Virus record (IMG/VR): IMGVR_UViG_3300027227_000004
Strand: one strand, 5' to 3'
Length of the DNA: 64,000 nt
DNA from: an uncultured virus (IMG/VR IMGVR_UViG_3300027227_000004)
Taxonomy: Duplodnaviria; Heunggongvirae; Uroviricota; Caudoviricetes
Part shown: positions 1 to 64,000 of the stretch, in pieces
Numbering within the stretch: the first letter of the stretch is position 1
Layout: each line of letters starts with the position of its first letter
Position numbers and translations under genes: made by a program
The notes under the pieces: generated by a model
Seen by the model: the letters and a program-made list of their open reading frames with translations, nothing else
Databases searched by the model: none
Told to the model about the DNA's origin: nothing

Positions 1-112
1 ACAATAGCAGAGAAACGGTTGACGAATACGCACTCGACAACCGAATTGGCGTCCTCCGCATTGACACAATTAACGATGTATCGACATGCCACTGGGAGGA
101 TTTGTGATGAGT
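1..112 (+). repeat. Exact 112-bp direct repeat, copy 1 (copy 2 at 62900-63011); 3' end of the 62671-63006 gene
   Basis: Base-by-base identity of 1-112 with 62900-63011; the copies diverge right after TGATGAGT. Confidence 0.95.
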
Positions 113-286
113 GACCGAGGAATTCCCTCACCCGAGGCTATTGTCAAAGCGGCGCTGGAGACGGCGGCGCAAGCAGTTCATGGACATGCCGATGATTACG
201 ATGCGATGGAACATATTCGCACCCTCGCATCCGACCCCGCAGAGGTGGCGGCGATCATCAAGGCCGCAGGGGGAGAAACAGGGTGA
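107..286 (+). CDS. Small hypothetical protein
   Basis: ATG in TGATG overlap, preceded by GGAGGA; GC-richer than neighbours. Confidence 0.6.
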   Translation: MSDRGIPSPEAIVKAALETAAQAVHGHADDYDAMEHIRTLASDPAEVAAIIKAAGGETG

Positions 287-459
287 GTAAAACGCTGATT
301 GTCACAAATGGGCCTCTGACTAGTCGAGCAATAAACTACATACAGTTCGCACCGTTAGGTCATGTTCTAGTGTGCAGGCCAGTTGAAGAAAAAATTTCAG
401 GTGTAAGCGTGACCTCGTTTATTTTGGATGAACTCGCAGTAAAGGAGGACCGGGGATGA
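283..459 (+). CDS. Small hypothetical protein (58 aa, GTG start; not in ORF track)
   Basis: Open frame GTGAGTAAA...GGATGA, coupled at both ends (GTGA/ATGA overlaps), GGAG RBS. Confidence 0.55.
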   Translation: MSKTLIVTNGPLTSRAINYIQFAPLGHVLVCRPVEEKISGVSVTSFILDELAVKEDRG

Positions 460-740
460 GTGACTACAAACAAACCCGAGACGCAGCAGGTATCATCACC
501 TCTCGCTTCTCTAACATGCTGAAGAACCTACAGGACGACTACGAGGATGAGATTGTTGTCGTATCTCTGATGAAATATTACGAGATGTGCGCTAAGCCAG
601 ACAAGATAGACAACACAAGGGATGAATACATCGACCCTGATGAAGACCTGCTCTGGGCTATTGAACGTGTGCTACAGGACTTTATGACCACTGATGAGTT
701 CAATGGTTGGGTAGCTGCAAGGGCTTATCCTAAAAAGTAA
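456..740 (+). CDS. Hypothetical protein, paralog of 63303-63596
   Basis: GGAGG RBS; near-identical sequence to the 63303 ORF. Confidence 0.8.
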   Translation: MSDYKQTRDAAGIITSRFSNMLKNLQDDYEDEIVVVSLMKYYEMCAKPDKIDNTRDEYIDPDEDLLWAIERVLQDFMTTDEFNGWVAARAYPKK

Positions 741-801
741 CCTTCGTACTACACATATCTGGATTACGATTTACGTGTACTACAACCACGAGAAAGGCTG
801 A

Positions 802-993
802 ATGATGGACATTACACTAGACACTGACGAGCTAGGTATCTGGCTCATAGAAGAAACACCTGATGGCCCTAAGCAGATGGGCATGGTGTCGTGGAAACAA
901 ATCACACAAGGTGTTCAAACTGCACTGTTACAGGAAAGGTTCCTGATTGCACTAGCTAGAATGGATGAGATGGAGGGCTTACTTGATGAGTAA
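802..993 (+). CDS. Hypothetical protein, paralog of 63583-63867
   Basis: Shared L(D/E)TD.(L/I)GIWL and LLQE(R/K)FL.ALA..DE..GLL segments. Confidence 0.75.
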   Translation: MMDITLDTDELGIWLIEETPDGPKQMGMVSWKQITQGVQTALLQERFLIALARMDEMEGLLDE

Positions 994-1282
994 TAACAAC
1001 CCTGTAGAACAAATTAAAGAACTAGCACCTCAGGCACGAATTGAAATGCTGGAAGCTGAAAATGAAAATCTGCGTAAAGCACTTGATATCTACCAGCGTG
1101 AACGTGACCGCTATGCACATGCAACCCCAGAAATGAGTGGTGCATATTTTCTGAGTGGTGGTCATGGCCCAAAGGATGAAAACGGTATGCCATTGTATGT
1201 TGAGATTGTTCCTGCATATGGATGCGGTTGGTCAATGGTATATCAATCGTGTGGTCGCACTATTAGCTATGAGGGATCGTGA
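986..1282 (+). CDS. Hypothetical protein
   Basis: ATG at 986 after GGAGGG; coupled ORF. Confidence 0.7.
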   Translation: MSNNNPVEQIKELAPQARIEMLEAENENLRKALDIYQRERDRYAHATPEMSGAYFLSGGHGPKDENGMPLYVEIVPAYGCGWSMVYQSCGRTISYEGS

Positions 1283-1605
1283 TGTATACTCCTGACAACT
1301 GGGTTATCATTAAACTGAAAGGCGATGATCCACACTATCGTGTTCTTGCTGGCTGGTCTGGCGGGTACACTACCGGAGACTCTTGGCGGTTAAATAGTGG
1401 CATTACCCACCATGAGTTTGATGGTGACTATTGGTATTTTAAGGGTAGCACTGGAAGTTGCTATAAGTGTTATGTTGATAGTTATGAGCTTAAAATGAAC
1501 ATTGCTCATATCTGGGCAAAACTACAAGAGCTACATGGTGATAAAGTTGAACTACTTGAAGACCAAGAGTGGACAAAAGAAGATTGGGATTGGATCATAA
1601 AATGA
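1279..1605 (+). CDS. Hypothetical phage protein (YTPDNW...GWSGGY...SWRLNSGI)
   Basis: Coupled ORF, Trp/Gly-rich conserved-looking motifs. Confidence 0.75.
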   Translation: MMYTPDNWVIIKLKGDDPHYRVLAGWSGGYTTGDSWRLNSGITHHEFDGDYWYFKGSTGSCYKCYVDSYELKMNIAHIWAKLQELHGDKVELLEDQEWTKEDWDWIIK

Positions 1606-1823
1606 GTCACTGGCACTATCAACTAATGTATCACAAGTATGATGAACCTGTTCTTGGTGAAGAAGGTTACTATGCTATCCATGAATACTACGAGATGGAT
1701 GATGGTGGCGGTTGGACAGAGAACCCTGTAGACGTAACTGGTAATAGTATAGAAGACGTGAAGAAGTCACTTATGCTAATGCTACATGACCTAGAGAAGT
1801 ATGGAATCAAGGAGTATAACTGA
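1602..1823 (+). CDS. Hypothetical phage protein
   Basis: ATG 1602 overlaps upstream stop. Confidence 0.7.
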   Translation: MSHWHYQLMYHKYDEPVLGEEGYYAIHEYYEMDDGGGWTENPVDVTGNSIEDVKKSLMLMLHDLEKYGIKEYN

Positions 1824-2107
1824 TGTCTCAATTTAAAGTTCTTTATAAGGCTATTCCTTGGCATTGTGATTGCTGTGGTAGTGGAGAACATGGCTCTTTA
1901 ACTCTTTACGAGAAAATCTTTGATGATTTTCTTCCTATCTGGTCTGGTTCTTATAATGATCAGTTCGGTGGTGTTCTTCGTGAAGGAGATAAAGAAATCA
2001 AGGGAGTTTATGATTCTTTTGATGATTTTGCCTCTGGGTTTAAAACAGCACTAGAGGCTCTTGGTTATACGGTAGAACTTTATGATGATGGAAGACTAGT
2101 GAAATGA
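1823..2107 (+). CDS. Hypothetical protein with CDCC motif
   Basis: AGGAG RBS, coupled ORF. Confidence 0.7.
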   Translation: MSQFKVLYKAIPWHCDCCGSGEHGSLTLYEKIFDDFLPIWSGSYNDQFGGVLREGDKEIKGVYDSFDDFASGFKTALEALGYTVELYDDGRLVK

Positions 2108-2400
2108 TTCATAATAAACAAGCAAGAGGACGGTTAATTATCGAATTAGATACTGTCCGTAAACAAAGTAATAATAGTGAGTATCGCTATGTTAATCGTG
2201 CTAGAGTTCTTAGCCATAACTTAGAAGAAGTAGGGGATGGGCGGATTATTGACAAAGTTGTAACTCAGTTACTGGAGTTGTATCCTGAAGGGGATATGAT
2301 GCTGTATATTCAGCGAGAAGGTCGTAATTCGTTTAATCCCATGTTTCTTTCTGAGTGGTTTAAGAAAAAAGAACAACCTGAAAACTTCAAAAGGACATAA
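2104..2400 (+). CDS. Hypothetical protein
   Basis: Coupled ORF. Confidence 0.65.
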   Translation: MIHNKQARGRLIIELDTVRKQSNNSEYRYVNRARVLSHNLEEVGDGRIIDKVVTQLLELYPEGDMMLYIQREGRNSFNPMFLSEWFKKKEQPENFKRT

Positions 2401-2404
2401 ATAA

Positions 2405-2644
2405 ATGATCACTCAAGAAGATATTGATGCTATGAACGACAAGGCAGACTCTAAAGATATTTCAATTGAAGTAGTAGAAGTAAAAGAACATGAAGATGGT
2501 TCTGCTACTTATGTCTTTGATATGAACTCTAAGACCAGCCAAATAGTTGGAGAAATTGGTCTTAAGTTCTTGCTGTATGCAGGGATTATGAGCAAGTATC
2601 CTCAGAAGATCTTAGATGAACTTATGGAACAAATGAAACTTTAA
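2405..2644 (+). CDS. Hypothetical protein (V.EHEDGSAT motif)
   Basis: AAGGA RBS, ORF track. Confidence 0.7.
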   Translation: MITQEDIDAMNDKADSKDISIEVVEVKEHEDGSATYVFDMNSKTSQIVGEIGLKFLLYAGIMSKYPQKILDELMEQMKL

Positions 2645-2648
2645 TTTT

Positions 2649-2731
2649 ACCCCCTCTCGGTATCTCTGCTTACTTATCCTTAATTGGATAGGTAGGTGGG
2701 GGTATCGAGAGGGGGTTATTTTTTTTTTTTT
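2649..2731 (+). terminator. Very long stem-loop followed by T-run (intrinsic terminator and/or processing site)
   Basis: 2649-2679 pairs with 2686-2716 without a gap (31 bp, 7 G-U), then 13 T. Confidence 0.85.
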
Positions 2732-2753
2732 CTCATAGAAAGGAGGTGAGAGT

Positions 2754-2951
2754 ATGAATTACTTTTGGGTACTAGTTGCTATTATGATCAGTCCAAGTAC
2801 AGGAGAACCTTTGTCTGGTACTGTTCAGACATTCCGTACAAAAGACGATTGCTATATTGTTCAGGAGATGATCAAGAAAAAGACTACTGAAGAAGGTACT
2901 ATGGATAATAAAGCTATTATTTGTGTTCAGTCTAAACTTAACACTTTCTAG
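2754..2951 (+). CDS. Small secreted/membrane hypothetical protein
   Basis: AGGAGGTG RBS, hydrophobic N-terminus, two Cys. Confidence 0.7.
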   Translation: MNYFWVLVAIMISPSTGEPLSGTVQTFRTKDDCYIVQEMIKKKTTEEGTMDNKAIICVQSKLNTF

Positions 2952-2968
2952 TTATTTTTGGTTAGAAA

Positions 2969-2988
2969 AATTACCTGACCTTTAAGAA
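2969..2988 (+). promoter_or_regulatory. Phage RNAP promoter (SP6/T7-like), predicted +1 G2986
   Basis: AATTACCTGACCTTTAA|GAA, one of 13 copies. Confidence 0.8.
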
Positions 2989-3240
2989 TAACTTTGCTAG
3001 GCTCTGCCCTGAGAAGATATCCTAAAAGGACTTGCTACCGACATCTGAAAGCAATACTCCTCATGACCCCCGATGATGTCACTGCTTAGATTCTCTTTTT
3101 CTAGAGACTCTCTTACGGGGGTCTTTAGGATATCTTCTCAGGGTATCTTAGTGTAAGCATTTATAAATGTTTTTGATATACACTAAGATAGTGGAAAATC
3201 ATATAGCAAAATATTATGGAGAGTATCCTTGCTATAATAA
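2986..3240 (+). ncRNA. Candidate structured RNA or packaging/regulatory element upstream of terS
   Basis: 20-bp perfect inverted repeat 3007-3026/3124-3143, inner 8-bp helix 3065-3072/3116-3123, 12-bp stem 3144-3155/3179-3190; begins at predicted promoter +1. Confidence 0.5.
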
Positions 3241-3352
3241 ATTATTATGACTAAAAATTGTTATTTTTCTTTAAGATAACCCTTGGTTGATGTAGTTTGA
3301 TGAAAAGTAAGATTTTTTAAAACAATTGATAGACAACATAAAGGAACACACG

Positions 3353-3760
3353 ATGGATGAAACTCCCCAAAAGAGATCCCGTGGGCGTCCCAGATTACCG
3401 CCTAAACCACCTCGTGAGCCTAAGCTAAGGGGAGGGAAGCGTGAAGGTGCTGGTCGTCCGAAGGGTTCAATTAACATTAACTCTATGGCATCAGTAAGAC
3501 GTCTAGAAGAGCTAGACTTTGATCCTATTGAAATGATGGTAAGACAATATAAAGGCATTCAAAAGCTTCTTGATAGTGGTGAAGTAAAGATTGGTTCAGG
3601 TGCTCATGCACAAATGATTGCTACTCAAGGTCAATTGATTAACAACCTCATGGCTTATGGTTATAAGAAAATCCCAGATAAAGTAGAAATTGCTGATCCT
3701 GATAAAAAGCCTATTGCTATTAAGCTTACATTTGACTCCACCAATAAAGAAGAAGGATAA
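3353..3760 (+). CDS. terS: Probable terminase small subunit
   Basis: AT-hook-like RGRPR and GGKREGAGRPKG motifs; upstream of terL; AAGGA RBS. Confidence 0.65.
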   Translation: MDETPQKRSRGRPRLPPKPPREPKLRGGKREGAGRPKGSININSMASVRRLEELDFDPIEMMVRQYKGIQKLLDSGEVKIGSGAHAQMIATQGQLINNLMAYGYKKIPDKVEIADPDKKPIAIKLTFDSTNKEEG

Positions 3761-3766
3761 ACTCCC

Positions 3767-4045
3767 ATGCCTATAAACGAAGAAAGCTGGCACCTGTCTA
3801 AATCTGTCCCCCTTACACTCATCTTTGCTATTGTCATGCAAACGGTAGCTCTTGTATGGTATGTATCAAGCCTTGATAGTGCTGTTACATCTAATACTAA
3901 GGAAATTCTTAGGAATGATGCTCGTATCGCAAATCTTGAAATGATTGTTCAGTCACAAGCTGTTACTCTTGGTCGTATTGACGAAAATATAAAGTCAATT
4001 CGTGATAGTGTAGAAGCGATGATGAAGAGTAGATCAGGTAATTAA
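3767..4045 (+). CDS. Membrane-anchored coiled-coil protein
   Basis: One TM segment (VPLTLIFAIVMQTVALVWYV) followed by heptad-like region. Confidence 0.7.
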   Translation: MPINEESWHLSKSVPLTLIFAIVMQTVALVWYVSSLDSAVTSNTKEILRNDARIANLEMIVQSQAVTLGRIDENIKSIRDSVEAMMKSRSGN

Positions 4046-4057
4046 TAAAGAGATATT

Positions 4058-5389
4058 ATGTCAGAAATTGTATTACACGCAAAACAGTCGGAAGTCATCA
4101 AAGACCTATTCGTAGATAAAGTATGTCGTTATAGTGTTGTTACAGCTTCTCGTGGCTTCGGTAAATCATACTTAGCTGCCTCTGCTGCACTAATTGCTGT
4201 TCAGGAGTTAATGGAGCTGCCCGAAGATGTTCCTAACAAGAACGTAGCTTTGATTGCGCCTACTTACTCACAGGCTGTAGATATTTACTATCCACTTATT
4301 GCTTGGCAGATGGGCATGGAAGATTATGCTGATAAGGCCTCTAAAGCAGCAGGAACATTTTGGTTTCCTAATAACGTACAGCTTAAACTATGGTCTTATG
4401 AGGCCTCCCAGCGGATGCGTGGTACAGGTCAATACTTTGTTGTTGCTGACGAGGTTACATCATGGCATGGTGCAGGGATGAACTTAAAAGAGTCTTGGGA
4501 GTCTATTATTCAACCCTGTGTAACTACTCGTTGGTCTAGACAGAATGCAAGTAAGTATAATGCTAATGCTGGTAGAGCACTTATTATTAGTACTCCTAGC
4601 GGTTATGACTACTTCCATGAAATGTATAACAGACAAGAGTATGATCCTGATTGGAAGTCTTATCACTATACATACAAAGATTCTCCCTTCCTTGATGAAG
4701 AAGAAATCGAAAGAGTTAAGAGGACGCTTGACCCTCTGAAATTTGCAAGAGAATATACTGCAAGCTTTGAAGACTCAGGCAACAATGTGTTCTATACATT
4801 TAACCGTAAAGAGCATATTGACAGCAACCTTCCTTATTTTGAGCATGGTGAAGATGTTCATGTGGCTATCGACTTCAACGTCGGAATTATGGCTTCTGTT
4901 ATCTTTGCTATTAGAGGAAATCAAGTACATATCTTGGATGAGATGCAGGGACACCCAGATACGGAGACCCTTGCCAACAAACTTAAAGAAAAGTTTAACG
5001 GTCATCGTATCATTTCTTATCCTGACCCTGCTGGTAGAGCAAGAAAAACCTCTGCCGCAGTAGGTGTTACAGACTTTAAGATTCTTGAATCTAAGGGTAT
5101 TATAACAAGAGCACATAACAAGGCTCCTCCTATTATTGACTCAGTTGCGGCTGTGAATAGGAAGTTTAAAAATGCTAGTGGCGATATAGATATGTACATT
5201 CATCCTCGTGCTGTAAACACAGTCAAGTCTATTGAAAGAACTCAATGGACTGAGACAAATCCTGACTCTGCCACAATTGACAAAAAGGAAGGTGTAGAAC
5301 ACTGGTCAGATGCTCTCCGCTATGCAATAGAGTATCTTTACCCCATTAGAGCAGGTACTAAACTCACGGCAAGAGGGTTTGGTTTTTAA
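4058..5389 (+). CDS. terL: Terminase large subunit
   Basis: Walker A ASRGFGKS, Walker B VVADE, ISTP coupling motif, RNase H-like IDFN...DPAG...HWSDALRY. Confidence 0.95.
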   Translation: MSEIVLHAKQSEVIKDLFVDKVCRYSVVTASRGFGKSYLAASAALIAVQELMELPEDVPNKNVALIAPTYSQAVDIYYPLIAWQMGMEDYADKASKAAGTFWFPNNVQLKLWSYEASQRMRGTGQYFVVADEVTSWHGAGMNLKESWESIIQPCVTTRWSRQNASKYNANAGRALIISTPSGYDYFHEMYNRQEYDPDWKSYHYTYKDSPFLDEEEIERVKRTLDPLKFAREYTASFEDSGNNVFYTFNRKEHIDSNLPYFEHGEDVHVAIDFNVGIMASVIFAIRGNQVHILDEMQGHPDTETLANKLKEKFNGHRIISYPDPAGRARKTSAAVGVTDFKILESKGIITRAHNKAPPIIDSVAAVNRKFKNASGDIDMYIHPRAVNTVKSIERTQWTETNPDSATIDKKEGVEHWSDALRYAIEYLYPIRAGTKLTARGFGF

Positions 5390-5419
5390 CTGTAACATAA
5401 ACTTAAAAGGAATAACAAA

Positions 5420-6043
5420 ATGCCTGAGAATAGATCAAATACAGGTTCTATGAAATCTAAATTTTCTTATGCAAAAGCTTATGCTAAAGCTCGTGTAGGC
5501 AAGGCAATGACCTCTGCCCAGAAAGTTGCGCTTAAGAAAGCTCAAGAAGCCTCCGCTCGTGCTCGTTCACTTGCTGCTAAAGCTGCTGGCGGTGAAACTA
5601 ATCTTCTTCGTATGAAGCGTACTGCTGCTAATACTGCTTCTTCACTAAGAGCTAGAGCAGGTCTTTCTGCTAATCGCCTAAAGCGTAAGGGATCCTCCGC
5701 AGCTTCTAATGCCGCTCTTAAAGCGAAGCAAACAGTTAATAAGAATCTACAACGTGCTGGTCTTCAATCTACTGGTGCAGGAAAAGGCTCAAGCGGTAGA
5801 GCAAAAGTAATTGGTAGAGCAGGTGCTCCATCAAAGACAGGCCCATCAAAACGTCCAGCTAACATTGGCCCAGCAGGCAATAAGCCTCAATCAACTGGCC
5901 CATCAAAACGTCCACGGGGCAATGGTATGGGTATGCAAGTTAAAAAGCAAGCTGATATTATGTCCCGGCGTGGTGCTTTAAGAGCGACTGCTCTTAGAAC
6001 TGCAAAGAATTACGTCAAAGCAAATCGTAAGAACAAGAAATAA
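5420..6043 (+). CDS. Extremely basic K/R/A/G/S-rich low-complexity protein (nucleic-acid binding candidate)
   Basis: Only 4 acidic residues in 207 aa; TGPSKRP repeated; AAGGA RBS. Confidence 0.75.
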   Translation: MPENRSNTGSMKSKFSYAKAYAKARVGKAMTSAQKVALKKAQEASARARSLAAKAAGGETNLLRMKRTAANTASSLRARAGLSANRLKRKGSSAASNAALKAKQTVNKNLQRAGLQSTGAGKGSSGRAKVIGRAGAPSKTGPSKRPANIGPAGNKPQSTGPSKRPRGNGMGMQVKKQADIMSRRGALRATALRTAKNYVKANRKNKK

Positions 6044-6044
6044 T

Positions 6045-6400
6045 ATAGTGAAGGCTAGGAAACTGGCCTTCCTACAATTCAGAAAAGACTAAGCGTTAAT
6101 AACTCGTTATTGGGGATAATGTAGTTTACCTAATCCTGCTAACTATATTGTTAGCGTTGATGTGCTTGAGCATATCGAACCCGAATTAGTGGATAGTGTA
6201 TTGCAACACATCCAATCTCTAATGCTGAAAGGTGGATTTCTTTGTATCTGTCTTGTTCCAGCCTTCCTTATTTTACCTGATGGTAGAAATGCTCATCTTA
6301 CTATTAGATCAGCAGGTTGGTGGCAGAGCAAATGTATATAAAACAAAAGGACACCTAGCAGTATTTGTAAAACCAAAATAAGCCCATCTGAGGATCGGCA
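6045..6400 (+). ncRNA. Candidate ~350-nt structured non-coding RNA
   Basis: No ORF-track gene in the gap; GAAA-tetraloop hairpin 6050-6071 and stems at 6138-6155, 6159-6176, 6190-6214, 6277-6307 with G-U pairs. Confidence 0.5.
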
Positions 6401-6411
6401 AGGAGGTAATT

Positions 6412-6861
6412 ATGGCAAGATCTAGAATCAATTCTGCATCTAAAGATTTAATTAAAGATAATGGTGCAGTGCTTATCTCTGTTGTCGAAGGGGAACAACT
6501 ACGTATGGGGATTACTCTTAATTGGGTAACTAGCCTTGCTTCTTATACTATTACCGCAAAGATTGTCGAAGCAGATATGACAGGCAGTAAGGATGAAGAA
6601 GGCTACCCACTCTCAGTTAAATCTGGGGGTGTTGTAACAACTTTGACAACCATTGATGATGACACATCCGATAATAAATTTGATATTGTAATCCCTGAAA
6701 CATTAATTAACAGCTGGACCACGCAGCCTACACCTAACTCTCCTACCTATGGCTGGATTGGAGTTGAGGTTCAAGATAGTGGTATTAACCAATATAAACA
6801 AATTTGGAAGCCATTTAGAGGCTTAGTAGAAGTGGTATACTCTCCTTCTGAGGAGGTATAA
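6412..6861 (+). CDS. Putative virion structural protein (fibre anchor/baseplate-like, beta-rich)
   Basis: AGGAGGT RBS; first gene of fibre cluster. Confidence 0.6.
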   Translation: MARSRINSASKDLIKDNGAVLISVVEGEQLRMGITLNWVTSLASYTITAKIVEADMTGSKDEEGYPLSVKSGGVVTTLTTIDDDTSDNKFDIVIPETLINSWTTQPTPNSPTYGWIGVEVQDSGINQYKQIWKPFRGLVEVVYSPSEEV

Positions 6862-6863
6862 AA

Positions 6864-8249
6864 ATGAGCTACACAATTACAACAAATAATGATAGAATTG
6901 TCGTTGATGTAACAAATCCTAAATATGAAGTATCATTAGCCAGAACTGGCGGGCAAGGTTCTAAGGGTGACAGTGTTTCTAATGTTTTTATTAACAGTCA
7001 AGGTGAGCTAGTTTTTACTATCTCTACTGTAGCTGGAACAAGTTACGATGTTAACCTTGGGGACGTTGTTACAATCTTTGAAGACTCCATCAGACAAATT
7101 CTGGTCTCTGATGTTGTTAACGGTAACAAAACTTTTGTTGATATTACTTACGATACCAATACAAACAAAGTCAACTTTGTTGTTCAAACCGATATAAACG
7201 ATACTCCTAATACAATTGTAGAAAGAGACTCAACAGGTAAAGTAAGAGCAACAGGCGTTCATTTTCTTGACGGTATCAGTAACGAAGGCCTTATGGAGTG
7301 GAATACAACTGATGGTACCCTTGATCTCCATCTAAAAGGTGATAATGTAGTACTTCAGGTTGGTCAAGAGCAAGTTGTTCGTGTATGGAATAATACCGGA
7401 GCAACTATCAACAATGGGCAAGTAGTTTATGTAGATGGCGCTCATAATGGTTTGACTTCGGTTAAACTAGCTAATGCGTCTTCTGAGGCAACATCGTCAA
7501 AGACTTTTGGTATTGCCACTGAGACAATTCTTGCAGACTCCTACGGCTATGTAACTACTTTTGGCCTTGTTAGAGGTTTAGATACTTCAGGCTATACAGC
7601 AGGTCAGAGAATCTATTTAGACATTGTTTCTGGTAGATTTACAACAACGCAAAATACTACTCCTTATCATTTGGTTCATGTTGGTTGGATTTCAACAGTA
7701 GACACAACAATTGGTTCTGTATTTGTAAACATTGATAATGGTTACGAATTAAATGAACTTCATGATGTAAAGATCACCAACGTTGCTAATGGGCATGTTC
7801 TAAAATATGACGCTGCTCTAGGTTACTGGGTAAATACTAACTTAGATCTTGAATATGCTACCGATGCACAGCTTGTTGCAGGGTTGGCTACAAAATCTGA
7901 CGTAGGACATACCCATGCAATTAACGATCTTTCTGATGTTAACGTTAGTGTTGCAGCAACAGGTTATGTTATTGGCTACAATTCTGTGTATAATCGCTGG
8001 GAATCTAGAAAGCTTAAGGTAAGCGAGCTTAATGACGTAAACTATAGTGGCATCAAGAATAACGACGTTCTTCGTTATGATCTTGCTACTCAAGTTTGGA
8101 AACCTCATACGCTTACGACTACTAGCATGACTGACGTTGATAACACAAACAAAGTTAATGGGGCAGTACTTGTGTATAACGGCTCTACTGCTAAGTATAC
8201 CGCAACAACTACTCTTAACGACCAAATTATTAATGGAGGCTCATTCTAA
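6864..8249 (+). CDS. Tail fibre/appendage protein
   Basis: L.EL.DV / VL.YD...W repeats, Thr/Asn-rich, C-terminal INGGSF. Confidence 0.8.
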   Translation: MSYTITTNNDRIVVDVTNPKYEVSLARTGGQGSKGDSVSNVFINSQGELVFTISTVAGTSYDVNLGDVVTIFEDSIRQILVSDVVNGNKTFVDITYDTNTNKVNFVVQTDINDTPNTIVERDSTGKVRATGVHFLDGISNEGLMEWNTTDGTLDLHLKGDNVVLQVGQEQVVRVWNNTGATINNGQVVYVDGAHNGLTSVKLANASSEATSSKTFGIATETILADSYGYVTTFGLVRGLDTSGYTAGQRIYLDIVSGRFTTTQNTTPYHLVHVGWISTVDTTIGSVFVNIDNGYELNELHDVKITNVANGHVLKYDAALGYWVNTNLDLEYATDAQLVAGLATKSDVGHTHAINDLSDVNVSVAATGYVIGYNSVYNRWESRKLKVSELNDVNYSGIKNNDVLRYDLATQVWKPHTLTTTSMTDVDNTNKVNGAVLVYNGSTAKYTATTTLNDQIINGGSF

Positions 8250-9328
8250 TGGCTACTAAAATTATTTTAAAGAAATCTTCTACAGCGGGTGCAGTTCCTC
8301 TAGTTGCTGATCTAGACGCAGCAGAACTCGCTATTAACCTTGCTGATCGTAAAATTTATACTAAGAACAACTCAGGTGCTATTGTAACACTACAAGGTGC
8401 TTACGTTGATTCTGTTGCCCCAGGCACCCCTGCAGAGGGTGATCTTTGGTATGATACAACGTCAAACTACTTAAAAGCATACAACGGTTCTTCTTGGGTA
8501 AATGCTGGCTTTACTACTCTTGGTGAGTTTGGTATCACAGCAACTGCCGCTGAATTAAACGTACTTGATGGTATTACCGCTACTACTACTGAACTAAACT
8601 ACGTTGATGGTGTCACTTCAGCTATTCAAACTCAGCTTGACGGTAAGTCTTCTACCTCCCATAACCACACGCTAGACTCACTTAGCAACACTACTATTAC
8701 AAGTAACTCTGCTGGTGAGATCCTGAAGTGGAATGGCTCTGCTTGGGTTAACAATACTCTTGCTGAGGCAGGTATTTCTGCTGTTGGGCATACTCATACA
8801 GCAAGTAATATTACAGACTTCACTGAGGCTGCTCAAGATGCTGTCGGTAGCATTATTTCAGGCTCTGGTATTGTCAGTGTTACCTATAATGATACCGCTA
8901 ATACTATTGTTGTTAGTGCCTCTGAGTCAGACACCCTTGCTACTGTTACTGGTCGTGGTGCTACTACTGGTACTGCTATTTCAATTACTAACGCTACTGC
9001 TTCAACAAGCACTACTACTGGCGCTTTAAAAGTAACTGGTGGTGTAGGTGTAGCTGGCAACCTTAACGTTGGTGGTGACACAGTTATCACTGGCAACCTT
9101 ACCGTTAATGGCACGACTACTACAGTTAACTCAAACACTGTTAATATTGGTGACAACATCATCGTTCTCAATGCTGATGAAACAGGCACTCCTTCACAAA
9201 ATGCTGGTTTTGAAGTAGAACGTGGTACTGCTGCTAATGTTGCTTTCATCTGGGATGAGTCAACTGACGCTTGGGACTTTGGTAGCTACCCTGTACAAAA
9301 CGTTGTACTTGATGGTGGTTCTTACTAA
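8249..9328 (+). CDS. Tail fibre protein with T4 gp37-like N-terminal motif
   Basis: ILKKSS...ELAINLADRKIYTK; ATTTELNYVDGVT repeats; C-terminal LDGGSY. Confidence 0.85.
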   Translation: MATKIILKKSSTAGAVPLVADLDAAELAINLADRKIYTKNNSGAIVTLQGAYVDSVAPGTPAEGDLWYDTTSNYLKAYNGSSWVNAGFTTLGEFGITATAAELNVLDGITATTTELNYVDGVTSAIQTQLDGKSSTSHNHTLDSLSNTTITSNSAGEILKWNGSAWVNNTLAEAGISAVGHTHTASNITDFTEAAQDAVGSIISGSGIVSVTYNDTANTIVVSASESDTLATVTGRGATTGTAISITNATASTSTTTGALKVTGGVGVAGNLNVGGDTVITGNLTVNGTTTTVNSNTVNIGDNIIVLNADETGTPSQNAGFEVERGTAANVAFIWDESTDAWDFGSYPVQNVVLDGGSY

Positions 9329-9331
9329 GTT

Positions 9332-9351
9332 TAATAGCTGACCTTAAAGAA
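9332..9351 (+). promoter_or_regulatory. Phage RNAP promoter, +1 G9349, followed by a 5' hairpin
   Basis: TAATAGCTGACCTTAAA|GAAG. Confidence 0.85.
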
Positions 9352-9404
9352 GGGGGCGGCTCCATAGTCGCCTCCATCCTTAAACACATAGGAGAATTCG
9401 CCCC

Positions 9405-11714
9405 ATGGCAACGAAAATTATTTTAAAGAAATCAAGTGTAGCTGGTAATCAGCCTACTACTTCAGATATCGATGTTGGTGAAGTTGCTCTTAACTTAGCT
9501 GATAAAAAACTCTATTCCAAAGACGGTAATAACAATGTTATAGAGATTGGGTCAACAGACTATCAAACTTTGCCTATCAAGGCTGATGTAGCAATTACAA
9601 AAGGCACGCCTCTTTATGCTACAGGTGCTGTTGGTAACTCTGGAGTTATTACTGTCAATAAATTTATCGCCAACAACACAATCGATGAGCTTTATCTTAT
9701 TGGTGTAGCAGAGAAAGACTTTGCTATTGGTGACGTTGGTAAAGCTGTATCTTTTGGTGAGATTAAGGGGATCAATACTACAGGATCCACTGTAGGTCAA
9801 ACTTGGACTAATGGTTCTATTCTTTATGCATCACCCTCTGTTGCTGGTGTCTTGACTAACGTAGCTCCTACTGCCCCTAATTTGACTATCCCTGTAGCTA
9901 TGGTTATTAATGCTCATGCTACTAATGGTATCTTATTTATTCGGCCTAGTAATGGTTTTCATCTTAGTGAATTACATGATGTAGCAATTACCTCTATTGC
10001 TTCAGGGGAGCTTCTTAAGTGGGATGGTACTAAGTGGATCAATAACACTCTTGCTGAAGCTGGTATTCAGCCCTCTGGGTCTTATCTGACGAGTAACCAA
10101 ACTATCACTCTTTCTGGTGATTTGACTGGTTCTGGTACTACTGCTATTAACGCTCAGATTGCTGCCAACGTAGTAGGTGCTAACGAGCTTAATGTTGTTG
10201 GTAATGGGACTACCGCACAGTACTTGCGGTCTGATGGTGATGGTACCTTTACTTGGGCTACTCCACCCGACACCAACACGACCTATGCCGTCGGCAATGG
10301 TGGTCTGACGGAAATCAACTTTACCTCGGCGCTGAACACTAAACTTGCTGGGATTGAGGCTGGGGCAACCGCAGACCAGACTGCTACGGAAATTCTTACA
10401 GCCATTAAGACGGTAGATGGTACAGGCTCTGGCCTAGACGCAGATCTACTTGACGGTCAACATGGCAGCTACTATACAGGCTACGCTGACACCGCTGTAG
10501 CTAACCTTGTTGCTTCTGCCCCAAGCACTCTTGATACTCTCAACGAGCTTGCTGCAGCTTTAGGTGATGACCCTAACTTTGCCACTACTGTAACGAATAA
10601 TATTGCCACTAAGGTTTCTAAGGCTGGTGATACCATGACTGGGGACTTGTCCTTCGGTGACAACGACAAAGCCGTCTTCGGCGCTGGGTCTGACTTGCAG
10701 ATATATCATAGCGGCAGTAACAGCCACATTACGGAAGGTGGCACGGGCAACCTTATTATCCGTGCGGATGACTTCCGTGTGCAAAGCAACGCTGGCGAAG
10801 AATATATTGCAGCAGACGCCAATGGTGCTGTTAGCTTGCGTTACGACAACACAGCCAAACTCTCCACCACCAGCACAGGTGTAGACGTCACTGGGACTAT
10901 CACCAGCGATGGGCTGACTGTGGCTCGTGCAGGTGGTGCAGCAGGTTCTGGAAATGTTGCATATATTGATGTCACATCTTCATTTGGGGGATTATCCATA
11001 AATTCATCTGCGGGAAATAACGCTTTTATTGAGTTTCTGGAAAATGGGGTCAAAACCGCTGGGTTTAACTCTGACGCTACAGCGAATGTTACATCATTGC
11101 AGGCAGCTAATGGTCATGCTCTGGCGTTTAACACCGACGGGACCACAGAACGTATGCGTATCACATCGACAGGATCGGTGGGTATTGGCAACAGCAGCCC
11201 TGATGGACAGCTTACTGTTGGTGGTACTTCTACTTCTGGTGACATTAGCATCCGCATAAAAGGTGACGCAACCAGCCGTGGGTTCCTTATGTTTGGTGAT
11301 GCAGGTGGCGCACAGATTGGCGACATTATGTATGACCACAGCGATAACCATATGCGATTCAGGGTCAATAATTCAGAACGTATGCGTATCGACGTATCAG
11401 GTAACGTCGGTATTGGTACAACTTCGCCCACGCAAAGACTTGACGTAGCTGGCAATATTGCCCTTACGGGTACTGTAGACGGTCGTGACGTTGCTGCTGA
11501 TGGCACTAAACTAGATGGTATCGAAGCAGGTGCTACTGCCGGTGGTGGTGCTGTTGGCGGTGGTAATGATAAAGTATTCTGGGAAAACGATCAGGTAATA
11601 ACCACGAATTACACCATTACTAATGGAAAGAACGCAGGTACTTTTGGACCTATTACAATTAACTCTGGAGTCACTGTAACAGTAGGTGACGGTGAAACAT
11701 GGACGGTAATATAA
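9405..11714 (+). CDS. Long tail fibre protein
   Basis: Same N-terminal motif as 8249 ORF; LDADLLDG, APSTLDTLNELAAALGDDPNFATT, ERMRI...GNVGIGT fibre motifs. Confidence 0.9.
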   Translation: MATKIILKKSSVAGNQPTTSDIDVGEVALNLADKKLYSKDGNNNVIEIGSTDYQTLPIKADVAITKGTPLYATGAVGNSGVITVNKFIANNTIDELYLIGVAEKDFAIGDVGKAVSFGEIKGINTTGSTVGQTWTNGSILYASPSVAGVLTNVAPTAPNLTIPVAMVINAHATNGILFIRPSNGFHLSELHDVAITSIASGELLKWDGTKWINNTLAEAGIQPSGSYLTSNQTITLSGDLTGSGTTAINAQIAANVVGANELNVVGNGTTAQYLRSDGDGTFTWATPPDTNTTYAVGNGGLTEINFTSALNTKLAGIEAGATADQTATEILTAIKTVDGTGSGLDADLLDGQHGSYYTGYADTAVANLVASAPSTLDTLNELAAALGDDPNFATTVTNNIATKVSKAGDTMTGDLSFGDNDKAVFGAGSDLQIYHSGSNSHITEGGTGNLIIRADDFRVQSNAGEEYIAADANGAVSLRYDNTAKLSTTSTGVDVTGTITSDGLTVARAGGAAGSGNVAYIDVTSSFGGLSINSSAGNNAFIEFLENGVKTAGFNSDATANVTSLQAANGHALAFNTDGTTERMRITSTGSVGIGNSSPDGQLTVGGTSTSGDISIRIKGDATSRGFLMFGDAGGAQIGDIMYDHSDNHMRFRVNNSERMRIDVSGNVGIGTTSPTQRLDVAGNIALTGTVDGRDVAADGTKLDGIEAGATAGGGAVGGGNDKVFWENDQVITTNYTITNGKNAGTFGPITINSGVTVTVGDGETWTVI

Positions 11715-12197
11715 ATGGCAAAAATTAAAGTACAAGGAAATACATCAGGTACAGGTACAATCACTCTTGTAACTCCTGCTACTAACTCAAACAGAACAGT
11801 AACACTCCCTGATGCTGATGGTGCTTTGTTAACGAATGCAGGGGCGCTATCTCTTTTTAACGCATCCGGCTCTGCCCCTGTTTTTGCCTGCAGGGCGTGG
11901 GTAAACTTCAACGGTAGCGGGACTGTTTCTGTCCGTGCGAGTGGTAACGTGTCGTCTATTACCGATAACGGGACAGGGCTATACACTATGAATTTCGCAT
12001 CCTCGTTAGTAGATGCGAACTCTAGTCTTACAGGGGTCTGTAGGGAAGCTAGCAGCGGCTACGGCGACTTCGTATCCTTTCCTCTGGGTGGAACCTACAC
12101 CTCTAGTGCTATTATGGTACGGACGACTCGAGCATGGAATGATACACAGAACAACAACACTGACTGCGACATTGTAGACTTGCAGGTGGACAGATGA
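11715..12197 (+). CDS. Fibre-associated protein
   Basis: CRAWVNFNG...ASGNVSSITDNGTG motif typical of fibre-tip modules. Confidence 0.75.
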   Translation: MAKIKVQGNTSGTGTITLVTPATNSNRTVTLPDADGALLTNAGALSLFNASGSAPVFACRAWVNFNGSGTVSVRASGNVSSITDNGTGLYTMNFASSLVDANSSLTGVCREASSGYGDFVSFPLGGTYTSSAIMVRTTRAWNDTQNNNTDCDIVDLQVDR

Positions 12198-12586
12198 CAG
12201 AGTACCGCATCATATTTGAAGATCCTACTGATCCAGATGCACCTGCTATGATCCTTGTGCCTTCACCTAACTGGATGGCTGACGCTATGGCTGGCAATCT
12301 ACCACCAATCAGCGTCTACTGGGCACTGCAGGACGAGGAACAGAAAGCAATCGACGAGGGCCGTCACGAAGGGTTCAAGCACGACCACGATATGTGGATG
12401 CAACAGTTTACTGCACCACGTATTGGCCCTCTTACAGAAGAGGAAGCTATTGATTATTTAATTATGAAAGACATCCCCCGCCGAGTGTGGGGGGTGCGCT
12501 ATAATAGACCTATGTTTAAGGTTGTTACTAAAGATCAAGTACCTTCAGATAGGTTATTCAGAAATGCATGGAGACTAGCTGCATGA
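12194..12586 (+). CDS. Putative tail fibre assembly protein
   Basis: C-terminal VPSDRLFRNAW; position after fibre genes. Confidence 0.6.
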   Translation: MTEYRIIFEDPTDPDAPAMILVPSPNWMADAMAGNLPPISVYWALQDEEQKAIDEGRHEGFKHDHDMWMQQFTAPRIGPLTEEEAIDYLIMKDIPRRVWGVRYNRPMFKVVTKDQVPSDRLFRNAWRLAA

Positions 12587-13014
12587 AAACTTTTATTAAA
12601 ATTGGTGTTATCACCGCAGACGCTGATGAATACCAAGTACCAGACGAAAGATTGTTTCGTGAAGCTTGGACATTTGGAGGCAACCCAGAGAGCGGTGTAA
12701 TTACTGTTGATATGGAAAAAGCAAAAACCATATGGCGAAACAAAATTAGGTTTGCTAGAAAGGATAAGTTAGAAACGTTAGACACAGAATTTATGAAAGC
12801 GTTAGAAACAGGTGCCGATACAACGGATATTATTGCTAGTAAACGAGCGTTAAGAGATGCACCTTCAGACCCTGCCATTGAATCTGCTAATACTCCTGAT
12901 GATCTTAAATCAGTAGCACCATTAGGTTTATCAATCGAAGAGATAAACCCTGATTATAATCCTGTTCTTGAAGCTGCTAGGTTAAAAGCCTTATCACAAT
13001 CTTTAGCGGAGTAA
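12583..13014 (+). CDS. Putative tail fibre assembly protein
   Basis: VPDERLFREAW ... LDTEFMKALE ... KRALRDAP chaperone-like pattern. Confidence 0.65.
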   Translation: MKTFIKIGVITADADEYQVPDERLFREAWTFGGNPESGVITVDMEKAKTIWRNKIRFARKDKLETLDTEFMKALETGADTTDIIASKRALRDAPSDPAIESANTPDDLKSVAPLGLSIEEINPDYNPVLEAARLKALSQSLAE

Positions 13015-13018
13015 TTTT

Positions 13019-14056
13019 ATGTCTAAAGTAACATTAAATGGAACCAATGGTATTTCTGGTTATGACAGTGATGGTACAACTTTATTTACTACAAAAAGCT
13101 TAGCAACATTGAACTCTAATAACTCGACAGTATTCCCATCACCTTCTATATTAAAAATTGAAAGGGGTTTACATGTAGACGCACAGTTAAATCCGCCAGA
13201 GTTGCGATATGTTACAGGTGACTCTACTCTATTAGACCCCTTATTAGATTTAATTATTTCTTCTAACACTTTAAATTATTCTGTGTCAGTTGCTGCAGTC
13301 AATGCTGGGTGGAGTGCATCAAATCCGATTCCAATTAAAGTTACTATTAATCCGGGTATATACGTTTATGCGTCTTCTTATAACAAACCAGCCATTGATA
13401 TTACAAGTTCTTTAAATTTAGTTACAATTGTGAATAGCGGCTATATACTTGGGGGAGGTGGTGATGGCGCCACCGCCACCTCAACAGGCGGTCAAAATGG
13501 AAGCAATGGTATTAGAAGCGCCTTGGCTGCAAATAAACTATTTGTTATAAATAACGCTGATGCATTTATTTGTGGCGGAGGCGGAGGCGGCGGTTCTTCT
13601 GCCGCTGGTGGAGGTGGCGGTGCCGGAGGCGGTCTTGGTGGTAGCGGCTGGAACGGTACGGGTGGCTCAGGGGGTTCCCCCGGTAACGCTGGTAGCGACG
13701 GTATTGGCTCTTTCCGAGGCGGAGGCGGCGGTGCTGGTGGCGGCGGTGGTGGACTTTATGACTATGGCGGAGGTAGCTATTATGGTGGCGGCGGAGGCGG
13801 CGGCGGGCGTAGACCTACTAATGCTACAGGTGGTGCTGAAGGTGCAGGAGGCTACATAGGCCGTGCAGGTGGTGCAAATGGAAGTGCCTCTGCGCCTAGC
13901 AGAACAGCAGAGACTAATGGAGGCGGCGGCGGAGGGGGCGGTTTTGGAGCAAATGGCTCGGCTGGTTATGGAGCCGGGGGCTTTGGTGGTGCTGCTATTA
14001 ACTCAACAAACGCTTATACTTTAACAAACAATGGTACAATTTGGGGGGCGTCTTAA
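13019..14056 (+). CDS. Glycine-rich adhesin-like receptor-binding protein (T2/T6 gp38-like C-terminus)
   Basis: Multiple poly-Gly runs, I.GGGGGGG motif, terminal NNGTIWGAS. Confidence 0.75.
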   Translation: MSKVTLNGTNGISGYDSDGTTLFTTKSLATLNSNNSTVFPSPSILKIERGLHVDAQLNPPELRYVTGDSTLLDPLLDLIISSNTLNYSVSVAAVNAGWSASNPIPIKVTINPGIYVYASSYNKPAIDITSSLNLVTIVNSGYILGGGGDGATATSTGGQNGSNGIRSALAANKLFVINNADAFICGGGGGGGSSAAGGGGGAGGGLGGSGWNGTGGSGGSPGNAGSDGIGSFRGGGGGAGGGGGGLYDYGGGSYYGGGGGGGGRRPTNATGGAEGAGGYIGRAGGANGSASAPSRTAETNGGGGGGGGFGANGSAGYGAGGFGGAAINSTNAYTLTNNGTIWGAS

Positions 14057-14484
14057 TGGCAAGATTAGGTTTAAACCCTGAATGGCATAATGTTTATACT
14101 GTTAGAAACACCCAGACAGGAAATTTAGGTGATGAATACAATACTTATTTAGAAGCCAGAGAGGTCTCTAATCAGATTATTGCCAACCGATACTCGGATA
14201 AGATGAAATTCATTAATATTTGGGTGAAAAAGAATAGAAACGGAAATACATTTCAACCTACTAAAATATATGATCTTTCTGAAGCTGACAATACCGAAAC
14301 TTTTTTTGTGAATAACGCTTTAACAGGCAGAATGTTTAATTGTGAAAGCAAAGAAGAAGTTGAAGCTTATGCAAAAATATTTATGGATCTTGCTATAGAG
14401 AATGAAGATTACAATATAGTTTGGAGAATGTATACTACAGAATCATTCAAAGGAATGATTATGTGGGACCCAGTAACAGAATGA
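14056..14484 (+). CDS. Hypothetical protein
   Basis: TAATG-coupled to the adhesin gene. Confidence 0.65.
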   Translation: MARLGLNPEWHNVYTVRNTQTGNLGDEYNTYLEAREVSNQIIANRYSDKMKFINIWVKKNRNGNTFQPTKIYDLSEADNTETFFVNNALTGRMFNCESKEEVEAYAKIFMDLAIENEDYNIVWRMYTTESFKGMIMWDPVTE

Positions 14485-14499
14485 AATTGGAGAATTTAA

Positions 14500-15300
14500 A
14501 TGTCTAAAGTAATTCTTAATGGTACCAATGGTATTACAGGCTACGAAGCTGATAACGTAACTGTTTCTCTTTCCCAGACTATTTCAGAGCTAAACAGCCT
14601 AGATAATACAACGTTTTTATCAAGCTCTGTTTTAAAACTTGATAATTTAAAAGTAGACGCTATACCCGCTCCTCCTCTTTTAAGATTTGCGGATAATAAT
14701 TTTGAACTAGTACCTATAGTTTTAGCGTTTGTCGAGCAGGCAAGTTCATCAACTGGTACTTTTGTATTAGCGGCTGCGCCACAAGCAGGTGATTTATTAT
14801 TATTTATAGGTGAAACATGGGCGTATAATTATTATGGTGAATCAAATTTACTAAATGGGTTTATTCAAATAGCATATGCTTCTCATGTGTGGAGTTCTCC
14901 GTTTGCATCTTCTGTCAGAATTGGTTATAAAATTGCAACTGGCACAGAGGGGACTTCTATTACGGTAAGAGGGGCTATGCCCTCTCAAGTAGACAGCCTT
15001 GCAGTTTATTCCGCAAATGCTTCAACAGTAACATTGCAAGACTCTTATGTAAATAATAGTCCAGTTAATACTTCTTTTTCTTTACAAAGTAGTCAACTAC
15101 CTGCTATTGCAATTATTGGAGCTGTTGGTTATGGCGGAAGTAATTCTAATATCACTAATGTCACTAATAACTATTTTCTTGATGATACAGGTTATCATTC
15201 TTATGCAGGTGCAATAACAGAAAGCAGTAGCACTAGTTTTACATCGTCTGCTTCAAGTATTACTGGGTGTACAGCCGCTGCACTAATTACCGTATCTTAA
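14500..15300 (+). CDS. Putative second receptor-binding protein sharing its N-terminus with the 13019 ORF
   Basis: MSKVILNGTNGITGY vs MSKVTLNGTNGISGY; Ser/Thr-rich C-terminus. Confidence 0.7.
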   Translation: MSKVILNGTNGITGYEADNVTVSLSQTISELNSLDNTTFLSSSVLKLDNLKVDAIPAPPLLRFADNNFELVPIVLAFVEQASSSTGTFVLAAAPQAGDLLLFIGETWAYNYYGESNLLNGFIQIAYASHVWSSPFASSVRIGYKIATGTEGTSITVRGAMPSQVDSLAVYSANASTVTLQDSYVNNSPVNTSFSLQSSQLPAIAIIGAVGYGGSNSNITNVTNNYFLDDTGYHSYAGAITESSSTSFTSSASSITGCTAAALITVS

Positions 15301-15325
15301 TTACATTTAATAAAAAGGATAATAA

Positions 15326-16009
15326 ATGTCCAAAAGAAAATCTCGCTACGCTCCTAAAACAAATGTTCATCGTATTGGCTTTCATGTTATCCCTAAAAAT
15401 GAAAAGCAGGATGCTTTAATTAAAGCAATTAAGATGAACCCTATTACTGTTACTATTGGCTGCGCTGGTACGGGCAAGACATATTGTAGTACAGGAACTA
15501 TTGCCCAGTTACATATGCAAGGTAAATACAGAAAAATTGTTATTACTCGTGCAAATGTTCCTACGGGTAAAACACTAGGTCATTTCCCCGGTAGCATTCA
15601 AGAGAAGATGACTCCTTGGCTCTTGCCTATGTTAGAAGTACTAGAAAAAGCGTTTGGTAAAGAAAAATACCAATACATGATGAATAAAGGTGAAATTGAA
15701 ATTCAGCCCATTGAAACTATTCGAGGGCGTTCTTACGAGAATGCGCTTGTACTTGTTGATGAGGCTCAAAACTTGTCTATCGATGAATTAAAGGCAATTA
15801 CAACAAGACTTGGAGAAAACTCTAAGTTAGTATTAATGGGCGACCCTGCACAATCTGATGTCAAAGATGGTAAAGACTTACTAAAGTTTTGTACTGTAGT
15901 GCGTAAAGCAGGTATCCAGCTACCTATTATTGAATTCTCAGTAGATGATATCGTTAGATCAGATATTGTAGCAGATCTGGTTAGAGTATTTATTAAAGAA
16001 AACATCTAA
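15326..16009 (+). CDS. phoH: PhoH-family ATPase
   Basis: GCAGTGKT, LGHFPG, RGRSY, DEAQN, TRLGENSK, GDPAQSD, DIVRS motifs. Confidence 0.95.
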   Translation: MSKRKSRYAPKTNVHRIGFHVIPKNEKQDALIKAIKMNPITVTIGCAGTGKTYCSTGTIAQLHMQGKYRKIVITRANVPTGKTLGHFPGSIQEKMTPWLLPMLEVLEKAFGKEKYQYMMNKGEIEIQPIETIRGRSYENALVLVDEAQNLSIDELKAITTRLGENSKLVLMGDPAQSDVKDGKDLLKFCTVVRKAGIQLPIIEFSVDDIVRSDIVADLVRVFIKENI

Positions 16010-16012
16010 TTA

Positions 16013-16032
16013 CAATACCTGACCTTTAAGAA
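16013..16032 (+). promoter_or_regulatory. Phage RNAP promoter, +1 G16030
   Basis: CAATACCTGACCTTTAA|GAAG. Confidence 0.85.
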
Positions 16033-16058
16033 GAAGAAAAACAGAGAAGGGGGCTGAA

Positions 16059-16682
16059 ATGGCTACTTACTATTTCGAGGGGCAACCTATTTTAGCCCCT
16101 TTCACTATTGAATCAAAGAGAATTGTTTTAAGTTCTGAAACAGCATCTCAAAAAATTTTTAGAAGAGCTACTGACAGTCAGCGTTGGGATCTATCTTTTA
16201 GGATTGCTACAAATAATCCACAAGATCTATTTATCTCTATGCTAGATAATGATACAAAAAATAGCACGATGATTATGCCTCAACTTAAATCAGTTGATGA
16301 CCTAGTTTCCCCTATTACTGTTTATCCTTATACTATTGGAACTCACGATGTAGGAGAATCTTCTATTTCCGTTTGGATGAACAATCTTGGCACCTTCAAC
16401 AACAACACTACAGTTATTGCTAAAGGGACTTTTATTAAGTTTGCTAATCACAGTAAAATTTATACTGTCACTGCTAATGTTCAAGAGGGCACTTCAAGAG
16501 AAGTTCCTATCTTTCCTCCACTCCAATCTAACGTGGGTAACGCCGTCTTGCTTCACTTGCCTAATACTCCTATTAAACCTGTTCTTACCTATGTTAGATC
16601 AGTTGAAAACATTTCTGGTATTACTTACACAGACGGTATTATGACTGACGTTGGGACAATTACAATTCAAGAAAGAGTATAA
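16059..16682 (+). CDS. Putative distal tail protein
   Basis: First gene of tail-tip module; QRW...G.FIKF.NH.KIY...IFPPL pattern. Confidence 0.6.
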   Translation: MATYYFEGQPILAPFTIESKRIVLSSETASQKIFRRATDSQRWDLSFRIATNNPQDLFISMLDNDTKNSTMIMPQLKSVDDLVSPITVYPYTIGTHDVGESSISVWMNNLGTFNNNTTVIAKGTFIKFANHSKIYTVTANVQEGTSREVPIFPPLQSNVGNAVLLHLPNTPIKPVLTYVRSVENISGITYTDGIMTDVGTITIQERV

Positions 16683-16685
16683 GGT

Positions 16686-17129
16686 ATGGATAAGTTAGAA
16701 GCATTACAGAAAGCGTATAAAGAAGTTAATAGGATTAAAATCGGGAGAGGCTATCAGTACGGTAAATCGGATTGTTGGACGATGTTCACAATGTATGATC
16801 GAAATTTATTTCCAGACAATAATCTGTTCGGAAAGATAACTAGCTATAGCACTCATACAGTTTTTCATAGAAAAGTTAGAGAGTTAGGCTACACAGATGT
16901 CAAAGAGATGGTAGAGGCGTACGGCTACAAAGTAATAGACTTTTCGAATGTCTCGCTAGGAGATGTGTGTTTCTTTGATTCTAAACTAGTAGACCTTACT
17001 GTTGCCATCTATACAGGCAAAGAATGGTTAAATAGTTCCGATGATCCTAGCTATGAGAAGCTTCCTATGAAATATGTAAAACCAAGAGCAAGAATACTAT
17101 GCAGGAGAGATACAGATGAGAAAGTTTAA
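16686..17129 (+). CDS. NlpC/P60-like tail assembly protein
   Basis: YQYGKSDC...LGDV; the usual catalytic His is not evident. Confidence 0.6.
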   Translation: MDKLEALQKAYKEVNRIKIGRGYQYGKSDCWTMFTMYDRNLFPDNNLFGKITSYSTHTVFHRKVRELGYTDVKEMVEAYGYKVIDFSNVSLGDVCFFDSKLVDLTVAIYTGKEWLNSSDDPSYEKLPMKYVKPRARILCRRDTDEKV

Positions 17130-17679
17130 TAGTTTTGTTTTATCTAAGTTACAAGAAGATCCTGTAAAATTCTTCCCGTTAATTTTTCTTGACTTTAGAA
17201 ATGGCCCTGTATATCTCTCAGCTGGCCCGCACGAGATTGATTTTAATGGAAAAACTTACACAAAAGACTTAGGGATAATCGATTACGTAGCTCCACTGCA
17301 ATCAGCACTAGTAGATAGGCAGACTTTTTCAATTAGTTTTGCGGACAACAACGCAATATTCAAGAATAACGTTTCTAGAACAGAAGCGGGAAGAGCAGCA
17401 AAAATATATTTTGGTTTTTATAACTCAGATGGAACTCCTAATACAGATCCTGCTAACGTAATTCTCGCATACTCTGGTGTTATTGACGATCATAGCTATA
17501 ATAACGATTTTGATCAAGCAGTCTTTAGCATTACACTCTCTTCTCCTTTTGCAGATCTTGGACTTGTCAAAACTCTAATCACAAGTCCAAAAGGTATGGA
17601 CCAAATCAATACTAGTGATACTGCTTTTGATAAGGTGTTAGAAGATAACGAACAAATTATTAAGTGGGGGAAAGTTTAA
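17116..17679 (+). CDS. Minor tail (hub) protein
   Basis: Position; C-terminal D.AF...IIKWGK motif. Confidence 0.65.
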   Translation: MRKFNSFVLSKLQEDPVKFFPLIFLDFRNGPVYLSAGPHEIDFNGKTYTKDLGIIDYVAPLQSALVDRQTFSISFADNNAIFKNNVSRTEAGRAAKIYFGFYNSDGTPNTDPANVILAYSGVIDDHSYNNDFDQAVFSITLSSPFADLGLVKTLITSPKGMDQINTSDTAFDKVLEDNEQIIKWGKV

Positions 17680-20600
17680 TGTCAGCTACAGTAATTACAA
17701 TTGGAACCTTATTTTCGTTTACTACTGGTCAACTTTTATTTACAATAGGTTCTATTGCCTACCAACAATCTCAAGCTAAAAAGATGAAGTCTCGCATGAG
17801 AGCCGCCGAAGAATCTCGCAAGGGGTTTGAATTCACTCGCAAAAGTGAAGCAATGAACCTACCAGTCATTTATGGCTACAACAAGGTAGGCGGTCTTGTA
17901 ACAGATTTAAAGGTTCAGTCTTCTTATACATGGGTTGCTCCCAACGGCTATAGCGCAGCACAGTACTTACCTTCTCCTACTACCTATGATTATAACTCTA
18001 GCACTTACTTTGTTGAGTCCAAGGTTACTGCAGCTGACGTGTCTGATACTGATAACCCAAAAAATATTAGTTCTCACACCGTCAGAGTGATCTGGGCAGG
18101 TGTAGAGCTTTATAATAAGACTTACACCAATAGCGTAGCAGGATTGTTTTTATCAACGGAATATAAGAATATTGAAAACGAACTTTCTAATATTTCTGCA
18201 GGTGGTGACCGTTATTACAGAGGTTCAAGGAAGGATAAGATTGTAAGTGGCCTTACTATCACTTATAAGTACGAAATTAGAAAAGTACTTTCTCCTTCTG
18301 CTATTGTCTTTGGCTCAGACAGAGGATATCAAGGGTCTAAAAATGAAGTATTGCTTACTCAAAATGCAATCTCTTTTGGGGGTATCAATGCCCTAGTCGA
18401 TTTGGATATTGACGAAACCACGGCCTCTAACGATAAATTTAAAGATAGTTTTGTACTTAACTTTTACAAAAATGGTGGGGTAGCGGACCCAATGGCAACT
18501 GCTAATGGGTTTAGTAGCAGCAATCTATTTACTAGCACCGCTTATGCTACCTGCGCTTTCGTACTTAACAGGGATGACCCTCAATATTCAGGAAATCTAC
18601 CTTCACTTAGTTTCTATGTAGAAGGCCAAAGAATTTATGATATTATAGAGAGTAACGGTGTTTATAGCCTGAGTGCGGAAAAGACCTTCTCTAACAACTT
18701 TGCTAGAGTACTATTAGATTATCTTATTAACGGCATCTATGGCAGAGGTCTTTCTATTAACGAAATTGATCTTGAAAGCTTTTATAGAGCTAAAGTTATT
18801 TCAGATACTGTTGTAGATACCAAGCCTTTTGGTGGTAAAGTATATGGCGGGTCTAAACCAACAACGGTCAAACTTTACGAATTTAACGATATCATTGACA
18901 CTGAGCAGGAAGTCAGAGACAACGTAAATAGAATTCTTCAATGTGCTCATCAGGCTTTTCTTGTGTGGTCTGATGGCAGGTATAAACTTAATGTCGAATA
19001 TCCTACTGGAAATCCTTCTGTAGCTAACGGTCTTGTCAATACTAATCATGTCTTTACAGACGCAGATATCGTTAGAGACTCTGCAAATGTTACTTGGCCA
19101 AAGGCAGAAGACAAGTATAATCAGGTGACTGTTCGCTTTTCTAATGCAATTAAGAATTTTAAATCTGATAGCATCACTTGGCCAGAGACATTTTCACAAG
19201 TCTACAATGTATATTTAGGAGAAGACAATGATCAACCACTTAAAACGGAAGTTTCTATTCCGGGGATCATTGATCCTTACCATGCTCAATCAAGAGCAGA
19301 GGAGCTTGTAAGGACTAGCCGCAACACCCATAGGCTATCTATCAAGCTAACTCGCAAGGCCATTACTTTAGAAACTGGTGACTTTTTCCTACTTAAATCT
19401 GAAGTGATTCCAATCAAGAACTTGGCGAACACCGATGGATACGAAATTTATAGAGTACAAAGTGTAGAGTATGATGGTGAGTTAAATGTAAAAATTGAAG
19501 CTCAATCTTTTAACTATCTTAATCTTGCATGGAATATTGGAGATTTCGTAGCGTATCCTGCTTCCACTTTAGTAAACGATGTCATTAAACCTCCTACGAG
19601 TGTATTATTTACCAATACTAACAATGGTATTCTTGGAGTTCAATCTGGAAAACTTACTTGGACAAAATCAAGCTCAGTTGAAGTTGATCAGTATCTTGTA
19701 GAAGTTTCTGCGGATAACAATGCGACGTGGACGACGCTTGGGCAGACCTACGCCTACCAGTTTGATATAACGGGTCTCTCAACTGGTGTATACTCTTTTG
19801 CTGTTAGAGCTATAACACCGCTTGGAAGAAAATCTCCACGGGCGATTGCAGAAGATGCTCAAGGTAACTCTAGTATTACTATTCAGAGAGGAACCCCTGA
19901 CAAGGTTGCTGTTATCTATGCTAACTCGGCGGATGAATTAACAAATAATCAGTCTTATAGCATCGGTAGTAATGCTTATGTTGCCTACTATGTATATAAA
20001 ACTGAAGCACTTCCTACATTACCTATTAGAGCTGGAATTTCTTTCGCTCGATTTGTTGGTCTTGCAGGCAGCAATGGATACAATACCGCAATTGTAACTA
20101 TCTATCAAAAGAACACATCTTCTTCTACACCCCCCGCAGACCCTACAGGCACGTTTACATATACATTCTCTTCTGTTTCTCTAACAGGAGGAACATTAAA
20201 CGGGTGGACAACCTCTTCTCCAAGCTTAGCTCAAGGCGAATATCTTTGGGTAAAACAGGCTACAGCGTATTCTCAATCCAACACGGATTCAATTGCTGCA
20301 ACAGAATTCAGTTCAGCGGTTGTTTTAGGTGTTGCCGGGAAAGACGGTTTTAATGGGCTTAACAGTGTTCCAATTTTCTTATACATAAAAAGCACATCAG
20401 GAACGACGGCTCCCACATCCTTTACTGGTACAGCAACTTATACTTTCTCCACAAAAACTTTATCAGGTCTCACGTTGAATAGTTGGACGCAGACAGCACC
20501 AAGTTTATCTCAAGGAGAATATCTATGGGTCAGACAAGCAATTGCTTCCTCATCTACGAATACAGATACTATTTCAATTGATGAGTGGTCAGCTGCGGCT

Positions 20601-21047
20601 GTTGTAGGCATAGGTGGCTCAAACGGTGCAAATGGCGCAACTGGCGCAACTGGCGCAAGAGGTCCGGGATTGTGGAGATACGATACCGGAGCCTCAAATC
20701 TATCAGAAGTTGACACAACAGCCGAAGTGGACGTATACTGGTACGCAATGCAAAATCCAGACATCCCTCCTGTAAAGGATGATAGATTTATTATTGCTAC
20801 AACACACTCTAGTGGTACAAAAGCATTCATTTATAGTGGAACAGGGTGGGTATCTCAGGCTGCATTTATTGACGGTAATCTTTTAGTAAATGGGACTGTC
20901 ACTACTAATGCTATTTATGTAGGGCCATCAGAAGGTCTTAGTAATTTAACTAGTAATGCAGGAACAATCACTGCAGGTGTGTTAAGAAACAATAATAATA
21001 CGTTTGTTATTGATTTGACAAATGGTACTATTAAAATCTCAGTATAA
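17679..21047 (+). CDS. Central tail fibre/host-specificity protein (lambda J-like)
   Basis: LPVIYG, LLDYL...YGRGL, YNQVTVRF, LETGD, FN3-like LTW...YSFAVRAI; internal duplication near C-terminus. Confidence 0.85.
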   Translation: MSATVITIGTLFSFTTGQLLFTIGSIAYQQSQAKKMKSRMRAAEESRKGFEFTRKSEAMNLPVIYGYNKVGGLVTDLKVQSSYTWVAPNGYSAAQYLPSPTTYDYNSSTYFVESKVTAADVSDTDNPKNISSHTVRVIWAGVELYNKTYTNSVAGLFLSTEYKNIENELSNISAGGDRYYRGSRKDKIVSGLTITYKYEIRKVLSPSAIVFGSDRGYQGSKNEVLLTQNAISFGGINALVDLDIDETTASNDKFKDSFVLNFYKNGGVADPMATANGFSSSNLFTSTAYATCAFVLNRDDPQYSGNLPSLSFYVEGQRIYDIIESNGVYSLSAEKTFSNNFARVLLDYLINGIYGRGLSINEIDLESFYRAKVISDTVVDTKPFGGKVYGGSKPTTVKLYEFNDIIDTEQEVRDNVNRILQCAHQAFLVWSDGRYKLNVEYPTGNPSVANGLVNTNHVFTDADIVRDSANVTWPKAEDKYNQVTVRFSNAIKNFKSDSITWPETFSQVYNVYLGEDNDQPLKTEVSIPGIIDPYHAQSRAEELVRTSRNTHRLSIKLTRKAITLETGDFFLLKSEVIPIKNLANTDGYEIYRVQSVEYDGELNVKIEAQSFNYLNLAWNIGDFVAYPASTLVNDVIKPPTSVLFTNTNNGILGVQSGKLTWTKSSSVEVDQYLVEVSADNNATWTTLGQTYAYQFDITGLSTGVYSFAVRAITPLGRKSPRAIAEDAQGNSSITIQRGTPDKVAVIYANSADELTNNQSYSIGSNAYVAYYVYKTEALPTLPIRAGISFARFVGLAGSNGYNTAIVTIYQKNTSSSTPPADPTGTFTYTFSSVSLTGGTLNGWTTSSPSLAQGEYLWVKQATAYSQSNTDSIAATEFSSAVVLGVAGKDGFNGLNSVPIFLYIKSTSGTTAPTSFTGTATYTFSTKTLSGLTLNSWTQTAPSLSQGEYLWVRQAIASSSTNTDTISIDEWSAAAVVGIGGSNGANGATGATGARGPGLWRYDTGASNLSEVDTTAEVDVYWYAMQNPDIPPVKDDRFIIATTHSSGTKAFIYSGTGWVSQAAFIDGNLLVNGTVTTNAIYVGPSEGLSNLTSNAGTITAGVLRNNNNTFVIDLTNGTIKISV

Positions 21048-21060
21048 GAAAGATATAAAC

Positions 21061-21588
21061 ATGTATGAGCTATTTGTAGAAAATATTGGTCAACGATTTA
21101 ATGTTGTTAACGGTGAATTTGTTAAACAAGACGATGGGCCTCTTATAGTATCATTGTCTCCTATTCAAAACAGTATTTATATAAATAAGTTCCAAGAAAT
21201 GTGGGTGGTTCGATCAGATCAAATGATTGGAACCGCTTACAATTTCGGTAGAAATGACTGTGCAATTTTATGTGCAAGATATCTTGATAAGCATGTTGGC
21301 TCGAATATTGAAGAAAAATTGTTAGCATTAACCTTTAGAGAATGGGCTAATTACGCTAGAATAGGTGTAGAGAATATTATTAAAGATGTTGGGGGGTATG
21401 AGGTAGATATCTCTGAGTTACAACCTAATGATGTTGTATCTTACCTAATCCCTGATTCAGACGTGACTTCTCACCTAGCAGTTTATTTGGGTAATGAAAA
21501 AATTCTTCATCATGTTCCAAAGAAATACTCAAGCATTGATGATTTTGATGAAACACGAGTAACAAAGGTGTTTAGATATGGCAACTAG
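21061..21588 (+). CDS. NlpC/P60-family protein
   Basis: NDCAIL ... LQPNDV ... SHLAVYLGNEKILHH (Cys-His-His). Confidence 0.85.
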   Translation: MYELFVENIGQRFNVVNGEFVKQDDGPLIVSLSPIQNSIYINKFQEMWVVRSDQMIGTAYNFGRNDCAILCARYLDKHVGSNIEEKLLALTFREWANYARIGVENIIKDVGGYEVDISELQPNDVVSYLIPDSDVTSHLAVYLGNEKILHHVPKKYSSIDDFDETRVTKVFRYGN

Positions 21589-22099
21589 TACTTTTTATGC
21601 AAATGTGAATACTGGGGCTATTATGATATCTAACCCTGCGTCGGATAATACTTTAGCAATAATGCTGGCGTCTCCTAGCAATTATCTAGATCAAATTAGA
21701 TTTCACTCTAATATGAACTTTTTAACAGTCAAAGGCTCTTTGTTTAAAGACTCTTCTTCTTTTGCAGGGTTTTCTAGGGATTCATATTCAGTAAGTAGCG
21801 GTGGCGATTGTTTTAATAGTGGAACTACCTATACAACACTAGGCCCAACAACTAAAGTTCAAAAGGTATCTTTTGGAACCTCGCCTGTTTCTAACCCGAC
21901 CTTTTGTTTACTAGAGTATAACGGAACAGTTTATGCTGACTTTTATGATGGTCTCTCAACAGCAGATGTTACTCGTAGGGTTTTTGCTGCCTATAATTCA
22001 TCATCAAATACGTTAGAATTAGTTGCAATTACAACAGCAGCAGGGGATAGCGCAACAACACAAACACTTACTAACGTTTATATTCATGCGGTGGCTTAA
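21578..22099 (+). CDS. Minor tail protein
   Basis: Coupled, Ser/Thr-rich. Confidence 0.6.
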   Translation: MATSTFYANVNTGAIMISNPASDNTLAIMLASPSNYLDQIRFHSNMNFLTVKGSLFKDSSSFAGFSRDSYSVSSGGDCFNSGTTYTTLGPTTKVQKVSFGTSPVSNPTFCLLEYNGTVYADFYDGLSTADVTRRVFAAYNSSSNTLELVAITTAAGDSATTQTLTNVYIHAVA

Positions 22100-22759
22100 A
22101 TGGTAAATAAGGTCTATATAGATAACACAAAAATTGAAACAAGAGACAACTCAAATAATATAAAGTTTAGTACAGACTACAAGTATTTGAAAACTAACAG
22201 TGCAAGTAATACCTTGGTGTCAGGGTTCGCAACATCAACGCTCCCACATGGCAATAGTACCGACGATGATATTAGTGTTGCTCTTAAGACTGTTGGTACT
22301 GCTAGTACAATATATTGCACCAACTATGGCACGATTAGTGCTCCAAATGCGTGGGAAATTCAATTTTGGTTTGATGGTAGTCTAGAGTTATACCAAAATT
22401 ACCTCATCGTACAACCTTTAGGTCTCCCTTACGTCGTAGACAATTATGCGAATGCTGACTATTGCAAAGTTGATTATAAGTCACCCACAGGTTCTACTTG
22501 GACAGAAATAGGAAGCTATACTTTAAATGCACAGCATCGGGTAATGCTAATTCAACAACAGGTTGTTGCATCACAAACATTCGTTATCGCATCTGTATCT
22601 CATACAGACATGACAAATCATTTAAATACACATGGTACGGGTTACTATAGAATACGTGCTGTGCCGGGCTGGTCTGGTTATCCGAATTGCTTGTGTGTGT
22701 TTCCAATTTACTCTCAAGTTAAAGCTGCAACAACTATCAATGCGGAGATAACTCCATGA
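22100..22759 (+). CDS. Minor tail protein
   Basis: N-terminal ID.TKI...KF.T motif shared with next ORF. Confidence 0.6.
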   Translation: MVNKVYIDNTKIETRDNSNNIKFSTDYKYLKTNSASNTLVSGFATSTLPHGNSTDDDISVALKTVGTASTIYCTNYGTISAPNAWEIQFWFDGSLELYQNYLIVQPLGLPYVVDNYANADYCKVDYKSPTGSTWTEIGSYTLNAQHRVMLIQQQVVASQTFVIASVSHTDMTNHLNTHGTGYYRIRAVPGWSGYPNCLCVFPIYSQVKAATTINAEITP

Positions 22760-23247
22760 GCTTATCGATTGACTCTACTAAGATCTATATACAAAATGTA
22801 GTTGGTACAACTAAGTTTGATAGTACAAATGGATTATTGTATCGTGTTGGGTATTTGTCAAATACCGTAACGTTATCAAATCATTCAGTAGTTGCCCATG
22901 GGATGAATTATGATCCTACAACTGATGTTGCTATAGGTCAATACACCGTAACCGCTTGTAGTGGTAATGTTGGTTCAAGCTTTGTCGGTAATAAGTTTCC
23001 TATAGCAGTACCTTTGCTGCTTCATGTAGAAAGCTACGCAGGTTTAAAAATTTATGGACAGTTAACCACTAGACCAACATACTTATCTTTTGCATTAGGA
23101 AGCCAATATCTTTTTATGAACAATAAGAGAATACATACTCAAACTGATAACAGCGCTAACTTTAATGAAGTGGGTGCAGCGCATGTTGATCCTGCAGTGT
23201 CCGTTTCTTTTACATATGAGTTATCAATTTATAGGAGAACATACTGA
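22756..23247 (+). CDS. Minor tail protein
   Basis: Coupled; N-terminus resembles the 22100 ORF. Confidence 0.6.
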   Translation: MSLSIDSTKIYIQNVVGTTKFDSTNGLLYRVGYLSNTVTLSNHSVVAHGMNYDPTTDVAIGQYTVTACSGNVGSSFVGNKFPIAVPLLLHVESYAGLKIYGQLTTRPTYLSFALGSQYLFMNNKRIHTQTDNSANFNEVGAAHVDPAVSVSFTYELSIYRRTY

Positions 23248-23465
23248 TGGATATGTCAGATAAAACAATTAGAGTAACAGCTATTAGAGTTAATGATGTT
23301 AAACAGACTTCTGATTGTGATGTTTCAGTATTTCAAATACTTTCAGAAAACATCCAACGGAAAATTGGTGAGTTTAGTCTATCTTTAAATTTAAACTACC
23401 AAAATTCTAACGACCCTGATTTGCTAATAAAGCTAACAGAAATTTTAGAAGAAATCCCCGAATGA
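23247..23465 (+). CDS. Hypothetical protein
   Basis: AGGAG RBS, coupled. Confidence 0.6.
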   Translation: MDMSDKTIRVTAIRVNDVKQTSDCDVSVFQILSENIQRKIGEFSLSLNLNYQNSNDPDLLIKLTEILEEIPE

Positions 23466-23523
23466 CTTCAAAGTTCTTTTCTGAAAACGAAGAATTTTCT
23501 TTAACGAAACTAGGAGAGTACAA

Positions 23524-23985
23524 ATGAATAACTTTGGTGAACGTTCCTTAAGAAAACTTGAAGGTGTTCATCCTGATTTGGTAAGGGTTGCTAAAACAGC
23601 TCTTGCCAAATCCTCTGTAGACTTCGGTATTACAGAAGGTGTTAGATCTTTAGAAAAACAGAAGATCTTATACAACACAGGCGCATCTAAAACAATGAAG
23701 TCAAGACATCTTACAGGTCATGCTGTAGATGTTATTGCTTATGTAAATGGCTATACCTACGAGCCTTTTTCTCTCTATGTAAATATTGCAGAGGCCTTTA
23801 GGCTTTCTGCTATCGAACATGATGTAGAAATTTTATGGGGTGCAGCTTGGTTAAAGGCACTTAACTATTATGACTCAGCCGAACTAGCTAAGTCTGCTTA
23901 CGTTAAAGCTCGTTGGGATCAAGGAAAACGCCCCTTTATTGATGGCCCCCATTTCCAACTTACTTGGAAGGATTACCCACAATGA
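23524..23985 (+). CDS. Endolysin, peptidase M15 (L-Ala-D-Glu peptidase-like)
   Basis: EGVRS..KQ, SRHLTGHAVD, DGPHFQ zinc-peptidase motifs. Confidence 0.92.
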   Translation: MNNFGERSLRKLEGVHPDLVRVAKTALAKSSVDFGITEGVRSLEKQKILYNTGASKTMKSRHLTGHAVDVIAYVNGYTYEPFSLYVNIAEAFRLSAIEHDVEILWGAAWLKALNYYDSAELAKSAYVKARWDQGKRPFIDGPHFQLTWKDYPQ

Positions 23986-24278
23986 AGACTTACAAGAGGG
24001 AGCTAGCAATTGCGCTATTTATACCACTATTTTTTACAGTCTGGAAAGGTGATGCTTCAATGGCTGAAGTTCTTGTTTGGCCTACGTTTAGCTTTGCCGC
24101 TCTTGCTTTTGGTCTCGACTGGCATGGTAAGCAGTTGCAGCAAACTCCCTCTGGGGCTTCTCAGCGGAGGAACCAACGTAGCAGCCAATACGCAAATAGG
24201 CAAGACGACGAACCAGAATATCGGGAATACCCAGAATACAGAGCAGAAGATAGTCCGCCCTCAAGCAAGGACCATTAA
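23982..24278 (+). CDS. Putative holin
   Basis: ATGA-coupled to endolysin; two hydrophobic segments plus a charged tail. Confidence 0.6.
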   Translation: MKTYKRELAIALFIPLFFTVWKGDASMAEVLVWPTFSFAALAFGLDWHGKQLQQTPSGASQRRNQRSSQYANRQDDEPEYREYPEYRAEDSPPSSKDH

Positions 24279-24471
24279 TCAATCCTCTGATACTTCTGAG
24301 GTAAAAGCAGATACTGTCGATAGTATTACTGTAAATAATATTCCGCCTTGGTTTATTATATTCTTTATGCTTTGGTCTTTATTTTTATGGGAGTTGCCAA
24401 GGCCAAGTGATATCGGCAGAGGTATAGGTAATTTTTTCCAAAAATACCTGACCTTTAAGAATAAAAGTTAA
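24052..24471 (+). CDS. Putative unimolecular spanin (lipoprotein with C-terminal TM), overlapping the holin
   Basis: Signal LALPLLLLVSTGMVSS-C, polar linker, C-terminal TM WFIIFFMLWSLFLW; start uncertain. Confidence 0.6.
   Translation: MLQWLKFLFGLRLALPLLLLVSTGMVSSCSKLPLGLLSGGTNVAANTQIGKTTNQNIGNTQNTEQKIVRPQARTINQSSDTSEVKADTVDSITVNNIPPWFIIFFMLWSLFLWELPRPSDIGRGIGNFFQKYLTFKNKS
24442..24461 (+). promoter_or_regulatory. Phage RNAP promoter inside the spanin 3' end, +1 G24459
   Basis: AAATACCTGACCTTTAA|GAA. Confidence 0.8.
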
Positions 24472-24582
24472 ATGGAGACAGGCTTAAACTCTCAAGTTTT
24501 CCTGAATGTCTCCCTAGTGAGGGGTGTAGATATTTTGTCTATGACACGGGGTTAGGCTAAAGCCAACCGCTACACCCCTCAT
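24459..24582 (+). ncRNA. Candidate small structured RNA between two phage promoters
   Basis: GGAGACA/TGTCTCC stem 24474-24513; 12-bp stem 24518-24529/24570-24581 closing two inner hairpins. Confidence 0.5.
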
Positions 24583-24595
24583 TTTATTAGAAAAT

Positions 24596-24615
24596 TATTA
24601 CCTGACTTTTAAGAA
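24596..24615 (+). promoter_or_regulatory. Phage RNAP promoter for the head operon, +1 G24613
   Basis: TATTACCTGACTTTTAA|GAAG. Confidence 0.75.
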
Positions 24616-24627
24616 GGAGGAGTCCCC

Positions 24628-24915
24628 GTGGCTAAAAGCAAAGATCCTCGTTTCGAACGAGCCGGAGTCTCTGGTTACAATCAACCAAAGAGGACTCCAA
24701 ATCATCCTACTAAATCTCATATTGTTGTTGCTAAAGAGGGCGACACAATTAAAACAATTCGCTTTGGTGCTCAAGGTGTAAGTGGCTCTCCCAAGAAAGA
24801 GGGTGAATCAGAATCTTATAGAAAGCGTAGAGAGTCTTTTAAAGCAAGACACGCAAGTAATATTGCTAAAGGAAAACTTTCCGCTGCGTATTGGGCCAAT
24901 AAAGTAAAATGGTAA
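24628..24915 (+). CDS. Small basic phage protein
   Basis: GGAGGAG RBS, GTG start; IRFGAQG...SFKARH...SAAYWANKVKW. Confidence 0.8.
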   Translation: MAKSKDPRFERAGVSGYNQPKRTPNHPTKSHIVVAKEGDTIKTIRFGAQGVSGSPKKEGESESYRKRRESFKARHASNIAKGKLSAAYWANKVKW

Positions 24916-24930
24916 AAGAGGACTTCACTC

Positions 24931-26499
24931 ATGTCTCAAATTAAACAACCTATGAAGAATTATAAGAAGAGTGTTGCTGATCCTACTTCAAAGTATCATT
25001 CTCTTGTACCACTATGGAAAAAATCAAGAGCCATCTTGCAAGGGCAAGCTAACGCTAAAGCGCATGATGATGTTCTCTTAAGCAACAATACAAATCTTCT
25101 GATCCCTTTTTCTCCAAGTATGACTGGAGCACAATACGAGTTTTATAAGTCCGAAGCTGAACTTCCGGGTTTAACTTCTCAATATTGTAAAGTTCTTATT
25201 AGTGCGCTGTTGAGAAAAGAATCACAAATGCGGCTACCAAAAGATCTTCCTGACGAGGCTACCAACTGGATTAAGAATGAGTTTACCGCTGAAGGTAAAT
25301 CCATTTTTAACTTTTTAGACAATGCTCTATGGGAAGAGCTTCAGACTTCTAATGCTTGGGTCTATGTTGATCGTCCTTCTGTTTCTGATGAAGAATACGA
25401 CATGATGTCTACCGAGGAACGTGATACAATTAAACCCTATCCTGTTCTTATTCAAGCTGAAAATGTTATCAACATTCAAACAGCTATCCATCCTATTACT
25501 CGTAAGAAAACACTTACACGTTTCATCACTCGTTATCTTTCAGAAAACTTTAAACCAGATAATCCTTGGCATCCAGACTATGTTGATACTGTCGCCGATC
25601 ATTATCTCGATGAGTCAGGATATCTTGTAATCGACATCTATCAGAACAAAGATCCAAACTCTGAAGTTAAAGTTCTTAATGGTGAAGCAAGACAAGAGTA
25701 TCCAGTAGATGTTACAGAAGGTGGATTTGAAAAAGTTAACACTGTAGTCCCAATGTTCTTCGGTGAGAGACTCAATCGTATTCCTGCTTGGCCACTTAAC
25801 GGTCAGTTTGATTATGTTGAACCCGTTCTTATGCCACTTATCGATAGAGAAGTAGCACTTTACAATAAGGTTTCTCGTCGCAATCACCTGCTGTATGGCG
25901 CTGCAACTTATACGCCAGTTGTGCAGTCTGACATGACAGATGAAGAATTTGATACCTTAGTAGGTGCAGGGCTTGGTACATGGCTTCGTGTTCGCAAGGA
26001 TGAATCTATCACTGTTCTTGAAACACCTACAACTGCTCTTGCTGATATGGATAGAGCAATTACTGCTACTGTGGATGAAATGGCTAAGATGGGTATCCGC
26101 ATGTTGTCTCCTGAGATGGCTGCTTCAGGTGTTGCGCTAGAAATTCGTAATGCTTCTCAAACCGCACAGCTTGGTACACTCAATGCTAAAATCTCTGGTA
26201 CTATGCGTTCAATTCTTGCATTCATACTTAATTGGAAGTATAACACAAAGTATACAGCAGATGATATCGAGTTCCAACTATCAAGTGACTTCTCACCCAT
26301 GGTCGGTGGTGAAGGCGCTATGCGGCTCGTTTCCGAGTGGTATCAGAGTGGAATTATTTCTCGTGATACATTTATCAATATTGCAAAGTACAATGATTTC
26401 CTTCCCGCTGATTACGATGATGAAGCGGCAGTAGAACAGATTCAAACAGATCCTCTTGTTAATACTGTTCCAGACAATCAGATTGACTTGCAGCAATAA
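24931..26499 (+). CDS. Portal protein (DUF4055-like)
   Basis: 522 aa, precedes MuF/scaffold/capsid; C-terminal W..G.ISR.TF pattern. Confidence 0.8.
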   Translation: MSQIKQPMKNYKKSVADPTSKYHSLVPLWKKSRAILQGQANAKAHDDVLLSNNTNLLIPFSPSMTGAQYEFYKSEAELPGLTSQYCKVLISALLRKESQMRLPKDLPDEATNWIKNEFTAEGKSIFNFLDNALWEELQTSNAWVYVDRPSVSDEEYDMMSTEERDTIKPYPVLIQAENVINIQTAIHPITRKKTLTRFITRYLSENFKPDNPWHPDYVDTVADHYLDESGYLVIDIYQNKDPNSEVKVLNGEARQEYPVDVTEGGFEKVNTVVPMFFGERLNRIPAWPLNGQFDYVEPVLMPLIDREVALYNKVSRRNHLLYGAATYTPVVQSDMTDEEFDTLVGAGLGTWLRVRKDESITVLETPTTALADMDRAITATVDEMAKMGIRMLSPEMAASGVALEIRNASQTAQLGTLNAKISGTMRSILAFILNWKYNTKYTADDIEFQLSSDFSPMVGGEGAMRLVSEWYQSGIISRDTFINIAKYNDFLPADYDDEAAVEQIQTDPLVNTVPDNQIDLQQ

Positions 26500-26531
26500 A
26501 AGTTCAGGCTCTGCTCTATAGCATCCTACTT

Positions 26532-26557
26532 GTCCTGAGTACGACCTTAAACTGCTC
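26532..26557 (+). promoter_or_regulatory. Compact H-type RNA pseudoknot motif, copy 1
   Basis: GTC-CTGAGTAC-GAC-CTTAAA-CTGCTC. Confidence 0.55.
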
Positions 26558-26586
26558 TCTAACCTAACTACTCAAGGGAGTACTAG

Positions 26587-29500
26587 ATGGATATTAATGA
26601 CAAAATTTACAGTCGTATTGTCGAGCACATGCTTGATGTTCGTTTATACGAAGAGGGCGTTCAGTTACAAAACCGCCGTATTATGACTCGTCACAAGGAA
26701 AACTTGTTTAAATTATTAAATAAAGATATTCGTGCCGATGTTAAAAAAGAAGCAGTAAGGTTTGCTAGAGAATTAGACTCGCACCTTGTTAGCTCTATCA
26801 AAGAATTTTCTACTTCTCAACTTTCATTTCATGCCGATAATTTCTACAAAGATGTAAAAGGCTTTTATAAGGTTGAAAAACCTAAAACAAAGGAACTACT
26901 TGAAGAAATTATTGGCCCTACGATGAAGGGTGAGAGAACACTAACTAAGAATGTCGTTAATATCTCCTCTGGAGAGTTAGTTAGAATTCAGACTAAAGTT
27001 AAAGCTGGTCTTGCTAATGGCAAGCCACCTAAAGAGATTATTGCTGATGTAATGCGGACAACAAAGCTTACTGAGGCACAGGCATCTACTTTGACTAGAA
27101 CAGCAATTACTAGTACACAGAGTGCGGCTTTAAATAGAGTTGTTCTTGCAAACAAGCCCCTGATTAAGGGTTATTTGTTTAGTGCTATTTTAGACAGTCG
27201 TACAAGTCCTATTTGTTCACATCACAACGGTAAAGTCTATGATGTTGATGATAAGCGGTTTGTTCCTCCTTTACATTGGAATTGCCGTAGTACGCTTATT
27301 CCTGTACTAAAATCAAAGACAGAACTAGCAGAAACAGATGCAAAAGAGATAAACAAAAAGGCGCTTGAAAAAGTAAAGCCAGAGTTACTAACAGGGGTTC
27401 CACCTAAGAGAGAATCCTTTGGTGAGTGGTTAAAAAGACAGACTTTTGATGTTCAGAAGAGTGTGCTTGGTGGTGAAGATAAGGCAAACATGTTTAGGGA
27501 AGGCAAGCTGAAATATGATCAGTTTATCACTCAAACAGGCAAAGCACTTTCTATTCAGGCATTAAGGTCTAAGGCTACACAATTAACTGCCGTGTTCAGA
27601 CCTAGACAGAAGCTTAGAGAAAAAGATACTATTATTAAGGTTTCTAAACCAAGTGTGTTAATTAGAAGCCCCGAGCATAAAGATGCTCTTAGACAGATGA
27701 TTCTTATGGACGCAGATGATTATAACAAAACGTTATCACTTTCTGATTATAAAGGCGTCACTCTTGCTGGTAAGCAGGACTCTAGGCGCAGAACAGGTAA
27801 TGTTTTTGATGAAAGAAACTTTTCAGCAGATCCTCTTACAGGTGAAATTAAAAATAACTTGATCTATGACCCAGACTTTAATTTACTACAAGAACGTATT
27901 GACTTTATGAAGGCCTCTAAACTCATCTCTTCGGAAGAAAAAGAGTTTATTGAGAGTGTTATTAGCGGCCTTGATGACAAGATTTCTGTCAATCAACAAA
28001 CAGTTATGGTTGAGAATTTAAGAGTTGTATTTGAGCGGTATGCTAAGGATAAAACTCCTTGGGAGGACTTTCCGGCTGTTGTTAGGGCTGAAAATAGATT
28101 CGCTGTTCAAAACGTGGCTAGATTACTTGATACAAGATCAAGAAAGAAATCTGAGCTTTTTCTAAGCTACATGAACCTTAAAGACGAAGTCCCTAAAGTA
28201 AATATCATGGGTAAATATTACTCGTTTGATGAGCTTCAAGAGAATCTGTTAAAAGATCAAAGATTTATTGATAACTGGAGAGCCAAGGATGGCGCCAAGC
28301 TAGCAAAGAAACTTTATTTCTCAGGAAGAACTCCGCTTAAAGTATACTTTCAAAGCTATGCTAACAAGTTTCCAACTCAAAAAAAGTTCGTTAAGAACAC
28401 TATGATGAAGTACCCGAGAATCAGTAGGGCTATCGTTGATCAACAAATCAAAGAGGCTCGCTCGATTAGTGACTTTGAGAAGGTAAAAAAGCTTAATGAG
28501 TTCCGAAAGGAGCTTGACAAGGCTACTGGAAATAAGATTATAGATAAAGTATACAATTTTATCTTTGAAGAAAAACCACCAACAGAAGCATTTATTACAA
28601 AGCTACTCAGGCTTGCAAGAGAGCAAGAGCGAAGGATTCTTGATCTAGAGTTCTTTTATGCTAAGAGGGCACCAAGTTCTCTTATCATGGATAATAAGTC
28701 CTTAGATACGATTACAAATGCTATTAAATTAGTTGCTTCGGGGCAGTCTACAGACTACGATTCCCTGGCAATCAATATTGGTAAGCTGTTTAACGATAAC
28801 TTTAAAGATCTATTCCCATTTACGTCTCATACCTTAAAAGACCATCACAAGATTGGGTCCGAGGTATTAGACTTTCTTAAACAAAAGGGTGTCATTAAAG
28901 TTCAATTTAGAGGTAAAGCTCGCAGAGGTGTAATTGATCTAGATACAGGTAGACCGTCTGGAGGTTGGGCAGAAACTATTTCAAGAGAAGTCATTGTTGT
29001 TGATAAACAAATTCTAAAGCTTCAAGAAGCAGAAAGAAGAGTTACAATTGCAAGACGTATTGGAACTGTAGAACCCAGAGATCAGCTTTATGTCAGGCCT
29101 AATGAAAAGGTATTCTTTGATGCTCGTGGTAATAAAACAGGTATTCCTATCATCTCAAGAGATAAGTTTCCTGACTATGATAAAGCTCAGATTGACCGTG
29201 ATATCGCTAATATGTTAAATCATGTTAGTAGCGTAGAGTATGGTGTTGATAACGAATTCTTTGACTTTATGGATGACTTACTCAGATTCAGAGACCCAAG
29301 GGGTAACTCTAAGTATTACGATTCTATCAACGAATTTAGACACGAGATTCTTAACCGTGGTGAACAGGGTTACGGCATGATGGCTACAGCAAAATGGCAT
29401 CGTATTCGGGGTAAAAACTTTAAGACTCAAGTCTTTATGGACTCTCGTGGCCGAGTGTATCACCGAGGTTATCTAACACCTACGGGGGGTGAGCTTGTTC

Positions 29501-31083
29501 GTCCATTTTTAAACTCAGGAAGAGCTATATCAATGTCTATTGACGCTGTAGATGAGCTTAGAGTTCAATTAGGCGCAATGATTGGTCCGGGGACAGAAGC
29601 TTTAACTCAAGCGGGCCGTAGAGAGATCTTTAGAAGAAATGAAAAGGGTCTTTTAGAAATCGGCGAGTTAATGATGGCAACCACTCAAAGAGATCGTAGA
29701 CTCCGTGAATTTCTTGAGCATCCTCTTGTCAAAGGCTTAGAAGGAGCTGAAGTTGCCAAAATGGCAAGGTTAGCCTTAGAATATACTAGGGTATATAAGC
29801 ATGTTAATGGAGATTTTGCAAATCCTCGGTTATTAAGCAGTTATAAAACAAAACTTATGATCGAGAATGACGCATCCTCTTCTGGTGCTCAAATTATTGC
29901 CTTATCAACTGGTGACAGACAAATTGCACAGGTATCCAATGTTGTTGCTACTACTCAAAAGAACAGGCTATATGACCTTGTTGCGATGGATACAGTAAAT
30001 GATCCTGAATTCCTTAAAATTCCATCGCTAAGAGATGCTAACCTAACTTGGGAAGATCTTGCAAAAGCTGCTAAAGCACAAAACATGGTCTCATTTTATG
30101 GTGCGGGTGCTGCTACTAAGACAGCAAATGTCTCTGCAAAATTGTCAAAAGTCCTAAACGAAAAAGGGTTTATTACTATCACTAAAGATCAGCTTGGTGA
30201 GCAACTTCGTATAGTTGACGGGCAAATTAAAGTAGCTGATAAGCTTGGTGCAGATGTTACTAAGTCTTCTCTAGAGGCATTTAGGAAAGAACTTATTGAG
30301 CTTGTTAACTCAGGGCAACCTGTTGGAAGAGAAATTTTGAAAGAAGCCTTGGAAATTCACCCTGATACTGCCTTGTTTGTAGAAAAGCTTACTAACGCAA
30401 GAACAGGGTTTGTAGGTCCGAAAGACTTTTCAGAGATTAATAGAATTATGTCTAAAAATCTCGCCCAAAGAGCACCTGTAACTGATGAGTTTATCACTTA
30501 TTGGAAAAGAGTTGCAAAGATATACGTTAATGAAACTCAGAAATCAGATATTCCATGGGTTACATTTGACGGTAAAGTTATGATGCAGAGGTATAGACCT
30601 CAAATTCAAGAAAGAATTGAGTTTACCGATCCAGTTACTGGTCGTAAAATTGCGAATATCTATGAAGATAGCGCAAAGGATGGTAGACTTATTGGTAAAA
30701 GTTCTCTAAACAGTGCAAGTATTGGTTTAGGAGTTAACGGAAACCATAGTAATGACGCAGTTATTGTTCGTAAGTTTCACTTGTGGGGCTTGAAGAATAA
30801 TGTGCAAACAGGTACAATCCACGACGCTTTTTTCACGAATATCGGAGAAGCTCGCCGTGCCAAAGACGCCCTAAGAACCATCTACGCAGATGCTCTTGAA
30901 GGCGATACAATTCGTAAAACTCTGGCAAAGATGAAAAAAGAAGGTCTTTCTGATAAATCTTACAGAGCATTGCTTGACGAAGCAAAACAATTAGGATTAA
31001 TTGATCCGCCTAATAAACTTACTAGAGCGGACATATTAGCCGACTTTAAAGAAGGAGAGGATTGGTATGGTATCGGTCCTTGA
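26587..31083 (+). CDS. MuF/SPP1 gp7-like head morphogenesis domain fused to a T7-type single-subunit RNA polymerase (candidate virion RNAP)
   Basis: N-term SAILDSRTSPIC...PPLHWNCRS (MuF); C-term DSRGRVY, NDASSSGAQ (motif A), KAQNMVSFYG (motif B), NGNHSNDA, IHDAF (motif C). Confidence 0.9.
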   Translation: MDINDKIYSRIVEHMLDVRLYEEGVQLQNRRIMTRHKENLFKLLNKDIRADVKKEAVRFARELDSHLVSSIKEFSTSQLSFHADNFYKDVKGFYKVEKPKTKELLEEIIGPTMKGERTLTKNVVNISSGELVRIQTKVKAGLANGKPPKEIIADVMRTTKLTEAQASTLTRTAITSTQSAALNRVVLANKPLIKGYLFSAILDSRTSPICSHHNGKVYDVDDKRFVPPLHWNCRSTLIPVLKSKTELAETDAKEINKKALEKVKPELLTGVPPKRESFGEWLKRQTFDVQKSVLGGEDKANMFREGKLKYDQFITQTGKALSIQALRSKATQLTAVFRPRQKLREKDTIIKVSKPSVLIRSPEHKDALRQMILMDADDYNKTLSLSDYKGVTLAGKQDSRRRTGNVFDERNFSADPLTGEIKNNLIYDPDFNLLQERIDFMKASKLISSEEKEFIESVISGLDDKISVNQQTVMVENLRVVFERYAKDKTPWEDFPAVVRAENRFAVQNVARLLDTRSRKKSELFLSYMNLKDEVPKVNIMGKYYSFDELQENLLKDQRFIDNWRAKDGAKLAKKLYFSGRTPLKVYFQSYANKFPTQKKFVKNTMMKYPRISRAIVDQQIKEARSISDFEKVKKLNEFRKELDKATGNKIIDKVYNFIFEEKPPTEAFITKLLRLAREQERRILDLEFFYAKRAPSSLIMDNKSLDTITNAIKLVASGQSTDYDSLAINIGKLFNDNFKDLFPFTSHTLKDHHKIGSEVLDFLKQKGVIKVQFRGKARRGVIDLDTGRPSGGWAETISREVIVVDKQILKLQEAERRVTIARRIGTVEPRDQLYVRPNEKVFFDARGNKTGIPIISRDKFPDYDKAQIDRDIANMLNHVSSVEYGVDNEFFDFMDDLLRFRDPRGNSKYYDSINEFRHEILNRGEQGYGMMATAKWHRIRGKNFKTQVFMDSRGRVYHRGYLTPTGGELVRPFLNSGRAISMSIDAVDELRVQLGAMIGPGTEALTQAGRREIFRRNEKGLLEIGELMMATTQRDRRLREFLEHPLVKGLEGAEVAKMARLALEYTRVYKHVNGDFANPRLLSSYKTKLMIENDASSSGAQIIALSTGDRQIAQVSNVVATTQKNRLYDLVAMDTVNDPEFLKIPSLRDANLTWEDLAKAAKAQNMVSFYGAGAATKTANVSAKLSKVLNEKGFITITKDQLGEQLRIVDGQIKVADKLGADVTKSSLEAFRKELIELVNSGQPVGREILKEALEIHPDTALFVEKLTNARTGFVGPKDFSEINRIMSKNLAQRAPVTDEFITYWKRVAKIYVNETQKSDIPWVTFDGKVMMQRYRPQIQERIEFTDPVTGRKIANIYEDSAKDGRLIGKSSLNSASIGLGVNGNHSNDAVIVRKFHLWGLKNNVQTGTIHDAFFTNIGEARRAKDALRTIYADALEGDTIRKTLAKMKKEGLSDKSYRALLDEAKQLGLIDPPNKLTRADILADFKEGEDWYGIGP

Positions 31084-31189
31084 TCTATTTACAGTTATAG
31101 TTTATTTGTAATAGCCTATAACTTCTATTTTAACGGGGTCTGTGACTCTAATCATATTAAACTCAGTCTGTGACTGGAAAGGATTATCA

Positions 31190-31933
31190 ATGAGTATTGA
31201 AGAATTAAAAGCAAATATCGCTGAAAAAGAACGTAATCTTGCTGCAATGGAGGAGGACGATGAGTCTTATGCTGCTGCAAAGGCTGAAGTTGATGCTCTT
31301 AAACAAGAGCTAGCAAAGGCAGAAAAAGGTGACGATACTAATAATACTAGCGATAAGAAAGATGATATCGAAGCTATTGTCGAAGAACGACTAGCTAAGA
31401 TGAAAGCTAATATGGACCGTATGGCCAAGGAGCGTGATGAAGCCTTCAAACTTAAAGCGGAAATGGAAAAGTCAAAGAAAGACGCCGACATTGCTCGCAT
31501 GAAAGAAGAAGGGAAGATTCAAGAAGCTCTCGAAATGGAATTAGCGGAGGCGAAAGCTAAGCTATCTCTATATGAACAAGATATCACTTCACTACGCCGT
31601 GATAGCGTTGTAAATGATGCTCTTGCTGGTCTTGAGTTCCGTAATGAGAAATCCCGAGAGATGGCTCGCCGAGAAATCGTAGATGACCTAATCCAAAACG
31701 ATCAGGGTCAATGGGTCCACAAAACAGGTTCTTCAATTAAAGACTTTATTGAGTCCTACGCTAAAAACGAAGATAACTCCTTCCTGTTCCGTATTAAAGC
31801 TAATACTGGCGCAGGTACTAACACTTCTGCTGGCGTCCCAAATACAACACCTAAGAAATCAATTCTTGAGATGTCAACAACAGAAGTACTAGATCTGGCT
31901 AAGAAAGGTCAGTTAGGTAACTTTAAATATTAA
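31190..31933 (+). CDS. Head scaffolding protein
   Basis: Charged coiled-coil, directly upstream of MCP; AAGGA RBS before ATG 31190. Confidence 0.8.
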   Translation: MSIEELKANIAEKERNLAAMEEDDESYAAAKAEVDALKQELAKAEKGDDTNNTSDKKDDIEAIVEERLAKMKANMDRMAKERDEAFKLKAEMEKSKKDADIARMKEEGKIQEALEMELAEAKAKLSLYEQDITSLRRDSVVNDALAGLEFRNEKSREMARREIVDDLIQNDQGQWVHKTGSSIKDFIESYAKNEDNSFLFRIKANTGAGTNTSAGVPNTTPKKSILEMSTTEVLDLAKKGQLGNFKY

Positions 31934-31957
31934 CTATAAATAATAGGATTAAATAAA

Positions 31958-33076
31958 ATGGCTATTACAAACACAGATTTTCAGTCAGTAGCACTCGCAA
32001 TTTCTGCCTATGCAGACGAAGCCTACACCACTGAGCGTAAACTAAACTCAACTGGTATCGTTGGTCAGCGTAGCGATATTACCGCAGATGGTGAATCATT
32101 CATTGGTCAATTCCGTTGGTACAAGCCCCTATCAGCTAACATCAACGTTCCTTCACTAAGCAACGCTGCTGCTGGTTCATACACCGACATCACCACTGAC
32201 ATTGCAAACTATGTCAAGACTGTTCGTACCTTTGGTGCGCAGCAAGTAAACCTTCAGGAAGTCGTAACCAAGCAAGATGGTCTTGCTAAGATTGCTCGTG
32301 ACTTTGCTCAGGTTCGTGGCGAAGATGAAGGCAATGCACTTATGGCCGTCCTAAAGGGTGTTTCTGCTTCTGAAGTTGCTCTCGGCGATGCAGGTGGTTC
32401 AGGTAACGGTGGTATCGTTGACTTTGATACTGATGCAGATGCTTCTGCAACTGGTTTCTTCGTAGATGTAAATGCTGCTGGTGCTTTCGGTGCTGCTGCT
32501 ACTGGTTCTTCCGACGCACGTCGCCTCTTCGACTCTACCGCTATCGGTGCTGCTCGTGGTGAGCGTCTATTCCGGGCTATCGGCATGGGCTTCAAAGACT
32601 ATGAGCCTGCTTACATGTATCTAGTAACTTCACCCGAAGTTATGGCTGAGATGCGTGCTGCTAACCTCGTTGACCAGACTAAAGTTCAGGATGGTAACCT
32701 TGAGTTTGACACCATCTTCGGTGGTAAGTTCCGTCTAGTCATGACCCGTGCAAACCAGATGCTCTCTGGTGCTGCTACTGGCGACCTAAACGCACAATCA
32801 ACCAAGTGCTCATTCATCATCAAGCCTTCTTCAGTCGCTGCTGCTGGCGTTATGGTTCCAACTCCTGTTGAAGTTGACCGTGACCCTGCTTCCTACACTG
32901 GTGGTGGCTCAACCAACATCTGGTATCGTTATGGCTTCATCATGCACCCACAAGGTTATGACTGGGCGGGCGCTACTAACGCTTTCGCAACCAATGCTAA
33001 CTACGCTGCGGCTGCTTCTTGGACTCGTAAGATGGACTACCTAAACCTAGGTATTCTCCCAGTCTTCCACTCATAA
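31958..33076 (+). CDS. Major capsid protein
   Basis: 372 aa, strongly biased codons, C-terminal R..FIMHPQGYDW...W.R pattern, position after scaffold. Confidence 0.88.
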   Translation: MAITNTDFQSVALAISAYADEAYTTERKLNSTGIVGQRSDITADGESFIGQFRWYKPLSANINVPSLSNAAAGSYTDITTDIANYVKTVRTFGAQQVNLQEVVTKQDGLAKIARDFAQVRGEDEGNALMAVLKGVSASEVALGDAGGSGNGGIVDFDTDADASATGFFVDVNAAGAFGAAATGSSDARRLFDSTAIGAARGERLFRAIGMGFKDYEPAYMYLVTSPEVMAEMRAANLVDQTKVQDGNLEFDTIFGGKFRLVMTRANQMLSGAATGDLNAQSTKCSFIIKPSSVAAAGVMVPTPVEVDRDPASYTGGGSTNIWYRYGFIMHPQGYDWAGATNAFATNANYAAAASWTRKMDYLNLGILPVFHS

Positions 33077-33092
33077 TTATTAGGAGGGGCTA

Positions 33093-33599
33093 ATGGCACT
33101 AGAACTAAACACAAATAGTTATGTAACAGTAGATAATGCTGATTCATACTTTGAAACTCGTATTGATAGTGCCGCTTGGTTTGACGCTTCAGATGAGGTT
33201 AAAGAACAAGCATTAGTTACTGCAACTCAGCTTGTAGATGACAATGCTTGGATTGGCTCTGCTGTTAGCCCTTCTCAGGCTCTGGCTTGGCCTCGTAAAT
33301 ATGCAATCTACTACGATCAAAGATTAGGTCAAGAGATTTCCTTCTCTGTTACCGAAATTCCAGAGAGGCTTAAGACTGCTATTTACGAGCAAGCATTACA
33401 TCTTGTTAATAATGAAGATCTTTTAGCTGGAACTACTCAGACCTTTGAGTCGATTTCTATTGGCAACATTAGTATTTCAGACTCTAATAATGATGTTACA
33501 AGAGTTCCGATGAAGCCATCTATTGTCATGAAGCTTATTAAGCCACTAATCAAGGTTGGTGCTAGTGGGCTTGGTGCAGGCTGGTGGAGGGCCAACTAA
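33093..33599 (+). CDS. Head-tail adaptor protein
   Basis: NSYVTV..AD.YF ... QALAWPR ... IP..LK.A..EQAL motif. Confidence 0.8.
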   Translation: MALELNTNSYVTVDNADSYFETRIDSAAWFDASDEVKEQALVTATQLVDDNAWIGSAVSPSQALAWPRKYAIYYDQRLGQEISFSVTEIPERLKTAIYEQALHLVNNEDLLAGTTQTFESISIGNISISDSNNDVTRVPMKPSIVMKLIKPLIKVGASGLGAGWWRAN

Positions 33600-33937
33600 T
33601 GTCATTAAAGCGCAAACTGCAGGCAGCAGTAGATAAGGCGTTTAATGCAGCTGGAGATTTGAAACTTTCCGGAAAACTTCTAGGGGAAAAAGTAACAGGT
33701 TACGACTTAACGCTTGGCGAAGTTGTAAGCACTCAAGCAAAGACTTTAAACCTAAAAGTTATCCTAACAGAATCATCAAAACAGGATGACTCTACAACAA
33801 CCTATTCCGCCATTATTAAATCTGGGGTAGATCTATCAGTTTATAAGTATTTGCTGGTAAACTCACTACAGTATAAAATTAATGGCTTTGACGATAACGG
33901 CTTCGTTATCACTATTTCATTGTCACGGGAGGTATAA
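33599..33937 (+). CDS. Head closure/joining protein
   Basis: Size and synteny. Confidence 0.6.
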   Translation: MSLKRKLQAAVDKAFNAAGDLKLSGKLLGEKVTGYDLTLGEVVSTQAKTLNLKVILTESSKQDDSTTTYSAIIKSGVDLSVYKYLLVNSLQYKINGFDDNGFVITISLSREV

Positions 33938-34327
33938 ATGTTTACAACCGCACTTCGTGATATTGAGCTTAGACTAGCAACCTTTTCAACATCAGTTATG
34001 TACCCTTCAGACTATCAGGGCAATATTGCTAATGATTCTGAGTTTTGTAGATACACTGTACTTCCTTCTAACGCTGATGTATATAATAATGATAGAAATA
34101 AACATATCAGTGGTATCGTAATTATCGATATTTTTGTAGAAGCAGGAAAAGGCCAAAATAGGGCGTTTCAAATTGCAGATGCATTGAATCAAGTTCTTGA
34201 AAACAAGATTCTTACAAATAAAACAGAGCTTGGGGTTTCTTACCTCAATTATGATGGGCAAGATCCGGTTAATCGGTCTCTATCAAGATACAAATATATC
34301 ATACCATTTAAACTATATGGAGAATAA
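33938..34327 (+). CDS. Tail terminator protein
   Basis: G.VIIDIFV.AG.G...IAD.L pattern; precedes tail tube. Confidence 0.7.
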   Translation: MFTTALRDIELRLATFSTSVMYPSDYQGNIANDSEFCRYTVLPSNADVYNNDRNKHISGIVIIDIFVEAGKGQNRAFQIADALNQVLENKILTNKTELGVSYLNYDGQDPVNRSLSRYKYIIPFKLYGE

Positions 34328-34330
34328 CAA

Positions 34331-34861
34331 ATGGCACATATTTCAAGCCTTCAGGCAGGTGTCTATTCCTACCTAGACATTTACACTGGTGCAACTGACA
34401 CTGCAGCTTTTGACGAGCTAAACGAGTGGGCAACTGTATTTAACGCTGGTTCAACCACTGGTGTTGTACGTATGCCTTCAGTTCGTGAATTCCCTTCAGT
34501 TGGTACTCCTGCAAACATCGTAAACGTTCCTGTTTACGGCCAAGCAACTTCTTCACAGATTCAGGGTCAGGCAGATGCGCCTTCACTCGAAATTACTGTG
34601 AACTACGTTGCTGCAGACATGCAGGCAATTCACGCTCTCATCGGTAAGCAGGTCGCTTTCCGCTTTATGATGGCAGCTGCTCCACTAACACTAGCACAGT
34701 CTTGCGCTGCAACTATTGCTGCTGAAAACACTGAATTCTTCTTCAACGGTAAAGTTGAAGCTATTCTTGTTAACCCACAGCTAACAGATGCAACCACTGC
34801 GACCGTTACTCTTTCTGCTCAGTCAGACTTCTTCGGTCCATTCACAACTGCTGCACCCTAA
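34331..34861 (+). CDS. Major tail tube protein
   Basis: FPSVG...VNVP.YG...QIQGQADAP; high-expression codon bias; precedes chaperones. Confidence 0.8.
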   Translation: MAHISSLQAGVYSYLDIYTGATDTAAFDELNEWATVFNAGSTTGVVRMPSVREFPSVGTPANIVNVPVYGQATSSQIQGQADAPSLEITVNYVAADMQAIHALIGKQVAFRFMMAAAPLTLAQSCAATIAAENTEFFFNGKVEAILVNPQLTDATTATVTLSAQSDFFGPFTTAAP

Positions 34862-34878
34862 TAGCTGACGTTAAAGAA
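34859..34878 (+). promoter_or_regulatory. Phage RNAP promoter, +1 G34876, followed by a hairpin
   Basis: TAATAGCTGACGTTAAA|GAAG. Confidence 0.85.
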
Positions 34879-34923
34879 GAGAGGGGGAGAGATCCCCTTC
34901 TCTATCCTTAGAAAGTATTACAT

Positions 34924-35163
34924 ATGATAGATAAACCATTTAGCAAAGCATTCGTTATGCGAACTACATTCAAGCATATGAAGCGTAGTGTAGATATTAG
35001 TATTGGAAAGTCATTTGAACGTTTTCAAGATTTTGATAACGATTCACAAACAGGGAAAGAGATCATGGAAACCCTTTCTGTTCTCCACACTGTACGCAAA
35101 ATGCTTGATGACTTTCAAGTAAACAACCCAGAGATCTTTGAAGAAAAAGACCGTATTAAATAA
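34924..35163 (+). CDS. Hypothetical protein
   Basis: ORF track, downstream of promoter. Confidence 0.65.
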   Translation: MIDKPFSKAFVMRTTFKHMKRSVDISIGKSFERFQDFDNDSQTGKEIMETLSVLHTVRKMLDDFQVNNPEIFEEKDRIK

Positions 35164-35177
35164 GTAAGGAATATATT

Positions 35178-35486
35178 ATGAGCATGAAGAAACTAGTTGG
35201 CAAAAGCATCACAAAGTCAGTAGATTTTATGGGTGATTCAGTAGAGATTAAAAAGCTATCTGTTGCTGAAGTGATGGAAATTCAGAACACAGTCAAGAAG
35301 TCTGCAAAATCTGAAACAGAAACAGCACAAATGGCACTACTACGTAAAGTAATCCGTATTGCCGTAAAAGATGCAGAAGAACTAACAGACGCAGACTTTG
35401 ATACTTTTCCTCTAGATGAACTATCTAAGCTCTCGGAAGCAATTATGGAATTCTCTGGCCTTGGTGAAAAGAACGAGGGAAACTAA
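35178..35486 (+). CDS. Tail assembly chaperone (gpG-like)
   Basis: Ends in slippery G GGA AAC TAA; between tail tube and TMP. Confidence 0.85.
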   Translation: MSMKKLVGKSITKSVDFMGDSVEIKKLSVAEVMEIQNTVKKSAKSETETAQMALLRKVIRIAVKDAEELTDADFDTFPLDELSKLSEAIMEFSGLGEKNEGN

Positions 35487-35836
35487 CAAGAGAAGAAGAA
35501 ACGATATACCAAATTGCTTTCTTTTTAGGCATTCCAGTATACAAGCTATTAGATGAAATGCCATATACCGAGTTTTTAAAGTGGATTACTTTCTTTGAAC
35601 AACAACCTTATGGTTGGAGAGACGACTACCGAGCAGGTGTTATTGCTCAGTCTATGGGGCTAAAGGAACCACTTGAGAACGTATTTACATCTATCAGATT
35701 GCTAAAAGCAGCAGAAGAAAACTCTAAGAAGCCTGATCAAGCATTACCAAAAGGTATTATGTTAGAGAAGATGCTTAAGGCTAAATCTGGTGATTCACTA
35801 TCAGTATTGGGGTGGCTAAATGGCAGTGAAAGTTAA
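35477..35836 (+). CDS. Tail assembly chaperone -1 frameshift extension (gpGT-like)
   Basis: -1 frame from GGGAAAC (35477-35483) is open and in frame with the 35558-35836 ORF (MPYTEF..W..FF...PYG). Confidence 0.85.
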   Translation, partial: GKLTREEETIYQIAFFLGIPVYKLLDEMPYTEFLKWITFFEQQPYGWRDDYRAGVIAQSMGLKEPLENVFTSIRLLKAAEENSKKPDQALPKGIMLEKMLKAKSGDSLSVLGWLNGSES

Positions 35837-36152
35837 TTTAGATGTCGTTGACTTCGAAAAAGAAATTAAAAGGGTTGAGCGAGAGATTGCTCAACTTGCT
35901 AACCTTGAAATTAATGAGCGAATAGAGTATGCAACCGATACTCTTCGTGTGGTTACTCCTGTTGACACGGGGGAAGCAAGAGAAGGTTGGGAAAATATAA
36001 AATATAAAGAAAATGACGGTTACTTAGCTGGTGAAATAGTTAACGAAGTTGAGCATATTGTTTACTTGAACAATGGTCATAGTCAACAAGCTCCTCGTTA
36101 CTTTATCGAACAAGTTCTAGTTACTGTTGGTGTTTTAACACCCGATGAATAG
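35820..36152 (+). CDS. HK97 gp10-like tail completion protein
   Basis: TPVDTG.AR..W ... YLNNGHS.QAP..F motif. Confidence 0.8.
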   Translation: MAVKVNLDVVDFEKEIKRVEREIAQLANLEINERIEYATDTLRVVTPVDTGEAREGWENIKYKENDGYLAGEIVNEVEHIVYLNNGHSQQAPRYFIEQVLVTVGVLTPDE

Positions 36153-36156
36153 TCTT

Positions 36157-36206
36157 GGCCCCTTGATGGCATCTCATAATCGAGATACTGTCTTGGGGCT
36201 TTTTTA
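36157..36206 (+). terminator. Terminator/attenuator-like stem-loop before TMP
   Basis: GGCCCC...GGGGCT stem with inner pairing, then T-run. Confidence 0.55.
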
Positions 36207-36221
36207 TTAAGGAGGTCTAAT

Positions 36222-39200
36222 ATGACTGGTATAAAAATTAAAGTACGGTCAGATAGTACACAAGCACGGGCTGATTTAGGAAGACTAGAAAACTCGGTAA
36301 AGAATATTGAAGCTTCAGCTAACCGTGTATCTTCTGCATTTAAGGCAATTACAGTAGGTGCTTCTGTTTTATATTCTGTTAACAAGCTCTCAAAAGCATT
36401 TATTAATGCAGGAGATTCTGCTAGAGAATTGAGAAGTAGAATTAAGCTTGTTACTGGTGAAGGCGAACAATTAAATATTGCTATGGATCGCCTCTCTAGA
36501 ATTGCTAGAAATACCCGTGTTCCTATGGACACAACTGCGAATACCTTTAATAGATTTGGTCTTGCTCTAAAAGGAACCAAAGTCCAAGCTCAAGATCTTT
36601 ACAGAGTAACTGAGCTTGTAAACAAAACTCTAACTATTTCTGGTACTTCTGGTGCTTCTGCACAAGCCGCCCTTGTTCAGTTTGGACAGGGTCTTGCTTC
36701 TGGTACATTAAGAGGTGAAGAACTTAATTCTGTTTTAGAACAAGCTCCAAGGCTTGCTCAAGCAATTGCCGATGGGATGGACCTCCCTCTTGGCAAACTT
36801 CGTGAAGTAGCCAAAGATGGTAAGATCACTACAGAACAAATTTTACAGGCACTTCTTGGTCAAGGATACTTAATCGATCAAGAGTTTAAGCTTATTGAAA
36901 AGACTGTAAAATCAGTATCCTATGCGCTGAATAGTCAGTTTACAAAAGCATTAGGAAAGATTGATGGCACTCTAGGTTTTTCTTCTAGAGTAATCAAAAC
37001 TATTGAGAATATCACTGACTACTTATCAAGATTTAATGATGAATACTCGTTAACAATTGCAGGTATTAGATTAGAGGCAGTAATTCTCGCAGGTAATCTA
37101 GAAAAAGCATTCCTAGGGATTTCTGATATCCTATTATCAGCTTTCAATGTTGATGTATCTCAAGTTGGTAGAATATTAAAATCAAAAATAGAGGAAATCA
37201 CATCTTTAATAAACATTCCTACAATTGAACTTGACCCTAGTAAACTGCTTTCAAAACTAAACAAAGAGCTAAAAGCTGTAAAAGACTCTGGAGTTCTAGG
37301 ACCAAACTCAAAGGCACCTGGATTCAGAGATATTGTTGACGATTCTTCATTCGTTTCAGCTATTACAAACTTACAAAGTATCGCAAATAAGATTCAAAGT
37401 ATTCTTGTAAGCATTGCTGGCTTCTTTGACGATCTATACATGAGCGTTGTTGGTAATACATCTTGGCTTGATACCTTTACTAATGCAGGTAGTGTGGGGG
37501 ATGAAGCTCATCTTGCTAAGTTTAAAGAAGTAAGAGATAAAATCGAAGGCGTAATCGATACAATTATTACGTTCTTCTCAAAATTAAAGTCAGGTGCAAT
37601 TGATAAGTGGGAAGCTCTTAAGTCTTCTTTGTCTCAAGCTAAACCTGTAGAAGATCTAAGTAATCTTCTTACCTCCATGAATGACTCAAGTAAAGGTCTT
37701 ATTACAAACCTTACAGATCTTAGTGAATTAGACTTTAACTTTGTGCCCTCTCTTAAGGGGGTCTCGAAAGAACTCGACAAGTTAAAATCATCAGGATTTC
37801 TTAACAACTTTGGTCTTTCTTTTGATGAGGGTGTAGTTAGAAATCTAGGAGATGGAATTAGAAAATTTGTTAGAGATTACTTTGGTTATACTGCACTTAT
37901 TACAGAGGCACCGGGGCTTCAATACGAAGAATATACTCCGGGGAAAATTCAAATAGCATTCCAAACAGGACTAGTTAAAGCATTCGATAATGCTGTTTTA
38001 ATTGGGGTGGCTACTTTTATTGGCGCTTTTGCCTATAAGTTTCCTGAAGCCTTTAAAGGTACGCTATCTCTAATCGGCCTAGGTCTTGGCTTAGCTTTTA
38101 TTCAAGCTATTCCAAAACTACTTCCTATTGGTTTAATTCTCGCAAGCATTACCCTACTACCTAACTTCTTAGATGAACCAGAAGAGCAAGCTAAAGTTAA
38201 AGCTGCCGCAAAGAAAATTACAACTTTCCTTAAGGATTCTCTTATTGGAGACGGTGAAGTCGGCGCAGGGCTATTAGAAGTTCTTCTTAAAACTTTTGAG
38301 AGTGTTGGTGCAGGTGTTGCAGAAGCATTTGGTTTTAATTTAACTTCTTCTCTTAACGCTGTTGTAGGTGGACTAATTCTTGGTACTGCTGTTAATAGAA
38401 AGTTTGTTCCTAATCTAGTTAAAATTCTAATTGGTGACAATGGTGATGCACTAAGCAAAGGCTTACAAAAGGCGTTCAGAAAAGGGCTTGCAGCTGTTGC
38501 TCTAAGCTTTACTGGTGAAGCAATTGCGGAAGGATTAGGTTTTGCTGGTGTAGGTGAGAATATTGCTAATGCAATAGGTGATACTCTTGAGTCGGCACTC
38601 TTACTAAGTTTTGGTAAACTAGGTAATAAAGCAAAAGGGGGACTCTTTGCTATTGATCTTGCAGGAAATGTTATCGATGCAGCTGGCTACGGTAATGATT
38701 TTACTGACGCAATTGGTGACGGTGTTAATGCAGCTATTACTGCTGGATTCTTTACAAAGAACCCTTGGATAGCACTTGGTGCTGGTCTTGCAGTAGCTAT
38801 TACTTCAGGCCTTTCTAAGATGTTTGGTATTGAGCTGCCAACTACCATTGATGATTTCTTAGCTCTCTGGGATAGATTAAAAGATCCTGCTGTTTGGCAA
38901 GGCATTGGAGATGCTATAAATACTGCTATTTCCTCAAGTCTTTCTGCTATTGATTCAGGTGTCAAAGCTGTTGTAGATACTGTATCAAGACTAAAAGAAA
39001 CAGTAAAACTTGCATTTGGTATTAGCTCTGCTCAAACTTACGATGAGTTAACCACAAAACCCATTGCATTAACTGATCAAGGATTGCTTAATGCAAGAGA
39101 GCTTCAGGTTAACAAAGCTTCTGATGTAATTTCTGAGAAAACAAAAGAGCTTGAGGAAGCTAAAGCTAGATATGATAATTTTGCTAGAAAACTAGGTGAA

Positions 39201-41090
39201 GATAGTAGTGCAACTCAAATTGCAAAGGCAACTTTAAATAATATACAGGCAGAGCTTGATGGTGCTATTGCTGCTAGAGGATTTTTGATACTAGAAACGG
39301 CGAGAATAGGTCGGAAAATTACGCAGCAACAAATTCAAGAAGAAAGACAGAAAGAAGAAGGGAAGGCACAAGTTAAAAGGCAGCAAGCCCTCTTAGAAAA
39401 TACTCGATCTCTTGCTGAAACGTTGTCTGGTAATAATGCTGATTTTGAAGCACTCTTTAATTTACCTGCTGAAATAAAATATGCCCTAGAAGACTCAGAT
39501 GTTAGAGCAAACAGCGGTCGTCCTCAAGATTTATTAAGGTTTAAAACAGAGGCTGACTACAGTAATGCTGGAGTCACTAATGATCTACTAGATCTGACTC
39601 GACAGTATACGCTTATTAATAATGCGTTTGTTGCTGGTAGAATCGATCTAAAGACTTTCAGAGAAGATCTAGAAGGTCTGGGGGATAAGTTGCCTACAGT
39701 AAAGATAAATTCTGCAGCAAAAGGCGCAGGAGAGTTATCTGCGGCGCTGCAAACTCTTACAGTGAATCTCATTAAACTAAGAGGTCTTAGTGAAGCACCT
39801 ATTGAGAACTATGACACTAAAGGCCGTGCTTTTGCATCTGGTGGTTATATTTCTGGTCCCGGTGGTCCTACAGAAGATAAGATCCCTGCTATGCTCTCTA
39901 ATGGGGAGTATGTTATCAGGGCCGCTTCTGTTAAGAAATTTGGGACTGGCTTCCTAGATAAGCTTAACAGAGGACGTATTGGTGCCTTTGCTAACGGTAC
40001 TGGTGGCGATCCTTTTGAACCCGTAGGTATGAGTTATTCTGGAACCATTACAAGGCCTAATACTAAACCTAATGTTGAGGCACTAAGAGAGCTTCAAACG
40101 GCCAACAAAGCATTAGACGCCCTTGACAAAAGCCTTAATGATAAACTGGCTCGTGCAGCAGAAGCGGGAAAACTTGATACTGCCGCAACACAAAATTACA
40201 TTAAAGAATGGCAGAGCAGGAAAGCACAAGAAGAAGCTAGAGCAGAATCTGCGTTAAAGTCAGCTCAAACTTCTACAGGATACCTTGGTGAAATCGCTAA
40301 AGGCAAAGGTAAAGGTAAAGGCGGAAAAGCTGATCCTTATAAACTTACTAAGGATGAAACTGAGTTTGCAAGAGGGCAGGCAATCGGTTTTGTAGATGAT
40401 CTAAAAGTAGGTTTTGCAGATGCTCTTAAGTCGGGCGATGTTGAAGAGTTCTTCAAAGGTATTCTTGATAGCTTCACTGGAAGAATCGTTGATACGTTTG
40501 CTGAAGGTCTTATTAATAACTTAATGTCAGGCCTCCTTGGGAAAGAGGGGGATGGCCCCCTTGGTAAACTCTTTGAAGGAGTCTTTAGTTTTGGTAAGCG
40601 TATTGGTGTAGACACTCAGAAGCAGGTGGCAGACGGATTAAATAGTTCTGCTGGTGAAGGTGCTTCAGGATTTAGCCAAGTTATTTCATCATTGTTTGGT
40701 AAAGATGGTCTTTTCTCTGGACTTTTCAAGTCTATCTTTGGTAAAGGAGGTTTCCTTTCCAGTATCTTTAGTCTCTTTGGTGGAGGAGCCTCTGTAGGTG
40801 CCTCTCATGCTGGTGGTGTAATCCAGAAGAGAATTTCTGGTGGCTTAATTAATCCTATGATTGGTCAGGCAGGCAAGGATAGTGTCCCTGTAATGCTAAC
40901 TCCCGGAGAGTACGTATTACCAAGTCAAAGATCCGCTGAGATCTTTAAGAATCAAAAGAATAGTTCACAACAAACTGTTGTTAACCTCAATGTTACTGGT
41001 GACATTAGCACTCAGACAAAGAAAGAAATCATGCGGATGATCCCTCAAATTGCGTCTGGTGTTAATACCGTAAACAGAGAGAGAACATAA
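36222..41090 (+). CDS. Tape measure protein
   Basis: QFGQGLASGTLRGEELNSVLEQAP N-terminal motif; C-terminal FASGG...LSNGEYV; 1622 aa. Confidence 0.95.
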   Translation: MTGIKIKVRSDSTQARADLGRLENSVKNIEASANRVSSAFKAITVGASVLYSVNKLSKAFINAGDSARELRSRIKLVTGEGEQLNIAMDRLSRIARNTRVPMDTTANTFNRFGLALKGTKVQAQDLYRVTELVNKTLTISGTSGASAQAALVQFGQGLASGTLRGEELNSVLEQAPRLAQAIADGMDLPLGKLREVAKDGKITTEQILQALLGQGYLIDQEFKLIEKTVKSVSYALNSQFTKALGKIDGTLGFSSRVIKTIENITDYLSRFNDEYSLTIAGIRLEAVILAGNLEKAFLGISDILLSAFNVDVSQVGRILKSKIEEITSLINIPTIELDPSKLLSKLNKELKAVKDSGVLGPNSKAPGFRDIVDDSSFVSAITNLQSIANKIQSILVSIAGFFDDLYMSVVGNTSWLDTFTNAGSVGDEAHLAKFKEVRDKIEGVIDTIITFFSKLKSGAIDKWEALKSSLSQAKPVEDLSNLLTSMNDSSKGLITNLTDLSELDFNFVPSLKGVSKELDKLKSSGFLNNFGLSFDEGVVRNLGDGIRKFVRDYFGYTALITEAPGLQYEEYTPGKIQIAFQTGLVKAFDNAVLIGVATFIGAFAYKFPEAFKGTLSLIGLGLGLAFIQAIPKLLPIGLILASITLLPNFLDEPEEQAKVKAAAKKITTFLKDSLIGDGEVGAGLLEVLLKTFESVGAGVAEAFGFNLTSSLNAVVGGLILGTAVNRKFVPNLVKILIGDNGDALSKGLQKAFRKGLAAVALSFTGEAIAEGLGFAGVGENIANAIGDTLESALLLSFGKLGNKAKGGLFAIDLAGNVIDAAGYGNDFTDAIGDGVNAAITAGFFTKNPWIALGAGLAVAITSGLSKMFGIELPTTIDDFLALWDRLKDPAVWQGIGDAINTAISSSLSAIDSGVKAVVDTVSRLKETVKLAFGISSAQTYDELTTKPIALTDQGLLNARELQVNKASDVISEKTKELEEAKARYDNFARKLGEDSSATQIAKATLNNIQAELDGAIAARGFLILETARIGRKITQQQIQEERQKEEGKAQVKRQQALLENTRSLAETLSGNNADFEALFNLPAEIKYALEDSDVRANSGRPQDLLRFKTEADYSNAGVTNDLLDLTRQYTLINNAFVAGRIDLKTFREDLEGLGDKLPTVKINSAAKGAGELSAALQTLTVNLIKLRGLSEAPIENYDTKGRAFASGGYISGPGGPTEDKIPAMLSNGEYVIRAASVKKFGTGFLDKLNRGRIGAFANGTGGDPFEPVGMSYSGTITRPNTKPNVEALRELQTANKALDALDKSLNDKLARAAEAGKLDTAATQNYIKEWQSRKAQEEARAESALKSAQTSTGYLGEIAKGKGKGKGGKADPYKLTKDETEFARGQAIGFVDDLKVGFADALKSGDVEEFFKGILDSFTGRIVDTFAEGLINNLMSGLLGKEGDGPLGKLFEGVFSFGKRIGVDTQKQVADGLNSSAGEGASGFSQVISSLFGKDGLFSGLFKSIFGKGGFLSSIFSLFGGGASVGASHAGGVIQKRISGGLINPMIGQAGKDSVPVMLTPGEYVLPSQRSAEIFKNQKNSSQQTVVNLNVTGDISTQTKKEIMRMIPQIASGVNTVNRERT

Positions 41091-41091
41091 C

Positions 41092-41394
41092 ATGAAGAAG
41101 TGGGGAAAGCTATTTGAACTTAAAAACGGTCAATTAGTTTGGAAGGTGTCCCGTGGCAGAACAGCTGCGGGGCAACTTGCTGGTACTAATCATGGTGATG
41201 GCTACAAGACTGTCAGAATTGATGGTAAGGCTCGCTATGTACATAGGATCGTTCAGGAAATGAAAACAGGAAAACCTGCTAATGGTTTTGTTGATCATAA
41301 AGATCGTAACAGATCTAATAATAAACCTAAGAACCTTCGAGAAACTTCTCGTTCTGAAAACAACAAGAACAGAAAGTCTTGGAAAAAGAAATAA
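41092..41394 (+). CDS. HNH endonuclease
   Basis: YVHRI...VDHKDRNRSNNKPKNLR. Confidence 0.88.
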   Translation: MKKWGKLFELKNGQLVWKVSRGRTAAGQLAGTNHGDGYKTVRIDGKARYVHRIVQEMKTGKPANGFVDHKDRNRSNNKPKNLRETSRSENNKNRKSWKKK

Positions 41395-41399
41395 CAATT

Positions 41400-41427
41400 G
41401 GTCATCCCTTTGGGGATGGCCTTTTTT
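41400..41427 (+). terminator. Intrinsic terminator ending the late region
   Basis: GGTCATCCC TTTG GGGATGGCC TTTTTT. Confidence 0.85.
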
Positions 41428-41472
41428 ATTAAATGAGTCTAGAATTAGACGGGCTTTGTGGCTATAAAAAAG

Positions 41473-41497
41473 TGAGAAAATTATAGCATCTATAATG
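41473..41497 (+). promoter_or_regulatory. Early-island promoter-like motif, copy 1
   Basis: TGAGAAAA-N5-GCATCTATAATG, repeated with the same spacing at 43624. Confidence 0.65.
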
Positions 41498-41540
41498 ATA
41501 CAATAAAGTATCACAGGCAAAAAGCTTAAAGGAAAATCCA

Positions 41541-41648
41541 ATGAGAGCAAAGCCAAAAAAGAAGAAAGCAAAAAGCAATCTTAACAGCTTTGCTTGGACT
41601 TTCTTTTCTGTAACAATGCTAATAGGAGTTATCACTCAGCTTGGGTGA
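41541..41648 (+). CDS. 35-aa basic membrane peptide (not in ORF track)
   Basis: AAGGA RBS; MRAKPKKKK...FAWTFFSVTMLIGVI. Confidence 0.5.
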   Translation: MRAKPKKKKAKSNLNSFAWTFFSVTMLIGVITQLG

Positions 41649-41674
41649 TAACCTTAATCACAAAGGGAAATAAA

Positions 41675-41752
41675 ATGGAACTGGAACTCGTAGTTTCAAT
41701 CGGCCTCGGTATGTTGTTGATTATTGCTATGTTTCAACGTCTGTCTAACTAA
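41675..41752 (+). CDS. 25-aa membrane peptide (not in ORF track)
   Basis: AAGGGA RBS; MELELVVSIGLGMLLIIAMFQRLSN. Confidence 0.5.
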   Translation: MELELVVSIGLGMLLIIAMFQRLSN

Positions 41753-41769
41753 CTTCCAAGGAGGATAAA

Positions 41770-41967
41770 ATGGAAGTATTTCTCATTGCAGTAGTAGCTG
41801 GTTGCCTGATGGGTGTTGTAGTAATGTGGTCTTCGCCTTGCTCAGATGGTTACAAGGTAGGGGCGAGAGCGATCTTGCATCCGAAAATTTTCCTGAACTC
41901 TACAGTGCCCGCTATGATTATTTGCTCTACGTTCGCAATCATAATTGGCATTCTAGGCTTCTTGTAA
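41770..41967 (+). CDS. Small membrane protein (2 TM)
   Basis: AGGAGG RBS. Confidence 0.7.
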   Translation: MEVFLIAVVAGCLMGVVVMWSSPCSDGYKVGARAILHPKIFLNSTVPAMIICSTFAIIIGILGFL

Positions 41968-41972
41968 TACTA

Positions 41973-42002
41973 ACAGGCTGGCATCCTGTATAAAAACTGC
42001 CA
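41973..42002 (+). promoter_or_regulatory. Compact H-type RNA pseudoknot motif, copy 2
   Basis: ACAGG-CTGGCAT-CCTGT-ATAAAAA-CTGCCA. Confidence 0.6.
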
Positions 42003-42041
42003 AAACAATTAAACGGGCTTTGTCATCTACAGGAGATAACT

Positions 42042-42368
42042 ATGACAAACACTGTGATTGCACGTCTGTTTCGTGGCTGCAAAACTTACCTTGAGGCCCA
42101 ATCTCTCGGTGAGGGGTATCAACACAAAGCTATTACTTTCTGGACTGATAGCCTTGAGAAAGCAGGCATGTATGGTAACTATGTAATTGAGTTTGAATTT
42201 GACGAGTTGCCTCCCCACTTTGACAAGCGGAAAAGTATCGCAGAAGGAAACGAGATTCATGGTAACATTCGTGAATGGAGAATTCCTTCCGAGTACTTTG
42301 AGAAGGATGGTGGAATGTACTGTTACGCTGAGTCTGCAAAGATTCATATAAAAGGTGTAGATTTCTAG
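42042..42368 (+). CDS. Hypothetical protein, possible ADP-ribosyltransferase-like fold
   Basis: AGGAG RBS; LFRG ... FWTDS...A..YG ... REW spacing resembles R-S-E ART motifs. Confidence 0.45.
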   Translation: MTNTVIARLFRGCKTYLEAQSLGEGYQHKAITFWTDSLEKAGMYGNYVIEFEFDELPPHFDKRKSIAEGNEIHGNIREWRIPSEYFEKDGGMYCYAESAKIHIKGVDF

Positions 42369-42431
42369 CATATTCGTAAATAGCCTCTACCTCTTAGGGA
42401 GTAGAGGTCAAATCCCTCAGAGGAGACTAGA

Positions 42432-42758
42432 ATGGAAGTTTTGACAATGATACTTGCTGGCTTTGTTGCTAGAGGTTTTCTTATAGCAGTATCAGAAAAG
42501 TTACTTGGGGTTAAGCTAATAAAAATACCCCCTCTACTTGGTGTAGTAGCTATTGCACACTATGTCGTATTTGCACCTGCTTATGCTGGGTTTTCTTTCG
42601 TAAACATGTTTACTGTATTCGGGTTATTTCTACCTGAAGTAATCCGCTCTCTAAACTTAATCTTCAAGGACAAGGAGACTAGCAATGTCCGTAATAACTC
42701 CCACAATTCTTTGTCTAGCGACCGCAGTGTTTTTCGAGGCACGAGCAGAACCTCTTGA
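42432..42758 (+). CDS. Membrane protein
   Basis: AGGAG RBS; about three hydrophobic segments. Confidence 0.65.
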   Translation: MEVLTMILAGFVARGFLIAVSEKLLGVKLIKIPPLLGVVAIAHYVVFAPAYAGFSFVNMFTVFGLFLPEVIRSLNLIFKDKETSNVRNNSHNSLSSDRSVFRGTSRTS

Positions 42759-43092
42759 TGGTCAAATGTTTGTAGCTGAGACTATTATGAATCGAGTAGA
42801 AGACTCTCGTTATCCAAATAATGTTTGTGATGTTGTGTACGAGAAAAAAGCCTTCTCCTTCACCCATGATGGTAAGAGTGATAATATGTTTAAATATGAT
42901 ACATATTATGATCAGGAGGCGCAAGCAATTGCTATTTCTATAGCGTATAAGGCTTACTATCGTGGTTCTCCAATTACTACAGCAACACACTACCATGCTG
43001 TAGGTGTAAAGCCTTTCTGGCGTAAGTATTACGATAAAGAAGGTCGTATCGGTAATCATGTGTTTTACACTAACAACACTCCTCATAAGTGA
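42685..43092 (+). CDS. Cell wall hydrolase, SleB/Hydrolase_2 family
   Basis: CLA.AVFFEAR.E...V...IMNRV...YPN.VC.VV ... ATHYH ... IGNHVFY. Confidence 0.92.
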   Translation: MSVITPTILCLATAVFFEARAEPLDGQMFVAETIMNRVEDSRYPNNVCDVVYEKKAFSFTHDGKSDNMFKYDTYYDQEAQAIAISIAYKAYYRGSPITTATHYHAVGVKPFWRKYYDKEGRIGNHVFYTNNTPHK

Positions 43093-43099
43093 GAAGATC

Positions 43100-43315
43100 A
43101 TGGAAAAAGTAAACTGGGAAGTAACCCGTAAATCGATGGTGTCAGGAATTACTCGAACAATGACGTTTAAAGTAAATCCTGAAGATGTAAAGAAGTACGC
43201 AGACGGAGGTTTGATTCAGAATGCTTTTCCATATCTCTCAGGAGATGATCGAGAATTTATCATGACAGGCATCACTGCTGAGGAATGGGATGAAACTTTT
43301 GGAGAAGAAGTATGA
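43100..43315 (+). CDS. Phage hypothetical protein
   Basis: LIQNAFPYLS.DDREFIMTGIT.EEW motif. Confidence 0.75.
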   Translation: MEKVNWEVTRKSMVSGITRTMTFKVNPEDVKKYADGGLIQNAFPYLSGDDREFIMTGITAEEWDETFGEEV

Positions 43316-43620
43316 GATATCTTGCTGACGTGCAAAAGAATTTATCCTGCAGCTGGATCTTTGATGACACTATCTTCGGAGAAGTGTTAGCAGAGTTTGA
43401 AGCAGTTGCAGAAAAGTGTGATTATGGGTACTCTCGTAGTCCGATATGGTGGGAGATAGACGAAGGCTCTATTAGTTTTGTTGGTATGAGTATCTACCAC
43501 GAAACTTGGGATTATAATGATCTTGTGGATCTATTCGGAAAATCGGTAGCAATTAATATCATTCAAAACATGATTGAACAGCTTCCTAATGATCTTGACT
43601 ACTGGACTGAAGACGAGTAA
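43312..43620 (+). CDS. Acidic hypothetical protein
   Basis: Coupled ORF, GGAG RBS. Confidence 0.65.
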   Translation: MRYLADVQKNLSCSWIFDDTIFGEVLAEFEAVAEKCDYGYSRSPIWWEIDEGSISFVGMSIYHETWDYNDLVDLFGKSVAINIIQNMIEQLPNDLDYWTEDE

Positions 43621-43623
43621 TTC

Positions 43624-43648
43624 TGAGAAAAACAACGCATCTATAATG
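43624..43648 (+). promoter_or_regulatory. Early-island promoter-like motif, copy 2
   Basis: TGAGAAAA-N5-GCATCTATAATG. Confidence 0.65.
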
Positions 43649-43668
43649 CTACCATGAAAGGACAGCGG

Positions 43669-43842
43669 ATGACTAAAATCAAACTTGAAGATTTGGCTTT
43701 CAGCAAACTTGTTCAGGCAATTGACAAGAAGTGGTCACACACTTACATTGATGTGCCTGACCAACCGGAACTAACTGACGAGATGCGAGACGAACTTGAT
43801 GAGATCGCTCGTGCTGAATGTGACTTCGATCCCCAATACTGA
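43669..43842 (+). CDS. Small acidic hypothetical protein
   Basis: AAGGA RBS. Confidence 0.6.
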   Translation: MTKIKLEDLAFSKLVQAIDKKWSHTYIDVPDQPELTDEMRDELDEIARAECDFDPQY

Positions 43843-43865
43843 AACGCATAAATAGGAGAACTGAC

Positions 43866-44258
43866 ATGCGTAATTCTTACTTCTTCGGCACTATGTTTAA
43901 CTGTGGCAACTACAACGACAACTTCCGCCGCAAAGTTGCCTTGCTTGCGGTAGAAACCGCTGATATTCCATTTGTTGCCGAAACAATTGGAGTGAGCAAG
44001 GGTTCAGTATATCGTTGGCTCAAGGCCTACGACTTGTTTAAACAGTATGCAGCTAAGAAACATAACTTAGCTCAATATCCGCAGGCCTCCTTTATTCGTA
44101 AATCGGAGTACGACAATAACTTCCGTCAAACAGTTGTTCAGTACGCCATGCGGACAAATACTATCAAGGCTGCTGACCGTTATGCAGTAAGTGTTGGTTC
44201 AGTTGATAACTGGATCAAAGCGTTTCAAGGTAATACAACTTACCTTAATCGTGGCTAA
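43866..44258 (+). CDS. Tandem helix-turn-helix DNA-binding protein
   Basis: Two repeats: YNDNFR..V...A..IGVS.GSVYRWLKAY and YDNNFR..V...A..YAVS.GSVDNWIKAF. Confidence 0.8.
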   Translation: MRNSYFFGTMFNCGNYNDNFRRKVALLAVETADIPFVAETIGVSKGSVYRWLKAYDLFKQYAAKKHNLAQYPQASFIRKSEYDNNFRQTVVQYAMRTNTIKAADRYAVSVGSVDNWIKAFQGNTTYLNRG

Positions 44259-44276
44259 TAGCTGACCTTAAAGAAC
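44256..44276 (+). promoter_or_regulatory. Phage RNAP promoter, +1 G44273
   Basis: TAATAGCTGACCTTAAA|GAAC. Confidence 0.85.
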
Positions 44277-44280
44277 AATT

Positions 44281-44346
44281 GCCCTTCGGGGCCGCTCCTC
44301 ATCCCCTTAGGGGGGTGGGGGGCTTTAAAAAAACTTTTTTTTTTTT
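44281..44346 (+). terminator. UUCG hairpin plus 13-bp G-U-rich hairpin and T-run
   Basis: GCCC-TTCG-GGGC; 44294-44306 pairs with 44311-44323; 12 T at 44335-44346. Confidence 0.75.
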
Positions 44347-44511
44347 CTTCAACAACACAGGAGCCTAATTGCTAACTGTAGTGCTAATCTATTTTATATA
44401 TTACACGGTTAAAGAGCTGCTAAAGGATTAGTGCTGAATTTACTAACAAAGTTTCAAAAGTATAGGGTACTAACTATGTACAATGCCTATAGAAAGTAAA
44501 GAAAGTTAAAA

Positions 44512-46674
44512 ATGACAGTACTAGACAAGCTAGTAGAAGACTTGACATACCGTATAAATACTCTTGATAATCGCAATCGGGCAAGTTATATTAAGGCTAT
44601 GCCAGCCAAAGATATTATTGAGTTTTCGTACACTCATGTACTAAAAGGATTAGAAAGGAAAGCATCACTAGTAGAGGTATCAACAAGTATTGGTCGTCGG
44701 TTACGACAGAAAATGAGACTTGAACAAGACAGTATTCTTGAGGCTCAGGGTGGATGGTTCGTTTTAATCTCTTATATCGAAGTAGGTATACTCGGCTATA
44801 AGAAGAAACACATGTATAAGAACGGTAAGAAAGACAAACACAGATCTTACAGTTTGTTTGCATCAGACTGGAAAGCTATTAAGGAGCTAATGGATCTTGT
44901 TGACAATGAAAAGTGTGACATGTTTCCAGTCAACACTCCACCAAAATCGTGGGACGGATCTGCTTATCATCAAACCACAGGTATTAGTGTAATTAAGAAA
45001 GGCCACTCATTAGCCTTAAATTACTTTGAAGCTAATGATATGAGTTATATTCTCAAAGTTCTAAACAAGCTAACTTCAACAGCTTGGCGTATTAACGAGC
45101 CTGTGTTTAATGTGTTCAAACAATGTTTACGGTCAAAAGAGAACCCTTTCAAGTTTACGAAGGAAATTGATCCAATTAAACGGGCTTCGTTGATTATTGA
45201 AGTTGAAGCAATTGAAAGACTAGCGGAGAAGAATCTCGGGCTACCGTTCTATCACCTCTACAACTTGGATTTCCGTGGTCGAATCTACCCTAACACAGCC
45301 TTTTTGCACGAGCAGTCAAGCGACAATGCTAAGGGATTGCTCTTACTCGATGAGCCTGTTAGGCTTGGAGAAACTGGCCTCTACTGGTTATCCGTTCATA
45401 CTGCAAACTCGTGGGGTAATGACAAGGTTTCTCTTGACGACCGTGCTCAATGGGTTCAAGATAACTTAGACGACATCCTGATTTATGCAAGCGATCCTAT
45501 GCGTTATACAGGCTGGATGAGTGCGGATAAACCGTTTACTTTCCTTGCCTGTTGTATGGAATTTTCTATGCTCTCTCACTGGCATGGTCAGGGTATGGAA
45601 ACAGAAGACTTCCCTAGTTGTTTGCCAGTTTACATCGACGGTTCTAACAATGGTGTTCAGCACCTAGTTGCTATGTCTCAAGATGAAGAGGTAGCTCCTC
45701 TTGTTAACCTAGTTCCACAAGAACTTCCCGGTGATGTTTACATGTTCATTGCTAACAAAGTCTGGAGAAGACTTCGAAGTATGCAAGACAAGTTACCTAA
45801 CGGGCTTGTTGAAAGCTTTGACACGGTATTTGACGAGGCTAGACGGCTTCAACGAGAGTATGATGCAGCTTCTGACAAGTCAGAACGCAAGACAATTGCC
45901 TTTCGAGAGGCTCAATCTTGGCGTAATGAGAATCGCAATCTTAGAGAGAAACTCTTTCCTGTATACTGGAATCGAATCACTGACAAGAAAATTCGACGAA
46001 AGACAGTTAAGCGTAACGTTATGACTCTTGGTTACGGTGGCACGGCTTATGGTATGGGTCAACAAGTTATTGAGGATACACGAGAACTCTCTGAATATCT
46101 TCGAGATAAAGAACACTTGTGGGGAGCTATGCTGGGCACTTTAGTATACAAGACTTGTTACGAAGAACTTAAAGGACCAGCTACTTTACTGAGCATGTTC
46201 CAAAAGTTAGCTGAACGGGCTAATGACGACAAGCTTCATTTAAAATGGCAATCCCCAATCACTAACTTCCCCGTAGTACAAGCTTACCTAAAGCCAATTA
46301 CAAAGCGAACAGAGCTTAAATACGGCGATGACATTTTAAAAGTCAATATCCAAGTGTGGGAAGAAGCTGTAATTAATGAGTCTAAACAGCGAACTGGTGC
46401 AGCACCTAACATTGTTCATAGCTTAGATGCTGTTCATTTGACAAGTGTTGTTCACGATTCTAATTATCTTGTTACTGTTGTTCACGACTCTTTTGGTTGT
46501 CATGCAGGTAACATGGAAGATATGTTTATGCTTGTTCGTGAGAAGTTTGTTGAGCTTTATGAGGCTCAACCGCTTGAGAACATTTTAACACAACTTAACT
46601 CAAAAGATCTTATCCTAGAGAAAGGTACACTAGATGTCCGACAAGTCTTATACTCCGATTTTGCATTCGCTTAA
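44512..46674 (+). CDS. T7-type single-subunit DNA-dependent RNA polymerase
   Basis: DFRGRIY, DGSNNGVQH (A), RKTVKRNVMTLGYG (B), PNIVHSLDA, VHDSFG (C). Confidence 0.97.
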   Translation: MTVLDKLVEDLTYRINTLDNRNRASYIKAMPAKDIIEFSYTHVLKGLERKASLVEVSTSIGRRLRQKMRLEQDSILEAQGGWFVLISYIEVGILGYKKKHMYKNGKKDKHRSYSLFASDWKAIKELMDLVDNEKCDMFPVNTPPKSWDGSAYHQTTGISVIKKGHSLALNYFEANDMSYILKVLNKLTSTAWRINEPVFNVFKQCLRSKENPFKFTKEIDPIKRASLIIEVEAIERLAEKNLGLPFYHLYNLDFRGRIYPNTAFLHEQSSDNAKGLLLLDEPVRLGETGLYWLSVHTANSWGNDKVSLDDRAQWVQDNLDDILIYASDPMRYTGWMSADKPFTFLACCMEFSMLSHWHGQGMETEDFPSCLPVYIDGSNNGVQHLVAMSQDEEVAPLVNLVPQELPGDVYMFIANKVWRRLRSMQDKLPNGLVESFDTVFDEARRLQREYDAASDKSERKTIAFREAQSWRNENRNLREKLFPVYWNRITDKKIRRKTVKRNVMTLGYGGTAYGMGQQVIEDTRELSEYLRDKEHLWGAMLGTLVYKTCYEELKGPATLLSMFQKLAERANDDKLHLKWQSPITNFPVVQAYLKPITKRTELKYGDDILKVNIQVWEEAVINESKQRTGAAPNIVHSLDAVHLTSVVHDSNYLVTVVHDSFGCHAGNMEDMFMLVREKFVELYEAQPLENILTQLNSKDLILEKGTLDVRQVLYSDFAFA

Positions 46675-47011
46675 AAAGAACGATATTGTAGAAGTTACGG
46701 GTGGTTACTTTCCAGATTTCACAGGAGAAGTCGTAGAGGTAGATACAGAAGCCGAACGAGTAGTAGTTTGGTTTGAGCATGTCACTACTACAGAATTCTC
46801 AGACTTTCATGTGGAATATTACGGCGAGGGTATCAATTATCTTCATTGTCCTATGTCAACCGTCCGGCCAAAACTGGAAGAAGTATTTAGACTTCTTAAC
46901 GACGCCGCAGCCATTATGGAAGATACTGGTGGGGTAGAAAGCAACATGTTAGACGAGGTTGCAGATTTAATTATGCAAGCTGCTATAAAACTAAAGGCCT
47001 TTGGCAACTAA
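46634..47011 (+). CDS. KOW-motif protein (NusG C-terminal domain-like)
   Basis: NDIVEVTGGYFPDFTGEVVEVDTEAERVVV. Confidence 0.65.
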   Translation: MSDKSYTPILHSLKKNDIVEVTGGYFPDFTGEVVEVDTEAERVVVWFEHVTTTEFSDFHVEYYGEGINYLHCPMSTVRPKLEEVFRLLNDAAAIMEDTGGVESNMLDEVADLIMQAAIKLKAFGN

Positions 47012-47032
47012 AATTACCCGACCTTAAAGAAC
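47012..47032 (+). promoter_or_regulatory. Phage RNAP promoter, +1 G47029
   Basis: AATTACCCGACCTTAAA|GAAC. Confidence 0.8.
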
Positions 47033-47052
47033 AATACATATACGGAGACAAC

Positions 47053-47307
47053 ATGTCAGACCTACGTACAGAGAATTTTCTTGCAATTCTACCCTCACTC
47101 CAAACGGGGGATATTCTTATTATTGCAGAAACAGAAGATCTACCTTCATCCGTCTTTCGGATTGATGAAGTAGGTGATGGCTTCATTACGGGTTATGCAT
47201 CTTTTGATGATAACGAAGATGAAGAAGAGTATGGTGAACTTTATGAAGAAGATTACCATCTTGTTCAGCAGGTTATTATTGACCTGACCGAAGTAAAAGA
47301 AGAATAA
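47053..47307 (+). CDS. Acidic hypothetical protein
   Basis: GGAG RBS. Confidence 0.7.
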   Translation: MSDLRTENFLAILPSLQTGDILIIAETEDLPSSVFRIDEVGDGFITGYASFDDNEDEEEYGELYEEDYHLVQQVIIDLTEVKEE

Positions 47308-47359
47308 AACAACCTAACGTAAACAACCTTAATTATATTAATCCAAAAGGAAAACAGCA

Positions 47360-48007
47360 ATGGCTATCGTAAAAAACGTCGAACTATGGTGGGTAAAGTG
47401 TGATGCAAAGCGTCCAATCAAGAATCAGGATGCTGGTAAACCAGATTACTGGGAAATTCAGCTTCGCACTACTGACAAAAAGCTCGCTCTAGAATGGGCT
47501 AAAGAGAATGTTAAGTTCAAACCACTAAAGCGGACTCTTCGTGACGAAGAAGGTAATCCTATTCTAGATGATATGGGTGAAGAGCAATCAGAACTTGTTC
47601 TATCAGATGAAGGTAAACCCTACTTTGCAGTAAAAGTTCGGCGTAAGGTTCGTAAGAACGAAGAAGATAATATTGAACTAGACAACAACGGTGAGCCAAA
47701 GATCGTTAAGTTTGTTGGGGGTAATCTTCAGAAGATTGATCCTAATACCGTTGGTAACAAGTCAGTAGGCAATGTTAACCTTTATCAATACCCCTATTCT
47801 TTCAAGCAAAACGGTAAGACTGTAGAAGGTATTGCTAACACACTAATGAGCGTACAAGTCACTAAACTTCACAAGTATGAAAGCAAGTCCTCAGAAGGAT
47901 TTGAAATGACAGACATGGAGGTTATTGACGGTTCTGGTAATGTGTCTCGTGCAACCGAGAGTGCAGACCACGATGACAACGATATCGACGATGATATCCC
48001 GTTTTGA
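47360..48007 (+). CDS. Single-stranded DNA-binding protein (T7 gp2.5-like)
   Basis: VGN.S.GNV, L.SVQV.KL, acidic tail ending DDDIPF. Confidence 0.8.
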   Translation: MAIVKNVELWWVKCDAKRPIKNQDAGKPDYWEIQLRTTDKKLALEWAKENVKFKPLKRTLRDEEGNPILDDMGEEQSELVLSDEGKPYFAVKVRRKVRKNEEDNIELDNNGEPKIVKFVGGNLQKIDPNTVGNKSVGNVNLYQYPYSFKQNGKTVEGIANTLMSVQVTKLHKYESKSSEGFEMTDMEVIDGSGNVSRATESADHDDNDIDDDIPF

Positions 48008-48017
48008 TTAAAACAAG

Positions 48018-48046
48018 GAGGGGGAGCTTAACGGCTCTCCCTTTTA
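48018..48046 (+). terminator. Stem-loop terminator after SSB
   Basis: GAGGGGGAGCT-TAAC-GGCTCTCCCTT then TT. Confidence 0.7.
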
Positions 48047-48069
48047 ATTCTAATTAGTCAGGAAATACT

Positions 48070-48633
48070 ATGTATAATCGTGATGTAAAGCTAATTCAAG
48101 ATCATGTTCTAAAGACTGGTCCAGAAGGAATTGTAGACGTATTCACCGCAGTTATTGCGACGATTAGGACACCTTTTTACCGCATTGTCCATATAACTAA
48201 TGACATTAAGAAGAATAAACAAAGCTCGAAACAACTCTGGGGTCATAAAAAAGACAGTTATACTGATGTAGTAAAACGTAAAGAGGAACTATACGAGTTG
48301 TTTGAAAGCTCTGCACCAGAAAAACTCTTATATAAAGAAGTGCTAAAGATAAAAGGTCTTGGTCTAGCAAAGGCAGGCTTCGCTTTACAGATGCTAGGTT
48401 ACAATGTTGCCTGTCTTGACACACACAATCTCAAACGACTGGGATATGGCTCATCTCACTTCAATCGTAAAGATCGCTTAGAAGAATACCTAGAAGTTGT
48501 TAAGAAAGAAGGGGCGGAGTACTGGTGGGATACATGGTGTAACTTAATACCACAAACTTCCGGTAAAAATCGTGATTTTAAGGATGCTGATGAGGTATCC
48601 TATACCCATACTATCGCAGTAAGAGGATACTGA
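48070..48633 (+). CDS. HhH-fold DNA glycosylase-like protein
   Basis: IKGLGLAKAGF...VACLDTHNL resembles HhH plus conserved Asp of the Ogg/EndoIII superfamily. Confidence 0.6.
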   Translation: MYNRDVKLIQDHVLKTGPEGIVDVFTAVIATIRTPFYRIVHITNDIKKNKQSSKQLWGHKKDSYTDVVKRKEELYELFESSAPEKLLYKEVLKIKGLGLAKAGFALQMLGYNVACLDTHNLKRLGYGSSHFNRKDRLEEYLEVVKKEGAEYWWDTWCNLIPQTSGKNRDFKDADEVSYTHTIAVRGY

Positions 48634-48637
48634 TAAA

Positions 48638-49078
48638 ATGACACATTTTAATATCTATCTTGCAGGCCCAATTGAGAACGCTACTATCGAAGAAATGAGC
48701 TGGTGGCGTAAAGGAATTATTGATGAAATGCAGCTATACCCTGTCAACTTTCTAGATCCTACCCGAAGAGAACCTGTTCATCTACAGTCTCGTTATGCTC
48801 TTACAGGCAATCAACGGCGTAATCTCTACAATCAAATTATGACACAGGATCTTATGGATATCGATCGATCAGATCTTATCTTTGCTAATATCCGTTCGGT
48901 AGATGGACGAGGTATTGGTACCGCTATGGAGATTATGTATGCAAGTCTTCAGAGGAAACCAATTATTGCATGGTCAGGGAAAGATGACCAACATCACCCT
49001 TTCTATGAGTCGCTTGTAACAGAAAAGCATCACAATCTTGATGAAGCAATCGAAGCAATGCGGAGCTATGTAAAATGA
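48638..49078 (+). CDS. Nucleoside 2-deoxyribosyltransferase/deoxynucleotide N-hydrolase-like protein
   Basis: IYLAGP, DL.DID.SD, GTAMEI.YA motifs. Confidence 0.85.
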   Translation: MTHFNIYLAGPIENATIEEMSWWRKGIIDEMQLYPVNFLDPTRREPVHLQSRYALTGNQRRNLYNQIMTQDLMDIDRSDLIFANIRSVDGRGIGTAMEIMYASLQRKPIIAWSGKDDQHHPFYESLVTEKHHNLDEAIEAMRSYVK

Positions 49079-49260
49079 GACTTTACACTGTAGAGCTACT
49101 TGATGCAGACGGTTATTGGGAAGCCACTCCAACTGGTTATACTAGTAAAGAGACTGCGATTAATAAGGCTATGACTATTAAGGAAAAAGAAGAGATGGTC
49201 AGAGTAGTAGTTCAAGAAGTTATTTATGAATTTGCAGATGGAGAGGAGTGGTTTGCATGA
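49075..49260 (+). CDS. Hypothetical protein
   Basis: Coupled ORF. Confidence 0.6.
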   Translation: MRLYTVELLDADGYWEATPTGYTSKETAINKAMTIKEKEEMVRVVVQEVIYEFADGEEWFA

Positions 49261-49463
49261 CTATGGATGAAGCATTTGTTAGCCCAGAAGATAAATGGAC
49301 TGACTGGGAACTTCTGGAAGATATGTATGAAGAACGAGCAGCTATCTTACAATTTGAAGCTAATTACTCTCAATTTGAAGCCGAGAATTTAGCTGCTCAG
49401 ATGTATGGATTCTATAATAAAGCACATCTAAAATACCATATTCAAGAGCTTAAGGCAAAATGA
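49257..49463 (+). CDS. Hypothetical protein (EERAAIL.FEA motif)
   Basis: Coupled ORF, GGAGAGGAG RBS. Confidence 0.65.
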   Translation: MTMDEAFVSPEDKWTDWELLEDMYEERAAILQFEANYSQFEAENLAAQMYGFYNKAHLKYHIQELKAK

Positions 49464-49894
49464 CTAAAGACTACAACCGAGTAGAAATGCGTATTTTAAA
49501 AGAAATACATAAGGAAAAGCAGATGAAAGATAAAGCAGAAGATAGACCGTTTCGAGAGGAGATCCCTGAACTTATGGGAAAAATCTTTGATGACACACCG
49601 GACTTTCATGGTGACTTTAAAAGTATGAGTGAGGAACAGCAAGATGCAATCATTAACCCTCAACACTATAAACTGATTTCTCGAGAAGCTTATGAAAAGT
49701 TCCCGAATGGTCTTGAATATATGAACTTGATGGAATATATTCTTGCTCATCATAAAGGTGTCGAGGCACATTTACTAGGCCAGATTTTTAAGTATGCAAT
49801 GCGTCTTGGTAAGAAAGATGATGATCTTCAAGATGCCAAGAAAATTCAGTGGTATGCAAACTATCTCGTTAACGTAATCAAGGAACGTTCCTAA
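49460..49894 (+). CDS. DUF3310/T7 gp1.7-like putative nucleotide kinase
   Basis: INPQHY ... G...KY..R.GKK...QD.KK..WY. Confidence 0.8.
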   Translation: MTKDYNRVEMRILKEIHKEKQMKDKAEDRPFREEIPELMGKIFDDTPDFHGDFKSMSEEQQDAIINPQHYKLISREAYEKFPNGLEYMNLMEYILAHHKGVEAHLLGQIFKYAMRLGKKDDDLQDAKKIQWYANYLVNVIKERS

Positions 49895-50142
49895 TGTCTT
49901 ATGAAGAAGTCATTGCTCGTGTTATGAGAGTAGCAAGCATTGTCGAGCTTGATGCTAAAAACCAAGATAACAAAGAACGTATGAAAGAGATCATTAATCT
50001 TGCAAGAATCTTGAAATTTCAAACAAATGAGGTTCAACAAGAACTGAATGATCTAAAAGAATGGGTTGCTCAATACATTGAAATGTCTCAAGATGACTTT
50101 GACAAGTACTGGCGACAACAAAGAGTGAATTTTTACAAGTAA
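49894..50142 (+). CDS. Hypothetical protein
   Basis: Coupled ORF. Confidence 0.6.
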   Translation: MSYEEVIARVMRVASIVELDAKNQDNKERMKEIINLARILKFQTNEVQQELNDLKEWVAQYIEMSQDDFDKYWRQQRVNFYK

Positions 50143-50145
50143 TTA

Positions 50146-50166
50146 CGATATCTGACCTTAAAGAAC
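50146..50166 (+). promoter_or_regulatory. Phage RNAP promoter, +1 G50163
   Basis: CGATATCTGACCTTAAA|GAAC. Confidence 0.75.
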
Positions 50167-50181
50167 AACTAGGAGAAAACT

Positions 50182-50346
50182 ATGACTGATTATCGGTTTG
50201 TTCGTAAGATTGCTAAGATGTATCGTGACATGCATCCTGATTACTCAATCCGGAAAGCTGTGTTTAGGGCCTACGAAGCTTATGAGTTCTATCGTGAAAC
50301 TGAAATCAAAATCATGGATGAACACTATGAAAAGGGGTATCAATGA
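50182..50346 (+). CDS. 54-aa hypothetical protein (not in ORF track)
   Basis: AGGAG RBS; stop overlaps the DNA polymerase start (ATGA). Confidence 0.65.
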   Translation: MTDYRFVRKIAKMYRDMHPDYSIRKAVFRAYEAYEFYRETEIKIMDEHYEKGYQ

Positions 50347-52328
50347 AACGTTATGTATTCGATATTGAAACAGATAACTTACTGAGGAAACTGACTACAT
50401 TTCACTGTGCTGGTGTTAAAGACCATGATACAGGTGAAGAGTGGTTCTACAATTCCAATAATCAAGGCGACTTTCAGGCATTTCTTGATAAGCTCGATGA
50501 AGCCGATGTCATTGTAGCGCATAATGCGTGGGGATTTGACGTCCCTGCGCTTATGAAACTAGCACCTTACTGGACACCTAAAGCCAAAGTTACTTGTACA
50601 AAAGTGCTATCACAAGTTTTAAACTTCGCAAGATTTTCAACTGAGAGTAAGGACTATCGTAGGTATTTAGCTGTCAGACAGAAAAGACTAGAAAAGGGCG
50701 ACACTTCTGTAAAAAAAGTTATTCAAGGTTCAGGACATAGTCTTGCTCGCTGGGGTATTTATCTTAGTGATTATAAGGGTGAATTTAATGATTTCTCTCA
50801 ATTCTCTGAAGAGATGTATGAATACTTAAAGCAAGATGTTAGACTAGGTGCTAAGGTGTATGCAACACTCTTAGACGAGCTTAAAGTGCATATCACTAAG
50901 AGTAAGAGCCGTAAGATTCTAGATGCTATTGAAGTTGAGCATCAAATGGAAAGGATTATGACTGAGGAAACTCAGAACGGTTGGAAAATGAATTTAAACG
51001 GGCTTTCTGATATTAAGCAGAAGCTTGAAGACAAAATTAAAGAATATTCCGATGAGATTAATCCAAAGCTTCTTGTTTATGTTACTAGCCCTGATATGTC
51101 AGGCAAAGCTCTAAATGAACTTAGAGAGCAGATTAAAGAATTAAAAAAGAAAGGCGAGCTAGAGGAAAACTGGCCCGAAGCAAAATATGTCAAGACGGTC
51201 TTCACCAAGAAAGGTAAACTTACAGCCCACGTATCCAATTATTTTGAGCTTGATCCTGACACCTCAATTGATTCTAGCCCCGTTCTCGGCCCTTACACTC
51301 GTGTCTCTCTTACTCGTGGTGATATCGGTAATACAGATCAGGTCAAGGATTACTTATCTACAATCGGGTGGGAGCCAGATGAATGGAACTGGAAGAGAGA
51401 CGAAAATGGAAAATTCAACAAGACTTCCTCAAAGCTCACAGAGTCTTCACTTGAGCCACTTGGAAGAGTAGGCGAAGTAATTAATGAGTTTTATACGCTA
51501 CGTTCACGTCTTAGTATTATTAATGGTTGGGATGAACATATTGACGTTAATAACCGTTTACACGGTGACGTCTTTAATATCGGAACACCTACCTTCAGAC
51601 AGACCCACAATATCATCGCAAACCTTCCCTCCGGAAGCGCCACACTAGGCCCAGAAATCCGTAGTGCATTTATTGCAGATGAGGGAAAAGTTCTAGTATC
51701 TGCTGACTCCGCTGCTTGTCAGTTGAGGCTTCTTGCTCACTTTATGGATGATCCAAAGTTTACTAGAGAGTTGCTTGAAGGTGATGTTCATCAACTAAAT
51801 GCTGATATTATTGAATGCACACGACCACAAGCTAAAAGATTTATCTTTGCTTACCTTTATGGTGCGGGTGCTCCTAAACTTAGTGGGTATATCGATAAAT
51901 CAGTAGAAGAAACTAAGAAGTCAATTTCTCGTTATAAGAAGAAGCTACCTAAGTTAGCTAAACTTATCGACAATGTTTCTTCTCAAGTTAGACAGAATGG
52001 GTACGTTGTTGGTCTCGATACAAGAAAACTATGCCTAGATGCTTCTGAACAGCACAAAGCTCTTAACTACCTTATTCAAGGTGCAGAGGCTGTAATTATG
52101 AAAGCTACTGTTGTAATGATTGATCAGAAACTAAAAGAAGCAAATATTGACTTTAAACATCTGCTATTCTATCACGATGAACATACTGTTGAAGTTCGTG
52201 AAGATCAGGCTGAAGAAGCTCGTGGTATTATTATGAAATGCTTTGCAGAAGCACCGAAGGCCTATGGTATCAACATTATGACCTGCGGCGATTGCAAAAT
52301 TGGTAAAGATTATTACGAAGTACACTAA
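50343..52328 (+). CDS. Family A DNA polymerase with 3'-5' exonuclease (T7 gp5-like)
   Basis: FDIET, AHN..GFD, Y..QDV exonuclease motifs; ADSAACQLR (A), R..AKRFIFAYLYG (B), YHDE (C). Confidence 0.95.
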   Translation: MKRYVFDIETDNLLRKLTTFHCAGVKDHDTGEEWFYNSNNQGDFQAFLDKLDEADVIVAHNAWGFDVPALMKLAPYWTPKAKVTCTKVLSQVLNFARFSTESKDYRRYLAVRQKRLEKGDTSVKKVIQGSGHSLARWGIYLSDYKGEFNDFSQFSEEMYEYLKQDVRLGAKVYATLLDELKVHITKSKSRKILDAIEVEHQMERIMTEETQNGWKMNLNGLSDIKQKLEDKIKEYSDEINPKLLVYVTSPDMSGKALNELREQIKELKKKGELEENWPEAKYVKTVFTKKGKLTAHVSNYFELDPDTSIDSSPVLGPYTRVSLTRGDIGNTDQVKDYLSTIGWEPDEWNWKRDENGKFNKTSSKLTESSLEPLGRVGEVINEFYTLRSRLSIINGWDEHIDVNNRLHGDVFNIGTPTFRQTHNIIANLPSGSATLGPEIRSAFIADEGKVLVSADSAACQLRLLAHFMDDPKFTRELLEGDVHQLNADIIECTRPQAKRFIFAYLYGAGAPKLSGYIDKSVEETKKSISRYKKKLPKLAKLIDNVSSQVRQNGYVVGLDTRKLCLDASEQHKALNYLIQGAEAVIMKATVVMIDQKLKEANIDFKHLLFYHDEHTVEVREDQAEEARGIIMKCFAEAPKAYGINIMTCGDCKIGKDYYEVH

Positions 52329-52720
52329 TGGGTGAGTATAATAAAGAAATACGTAACAGAATTAAGCTTTCTGTTGCAGCTTATGCTTATGCGTACAAGA
52401 ATGAATCTATTATGTCTGACGCAAAGTTTGATGAGCCTTCTAGGGTTCTATCACAAGGAAGTATGATTATGGAAACTAATAAACAGCTACTGGCAATTCT
52501 TGACAGCGCAGAAAATCTTCGTCTGCGTACTACGATGTCTCGAAATAACAATATTAAGAGGAAATTGATGGATGCAGCAAATGAAGGACTTAATTACACA
52601 AGTTTTCCAGAAGAAACTCTCACTAAAGAAGATATTTTCAGCCTTAAAGAATTGGGCTACACAATTTATCACGTTGTTGCTCCGTTCAGTAAAAAGACCA
52701 CATATGAAGTTTGTTGGTAA
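52328..52720 (+). CDS. Hypothetical protein; N-terminus resembles NAD-ligase subdomain Ia
   Basis: AAYAY....SIMSDAKFD. Confidence 0.55.
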   Translation: MGEYNKEIRNRIKLSVAAYAYAYKNESIMSDAKFDEPSRVLSQGSMIMETNKQLLAILDSAENLRLRTTMSRNNNIKRKLMDAANEGLNYTSFPEETLTKEDIFSLKELGYTIYHVVAPFSKKTTYEVCW

Positions 52721-52928
52721 ATACTTCTTTAGAGTGTTTACTGCCCTGTCTGTATTAGTTAACGTAATGTTAGGTGGGCAACTAGGACAAACTTTTTCAG
52801 CTAGAAACTGGCAGTGGAAGAAAGATGGTAAGCTAAATCTAGTATGGTTAATTGATTTCTTATGTCTGCCGTTAGAAACAAATCACTGCTCCCACGCTTG
52901 GGTGTGGTGGAAAACAAGGAGGTGGTAA
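52704..52928 (+). CDS. Small phage protein
   Basis: S.L.NV.LGG...QTFSAR...ID.L....NHC motif. Confidence 0.7.
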   Translation: MKFVGKYFFRVFTALSVLVNVMLGGQLGQTFSARNWQWKKDGKLNLVWLIDFLCLPLETNHCSHAWVWWKTRRW

Positions 52929-53152
52929 TGTTCACTGTAGAGTTTGAATCAGATGCTGCTGTCATTCGTTCTCTCGCAGAAGATGATATGCATGAGGATA
53001 TTGAAATTATTATTGGTGATGATGGAACCGTATTTATACGGCAATGGCAAGACTGGAAGGATGAATACGACGTTTTACACATCAGCTGGCAGCAGCTAAT
53101 TGATGTTGTTTCAGCTATTAATTCCCCTGAAGGCGCATTCTATAGGAGATAA
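52928..53152 (+). CDS. Hypothetical protein
   Basis: GGAGGTGG RBS, TAATG coupling. Confidence 0.7.
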   Translation: MFTVEFESDAAVIRSLAEDDMHEDIEIIIGDDGTVFIRQWQDWKDEYDVLHISWQQLIDVVSAINSPEGAFYRR

Positions 53153-53154
53153 CT

Positions 53155-53439
53155 ATGCGTACTGAAATCTATAACGAACTTGCTCTTCACTTTGTTGAAA
53201 ATGAAACTACTGATGAGACTCTTTTCACAGGCTTTTCAAGCGAATCTGGTGAAGTTATGAAAGAACGAATGAAAGAAGTTCGCAAAAAGATGGATCGAAC
53301 AGATGAAATTATTGACGAATGTTCTGATGTTCTATGGTATATTACCGTTATTGCTCATAAACGAGGTAAGACTTTAAAAGATCTGATGGATCATAACATT
53401 TCTAAACTTGAGCTTCGTCTTCTTGGAAACAAGGTGTAA
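53155..53439 (+). CDS. MazG-like nucleotide pyrophosphohydrolase
   Basis: G...E.GEV ... DE..DVLWY ... NI.KL..R. Confidence 0.8.
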   Translation: MRTEIYNELALHFVENETTDETLFTGFSSESGEVMKERMKEVRKKMDRTDEIIDECSDVLWYITVIAHKRGKTLKDLMDHNISKLELRLLGNKV

Positions 53440-53440
53440 C

Positions 53441-53638
53441 ATGAAACCTAAATTTAAACACGACTGCGAGGATCGTTCTTGCTGTCGTTTTATTACACAC
53501 CGCAAGGGTAAAGACATTTATACCTATAATATTGGTCAAGGAATTCTTGTAAGATTTGGAGACGAACCACAAGATAATTTAACTTATGACCTAGAAGTAT
53601 TAACAAAAATTGGAGTACTTGATGATTGGATTAGTTGA
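53441..53638 (+). CDS. Hypothetical protein
   Basis: PKF.HDC...C motif; AAGGTG RBS. Confidence 0.6.
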   Translation: MKPKFKHDCEDRSCCRFITHRKGKDIYTYNIGQGILVRFGDEPQDNLTYDLEVLTKIGVLDDWIS

Positions 53639-54347
53639 CGGTGATGGATTTATTTATTTTGCTTATTGGAAGAAAGATAATCTCACCGCTGCTGTTGCTC
53701 ACCTTCACGAGCTAATTGATAACGCAAAAAATGAAAACTTTTGTGATTATTTAGCTATTGCGGTGGGAGGCTCTGATAACTGGCGAAATGATTTTTATTG
53801 GGGTTACAAGAAGTCAGTAGGTCGTGAGAATTCTCGTAAAACAATGCCTGAATGGTTGCCTGACCTTAAAGCAGAGCTTGCTAATCGTTCAGATGCAATC
53901 CTGACAGACAACATTGAGGCAGACGATGTGATTCGAATGTGGGCTGAACAATGTAAGGCGCATAATAAGGATTACATTGTAATTAGTCATGACAAAGATC
54001 TTGACTGTATTGAAGGCTTGCACTTTGATCCTCGTAAATGGAGAAACTATCACGTTTCTGAAGAACAATCAGATGTTTCTTATTGGAAACAATTACTTAT
54101 GGGGGATGGAATTGATAACATTCCAGGAATTAAGGGAATTGGTCCTAAGAAAGCGGATAAGCTGCTTGAAGGGCTTCAAACGCATGAAGAGAGAAGGAGA
54201 CTTGTTTGCCAAGAGTATTATAAAGTATACGGTAATGAAGGATATGCTAACCTTCTTGCTAATGGCCGTCTTCTTCATATTATGCGGCATGTTAATGATT
54301 ACTTTAGCTTAAGTAAGGAAGAATATGAAAAAGCCATTAGCTGTTAA
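53622..54347 (+). CDS. 5'-3' exonuclease (T7 gp6/FEN-like)
   Basis: DGD, YK..R, EADD, DKDL, GD..DNIPGIKGIGPKKA. Confidence 0.93.
   Translation: MIGLVDGDGFIYFAYWKKDNLTAAVAHLHELIDNAKNENFCDYLAIAVGGSDNWRNDFYWGYKKSVGRENSRKTMPEWLPDLKAELANRSDAILTDNIEADDVIRMWAEQCKAHNKDYIVISHDKDLDCIEGLHFDPRKWRNYHVSEEQSDVSYWKQLLMGDGIDNIPGIKGIGPKKADKLLEGLQTHEERRRLVCQEYYKVYGNEGYANLLANGRLLHIMRHVNDYFSLSKEEYEKAISC
53854..53873 (+). promoter_or_regulatory. Degenerate intragenic copy of the phage promoter
   Basis: GGTTGCCTGACCTTAAA|GCA. Confidence 0.45.
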
Positions 54348-54801
54348 CGAGTTAGGGCATTGGCAATTTAAAGGAAAACTAGACCATAGTGACTACTTTG
54401 GATTTCTCTATGCTATTGAGAATAAAGAAACTGGTCAGTGGTATATCGGTAAAAAGAACTTTTTTATCCGTGGCAAGAAATCATCAAAACAGTATGGTAA
54501 AGAACATAGTTGGAGAACATACACTGGATCGTCAGCAGCACTAAATAAAGACATCTCAAAGTACGGTAAAGACAAATTTAACTTCATAATTATTGATCTT
54601 TACAAAACTAAAGGTGGTCTTTATTACGCCGAAGCATATACACAAATGTTGCTTGAAGTAATGACTACTTACTTGACTGACGGTAAAACTCCACGGTTTT
54701 ACAATAGACAAATTGCTGCCATTCGCTTCGTTCCAAAAGAGGAGGTAAGCCTCAAAACAAAACGATTCATAACAAAATTAAAAGGAAAACTTTATGCCTA
54801 G
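54325..54801 (+). CDS. GIY-YIG family endonuclease
   Basis: GFLYAI.N..TG.WYIGKK ... WR.YTGSS ... FYN. Confidence 0.85.
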   Translation: MKKPLAVNELGHWQFKGKLDHSDYFGFLYAIENKETGQWYIGKKNFFIRGKKSSKQYGKEHSWRTYTGSSAALNKDISKYGKDKFNFIIIDLYKTKGGLYYAEAYTQMLLEVMTTYLTDGKTPRFYNRQIAAIRFVPKEEVSLKTKRFITKLKGKLYA

Positions 54802-54982
54802 TTTAGCAGTTGCTCTTTACATTTCAAGTCTTATCACGATAGGTGCTCAAATACTATCTATGATGTTAGGTTTTCCTCTTATGAATCCTCTAAGTGCTAT
54901 AATGATTTTTATGTTCTTTCAAGAACTTTCTAAACTCGTAATCCAATTCTCAGGAAGTGAAGATGGGGAAGATAGTAAGTAA
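54794..54982 (+). CDS. Small membrane protein
   Basis: AAGGA RBS; two hydrophobic segments. Confidence 0.6.
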   Translation: MPSLAVALYISSLITIGAQILSMMLGFPLMNPLSAIMIFMFFQELSKLVIQFSGSEDGEDSK

Positions 54983-56669
54983 AAACCAACCTTGTATTTA
55001 TTGCGGAAGTAAGGACAATAGACAGGTATATAATGACGGGTGGTCACATTGTTTTACCCCCGGATGCCCAAAGCCACATGTAAACGAGGACACAATGGAA
55101 ATTGATGATTTAGAAGCGGAGTTTGCTGCTGTAAACGGTAGCAATCAGAAAGCTTCTGGAAATAAGCTAACTGTTGAAGAGATTTATAACGAGTACCCTT
55201 TTGCAGCCGATACAGAACGGCTTATCTCAATCGATGTTATGAAGTATTATGGCTGCAAAGTTGGTTATGATGGTTCTGGCAAGATTAACGAAAAGTTTTA
55301 TGCCTACAACTTCGATGAAAATAAAGTACCTCAAGCATACAAGTCACGAGTTCTACCCAAGGACTTCGGCAAGCGAGGCTCTATTGGTAAAGTAAAAGGT
55401 TTATATGGCTCTCATCTTAATTCTGGGGGTAAGCGCCTTGTTATCACTGAAGGAGAAGAAGATGCTCATGCGATTCAAGCCGCATGGTTCAAGAAGTACA
55501 AAACGTTTTATCCTGTAGAGTCTCTTCGTGGTGCTAGTGTAACTAAAGATCTCATCGAAGATCGGGCTCGTATTCGTAACTTTGAAGAAGTTATCCTCTG
55601 GCTTGATGGTGATGAAGCGGGTGCAGTAGCCACTAAGGAGGCTGCTCGCATCATTGGTTATGATAAGGTAAAAATTGTAAAGGCTAATGAGAAAGATGCC
55701 TCCGATGTATGGGTTAAGTCCAAAGGAGATCCTAATCAGCTATTAAAGTTTATTTACAATGCTCAACCTTACACTCCTGCAGGGATTCTTACAAAAGACC
55801 AACTATGGTCTCAGCTAGAAGCCTACAATGAAATCGAATCAGTACCTTATCCTTCTTTTATGACAGGGCTTAACGACAAACTAAAGGGGATGCGTTTCGG
55901 TGAGATTACTTTGTGGACTTCTGGTACAGGTTCTGGTAAATCTACCTTGCTTCGAGAGATTGCACTACATCTTGTTGAAACAACAGAAGATAAAATCGGT
56001 ATCATTTCTCTAGAAGAAAGCCCTGCAGAAACTGCTCGTAAGATGTCGGGAATGAAGATTAATAAGAATCCCGCCAAGGCTGAAATCCCTATTGAAGAAC
56101 TTAAAATCGGTTTTGATGGGACTTTCGGCACGGATCGTATTATGGTTCTAGATCATCAGGGCAGTATTTCTGATGGCTCGATTATGGACTTTCTTGAGTA
56201 TATGTGTCTAAGCGGTTGTAAATATTTGTTTATTGACCACATTACAATTCTTGCCTCTGAGGGCACTGAGGGGCTAACAGGTAACGAAGCCGTTGATAAG
56301 ATTATGAATGATCTTCTTCGTCTTGTAAAGAAGCATAGTGTGTGGATTGGGCTTATCTCCCACCTTCGTAAAGCAGATAACAAGAAGAAGTCGTTTGAAG
56401 AGGGCCGACTGCCTTCTATGGATGATATTCGTGGTTCTGGCTCAATTAAACAGATCTCAATGGATATTATTGCGTTCTCCCGCAATGTAAGTTCTGCTAT
56501 TGAGTCCGAGAGAAATACAATTCTAACTAAGGTTCTTAAGTGCCGATATACAGGTCTAACTGGTCCTTCTGGGGCACTTACTTATGACTTTGATACAGGC
56601 AGACTTAAACGAGGTGAAGGTTTTGATAGTATCGATGACGAGTTTGATCTAGAAGGAATTGAGTTGTGA
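54963..56669 (+). CDS. Primase-helicase (T7 gp4-like)
   Basis: Zn finger CIYC...HCF, TOPRIM ITEGEEDA/DGD, SF4 SGTGSGKS, LFIDH, ISHL, RGSG. Confidence 0.95.
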   Translation: MGKIVSKNQPCIYCGSKDNRQVYNDGWSHCFTPGCPKPHVNEDTMEIDDLEAEFAAVNGSNQKASGNKLTVEEIYNEYPFAADTERLISIDVMKYYGCKVGYDGSGKINEKFYAYNFDENKVPQAYKSRVLPKDFGKRGSIGKVKGLYGSHLNSGGKRLVITEGEEDAHAIQAAWFKKYKTFYPVESLRGASVTKDLIEDRARIRNFEEVILWLDGDEAGAVATKEAARIIGYDKVKIVKANEKDASDVWVKSKGDPNQLLKFIYNAQPYTPAGILTKDQLWSQLEAYNEIESVPYPSFMTGLNDKLKGMRFGEITLWTSGTGSGKSTLLREIALHLVETTEDKIGIISLEESPAETARKMSGMKINKNPAKAEIPIEELKIGFDGTFGTDRIMVLDHQGSISDGSIMDFLEYMCLSGCKYLFIDHITILASEGTEGLTGNEAVDKIMNDLLRLVKKHSVWIGLISHLRKADNKKKSFEEGRLPSMDDIRGSGSIKQISMDIIAFSRNVSSAIESERNTILTKVLKCRYTGLTGPSGALTYDFDTGRLKRGEGFDSIDDEFDLEGIEL

Positions 56670-56935
56670 ACAAAGAGATAAATATGGCAGCACACGAGTA
56701 TTTAGTGTTTTACTCCATTATTGCTAATCTATTAAGAGTAATTGAAGAGTACGAAGCAATGCTTCCCATTGAGCAGTCAAAGTTAGAAGCACTACCTGAT
56801 CGTTTTTATGATTGGGTAGTTGGCTTTATGGAAGAAGCTAACGATATGCCAGATGAAAATTTTAAAATGTTAGTTGACTATTTCGAGAATAGTTTAAATA
56901 AGAATACTGATTTCCACAAAAAAGGATTACAATAA
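56666..56935 (+). CDS. Hypothetical protein
   Basis: Coupled ORF. Confidence 0.6.
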   Translation: MNKEINMAAHEYLVFYSIIANLLRVIEEYEAMLPIEQSKLEALPDRFYDWVVGFMEEANDMPDENFKMLVDYFENSLNKNTDFHKKGLQ

Positions 56936-57186
56936 TGAGTGATGAACTAAACGAACATCTATGGGATTATGCCAACAAGGTAATGTACCCTACAATTAAA
57001 ACTGAAGATGAATGTGATAAGTTTTTAACAGGTCTTAAGAAGTTTAATGCATCTGAGAAGGAGCTTCTTAAAGACTATTGGACACTAATTACTTTCGGCT
57101 CAATTCCATACTACGAAGATGATGTATTTAAAGAAGAAGAATTAGCTGACGTTAAAGAACAAGAAGAAACTGAAGAAGAAGAATAA
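56935..57186 (+). CDS. Acidic hypothetical protein
   Basis: Coupled ORF. Confidence 0.6.
   Translation: MSDELNEHLWDYANKVMYPTIKTEDECDKFLTGLKKFNASEKELLKDYWTLITFGSIPYYEDDVFKEEELADVKEQEETEEEE
57140..57160 (+). promoter_or_regulatory. Phage RNAP promoter upstream of RNR, +1 G57157
   Basis: AATTAGCTGACGTTAAA|GAAC. Confidence 0.8.
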
Positions 57187-57197
57187 GGAGAAATAAA

Positions 57198-59063
57198 ATG
57201 GACGCCTATAGAAGCTTTATCCACTTGTCTCGCTACTCACGTTTTCTAGATGACAAAGGTCGTCGTGAATCATGGGAAGAGACTGTAGATCGTGTTATTA
57301 ACTTCTGGAAGAAGCAAGTTGGAAATAAACTTTCTGACACTGATTTTAAAGAAATCGAGCAAGCTATTCTCAACCATGATGTTATGCCTTCTATGCGGTC
57401 AATGTGGTCGGCAGGTGAAGCACTAGAGAAGAATCACTTCCGTGGCTATAACTGTGCTTTTACCGCTGTAGATCATCAACGTGTATTCGATGAAATCCTG
57501 TATGTACTTATGGCAGGTACAGGTGTTGGCTTCTCAGCAGAAGCTAAATACGTCAATAAACTACCTATTATCAATGACACCTTCACTAAGACTGAGCGTG
57601 TTATTCAAGTAGAAGATTCAGCCGAAGGTTGGGCCAAGGCCCTCCGTAAACTTATTGCAGACCTCTATCTAGGAAACGAACATGAATGGGATTATAGCAA
57701 GATTAGGCCCGAAGGCGCTCGACTTAAGACTATGGGCGGAAGAGCTTCTGGTCCGAAACCACTTATGGATCTTTTTGACTTTGTAACCAAAACATTTAAA
57801 AATGCCGCTGGTCGTAAACTTCGACCCATTGAAGTTCATGACATGGTATGTAAAATCGCAGAAATTGTTGTTGTAGGTGGTGTACGCCGTTCTGCACTAC
57901 TTTCACTCTCTGACCTTGGTGATCCTGAGATTCGTGATTGCAAATCAGGACAGTGGTGGGTAAATACCCCACATCGTGCTCTTGCTAATAACTCCGGTGC
58001 GTATGAACAGAAGCCCTCCATGGCAGTTTTCATGGAAGAGTGGATGTCTCTCATGAAGTCAGGCTCCGGTGAGCGAGGTATTGTGTCTCGTTACGGTCTT
58101 CAGGAAATGGCTCCAGAACGCCGTGATGGCGAACAGCTAGTAGGGCTTAACCCTTGTGCGGAGATTGCTCTTCGTTCTGCTCAACTCTGCAACTTATCAG
58201 AGGTTGTTGCTCGTGAAAACGATACTAAAGAAGATCTGCTTCGTAAAGTTCGTATTGCAACAATTCTTGGTACTCTTCAAGCTACACTTACTGACTTCAA
58301 ATATGTTCGTTCAGTATGGCGTAAGAACTGTGAGGAAGAACGACTTCTTGGTGTTTCACTGACTGGTATTCAGGACTGTAAACTACTTCGTAATCCTGAT
58401 CCACAACTACTAGAGGATATGAAAGCGCATGCAGTGGATATTAATCGTGAGTATGCTGGAATTCTTGGTATTAATTCTGCTGCCGCTATTACTACCGTCA
58501 AGCCTTCCGGCACGGTATCTCAACTTGTTGACAGCTCTTCAGGTATTCACGGGCGCTTTGCACCTTATTATATCCGTCGTGTACGCCAAGCGAACCATGA
58601 CCCACTAACACAAATGCTAAAAGATCAGGGCGTTCCTAATGAACCTGATGCGATGAACCCACTTAAAACAACTATCTTTAGCTTCCCAATCAAGTCTCCA
58701 AAAGGTGCTACACTTGCTAACAATCAAACAGCTATTGAACAGCTAGAAAATTGGCTTGTGTTTAAGAAGTATTGGGCAGAGCACTCTGTATCCGTTACTG
58801 TTTATGTAAAAGAACACGAGTGGCTTGAAGTTGGTGATTGGGTTTACAAGCATTTCGATATGGTAACTGGCATCAGTTTCCTACCTTACTCTGAACACAC
58901 TTATCAACAAGCGCCTTACGAGGATATTAACGTGCTAGAGTTTGATAAGCTTGTTGCAGCTATGCCTGTAGTTGACTTCTCTAAGCTCCCAGAGTATGAA
59001 CTTGAAGACAACACTGAAGGTGCCCAAACTCTAGCTTGCGCCGCTGGTGGTTGCGAAATCTAA
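57198..59063 (+). CDS. nrdJ: Class II (adenosylcobalamin-dependent) ribonucleotide reductase
   Basis: YNCAF, VVGGVRRSA, NPCAE, CNLSE, TTVKPSGT, C-terminal CAAGGCEI; no beta subunit gene seen. Confidence 0.9.
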   Translation: MDAYRSFIHLSRYSRFLDDKGRRESWEETVDRVINFWKKQVGNKLSDTDFKEIEQAILNHDVMPSMRSMWSAGEALEKNHFRGYNCAFTAVDHQRVFDEILYVLMAGTGVGFSAEAKYVNKLPIINDTFTKTERVIQVEDSAEGWAKALRKLIADLYLGNEHEWDYSKIRPEGARLKTMGGRASGPKPLMDLFDFVTKTFKNAAGRKLRPIEVHDMVCKIAEIVVVGGVRRSALLSLSDLGDPEIRDCKSGQWWVNTPHRALANNSGAYEQKPSMAVFMEEWMSLMKSGSGERGIVSRYGLQEMAPERRDGEQLVGLNPCAEIALRSAQLCNLSEVVARENDTKEDLLRKVRIATILGTLQATLTDFKYVRSVWRKNCEEERLLGVSLTGIQDCKLLRNPDPQLLEDMKAHAVDINREYAGILGINSAAAITTVKPSGTVSQLVDSSSGIHGRFAPYYIRRVRQANHDPLTQMLKDQGVPNEPDAMNPLKTTIFSFPIKSPKGATLANNQTAIEQLENWLVFKKYWAEHSVSVTVYVKEHEWLEVGDWVYKHFDMVTGISFLPYSEHTYQQAPYEDINVLEFDKLVAAMPVVDFSKLPEYELEDNTEGAQTLACAAGGCEI

Positions 59064-59081
59064 TACCTGACATTAAAGAAC
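59061..59081 (+). promoter_or_regulatory. Phage RNAP promoter, +1 G59078
   Basis: TAATACCTGACATTAAA|GAAC. Confidence 0.85.
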
Positions 59082-59082
59082 A

Positions 59083-59110
59083 ACACCTAGGCAAGTGTAT
59101 AAAAGGCTTA
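59083..59110 (+). promoter_or_regulatory. Compact H-type RNA pseudoknot motif, copy 3
   Basis: ACAC-CTAGGCAA-GTGT-ATAAAA-GGCTTA. Confidence 0.55.
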
Positions 59111-59130
59111 TTATCACATAGGAGAGTAAT

Positions 59131-59310
59131 ATGAAGTATTTAAAAAAAGTGTCAGAGTTCAATGTAGAGTTTATCTCTAATGGTTTTATTGTTTCTTATA
59201 ATGGTTATAATGAGAACGACGAATGGGAGTCTGAAAAGTTTTATGCTTCAACAATGTTAAAACTTAAACAAATGATCAATATCATTGACACTATGAACAA
59301 GGATAAGTAA
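59131..59310 (+). CDS. 59-aa hypothetical protein (not in ORF track)
   Basis: AGGAG RBS; open frame to TAA 59310. Confidence 0.65.
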   Translation: MKYLKKVSEFNVEFISNGFIVSYNGYNENDEWESEKFYASTMLKLKQMINIIDTMNKDK

Positions 59311-59311
59311 T

Positions 59312-59512
59312 ATGAAAATCGGATTTCTACCTGCACTAGCCCTGATTTTTATCACCCTTAAACTTACAAACTACATTGCATGGTCTTGGTTTTGGGTTGT
59401 TAGCCCAATTGTGATTCCTCTAATTATTTCGCTACTTATCATTTTTATTGCTGCAATTATTTCACCTGCTTCAACAAAAGAAGCACTATCACGTTACAAG
59501 GGTAAACGCTAA
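59312..59512 (+). CDS. Small membrane protein
   Basis: L.LIFITLKL...I.WSWFWV.SP motif. Confidence 0.75.
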   Translation: MKIGFLPALALIFITLKLTNYIAWSWFWVVSPIVIPLIISLLIIFIAAIISPASTKEALSRYKGKR

Positions 59513-59646
59513 TGGCTAAAGTTAATACATCTAAGTCTGTTCATACTCCAATTGTAAAACGTACTTCGATTGGTAAAGGTAAGTTAAAGACCTCTTCAAT
59601 GAACAAACACAAGCGCCGTAATAAGGGCATGTCTCATAATGGCTGA
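59512..59646 (+). CDS. 44-aa basic protein (not in ORF track)
   Basis: TAATG-coupled; KRTSIG...SSMNKHKRR. Confidence 0.55.
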   Translation: MAKVNTSKSVHTPIVKRTSIGKGKLKTSSMNKHKRRNKGMSHNG

Positions 59647-59896
59647 TAAGGTTATCAACTTTTTAGAAATTTCTCAAAAAAAACGTGAAGAGGAAGACTA
59701 CAACATCAACATCAATAAACATGATAACATCTTAGATGTTCTTGAAGAAGAGTATCCGATGGGTGGTATTATCATTACTATTGATGAAGAAGGTATCGGG
59801 GTAGCCGCTACCGTAGAAGATTATGAAACAATGCGTAATGCAATGGTTTCTGCAATGATTAAATTATTAGAGAGTGGGCAAGATGAACTTGAATGA
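59639..59896 (+). CDS. Hypothetical protein
   Basis: ORF track. Confidence 0.6.
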   Translation: MADKVINFLEISQKKREEEDYNININKHDNILDVLEEEYPMGGIIITIDEEGIGVAATVEDYETMRNAMVSAMIKLLESGQDELE

Positions 59897-60167
59897 TGCT
59901 TTTTATTATCTAGAGAATGCTAAAATCGATATCGACAATGCTATTAGTCCTTACGGACGAACGCTTCGTGGGCTTCTTACTGAGATTTATGATCTTGGTT
60001 ATAGCGATGGCTCAGAACAATCAGTAGAAGAATGCGACTGTGATAACGTATTTGAAGAAGGCTATGATGAAGGTTATAACTCAGGTTATGATACAGGAAG
60101 CGATGAAGGCTACGAGCAGGGTTATGATGACGGTTACAATGCCTGCATTGACGAGTATGCCCTATGA
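59883..60167 (+). CDS. Acidic protein with (E/D)GY repeats
   Basis: EEGYDEGYNSGYDTGSDEGYEQGYDDGY. Confidence 0.65.
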   Translation: MNLNDAFYYLENAKIDIDNAISPYGRTLRGLLTEIYDLGYSDGSEQSVEECDCDNVFEEGYDEGYNSGYDTGSDEGYEQGYDDGYNACIDEYAL

Positions 60168-60526
60168 ATAATGTAATTCTCCAAAGGCTTAAAGAAGTTG
60201 CGGAGGACTCTGAACCTGTATCGAAGGTGCGGCTAGCCGCCGCTATATTATACAAGAACAAGATCGTAAGCATTGGTAGGAATCAGTATAAAACTCATCC
60301 TATCATGCTTAGATTTTGTAAAAATCCGGAGGCTATTTATCTCCATGCTGAAGTTGATGCCATTAACCGAGCAAAAAAGATTTTAACTGTCTCTGAGCTT
60401 TCTAAAGCAACTCTTGTTGTTATTCGTATTAAAAGAGACGGTTCTTACGCTATGGCTAAGCCTTGTGAAGGCTGTCAAGATTGTATCAATCACCACAACA
60501 TCAAAAAGGTGTTCTACACACAATGA
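60164..60526 (+). CDS. Cytidine/dCMP deaminase-superfamily protein
   Basis: HAE ... PCEGC zinc motif. Confidence 0.88.
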   Translation: MNNVILQRLKEVAEDSEPVSKVRLAAAILYKNKIVSIGRNQYKTHPIMLRFCKNPEAIYLHAEVDAINRAKKILTVSELSKATLVVIRIKRDGSYAMAKPCEGCQDCINHHNIKKVFYTQ

Positions 60527-60762
60527 TTATTGAGATTCACACAAGTAAAAACCCGCAATCAGATCAACATTTAATGCGAGAACTCTCTATGAATCTAAGC
60601 GTTCTATTTAATCTTCAGAACGCTCAAGAGGTTACTATCTCAACTGGCTATGGGGTCATTAAATCTAAGAAGGTAAATCTTCGTTATATAACAAAATTTT
60701 ACCCTTATGATGATATTGAGGGCGTATTGGAGAAAGAAAATGTACCTGATCATCGGTCGTGA
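60523..60762 (+). CDS. Hypothetical protein
   Basis: ATGA-coupled. Confidence 0.5.
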   Translation: MIIEIHTSKNPQSDQHLMRELSMNLSVLFNLQNAQEVTISTGYGVIKSKKVNLRYITKFYPYDDIEGVLEKENVPDHRS

Positions 60763-60970
60763 TAATTGTACTTTTTGCGATAAAGCAAAAGCCCATATGG
60801 AGCGAAATTCCTTAAAGTACATTTATAAAAACATCAGTAAGATGGATGATATTGAATATAAATTTTACGTTGATCTAGTTAAAGAGGATATCGGTATGCG
60901 AACGCTCCCTGTTATTTTTAATTTAATCGGCGGATATGATCAATTAATTAATGGAAAAAATAATGAGTGA
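60740..60970 (+). CDS. Glutaredoxin
   Basis: CTFC..AK ... TLP.IF ... IGGYDQL. Confidence 0.88.
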   Translation: MYLIIGRDNCTFCDKAKAHMERNSLKYIYKNISKMDDIEYKFYVDLVKEDIGMRTLPVIFNLIGGYDQLINGKNNE

Positions 60971-61047
60971 AAAAATTAGTATTGACGGTAGAACATACTT
61001 CGTGGACGAAATGAATGAAGATCAAAAATTAAAGAATTCACCAGAAA

Positions 61048-61509
61048 ATGACTGAACAAAAACCTAAACGAAAAGTAGGTAGGCCACGAGCCGAACCTAT
61101 TAATAAAGTACCTGACCTTAAAGAACAACGGCAAAACAAGCAAGAGAAGCTAGGTCCGAAACGATCAGCAGAGTTACTCTATAAAGAACTTACTTATGTG
61201 ACTAGTATTGGTGTTTACGGTATCGATGATTATACTAAAGCTTTAATTGATGAACTTTGGAAAGACCCAGAAAAGACAATCGTTGCTACGGATACAAATC
61301 AGTCTAGACTGGATAATATCAACCGAGTGATTTCTCAACGGAGCTTCTCTATGTATCGCTGGGAGGCTGTCCCTTCTTCTGGATTCATTGAAGAACCCGT
61401 ATGTGATGTGATTATTGCATCTAAAGATTGTTCTAAAGAATTAAAATCTCGACCAAACCCGTACGATACTCCTATTATTGTTATGGAAGATGTAAATTAT
61501 GCAGATTGA
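61048..61509 (+). CDS. Hypothetical protein with N-terminal AT-hook-like motif
   Basis: KRKVGRPR. Confidence 0.65.
   Translation: MTEQKPKRKVGRPRAEPINKVPDLKEQRQNKQEKLGPKRSAELLYKELTYVTSIGVYGIDDYTKALIDELWKDPEKTIVATDTNQSRLDNINRVISQRSFSMYRWEAVPSSGFIEEPVCDVIIASKDCSKELKSRPNPYDTPIIVMEDVNYAD
61106..61126 (+). promoter_or_regulatory. Intragenic phage RNAP promoter, +1 G61123
   Basis: AAGTACCTGACCTTAAA|GAAC. Confidence 0.75.
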
Positions 61510-61714
61510 GACCTTTATTTCCTATAATCAAAACTTAGGGTTTATTGATGTAGAATATGTTGGTATGGAGAAATCTCAGACAGAAGGTTTTTCAGATATT
61601 CTTGTAGTAAGGCATTCTGGTGTGGAAAGCAAATTACTCTGGGATGACTACAATAATTACTATTCAGGTTATATCGTTAAAAATGGCAAACAAATTGAAG
61701 GGTATGTAGTATAA
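61499..61714 (+). CDS. Hypothetical protein
   Basis: Coupled ORF. Confidence 0.6.
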   Translation: MQIETFISYNQNLGFIDVEYVGMEKSQTEGFSDILVVRHSGVESKLLWDDYNNYYSGYIVKNGKQIEGYVV

Positions 61715-61911
61715 TGTCAAACTATCGTGATGTAGAATACTTTGGGATTCTTGCAGATGATTCTAACTTCGAGGTTGTGTGTATGGATGAACGAGATGAC
61801 TTTATTTGGAAAAGCCGAGACCCAAAGAAAGACAAAACTTGGGAAGATGTAATTGATCGTCTTCTCGATATGTACGGGGAAATTCAAATTATAGAAGTCT
61901 CTGCTGTATAA
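61714..61911 (+). CDS. Hypothetical protein
   Basis: TAATG-coupled. Confidence 0.6.
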   Translation: MSNYRDVEYFGILADDSNFEVVCMDERDDFIWKSRDPKKDKTWEDVIDRLLDMYGEIQIIEVSAV

Positions 61912-61917
61912 GATAAA

Positions 61918-61942
61918 GTCCTTAGCACGACAATAAACTGCT
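61918..61942 (+). promoter_or_regulatory. Compact H-type RNA pseudoknot motif, copy 4 (directly 5' of the tRNA)
   Basis: GTC-CTTAGCAC-GAC-AATAAA-CTGCT. Confidence 0.55.
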
Positions 61943-61946
61943 TAAT

Positions 61947-62023
61947 GGTTCCTTAGCTCAATTGGATAGAGCAACTGCCTTCTAAGCAGTAGGTTACAGG
62001 TTCGAGTCCTGTAGGGACCACCA
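61947..62023 (+). tRNA. tRNA-Arg (anticodon TCT), CCA encoded
   Basis: Acceptor GGTTCCT/AGGGACC, D-arm GCTC/GAGC, anticodon ACTGC-CTTCTAA-GCAGT, T-arm ACAGG-TTCGAGT-CCTGT. Confidence 0.97.
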
Positions 62024-62050
62024 ATCATATTTTAATATTAGGAGTAATAA

Positions 62051-62413
62051 ATGGCGTATTGGGGTTATCATGCAATGTTCGATTGTGCAAATTGTGACAT
62101 TGAGAAAATTACGAGTAAAGAAAACGTATATAATTTTATTAAGGAACTTGTTCCTGCAATTGACATGATTTCGTTTGGAGAGCCTATGATTGAGCACTTT
62201 GCTACTCATGCCCCAGATAAAGCAGGTATTAGTTTTATACAAATGATCGAGACATCAAATATTTCAGGTCATCTTGTAGATTCTAATGGTGATGGCTACT
62301 TTGATATTTTCTCATGCAAACCGGTAGATATTGGAATTGCTCAGGAAATGATACAAAAGTATTTTAATCCGAAGAAAGTCCGTGTGAACTTTATTACACG
62401 TTCTGCTGGTTAA
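62051..62413 (+). CDS. speD: S-adenosylmethionine decarboxylase proenzyme
   Basis: GYH..FD, IETSNISGH (pyruvoyl Ser region), DIFSCK. Confidence 0.88.
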   Translation: MAYWGYHAMFDCANCDIEKITSKENVYNFIKELVPAIDMISFGEPMIEHFATHAPDKAGISFIQMIETSNISGHLVDSNGDGYFDIFSCKPVDIGIAQEMIQKYFNPKKVRVNFITRSAG

Positions 62414-62416
62414 ACA

Positions 62417-62442
62417 AGCTCCCCCATGTAAAAGTGGGGGCT
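62417..62442 (+). terminator. Stem-loop after speD
   Basis: CCCCCAT-GTAAAA-GTGGGGG; weak U-tract. Confidence 0.45.
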
Positions 62443-62482
62443 GCTTAAAATTTGAAATAGGTCAGCTATAGGAAAGATTAAC

Positions 62483-62671
62483 ATGAATTGGGTTACTCGT
62501 TATTGGAATTACTTGAAGACTTGGCGAGCACATCGTGAAGCTATTAAGCAACTTAATAGCCTTACAGATAATGAGCTAAAAGATATTGGTATTAGCCGAT
62601 CTGATATCGATCGCCTTATATGGCTAGAAGAAGATAAAACAATGCGTGGGCGTGGTAAAGGAATGAACTAA
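62483..62671 (+). CDS. DUF1127 (YjiS-like) small protein
   Basis: WR..R....QL..L.D.ELKDIGISR.DI signature. Confidence 0.9.
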   Translation: MNWVTRYWNYLKTWRAHREAIKQLNSLTDNELKDIGISRSDIDRLIWLEEDKTMRGRGKGMN

Positions 62672-63006
62672 TGACATTTGACCCAACACAAAACCGTAGT
62701 CCGGTAAAGCTCCTATCGTCAGAGGAATTTCAAACCCTTAAGGATTGGCCTCACGGGCATCAACTATGGTCTTTCGAAGAGGTATGGGTAGACGTGCCTC
62801 TACCAAAGTGGATTACTTCATGTATCTACCGTGGCAAGCCTGCTTCAGCCGTGGTGAGCAAGTGGTTCAATCTTTACCCGTGTGGACCGGGAGATGCCCA
62901 CAATAGCAGAGAAACGGTTGACGAATACGCACTCGACAACCGAATTGGCGTCCTCCGCATTGACACAATTAACGATGTATCGACATGCCACTGGGAGGAT
63001 TTGTGA
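62671..63006 (+). CDS. Hypothetical protein
   Basis: TAATG-coupled; its 3' end is the repeat at the window start. Confidence 0.7.
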   Translation: MTFDPTQNRSPVKLLSSEEFQTLKDWPHGHQLWSFEEVWVDVPLPKWITSCIYRGKPASAVVSKWFNLYPCGPGDAHNSRETVDEYALDNRIGVLRIDTINDVSTCHWEDL

Positions 63007-63011
63007 TGAGT
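62900..63011 (+). repeat. Exact 112-bp direct repeat, copy 2
   Basis: Identical to 1-112. Confidence 0.95.
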
Positions 63012-63130
63012 TCAATGGTTGGGTAGCGGAAAGGACAGAAGGAGAGAAGGAATGACTGACATGATGATCACCCTGCTTGGTGATATGATCCACAAGATGG
63101 TTGAGGATAACAAAGCAAATCAAACAGGAG

Positions 63131-63310
63131 ATGTATGATATGCAAGGTAAAGAACATTTCGAGGACTGGTTCTATCAGACACGGAACGAGGAAAGGCCAG
63201 TAATTCACTTCGATAAGTTGGTGAGTGAGTATCATTCATCCATTGAACGGTGGCTAAGTTGGGCCTATGTAGCAGGCTACAAAAAGGGATTGGAGAGTAA
63301 AGATGAGTGA
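63131..63310 (+). CDS. Hypothetical protein
   Basis: ORF track; start uncertain. Confidence 0.55.
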   Translation: MYDMQGKEHFEDWFYQTRNEERPVIHFDKLVSEYHSSIERWLSWAYVAGYKKGLESKDE

Positions 63311-63596
63311 CTACAAACAAACTCGAGACGCAGCAGGTATCATCACCTCTCGCTTCTCTAACATGCTGAAGAACCTACAGGACGACTACGAGGAAGAGAT
63401 TGTTGTCGTATCTCTGATGGGATATTACGAGATGTGCGCTAAGCCAGACAAGATCGATAATACCGTAGGTGAATACATTGACCCTGATGAAGACCTGCTC
63501 TGGGCTATTGAACGAGTACTTCAAGACTACATGTCCTCTAGAGATTTCAACGATTGGTTGATGACAAGATACGGGGGGAAGCGTGATGGAAAGTGA
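63303..63596 (+). CDS. Hypothetical protein, paralog of 456-740
   Basis: First 30 aa identical to the 456 ORF. Confidence 0.8.
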   Translation: MSDYKQTRDAAGIITSRFSNMLKNLQDDYEEEIVVVSLMGYYEMCAKPDKIDNTVGEYIDPDEDLLWAIERVLQDYMSSRDFNDWLMTRYGGKRDGK

Positions 63597-63867
63597 TGAT
63601 CTAATAAAACATTCTCTTCGCAAGCTACAAGAAGCACGCCCTGATGATATGCGACTTTTGTGTGAATCAGTTACGGAAAAGGCGGAATTGACTTTGGAAG
63701 ATATTAAGCTAGAGACAGATGATATTGGTATCTGGTTACTAGTAGGAGACAAACAAGCTGGGCATGTGAGTTGGTACGAGATTACTAGACGTATCGAACA
63801 GAAGCTACTCCAAGAGAAGTTTCTACTAGCCCTTGCTAAATTTGATGAGGAGGATGGATTGCTATGA
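63583..63867 (+). CDS. Hypothetical protein, paralog of 802-993
   Basis: Shared motifs, same gene order. Confidence 0.7.
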   Translation: MMESDDLIKHSLRKLQEARPDDMRLLCESVTEKAELTLEDIKLETDDIGIWLLVGDKQAGHVSWYEITRRIEQKLLQEKFLLALAKFDEEDGLL

Positions 63868-64000
63868 ACGTACAAGAAACACTTATGGATGTACTACAAA
63901 CTAATGCTGCGGTAGAGATTATGAATGAGCTGGTCTTGGCTACACTAATTAGTTCTCGTGATACTTGTATTGAGGCACGGGATAAGCTACAAAGAATCCA
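63864..64000 (+). CDS. Partial hypothetical protein (runs off the window)
   Basis: ATGA-coupled, open to the end (MNVQETLMDVLQ...). Confidence 0.55.
   Translation, partial: MNVQETLMDVLQTNAAVEIMNELVLATLISSRDTCIEARDKLQRI

Follow-up and report, generated by a model that had tools for sequence, protein, structure and literature searches.

A MuF minor head protein fused to a T7-type RNA polymerase: a candidate capsid-loaded early polymerase in a long-tailed phage

The window, a 64,000-nt stretch of DNA from an uncultured virus of the Caudoviricetes, contains on its plus strand a single unbroken ORF of 1498 aa (26587..31083) that encodes a MuF head protein joined to an RNA polymerase. The portal protein gene lies immediately 5' of this gene (24931..26499, +; phrog_145, E 4.8e-42; PF13264 in homologues), and the scaffold and major head protein genes lie immediately 3' of it (31142..33076, +; phrog_206 and phrog_247), the former at 31142..31933 (+) and the latter at 31958..33076 (+). 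The ORFs and PHROG matches therefore agree with the initial annotation, which had placed an uninterrupted 1498-aa ORF in the MuF slot between portal and scaffold. The phage also encodes a tape measure protein of 1622 aa, as expected of a long tail.

The MuF part, an SPP1 gp7-type minor head protein, occupies aa 1 to about 624 (26587..28458, +). A Pfam search identified Phage_Mu_F (PF04233) at aa 134-238 (nt 26986-27300) with an E-value of 1.1e-15 and 58.7 bits, above the cut-off of 29.6 bits, and C210 and C233 are invariant within this core. The initial annotation had recognised a MuF signature in the first ~250 aa; the identity holds, but the homology extends to about aa 624, since phrog_241 (head morphogenesis) matches aa 48-624 with an E-value of 7e-55. 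The structural model of this part (pLDDT 84.9) gave 77 BFVD matches at E<=1e-3, nearly all of them head morphogenesis or minor capsid proteins, among which are fusions of MuF to ADP-ribosyltransferase and to zeta toxin. A variable linker follows at aa about 601-700 (28387..28686, +), where mean pLDDT falls to 51-70 in the N-terminal model (from ~aa 581 onwards) and to 47-66 at the start of the C-terminal model (its initial 60 residues). Identity to the roseophage DSS3_VP1 is 7-37% per bin across aa 601-720, compared with mostly 50-73% in the earlier MuF bins and 40-87% in the later polymerase bins.

The remainder of the protein, aa 701-1497 (28687..31077, +), is a T7-type single-subunit RNA polymerase. 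RNA_pol (PF00940) matches aa 1084-1452 with an E-value of 1.3e-6 and 28 bits, above the cut-off of 22 bits, and phrog_414 (RNA polymerase) matches with an E-value of 8.6e-20; a single-sequence phmmer search of the PDB returned no match. Structure prediction yielded a confident model (pLDDT 84.2) whose top structural match is T7 RNAP (Foldseek, 1cez_A, E 5.7e-18; VIA-align, 8dh5_M, Z 30.5, rmsd 3.6, 521 aligned). Model residues 62-858 align with T7 residues 107-883, and the match spans palm, fingers, thumb and most of the N-terminal domain. The fold thus covers ~800 aa rather than the C-terminal ~600 aa first assigned to the polymerase, the assignment itself being correct.

The T7 RNAP motifs named in the initial annotation are all present and in order. 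In the family profile, DSRGRVY (the T/DxxGR motif; aa 952-958, 29440..29460, +) aligns with T7 MDWRGRVY at residues 421-425, motif A DASSSGAQ (29869..29892, +) places the catalytic Asp1095 (D456 in C-terminal numbering) on T7 D537 of FDGSCSGIQ, and motif C IHDAF (30817..30831, +) places His1412 and the catalytic Asp1413 (H773 and D774) on H811 and D812 of T7 IHDSF. Motif B reads K1163-x7-Y1171-G1172 (30073..30102, +; K524, Y532 and G533), with the same spacing as K631/Y639/G640 of T7. D952, R954, G955, R956, D1095, K1163, Y1171, G1172, H1412 and D1413, together with the Tyr of DSRGRVY, are invariant in 37/37 aligned sequences (49-100% identity). Judged by these residues and by the model, the polymerase part is apparently a complete and catalytically intact T7-type RNA polymerase.

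The fusion is conserved. Among the 120 best homologue clusters, 116 contain PF04233 and measure 1402-1602 aa, and PF00940 is precomputed in 97 of these 116. The MuF part is retained in members at just 24-26% identity (P0185, P0204, P0222 and P0235). The other four clusters (833-1180 aa) contain the polymerase part alone and could represent either free polymerases or incomplete gene calls. Moreover, the cultured roseophages DSS3_VP1 and DSS3_PM1 (Naomviridae) carry the fusion, DSS3_VP1 gp108 being 59% identical over the full length, and the identical 1498-aa protein occurs in another viral record (G001). The junction is crossed, without joints or indels, by contigs of 4/4 sequencing runs that are possibly the source of the window DNA. 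The MuF-RNAP fusion is not an artefact: the notion that sequencing error or a chimeric contig joined neighbouring genes is refuted by two cultured, fully sequenced phages, by the 116 clusters, which come from several sources, by the identical protein elsewhere and by the spanning contigs of all four runs.

The window encodes a second, free-standing T7-like RNA polymerase of 720 aa (RNAP2; 44512..46674, +; PF00940, E 8.2e-81; phrog_414, E 1.9e-132), which is 57% identical to DSS3_VP1 gp080 'RNA polymerase' and barely alignable with the fused polymerase (BLASTP E 0.05). RNAP2 did not figure in the initial annotation's account.

Two classes of promoter-like motif were found in the window. The T7-style motif, TAATAGCTGACCTTAAAG, which shares its length and layout with the T7 promoter, has 15 matches, all on the plus strand, versus 0.90 expected, and 15 matches were reached in 0/100 shuffles. 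Two copies lie 5' of the portal/MuF-RNAP operon, one at 24448..24461 (+; core CTGACCTTTAAGAA, one mismatch, context aaATACCTGACCTTTAAGAA) and the other at 24602..24615 (+). A third (44262..44275, +) lies 250 nt upstream of RNAP2, and further plus-strand copies lie at 2975, 9338, 16019, 31040, 34865, 47018, 50152, 53860, 57146, 57340, 59067 and 61112. The window scan found no copy from 34879 to 44261. Among relatives for which 6 kb upstream is available and the strict pattern matches, 6/6 have their first T7-style copy ~170-200 nt past the RNAP2 stop codon and none upstream; in T7, likewise, the polymerase gene closes a motif-free region and the first promoter motif follows. The copy 250 nt 5' of RNAP2 is an additional one that occurs in the window's own clade. 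This gap, together with the lack of upstream copies in the six relatives, implies that another polymerase must make RNAP2.

The second class, the early motif, occurs twice within the gap and 5' of the RNAP2 gene, versus 0 expected. Motif 1 (41470..41512, +), AAGTGAGAAAATTATAGCATCTATAATG followed by the hairpin GATAC-AATAAA-GTATC, matches the family motif exactly, where shuffles predict no match, and directly follows a terminator-like hairpin at 41400-41421. Motif 2 (43621..43648, +) has three mismatches and lies 864 nt upstream of the RNAP2 start codon. The early motif is conserved across about 30 positions, contains a perfect TATAAT and is identical in DSS3_VP1 and the window, whereas the T7-style motif differs between these two phages. 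A covarying hairpin lies 3' of it in 33/47 unique instances, versus a shuffle mean of 3.6.

Cysteine content separates the fused polymerase from the other enzymes of the phage. Its 859-aa polymerase part has no Cys in 36/37 family members, and in this it resembles the virion proteins (tape measure, 0 of 1622; fibre, 0 of 769; portal, 1; capsid, 1) and differs from the cytoplasmic enzymes (RNAP2, 7; DNA polymerase, 8; primase-helicase, 8; RNR, 9).

Since a MuF protein is joined to an apparently complete T7-type RNAP, this marine phage probably carries its own transcription enzyme in the capsid to start infection. We hypothesize, with a probability of about 65%, that the fusion acts as a virion RNA polymerase whose own MuF part brings it into the capsid and which is then injected and used for early transcription; we infer here that it binds the portal, is packaged and ejected, is active as a polymerase and recognises the early motif. 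The domain, structure and relative searches thus favour the initial annotation's reading of MuF as a loading tag for the RNAP, and the free-standing RNAP2, the two motif classes and the lack of Cys in the polymerase part argue in the same direction. Late in infection, RNAP2 would transcribe the portal/MuF-RNAP/scaffold/capsid operon from T7-style promoters, and the MuF part, via the portal, would direct a few copies of the fusion into the procapsid interior, as SPP1 gp7 does, with the polymerase part travelling as a passenger on the flexible linker. In the next infection, the fusion would exit with the DNA and transcribe a small early region (about 41.4-46.7 kb, including the RNAP2 gene) from the two strictly conserved early promoters, after which RNAP2 would turn to the ~15 T7-style promoters that serve the replication and structural genes. 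Several points count against this proposal. The perfect TATAAT means that the host sigma-70 polymerase could read the early motif, as in T7, which would deprive the fused enzyme of its proposed job. RNAP2 could also amplify itself from the T7-style motif 250 nt upstream, and a 170-kDa fusion would have to pass through the long tail. Additionally, four of the 120 best clusters are polymerase-only, and in EBPR siphovirus 1, which has the fusion, the early motif was not found within three mismatches.

A packaged and injected fusion might have a main job other than early expression, as a motor that pulls the genome in by transcription or as a maker of replication primers, with the host polymerase reading the TATAAT-bearing early promoters. 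T7 RNAP draws the T7 genome into the cell, T7-type polymerases prime replication, and the perfect -10 hexamer of the early motif fits such host reading. Chaban et al. propose that fused virion RNAPs couple DNA translocation to transcription (PMC10770324, in the sections available), which also favours a motor. However, this seems rather unlikely: the early motif has neither a -35 element nor an extended -10 (TGn), its ~30 conserved positions far exceed the needs of a sigma-70 site, and the three regions scanned show no excess of sigma-70-like sites (23 vs 24.8, 16 vs 16.8 and 9 vs 16.2 expected). A transcribing motor would itself require a promoter and thus overlaps with the early-transcription reading.

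It is more doubtful that the fusion is never delivered, the polymerase instead working in the producing cell, as a late-gene polymerase or a packaging-coupled factor at the portal, or being cut from MuF before or during assembly. The gene does lie within the late structural operon behind T7-style motifs, the variable and poorly ordered linker could hold a cleavage site, and the four polymerase-only clusters fit a separate enzyme. Against this, the single frame is kept in 116/120 of the best clusters, down to 24% identity, and the PHROG matches recognised no head protease gene in the head module. Moreover, the late genes are already served by T7-style motifs, which suit the canonical free RNAP, and the loss of all Cys is unexpected for a purely cytoplasmic enzyme when the phage's other enzymes keep 7-9. 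We consider it very improbable that the polymerase part has lost catalysis and persists as a DNA-binding remnant, serving as a structural or DNA-anchoring module in the head, even though SPP1 gp7 is a DNA-binding protein (according to the title of reference 84 in PMC6316719) and both Pfam and phmmer show little sequence similarity to T7 RNAP. The catalytic residues and the Tyr that in T7 RNAP selects ribonucleotides are invariant, and the whole fold is retained. Motif B is also the target of a homing intron: the fused gene of EBPR siphovirus 1 is interrupted, exactly within this motif, by a group I intron that bears an HNH gene, and such elements typically home into conserved sites in essential genes.

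The proposed capsid-loaded early polymerase has partial parallels in known systems. In N4, too, a T7-family single-subunit polymerase lies inside a larger virion protein and a second phage polymerase takes over later; gp50 of this member of the Schitoviridae is an ejection protein in which an RNAP domain stands between an N-terminal and a C-terminal domain (PMC13434306, in the part available). However, gp50 is a protein of about 3500 aa from a podovirus that has ejection proteins of its own, whereas the window phage has a MuF carrier, a whole protein of 1498 aa and a long tail, and the fold of its fused polymerase resembles T7 RNAP more closely than N4 mini-vRNAP (3c3l_A, VIA-align Z 19.7). 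The portal targets SPP1 gp7 to the procapsid interior, and gp7-like proteins bear C-terminal toxins (PMC6316719 and PMC5512222, in excerpt). The available text of PMC6316719 says merely that gp7 supports the initiation of infection and does not state cell entry. As in the window, MuF-toxin fusions have an N-terminal MuF beside the portal gene and, on the same chain, a C-terminal cargo that is believed to be delivered on infection (same sections of PMC6316719 and PMC5512222), but their cargo is a toxin or host-modifying effector instead of a transcription enzyme for the phage's own DNA. Thermus phage P23-45 shares a long tail, a virion polymerase fused to a structural protein (gp96, fused to the tape measure protein), a second, non-virion polymerase (gp64) and two promoter classes, and its virion RNAP reads pre-early genes including that of the second polymerase (PMC10770324, as far as available). 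Its enzymes, however, are two-barrel and related to cellular RNAPs, with a tape measure carrier, whereas the window has a T7 right-hand fold and a head protein carrier. T7 itself does not package its RNAP and has its early genes read by the host polymerase; the window phage has two unrelated-looking T7-family enzymes.

Genomes harbouring a MuF head protein fused to a T7-type RNAP have been described, but our literature search found no published account of this architecture; the initial annotation likewise knew of no characterised example. 'RNA polymerase' has no occurrence in the MuF-toxin paper PMC5576092, nor in the main texts of the Naomviridae description (PMC8323127), the 2025 single-particle study (PMC12669031) and the dU-enzyme study (PMC12697855), and the sections of PMC5512222 available describe no MuF-RNAP fusion. 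In the dU-DNA roseophages, DSS3_VP1 gp108 and the DSS3_PM1 'minor head protein-like protein' are orthologues with the same gene order, early motif and second RNAP, and they are annotated only as head morphogenesis proteins.

The fusion occupies window positions 26587..31083 (+) as 1498 codons in one open frame. It is placed directly between the portal gene (24931..26499, +) and the scaffold gene (31142..31933, +), the latter followed by the major head protein gene (31958..33076, +), which confirms the initial annotation of a single uninterrupted ORF in the MuF slot. The portal/fusion/scaffold/capsid order is shared with the cultured roseophage DSS3_VP1. By our reading the window is a single phage genome, and its recognisable genes are all on the + strand. 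The Pfam search suggested for the two halves recovered both above their gathering scores. Phage_Mu_F (PF04233) covers aa 134-238 with 58.7 bits (cut-off 29.6; E 1.1e-15), and RNA_pol (PF00940) covers aa 1084-1452 with 28 bits (cut-off 22). Among PHROGs, aa 48-624 matched 'head morphogenesis' (E 7e-55), phrog_414, labelled 'RNA polymerase', was matched as well (E 8.6e-20), and the polymerase motifs quoted in the initial annotation are present where it had placed them.

The two halves were modelled separately, each with an alignment of relatives (N-terminal 660 aa, C-terminal 859 aa). The N-terminal model reached a pLDDT of 84.9 and was confident to about residue 580 and low beyond. It had 77 matches in BFVD at E<=1e-3, almost all to head morphogenesis or minor capsid proteins, MuF-ADP-ribosyltransferase and MuF-zeta-toxin fusions included. 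A Foldseek search of this model against the PDB gave nothing at E<=0.001, that is, no solved counterpart. Two complex predictions pairing the portal with MuF aa 1-345 each scored 0.00, which speaks neither for nor against an interaction. Residues ~601-720 are 7-37% identical to gp108, the DSS3_VP1 orthologue, with mostly 50-73% identity in the MuF bins before them and 40-87% in the polymerase bins after them; the region between the two parts is a variable linker.

The C-terminal model had a mean pLDDT of 84.2 and a pTM of 0.79, and Foldseek ranked T7 RNAP (1cez_A) first with E 5.7e-18. VIA-align gave a Z of 30.5 to the T7 elongation complex (rmsd 3.6, 521 aligned residues), and 25.6 to the T7 promoter complex 1cez_A (621 aligned); mitochondrial RNAPs scored about 28 and N4 mini-vRNAP 19.7. 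Structure prediction thus bore out the anticipated T7-type right-hand fold. The alignment pairs residues 62-858 of the model with 107-883 of T7 RNAP, which means that the fold also includes the T7-specific N-terminal domain. Moreover, an alignment of 37 family members, 49-100% identical to the window protein, revealed that the catalytic columns are invariant in 37/37 (residue numbers converted from the C-terminal alignment to the full protein): D952, R954, G955 and R956 of DxRGR, D1095 of motif A, K1163, Y1171 and G1172 of motif B, and H1412 and D1413 of motif C. With phmmer, the whole protein as a single sequence found no meaningful match in the PDB; only the family profile reached T7 RNAP (E 5e-5), aligning DgRGRvY with T7 421-425, DasssGaq with T7 D537 and ihDaf with T7 H811/D812. 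We infer the probable motif B from its position and its Lys-to-Tyr spacing of 8, which we take to be that of T7 (K631, Y639). The fused polymerase is barely alignable with the free RNAP, the separate T7-like polymerase of the window; comparing the family profile with that enzyme by hhalign gave no significant match (probability 0.4), although DxRGR and motif A line up.

The EBPR siphovirus 1 version of the gene seems to be broken up into gp47, an HNH endonuclease and gp49, and a group I intron-like element with the HNH gene lies within it (9179-10039 of the locus L002). The break point falls inside motif B (...KAAKAQNMV / TFYGAG...). The start of the insert matches the group I intron family RF00028 at 40.5 bits (E 1.2e-8), under the gathering score of 50; it surfaced in Rfam with an E-value threshold only. 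Rfam at gathering threshold found the tRNA alone. In many metagenomic relatives the gene call is likewise in two parts, an N-terminal one of ~1110-1180 aa ending at the break and a C-terminal one of ~330 aa. Homing elements of the group I/HNH kind usually reside in essential genes, at the sites that are most conserved. Elsewhere in the window, an HNH endonuclease gene (41092-41394) directly abuts the tape measure gene, and the stretch 54325-54801, between the exonuclease and primase-helicase genes, has 'NAD synthetase' as its top PHROG label and weaker matches to homing endonucleases. In DSS3_VP1 an endonuclease VII gene interrupts the large terminase gene. For a clade further away (L049-L053, 53-54% identity), the free RNAP match (6001-8899) spans 2899 nt against 2160, which suggests an insertion (intein, intron or extra domain).

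The fusion is present in its relatives. A tblastn search of the phage collection gave full-length matches in two cultured roseophages, DSS3_VP1 and DSS3_PM1 (59% identity), where the gene is labelled 'head morphogenesis' or 'minor head protein-like protein'; megablast of the fusion gene against the phage collection gave no match. The family is widespread in metagenomes, with 390 proteins at E<=1e-3 among 7998 candidates scored in a large protein collection. PF04233 was found in 116 of the best 120 clusters, which are 1402-1602 aa long and in 97 cases also have PF00940 on record, while four of the 120 (833-1180 aa) comprise the polymerase part only; MuF is retained in members at 24-26% identity. 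A search over every representative of 1.84 billion proteins yielded only 136 at E<=1e-3, which marks the polymerase part as a divergent clade of its own. An identical fusion protein exists in another viral record. Contigs of all four marine metagenome runs examined span the MuF/polymerase junction with no joints and no indels, these runs not being independent support because they may be the source of the window DNA. Absence of the fusion from reads or relatives, which the initial annotation would have taken as a sign of a chimeric assembly, was not observed; the fusion is evidently no artefact and not rare. Pelagibacter phage Kolga, which has a 633-aa MuF without polymerase plus a free T7-like RNAP, shows a picture of the unfused state. 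A portal homologue at 75% identity (P0264) bears the NCBI label Paracoccaceae bacterium, a hint at the host group.

The free T7-like RNAP (44512..46674; PF00940 E 8.2e-81, phrog_414 E 1.9e-132) is 57% identical to DSS3_VP1 gp080. A T7-style motif, aaTA(C/G)CTGACCTTAAAGAA, also named by its core ATAGGGTGCGTTAAAGA, has 15 matches in the window, all on the + strand, against 0.90 expected, and its length and layout are those of a T7 promoter. It stands before structural and replication genes alike, and two copies (24448, 24602) lie ahead of the portal/MuF-RNAP operon. The DSS3_VP1 counterpart is analogous but different (aATAGGgTgCGTTAAAGA), with 10 copies on the + strand and 0 on the minus strand. 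Copies are absent from 34879 to 44261 in the window and, for the DSS3_VP1 motif, from 29406 to 45934. Six relatives (L015, L016, L017, L022, L031 and L037) combined 6 kb of sequence ahead of the free RNAP with at least one strict-pattern match; in 6/6 the first copy lies ~170-200 nt past the RNAP stop and none lies upstream. Therefore, the free RNAP gene ends a region unserved by the T7-style motif, except that the window's own clade has an extra copy at 44262, before the free RNAP. Two sub-types of the motif occur in the window: copies followed by AAG or AAT are ahead of structural genes (2975, 9338, 16019, 24448, 24602, 31040 and 34865), and copies followed by AACAA are in the replication half (44-61 kb; 44262, 47018, 50152, 57146, 59067 and 61112), a pattern that calls to mind promoter classes differing in timing or strength.

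The gap free of T7-style copies contains an early motif, AAGTGAGAAAAnnnnnGCATCTATAATG, also written AAGTGAGAAAA...GCATCTATAATG, which is exact at 41470 (41470-41512) and has 3 mismatches at 43621 (43621-43648), 0 being expected by chance. The exact motif was found in 31 of the 67 loci searched, of which L003 and L004 overlap on one record. In the DSS3_VP1 record (L003) its copies (35793, 36240) are immediately past the tape measure gene; a k-mer search of DSS3_VP1 did not surface this two-copy motif, but the pattern search did. The conserved block covers ~30 positions over 47 unique instances (50 minus three false positives, L035_5837, win_12499 and win_61522), and the motif is identical across phages with ~58% protein identity and differing T7-style motifs. 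A perfect 5-6 bp hairpin follows it in 33/47, from the G after TATAAT onward, whereas shuffles average 3.6 and reach 10 at most, and the stems covary, with at least six different stem sequences. Many relatives have a further conserved block, CCAAGTGGAAAC, 8-15 nt past the hairpin. The 620-nt 'non-coding' stretch after the first early motif contains three small ORFs whose ribosome-binding sites are good (41542-41967; ~35, 25 and 65 codons), at least one of which looks hydrophobic; they are candidates for the first-expressed genes. Another motif, TTAAACGGGCTTTGT or TTA(A/G)ACGGGCTTTGT, has four sites at <=1 mismatch in the window (41445, 42009, 45176 and 50994), two in the early non-coding region and two inside the RNAP2 (free RNAP) and DNA polymerase genes, and is not conserved in DSS3_VP1.

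From the parts, their conservation and the motif layout demonstrated here, we infer packaging, ejection, activity and the pairing of enzymes with motifs, and we give a probability of roughly 65% to the reading that the fusion is a capsid-loaded, injected early polymerase. The MuF part would target the fusion to the procapsid via the portal, and the polymerase would be delivered together with the DNA. Once inside, it would start at the conserved early motif and transcribe the early region, in which the free RNAP gene lies, and the free RNAP would then serve the T7-style motifs, among them those of the operon that makes new fusion protein. The main competitor, with a minor share of the probability, is that the host polymerase reads the early motif and the fused enzyme serves DNA entry or priming. 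The perfect TATAAT within the early motif speaks for this alternative; the motif lacks both a -35 (AAAAGT at 17 nt) and a TGn, and scans for sigma-70-type promoters in three regions found no enrichment over shuffles.

We consider it rather unlikely that the enzyme is cytoplasmic or cleaved. The fusion contains two Cys, both in the invariant MuF motif (C210, C233), and its polymerase part of 859 aa has none, as is also the case in 36/37 family members; ~11 would be expected at the frequency of the enzymes (32 in 2572). The tape measure has 0 Cys in 1622 residues, the fibre 0 in 769, and the portal and capsid proteins 1 each, against 7 in the free RNAP, 8 in the DNA polymerase, 8 in the primase-helicase and 9 in RNR. 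Being free of Cys like the virion proteins and unlike the enzymes, the fused polymerase is thus grouped with proteins that leave the cell. A dead DNA-binding remnant is very improbable in view of the invariant catalytic residues, and an artefact, given the distribution of the fusion, deserves almost no credence. 

Beyond the favoured reading of an injected early polymerase, a wider claim to which we give slightly less than even odds is that T7-family virion RNAPs arose in a second lineage, independent of the first, made up of the MuF-RNAP fusions, which would be tethered to the portal by a head protein, injected by long-tailed phages and able to recognise a nearly invariant 30-nt early promoter with its adjoining hairpin, starting a fully host-independent cascade of two polymerases.

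To our knowledge, virion RNA polymerases come from a handful of lineages: N4-like phages, crAss-like phages, jumbo phages and Thermus P23-45. Membership in the N4-like group (Schitoviridae gp50) was rejected, as size, domain order and nearest structural relative all differ. N4 gp50 is ~3500 aa long and is described as having an N-terminal domain, a central RNAP and, C-terminally, a large domain (PMC13434306), whereas the fusion has 1498 aa, begins with MuF and ends with the polymerase, and its Z is 19.7 to N4 mini-vRNAP against 30.5 to T7 RNAP; the initial remark that the N4 polymerase has a different architecture therefore holds. Hairpin-containing early promoters are a mark of the N4 group; the covarying hairpin of the window family, present in 33/47, may or may not be comparable in its place relative to the start site and in the polymerase that uses it. 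We propose that the fusion works like the N4 virion RNAP without being a member of the N4 family. The two-barrel virion RNAPs (P23-45 gp96, crAss-like, phiKZ/AR9) were rejected as well, since the fusion lacks a double-psi beta-barrel core and folds as a T7-type right hand. Among long-tailed phages, Thermus phage P23-45 offers the nearest precedent in concept; in it, a two-barrel virion RNAP fused to the tape measure transcribes a second polymerase gene (PMC10770324).

As for the MuF part, the portal directs SPP1 gp7 to the procapsid, and gp7-like proteins are believed to deliver toxins likewise (PMC6316719, PMC5512222). Like MuF toxin and polyvalent effector fusions, the window protein joins a MuF N-terminus to a C-terminal cargo domain in one polypeptide; unlike them, its cargo is a T7-type RNA polymerase and no toxin or host-modifying enzyme. 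Full-text searches of open-access papers and bioRxiv found no description of a MuF with polymerase cargo, and the term 'RNA polymerase' has 0 occurrences, supplements aside, in the Naomviridae papers PMC8323127, PMC12669031 and PMC12697855 and in the MuF-toxin paper PMC5576092.

If the wider claim is true, MuF would be a general loading adaptor for enzymes as well as toxins. A T7-type enzyme loaded by an ordinary MuF would be a simple, modular delivery route in long-tailed phages and would show that MuF is able to carry large enzymes besides toxins. Because the family includes cultured roseophages with a tractable host, the prediction is directly testable. Should the polymerase prove active, both compact enzymes, together with their short and distinct promoter candidates, might be of use as orthogonal expression tools. 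Under the wider claim, the marine Naomviridae, which are abundant and of which the cultured members carry dU-DNA, would bring their own transcription like AR9 and PBS2, which are dU-phages unrelated to Naomviridae that bring multisubunit RNA polymerases. The window has a dCMP-deaminase-like ORF (60164-60526), a MazG-like ORF (53155-53439) and a nucleotide-kinase ORF (49460-49894). The deaminase-like ORF had no tblastn hit to the DSS3_VP1 genome at E 1e-5, and the window DNA also occurs in ordinary metagenome contigs at a depth of 8-40; dU substitution in the window phage is therefore uncertain.

The start of the window is repeated imperfectly ~62.85-62.9 kb later: positions 1-112 equal 62900-63011 (100%), 455-710 match 63302-63557 at 89%, and the two phrog_37819 ORFs (456.. 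and 63303..) differ. A terminal repeat might explain this, as might paralogues or a sequence that wraps around into a variant copy.

Follow-up and report, generated by a model that had tools for sequence, protein, structure and literature searches.

What would a long-tailed phage do with two single-subunit RNA polymerases? The question is raised by the gene at 44512..46674 (+ strand) of a 64,000-nucleotide stretch of DNA from an uncultured virus, hereafter the window. An earlier note, made from the letters alone, read this gene as a free T7-type RNA polymerase (RNAP) in a siphovirus genome that also encodes a divergent RNAP fused to a MuF protein, and proposed a cascade in which the virion MuF-RNAP transcribes an early island and the free RNAP gene, after which the free enzyme reads 13 CTGAC-type promoters. 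From the observed folds, co-occurrence, motifs and co-variation, we consider a two-step relay probable (about 0.7), with the MuF-RNAP as a virion enzyme acting first and the free RNAP second.

Two T7-type polymerases in one siphovirus genome

The window is a near-complete genome of a long-tailed aquatic siphovirus with every recognised gene on the + strand. Terminase, portal, MuF, scaffold, capsid, tail and tape-measure genes are followed by a short island of small genes, and 3' of this early island lie genes for the RNAP, SSB, family-A DNA polymerase, exonuclease, primase-helicase and class II RNR, so that the intact 720-aa RNAP gene heads the replication block, as the earlier note had it. 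The podovirus head-tail module that accompanies gene 1 in Autographiviridae is absent, and tape measure, distal tail, tail terminator and J-like genes are present instead. Among 50,697 phage records, DSS3_VP1 and DSS3_PM1 were the only close matches to both polymerases (57% identity for the free RNAP and 59% for the MuF fusion, both full length). The taxon label in their record is Naomviridae, Noahvirus, and the window shares with DSS3_VP1 the Naomiviridae core genes and their order (terL, portal, MuF, capsid, RNAP, polA and primase, ~48-70%), a placement by shared genes and order rather than by a formal network or proteome tree. Further relatives came from 29 IMG/VR contigs, taken whole or nearly whole and picked for length and divergence among 65 searched. 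Bacterial genomes scanned with the free RNAP yielded a single close match, which lies on a MAG contig of 14 kb; 16 others were distant and T7-like.

Several features of the genome were recorded alongside. An exact 112-base end repeat (window 1-112 and 62900-63011) is followed by a duplicate gene region (455-710 and 63302-63557, 89% identical), for which terminal redundancy or joined strain variants are candidate readings. Two overlapping ORFs 3' of the endolysin (23964-24471), the second with a lipoprotein-like signal, are probably holin and spanin parts, and a 207-aa strongly basic, low-complexity protein after terL (5420-6043), which has no family match, is possibly DNA-condensing. There are also a tRNA-Arg(TCT) at 61947-62023, an S-adenosylmethionine decarboxylase-like gene (62051-62413) and a PhoH gene (15326-16009). 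An Rfam scan matched a tRNA and nothing else.

The free RNAP matches Pfam RNA_pol (E 8e-81) and T7 RNAP in the PDB (E 4e-59). The aspartate pair of motifs A and C (D376/D659), motif B residues R496/K500/Y508/G509, H658 and R255/R257/Y259 are invariant in 93/93 aligned relatives (93 of 120 homologs among the matches listed, plus the query) and line up with T7 catalytic residues in the sequence alignment. An AlphaFold model (pLDDT 90) predicts the right-hand fold, with TM 0.77 to 1cez; model residues 1-720 align to T7 75-883 (Z 34.8, rmsd 4.0, 652 aligned), and the T7 specificity loop and C-terminal foot are retained. The loop (aa 593-621; 46288..46374, +) is modelled as a beta-hairpin and co-varies with the class II promoters described below. 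The protein is shorter than T7 RNAP, which the earlier note had observed, because T7 residues 1-74 have no counterpart; shorter internal gaps relative to T7, such as that at T7 154-204, come from the sequence alignment and are less certain. Identity is 28.8% to T7, 26.1% to SP6, 27.6% to Xp10, 20.9% to the joined N4 RNAPII and 15.5% to the MuF-fused domain. Taken alone, the free RNAP adds one member to a family already known and annotated, DSS3_VP1/PM1 included. Its cofactor-free, promoter-specific RNA synthesis is predicted from sequence, on the basis of co-variation with class II sites, and it is a candidate non-virion enzyme for middle and late transcription.

The other polymerase is encoded at 26587..31083 (+), between the portal and scaffold/major capsid genes, as a 1498-aa protein in which a MuF domain (Phage_Mu_F, aa 134-238) precedes a T7-fold RNAP part (~aa 545-1497), making it a candidate virion RNAP. 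The RNAP part matches the Pfam RNA polymerase family at E 1.3e-6. A single-sequence PDB search with the fusion did not detect the polymerase part, and a family profile of 38 rows did, matching T7 RNAP at E 1.5e-12 and N4 RNAP2 at 1e-4. A model of aa 401-1498 (pLDDT 84) compares to T7 RNAP at Z 26-31, with model residues 147-1097 aligning to 1cez at Z 25.7. Both window enzymes are thus modelled as nearer to T7 than to the N4 mini-vRNAP, at Z 26-31 vs 17 for the MuF-RNAP and 35-43 vs 21 for the free enzyme. When the last 798 aa of the fusion were compared with 1.84 billion representatives, 137 matches were obtained, many of them ~1500 aa long.

The catalytic aspartate pair, lysine and Tyr-Gly of the MuF-RNAP (D1095, K1163, Y1171, G1172 and D1413) are kept in 11/11 rows, down to ~25% identity. 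The motif B arginine is not: the equivalent of T7 R627 is Arg in 2/11 rows and Ala in the window, which counts against the relay. If the MuF C-terminal domain were a non-transcribing polymerase fold, acting as a DNA anchor or ejection aid and leaving the 720-aa protein as sole RNAP, this mostly missing arginine, the 15% identity to other T7-type enzymes and a different C-terminal foot would all make sense, but the retention of the catalytic aspartates and of motif B Lys/Tyr/Gly in every row makes this the least probable of the readings that we weighed. MuF proteins have been described as head components and as fused to delivered enzymes (PMC5512222), and the MuF domain and gene position suggest that the MuF-RNAP may be present in virions.

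The claim of two divergent RNAPs in one siphovirus genome held: both have T7 folds, they share 15.5% identity over 620 columns, and BLASTP of one against the other gave no significant match (E 0.08). The phylogeny that the earlier note had proposed was obtained in part. In a quick tree of 29 rows, in which long branches were flagged and the N4 vRNAP was left out, the free-RNAP family joins the RNAP of the Pelagibacter siphovirus Kolga EXVC016S (SH-aLRT 100) and the MuF enzymes occupy their own long branch; the two window enzymes are far apart. Recent duplication of one RNAP into two is accordingly disfavoured, subject to the same flagged branches. Insertions, probably introns, break the polymerase genes of some relatives (the free RNAP in L046-L050 and L058-L060; the MuF gene in L106, L107, L138 and L144), and in EBPR siphovirus 1 the MuF-RNAP gene contains an HNH gene.

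The two polymerases occur together. Among 14 records that were reached via the free RNAP and span portal to capsid gene, 13 contain the MuF fusion (G006, G008, G011, G014, G019, G025, DSS3_VP1, G041, G042, G043, G046, G047 and G052), with Kolga the sole exception. The fusion is present in 4/4 further complete genomes. In the other direction, the free gene is present in both IMG/VR contigs reached via the fusion that span tape measure to SSB (G031 and G040). In the partial record of EBPR siphovirus 1 the fusion is present and the free RNAP unmatched.

Two promoter-like classes at distinct locations

The 13 CTGAC-type repeats of the earlier note were recovered exactly: a matrix built without the window found 13 + strand sites of at least 17 bits. 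The - strand has no site above 10 bits, and 20 Markov simulations gave a mean of 1.3 sites above that level. These class II sites, all on the + strand, lie before the terminase genes (2969..2988), in the tail-fibre module (9332..9351), before the distal-tail genes (16013..16032), twice before the portal and MuF-RNAP genes (24442 and 24596, together 24442..24615), in the 3' end of the MuF-RNAP gene before the scaffold and capsid genes (31034..31053), after the major tail gene (34859..34878), directly before a terminator-like element upstream of the free RNAP gene (44256..44275), before SSB (47012..47031), and at 50146 (DNA polymerase), 57140 (RNR), 59061 and 61106. The sites thus lie ahead of the replication genes as well as of terminase, portal/MuF-RNAP, capsid and tail genes, and the early island (41495-44258) has no class II site before 44256.

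The class II plan is T7/SP6-like and 17 bp long. Site 44256 agrees with annotated T7 late promoters at bases -17 to -13 and at the initial G, and a class II site of G021 differs at 3/21 bases from an SP6 repeat, which we take to be the SP6 promoter. At homologous places, before the portal and before SSB, the flanks are constant and bases -12 to -5 change between lineages. T7-like RNAPs read this -12 to -5 zone with the specificity loop (PMC11880802). De novo motif searches, swamped by coding repeats, yielded no class II motif in G047-G050, G057, Kolga or EBPR. Separately, base -3 differs between the sites on the terminase/portal side (2969, 16013, 24442 and 24596) and those at replication genes (47012, 50146, 57140, 59061 and 61106), a split also seen in G011, G018 and G027 that may mark middle and late sub-classes.

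A further motif, absent from the earlier note, marks the early island. This class I motif is 28 bases long and has two copies in the window, both on the + strand: one at 41467..41494, with a predicted +1 at 41495 and a short hairpin following, and one at 43618..43645, with a predicted +1 at 43646, before a 62-aa ORF and the HTH gene. A terminator-like hairpin (41400..41431, +) ends the tail/HNH unit just before the island, which itself (41495..44258, +) consists of small ORFs, a SleB-type cell-wall hydrolase gene (42685-43092) and a gene for a tandem-HTH protein (43866-44258). The last of these is kept before the RNAP gene in several relatives, and its product is a candidate regulator of the switch. 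Bases -5 to -1 are common to class I and T7 promoters. Trained on 12 records, the class I matrix matches 24/33, including 12/21 untrained, never on the - strand and almost always between the tape-measure and RNAP genes. Nine records are unmatched: three end before or at the island edge, G042 has a variant, and no match was found in Kolga, EBPR, G047, G049 or G050. Two groups of records count against the relay, namely G047, G049 and EBPR siphovirus 1, in which the fusion is present and class I unmatched, and G048 and G057, in which class I is matched and no fusion was detected, although portal and capsid genes are not seen in either record.

A hairpin starts at +1 or +2 in 22/39 distinct class I starts, and its mean energy of -3.1 kcal/mol compares with -0.6 in shuffles, of which 0/200 were as low. 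An N4-type DNA hairpin promoter was rejected for class I in favour of a 5' RNA hairpin, because many copies have no hairpin and, where there is one, it lies 3' of the conserved bases. Two promoter-like classes at distinct locations, as in virion-RNAP systems, are present as motifs rather than as mapped starts.

Most class I copies also contain a perfect sigma-70 -10 hexamer, which counts against the relay and brings in a T7/Xp10-like scheme. Here class I and the RNAP gene would be read by host sigma-70 RNAP, alone or helped by a phage activator, and class II by the 720-aa enzyme; the MuF-RNAP would be left to other work, such as pulling DNA in, priming replication or making a few pre-early RNAs. 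The consensus hexamer and the A-tracts in class I fit this scheme, as do the deviation of the MuF-RNAP at motif B and the example of Kolga, which has a free RNAP alone and a short 633-aa MuF. Against it, the class I sites have no -35 match, a sigma-70 scan of the window listed neither of them (14 sites in total vs 14.3 by chance), and a sigma-70 start would cut the hairpin that begins at the T7-style +1 or +2. Together with the co-variation of class I with the MuF-RNAP reported next, these points lead us to regard a host-initiated scheme as unlikely, though it is the most serious competitor to the relay.

Co-variation and the proposed hand-over region

Each enzyme was matched to a motif by partial Mantel tests of promoter against protein distances, an approach that follows published co-variation of the T7 loop with promoter bases (PMC11880802). 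Two sets were used, 18 genomes with both enzymes and motifs and 8 lineage representatives, with one hand-picked site per genome and 11 tests per set; the lineages are few and related. In the 8 lineages, class II varied with the free loop given the MuF loop (partial rho 0.62, p 0.005) and not with the MuF loop given the free loop (-0.11, p 0.69). Class I varied with the MuF-RNAP given the free RNAP (0.88, p 0.003) and even given the capsid protein (0.93, p 0.001), the latter being the result that speaks against host initiation, and its partial correlation with the free RNAP was -0.25 (p 0.85). The 18-genome set repeats this pattern, with cross terms of 0.25 (p 0.04) for class II against the whole MuF-RNAP and 0.38 (p 0.02) for class I against the free loop. 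These cross terms, the hand-picked sites and the number of tests count against the relay. So does the weak value for class I against the MuF loop alone, 0.41 (p 0.08) in the 8 lineages, and about two shifts carry the class I signal.

Individual genomes illustrate how the enzymes and motifs move. In G042 and G055 the capsid protein is 71-76% like that of the window, but the MuF-RNAP has diverged (48-51%) and the class I motif has changed; the polymerase domain and its promoters were possibly exchanged as a unit. The MuF loop of G032 is near the window's, but the class II motif of that genome is different. At aa 612 of the free RNAP and at class II base -6, the window departs from its ~8 closest relatives; this change is one event, and no simple code accommodates G052. 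For the free loop, a one-residue-one-base code was rejected because it gave no clean reading and had exceptions. Taken together, the co-variation offers good indirect support, at the level of sequence comparison, for assigning the free RNAP to class II and the MuF-RNAP to class I. Because each of the two enzymes changes together with one promoter type, it is probable that the phage carries one RNAP into the cell and makes the other for replication and assembly.

The cascade of the earlier note is supported by comparison as far as the promoters go, in that the 13-copy motif tracks the free RNAP and the early-island motif tracks the MuF-RNAP. Its statement that the virion enzyme transcribes the free RNAP gene itself is made uncertain by an intrinsic-terminator-like hairpin with a 12-T run (44281..44346, +; MFE -25.6) between the HTH and RNAP genes. 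The element was scored by script, and the terminator scan did not list it. Such an element precedes the RNAP gene in 15/28 records; the 13 without it include G021/G023 and the G041 group. In T7 the order is the reverse, with TE 3' of gene 1, a difference that counts against the relay. Because a terminator-like element intervenes, expression of the RNAP gene needs read-through or an unseen promoter.

The class II site just before this terminator is peculiar to the window: among records with a defined class II motif, the other 22 lack it (at least 4 mismatches). It could give positive feedback or a short RNA. Its place just upstream of the free RNAP gene, and the specificity loop found in both enzymes, are what one would cite for swapped or shared roles, with the MuF-RNAP reading class II (alone or with the free enzyme), the free enzyme reading class I, or both reading both. 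However, the co-variation runs in the opposite direction in both data sets and the upstream site is missing in those 22 records, so such an arrangement is highly improbable.

Downstream of the terminator-like element, an unannotated ORF for a hydrophobic 20-aa peptide (44369..44431, +) has a TTG start and an SD, and inspection by eye showed similar small ORFs in close relatives. A bulged RNA hairpin with compensatory changes (44462..44490, +) lies just 5' of the RNAP ribosome-binding site and is a candidate translational operator with no Rfam match. In 18 sequences picked by eye out of 30 rows (loci L011-L058, upstream of RNAP), both sides change at 9/9 pairs, and 90.7% of cells are paired vs 71.3% in shuffles. 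The simplest reading of the hand-over would be metered read-through plus translational control.

A proposed relay and its relation to known systems

In the relay that we favour, MuF-RNAP made late would be loaded into the head via its MuF domain, as MuF biology suggests, and enter the next cell with the DNA. Judging from co-variation, it would start at class I promoters and transcribe the early island. Partial read-through of the 44281-44346 terminator would then yield limited mRNA for the 720-aa RNAP, with translation probably tuned further by the bulged hairpin. That enzyme would read the 13 class II promoters through its T7-like specificity loop and, given the co-variation and the site positions, transcribe the replication and virion genes, the MuF-RNAP gene included, closing the cycle. 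A wider proposal, which we put forward tentatively and at slightly less than even odds, is that aquatic siphoviruses of this group, 60-80 kb in size, carry the lytic programme through from start to end without host RNAP. They would use two single-subunit enzymes only, the MuF-delivered one at extended early promoters and the compact 720-aa one, without the first 74 residues of T7 RNAP, for middle as well as late genes, with terminator and hairpin metering the hand-over.

If the relay is true, MuF at the head would be a third route for an RNAP into the cell, beside the N4 giant protein and the P23-45 tape-measure fusion, MuF proteins would have a direct role in the start of infection, and the programme may be the smallest host-independent one for phage transcription. 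The phage group of the window is reported as abundant in seawater (PMC12669031), and its cultured members infect Ruegeria pomeroyi. For studies of promoter recognition, the lineage is also a useful source of compact T7-type RNAP/promoter pairs that differ naturally in specificity.

Since jumbo phages with dU DNA have two RNAPs (PMC7598289), dU was considered as a reason for a virion RNAP. DSS3_VP1/PM1 have dU DNA, in the making of which VP1_066 and VP1_050 act; these genes have been named (PMC8323127) and their enzymes assayed (PMC12697855). The pattern of Thy genes fits, with ThyX in 0/32 records, ThyA in 1/32 (Kolga) and no match to either in the window. However, homologs of VP1_050 and VP1_066 are few (2 and 7 of the 32 other records, respectively) and none was detected in the window, leaving the idea unsupported; the two-RNAP design is therefore wider than the known dU genes.

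The closest comparison is with the Ruegeria phages DSS3_VP1 and DSS3_PM1, which have orthologs of the free RNAP and MuF fusion, the same gene order and both promoter classes. Their records name gp56 as RNA polymerase and gp28, the fusion, as 'minor head protein-like', and a text search for RNA polymerase in the main text of the Naomiviridae family paper gave no match (PMC8323127). The free RNAP of Kolga EXVC016S is a sister of the window's (30%), and the portal, MuF and capsid genes of this phage are related too, but its MuF ends at 633 aa without an RNAP part, and it has ThyA and no class I or II match. In the literature covered, which included few subscription papers, we found no MuF-fused T7-type RNAP and no such pair; an Endozoicomonas phage is described as having two RNA polymerases of unstated type that are expressed late (bioRxiv 10.1101/2025.10.29.685362).

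The T7 and SP6 gene 1 RNAPs (Autographiviridae) and the Xp10 RNAP share with the free enzyme of the window the fold, catalytic motifs, loop, foot and 17-bp promoter plan. They are 26-29% identical to the free enzyme, which lacks T7 residues 1-74 and forms its own clade with Kolga in the quick tree, and their phages encode a single RNAP and rely on host RNAP at the start. The Thermus siphovirus P23-45 resembles the window in having an RNAP on a structural protein, a second free RNAP and two promoter motifs; it differs in that its enzymes are of the two-barrel type, a tape-measure-fused vRNAP (gp96) and a non-virion gp64, and its late genes use host RNAP (PMC10770324). Coliphage N4 (Schitoviridae), like the proposed relay, uses a virion RNAP and then a second phage T7-type RNAP. 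Its vRNAP gp50 is a 3500-aa protein that reads hairpin promoters, its RNAPII is a gp15/gp16 heterodimer with cofactors, and host RNAP serves late (PMC4496689), whereas the window has a single 720-aa chain and a 1498-aa fusion with MuF as carrier, and no heterodimeric RNAPII or giant vRNAP. The resemblance to N4 drawn by the earlier note is thus one of logic and not of build, because the N4 RNAPII is heterodimeric and N4 late genes use host RNAP, while in the window class II sites also lie before virion genes. We see the two polymerases and their two promoter classes as a new construction of the scheme, already described for N4 and P23-45, in which a virion RNAP hands over to a non-virion one.
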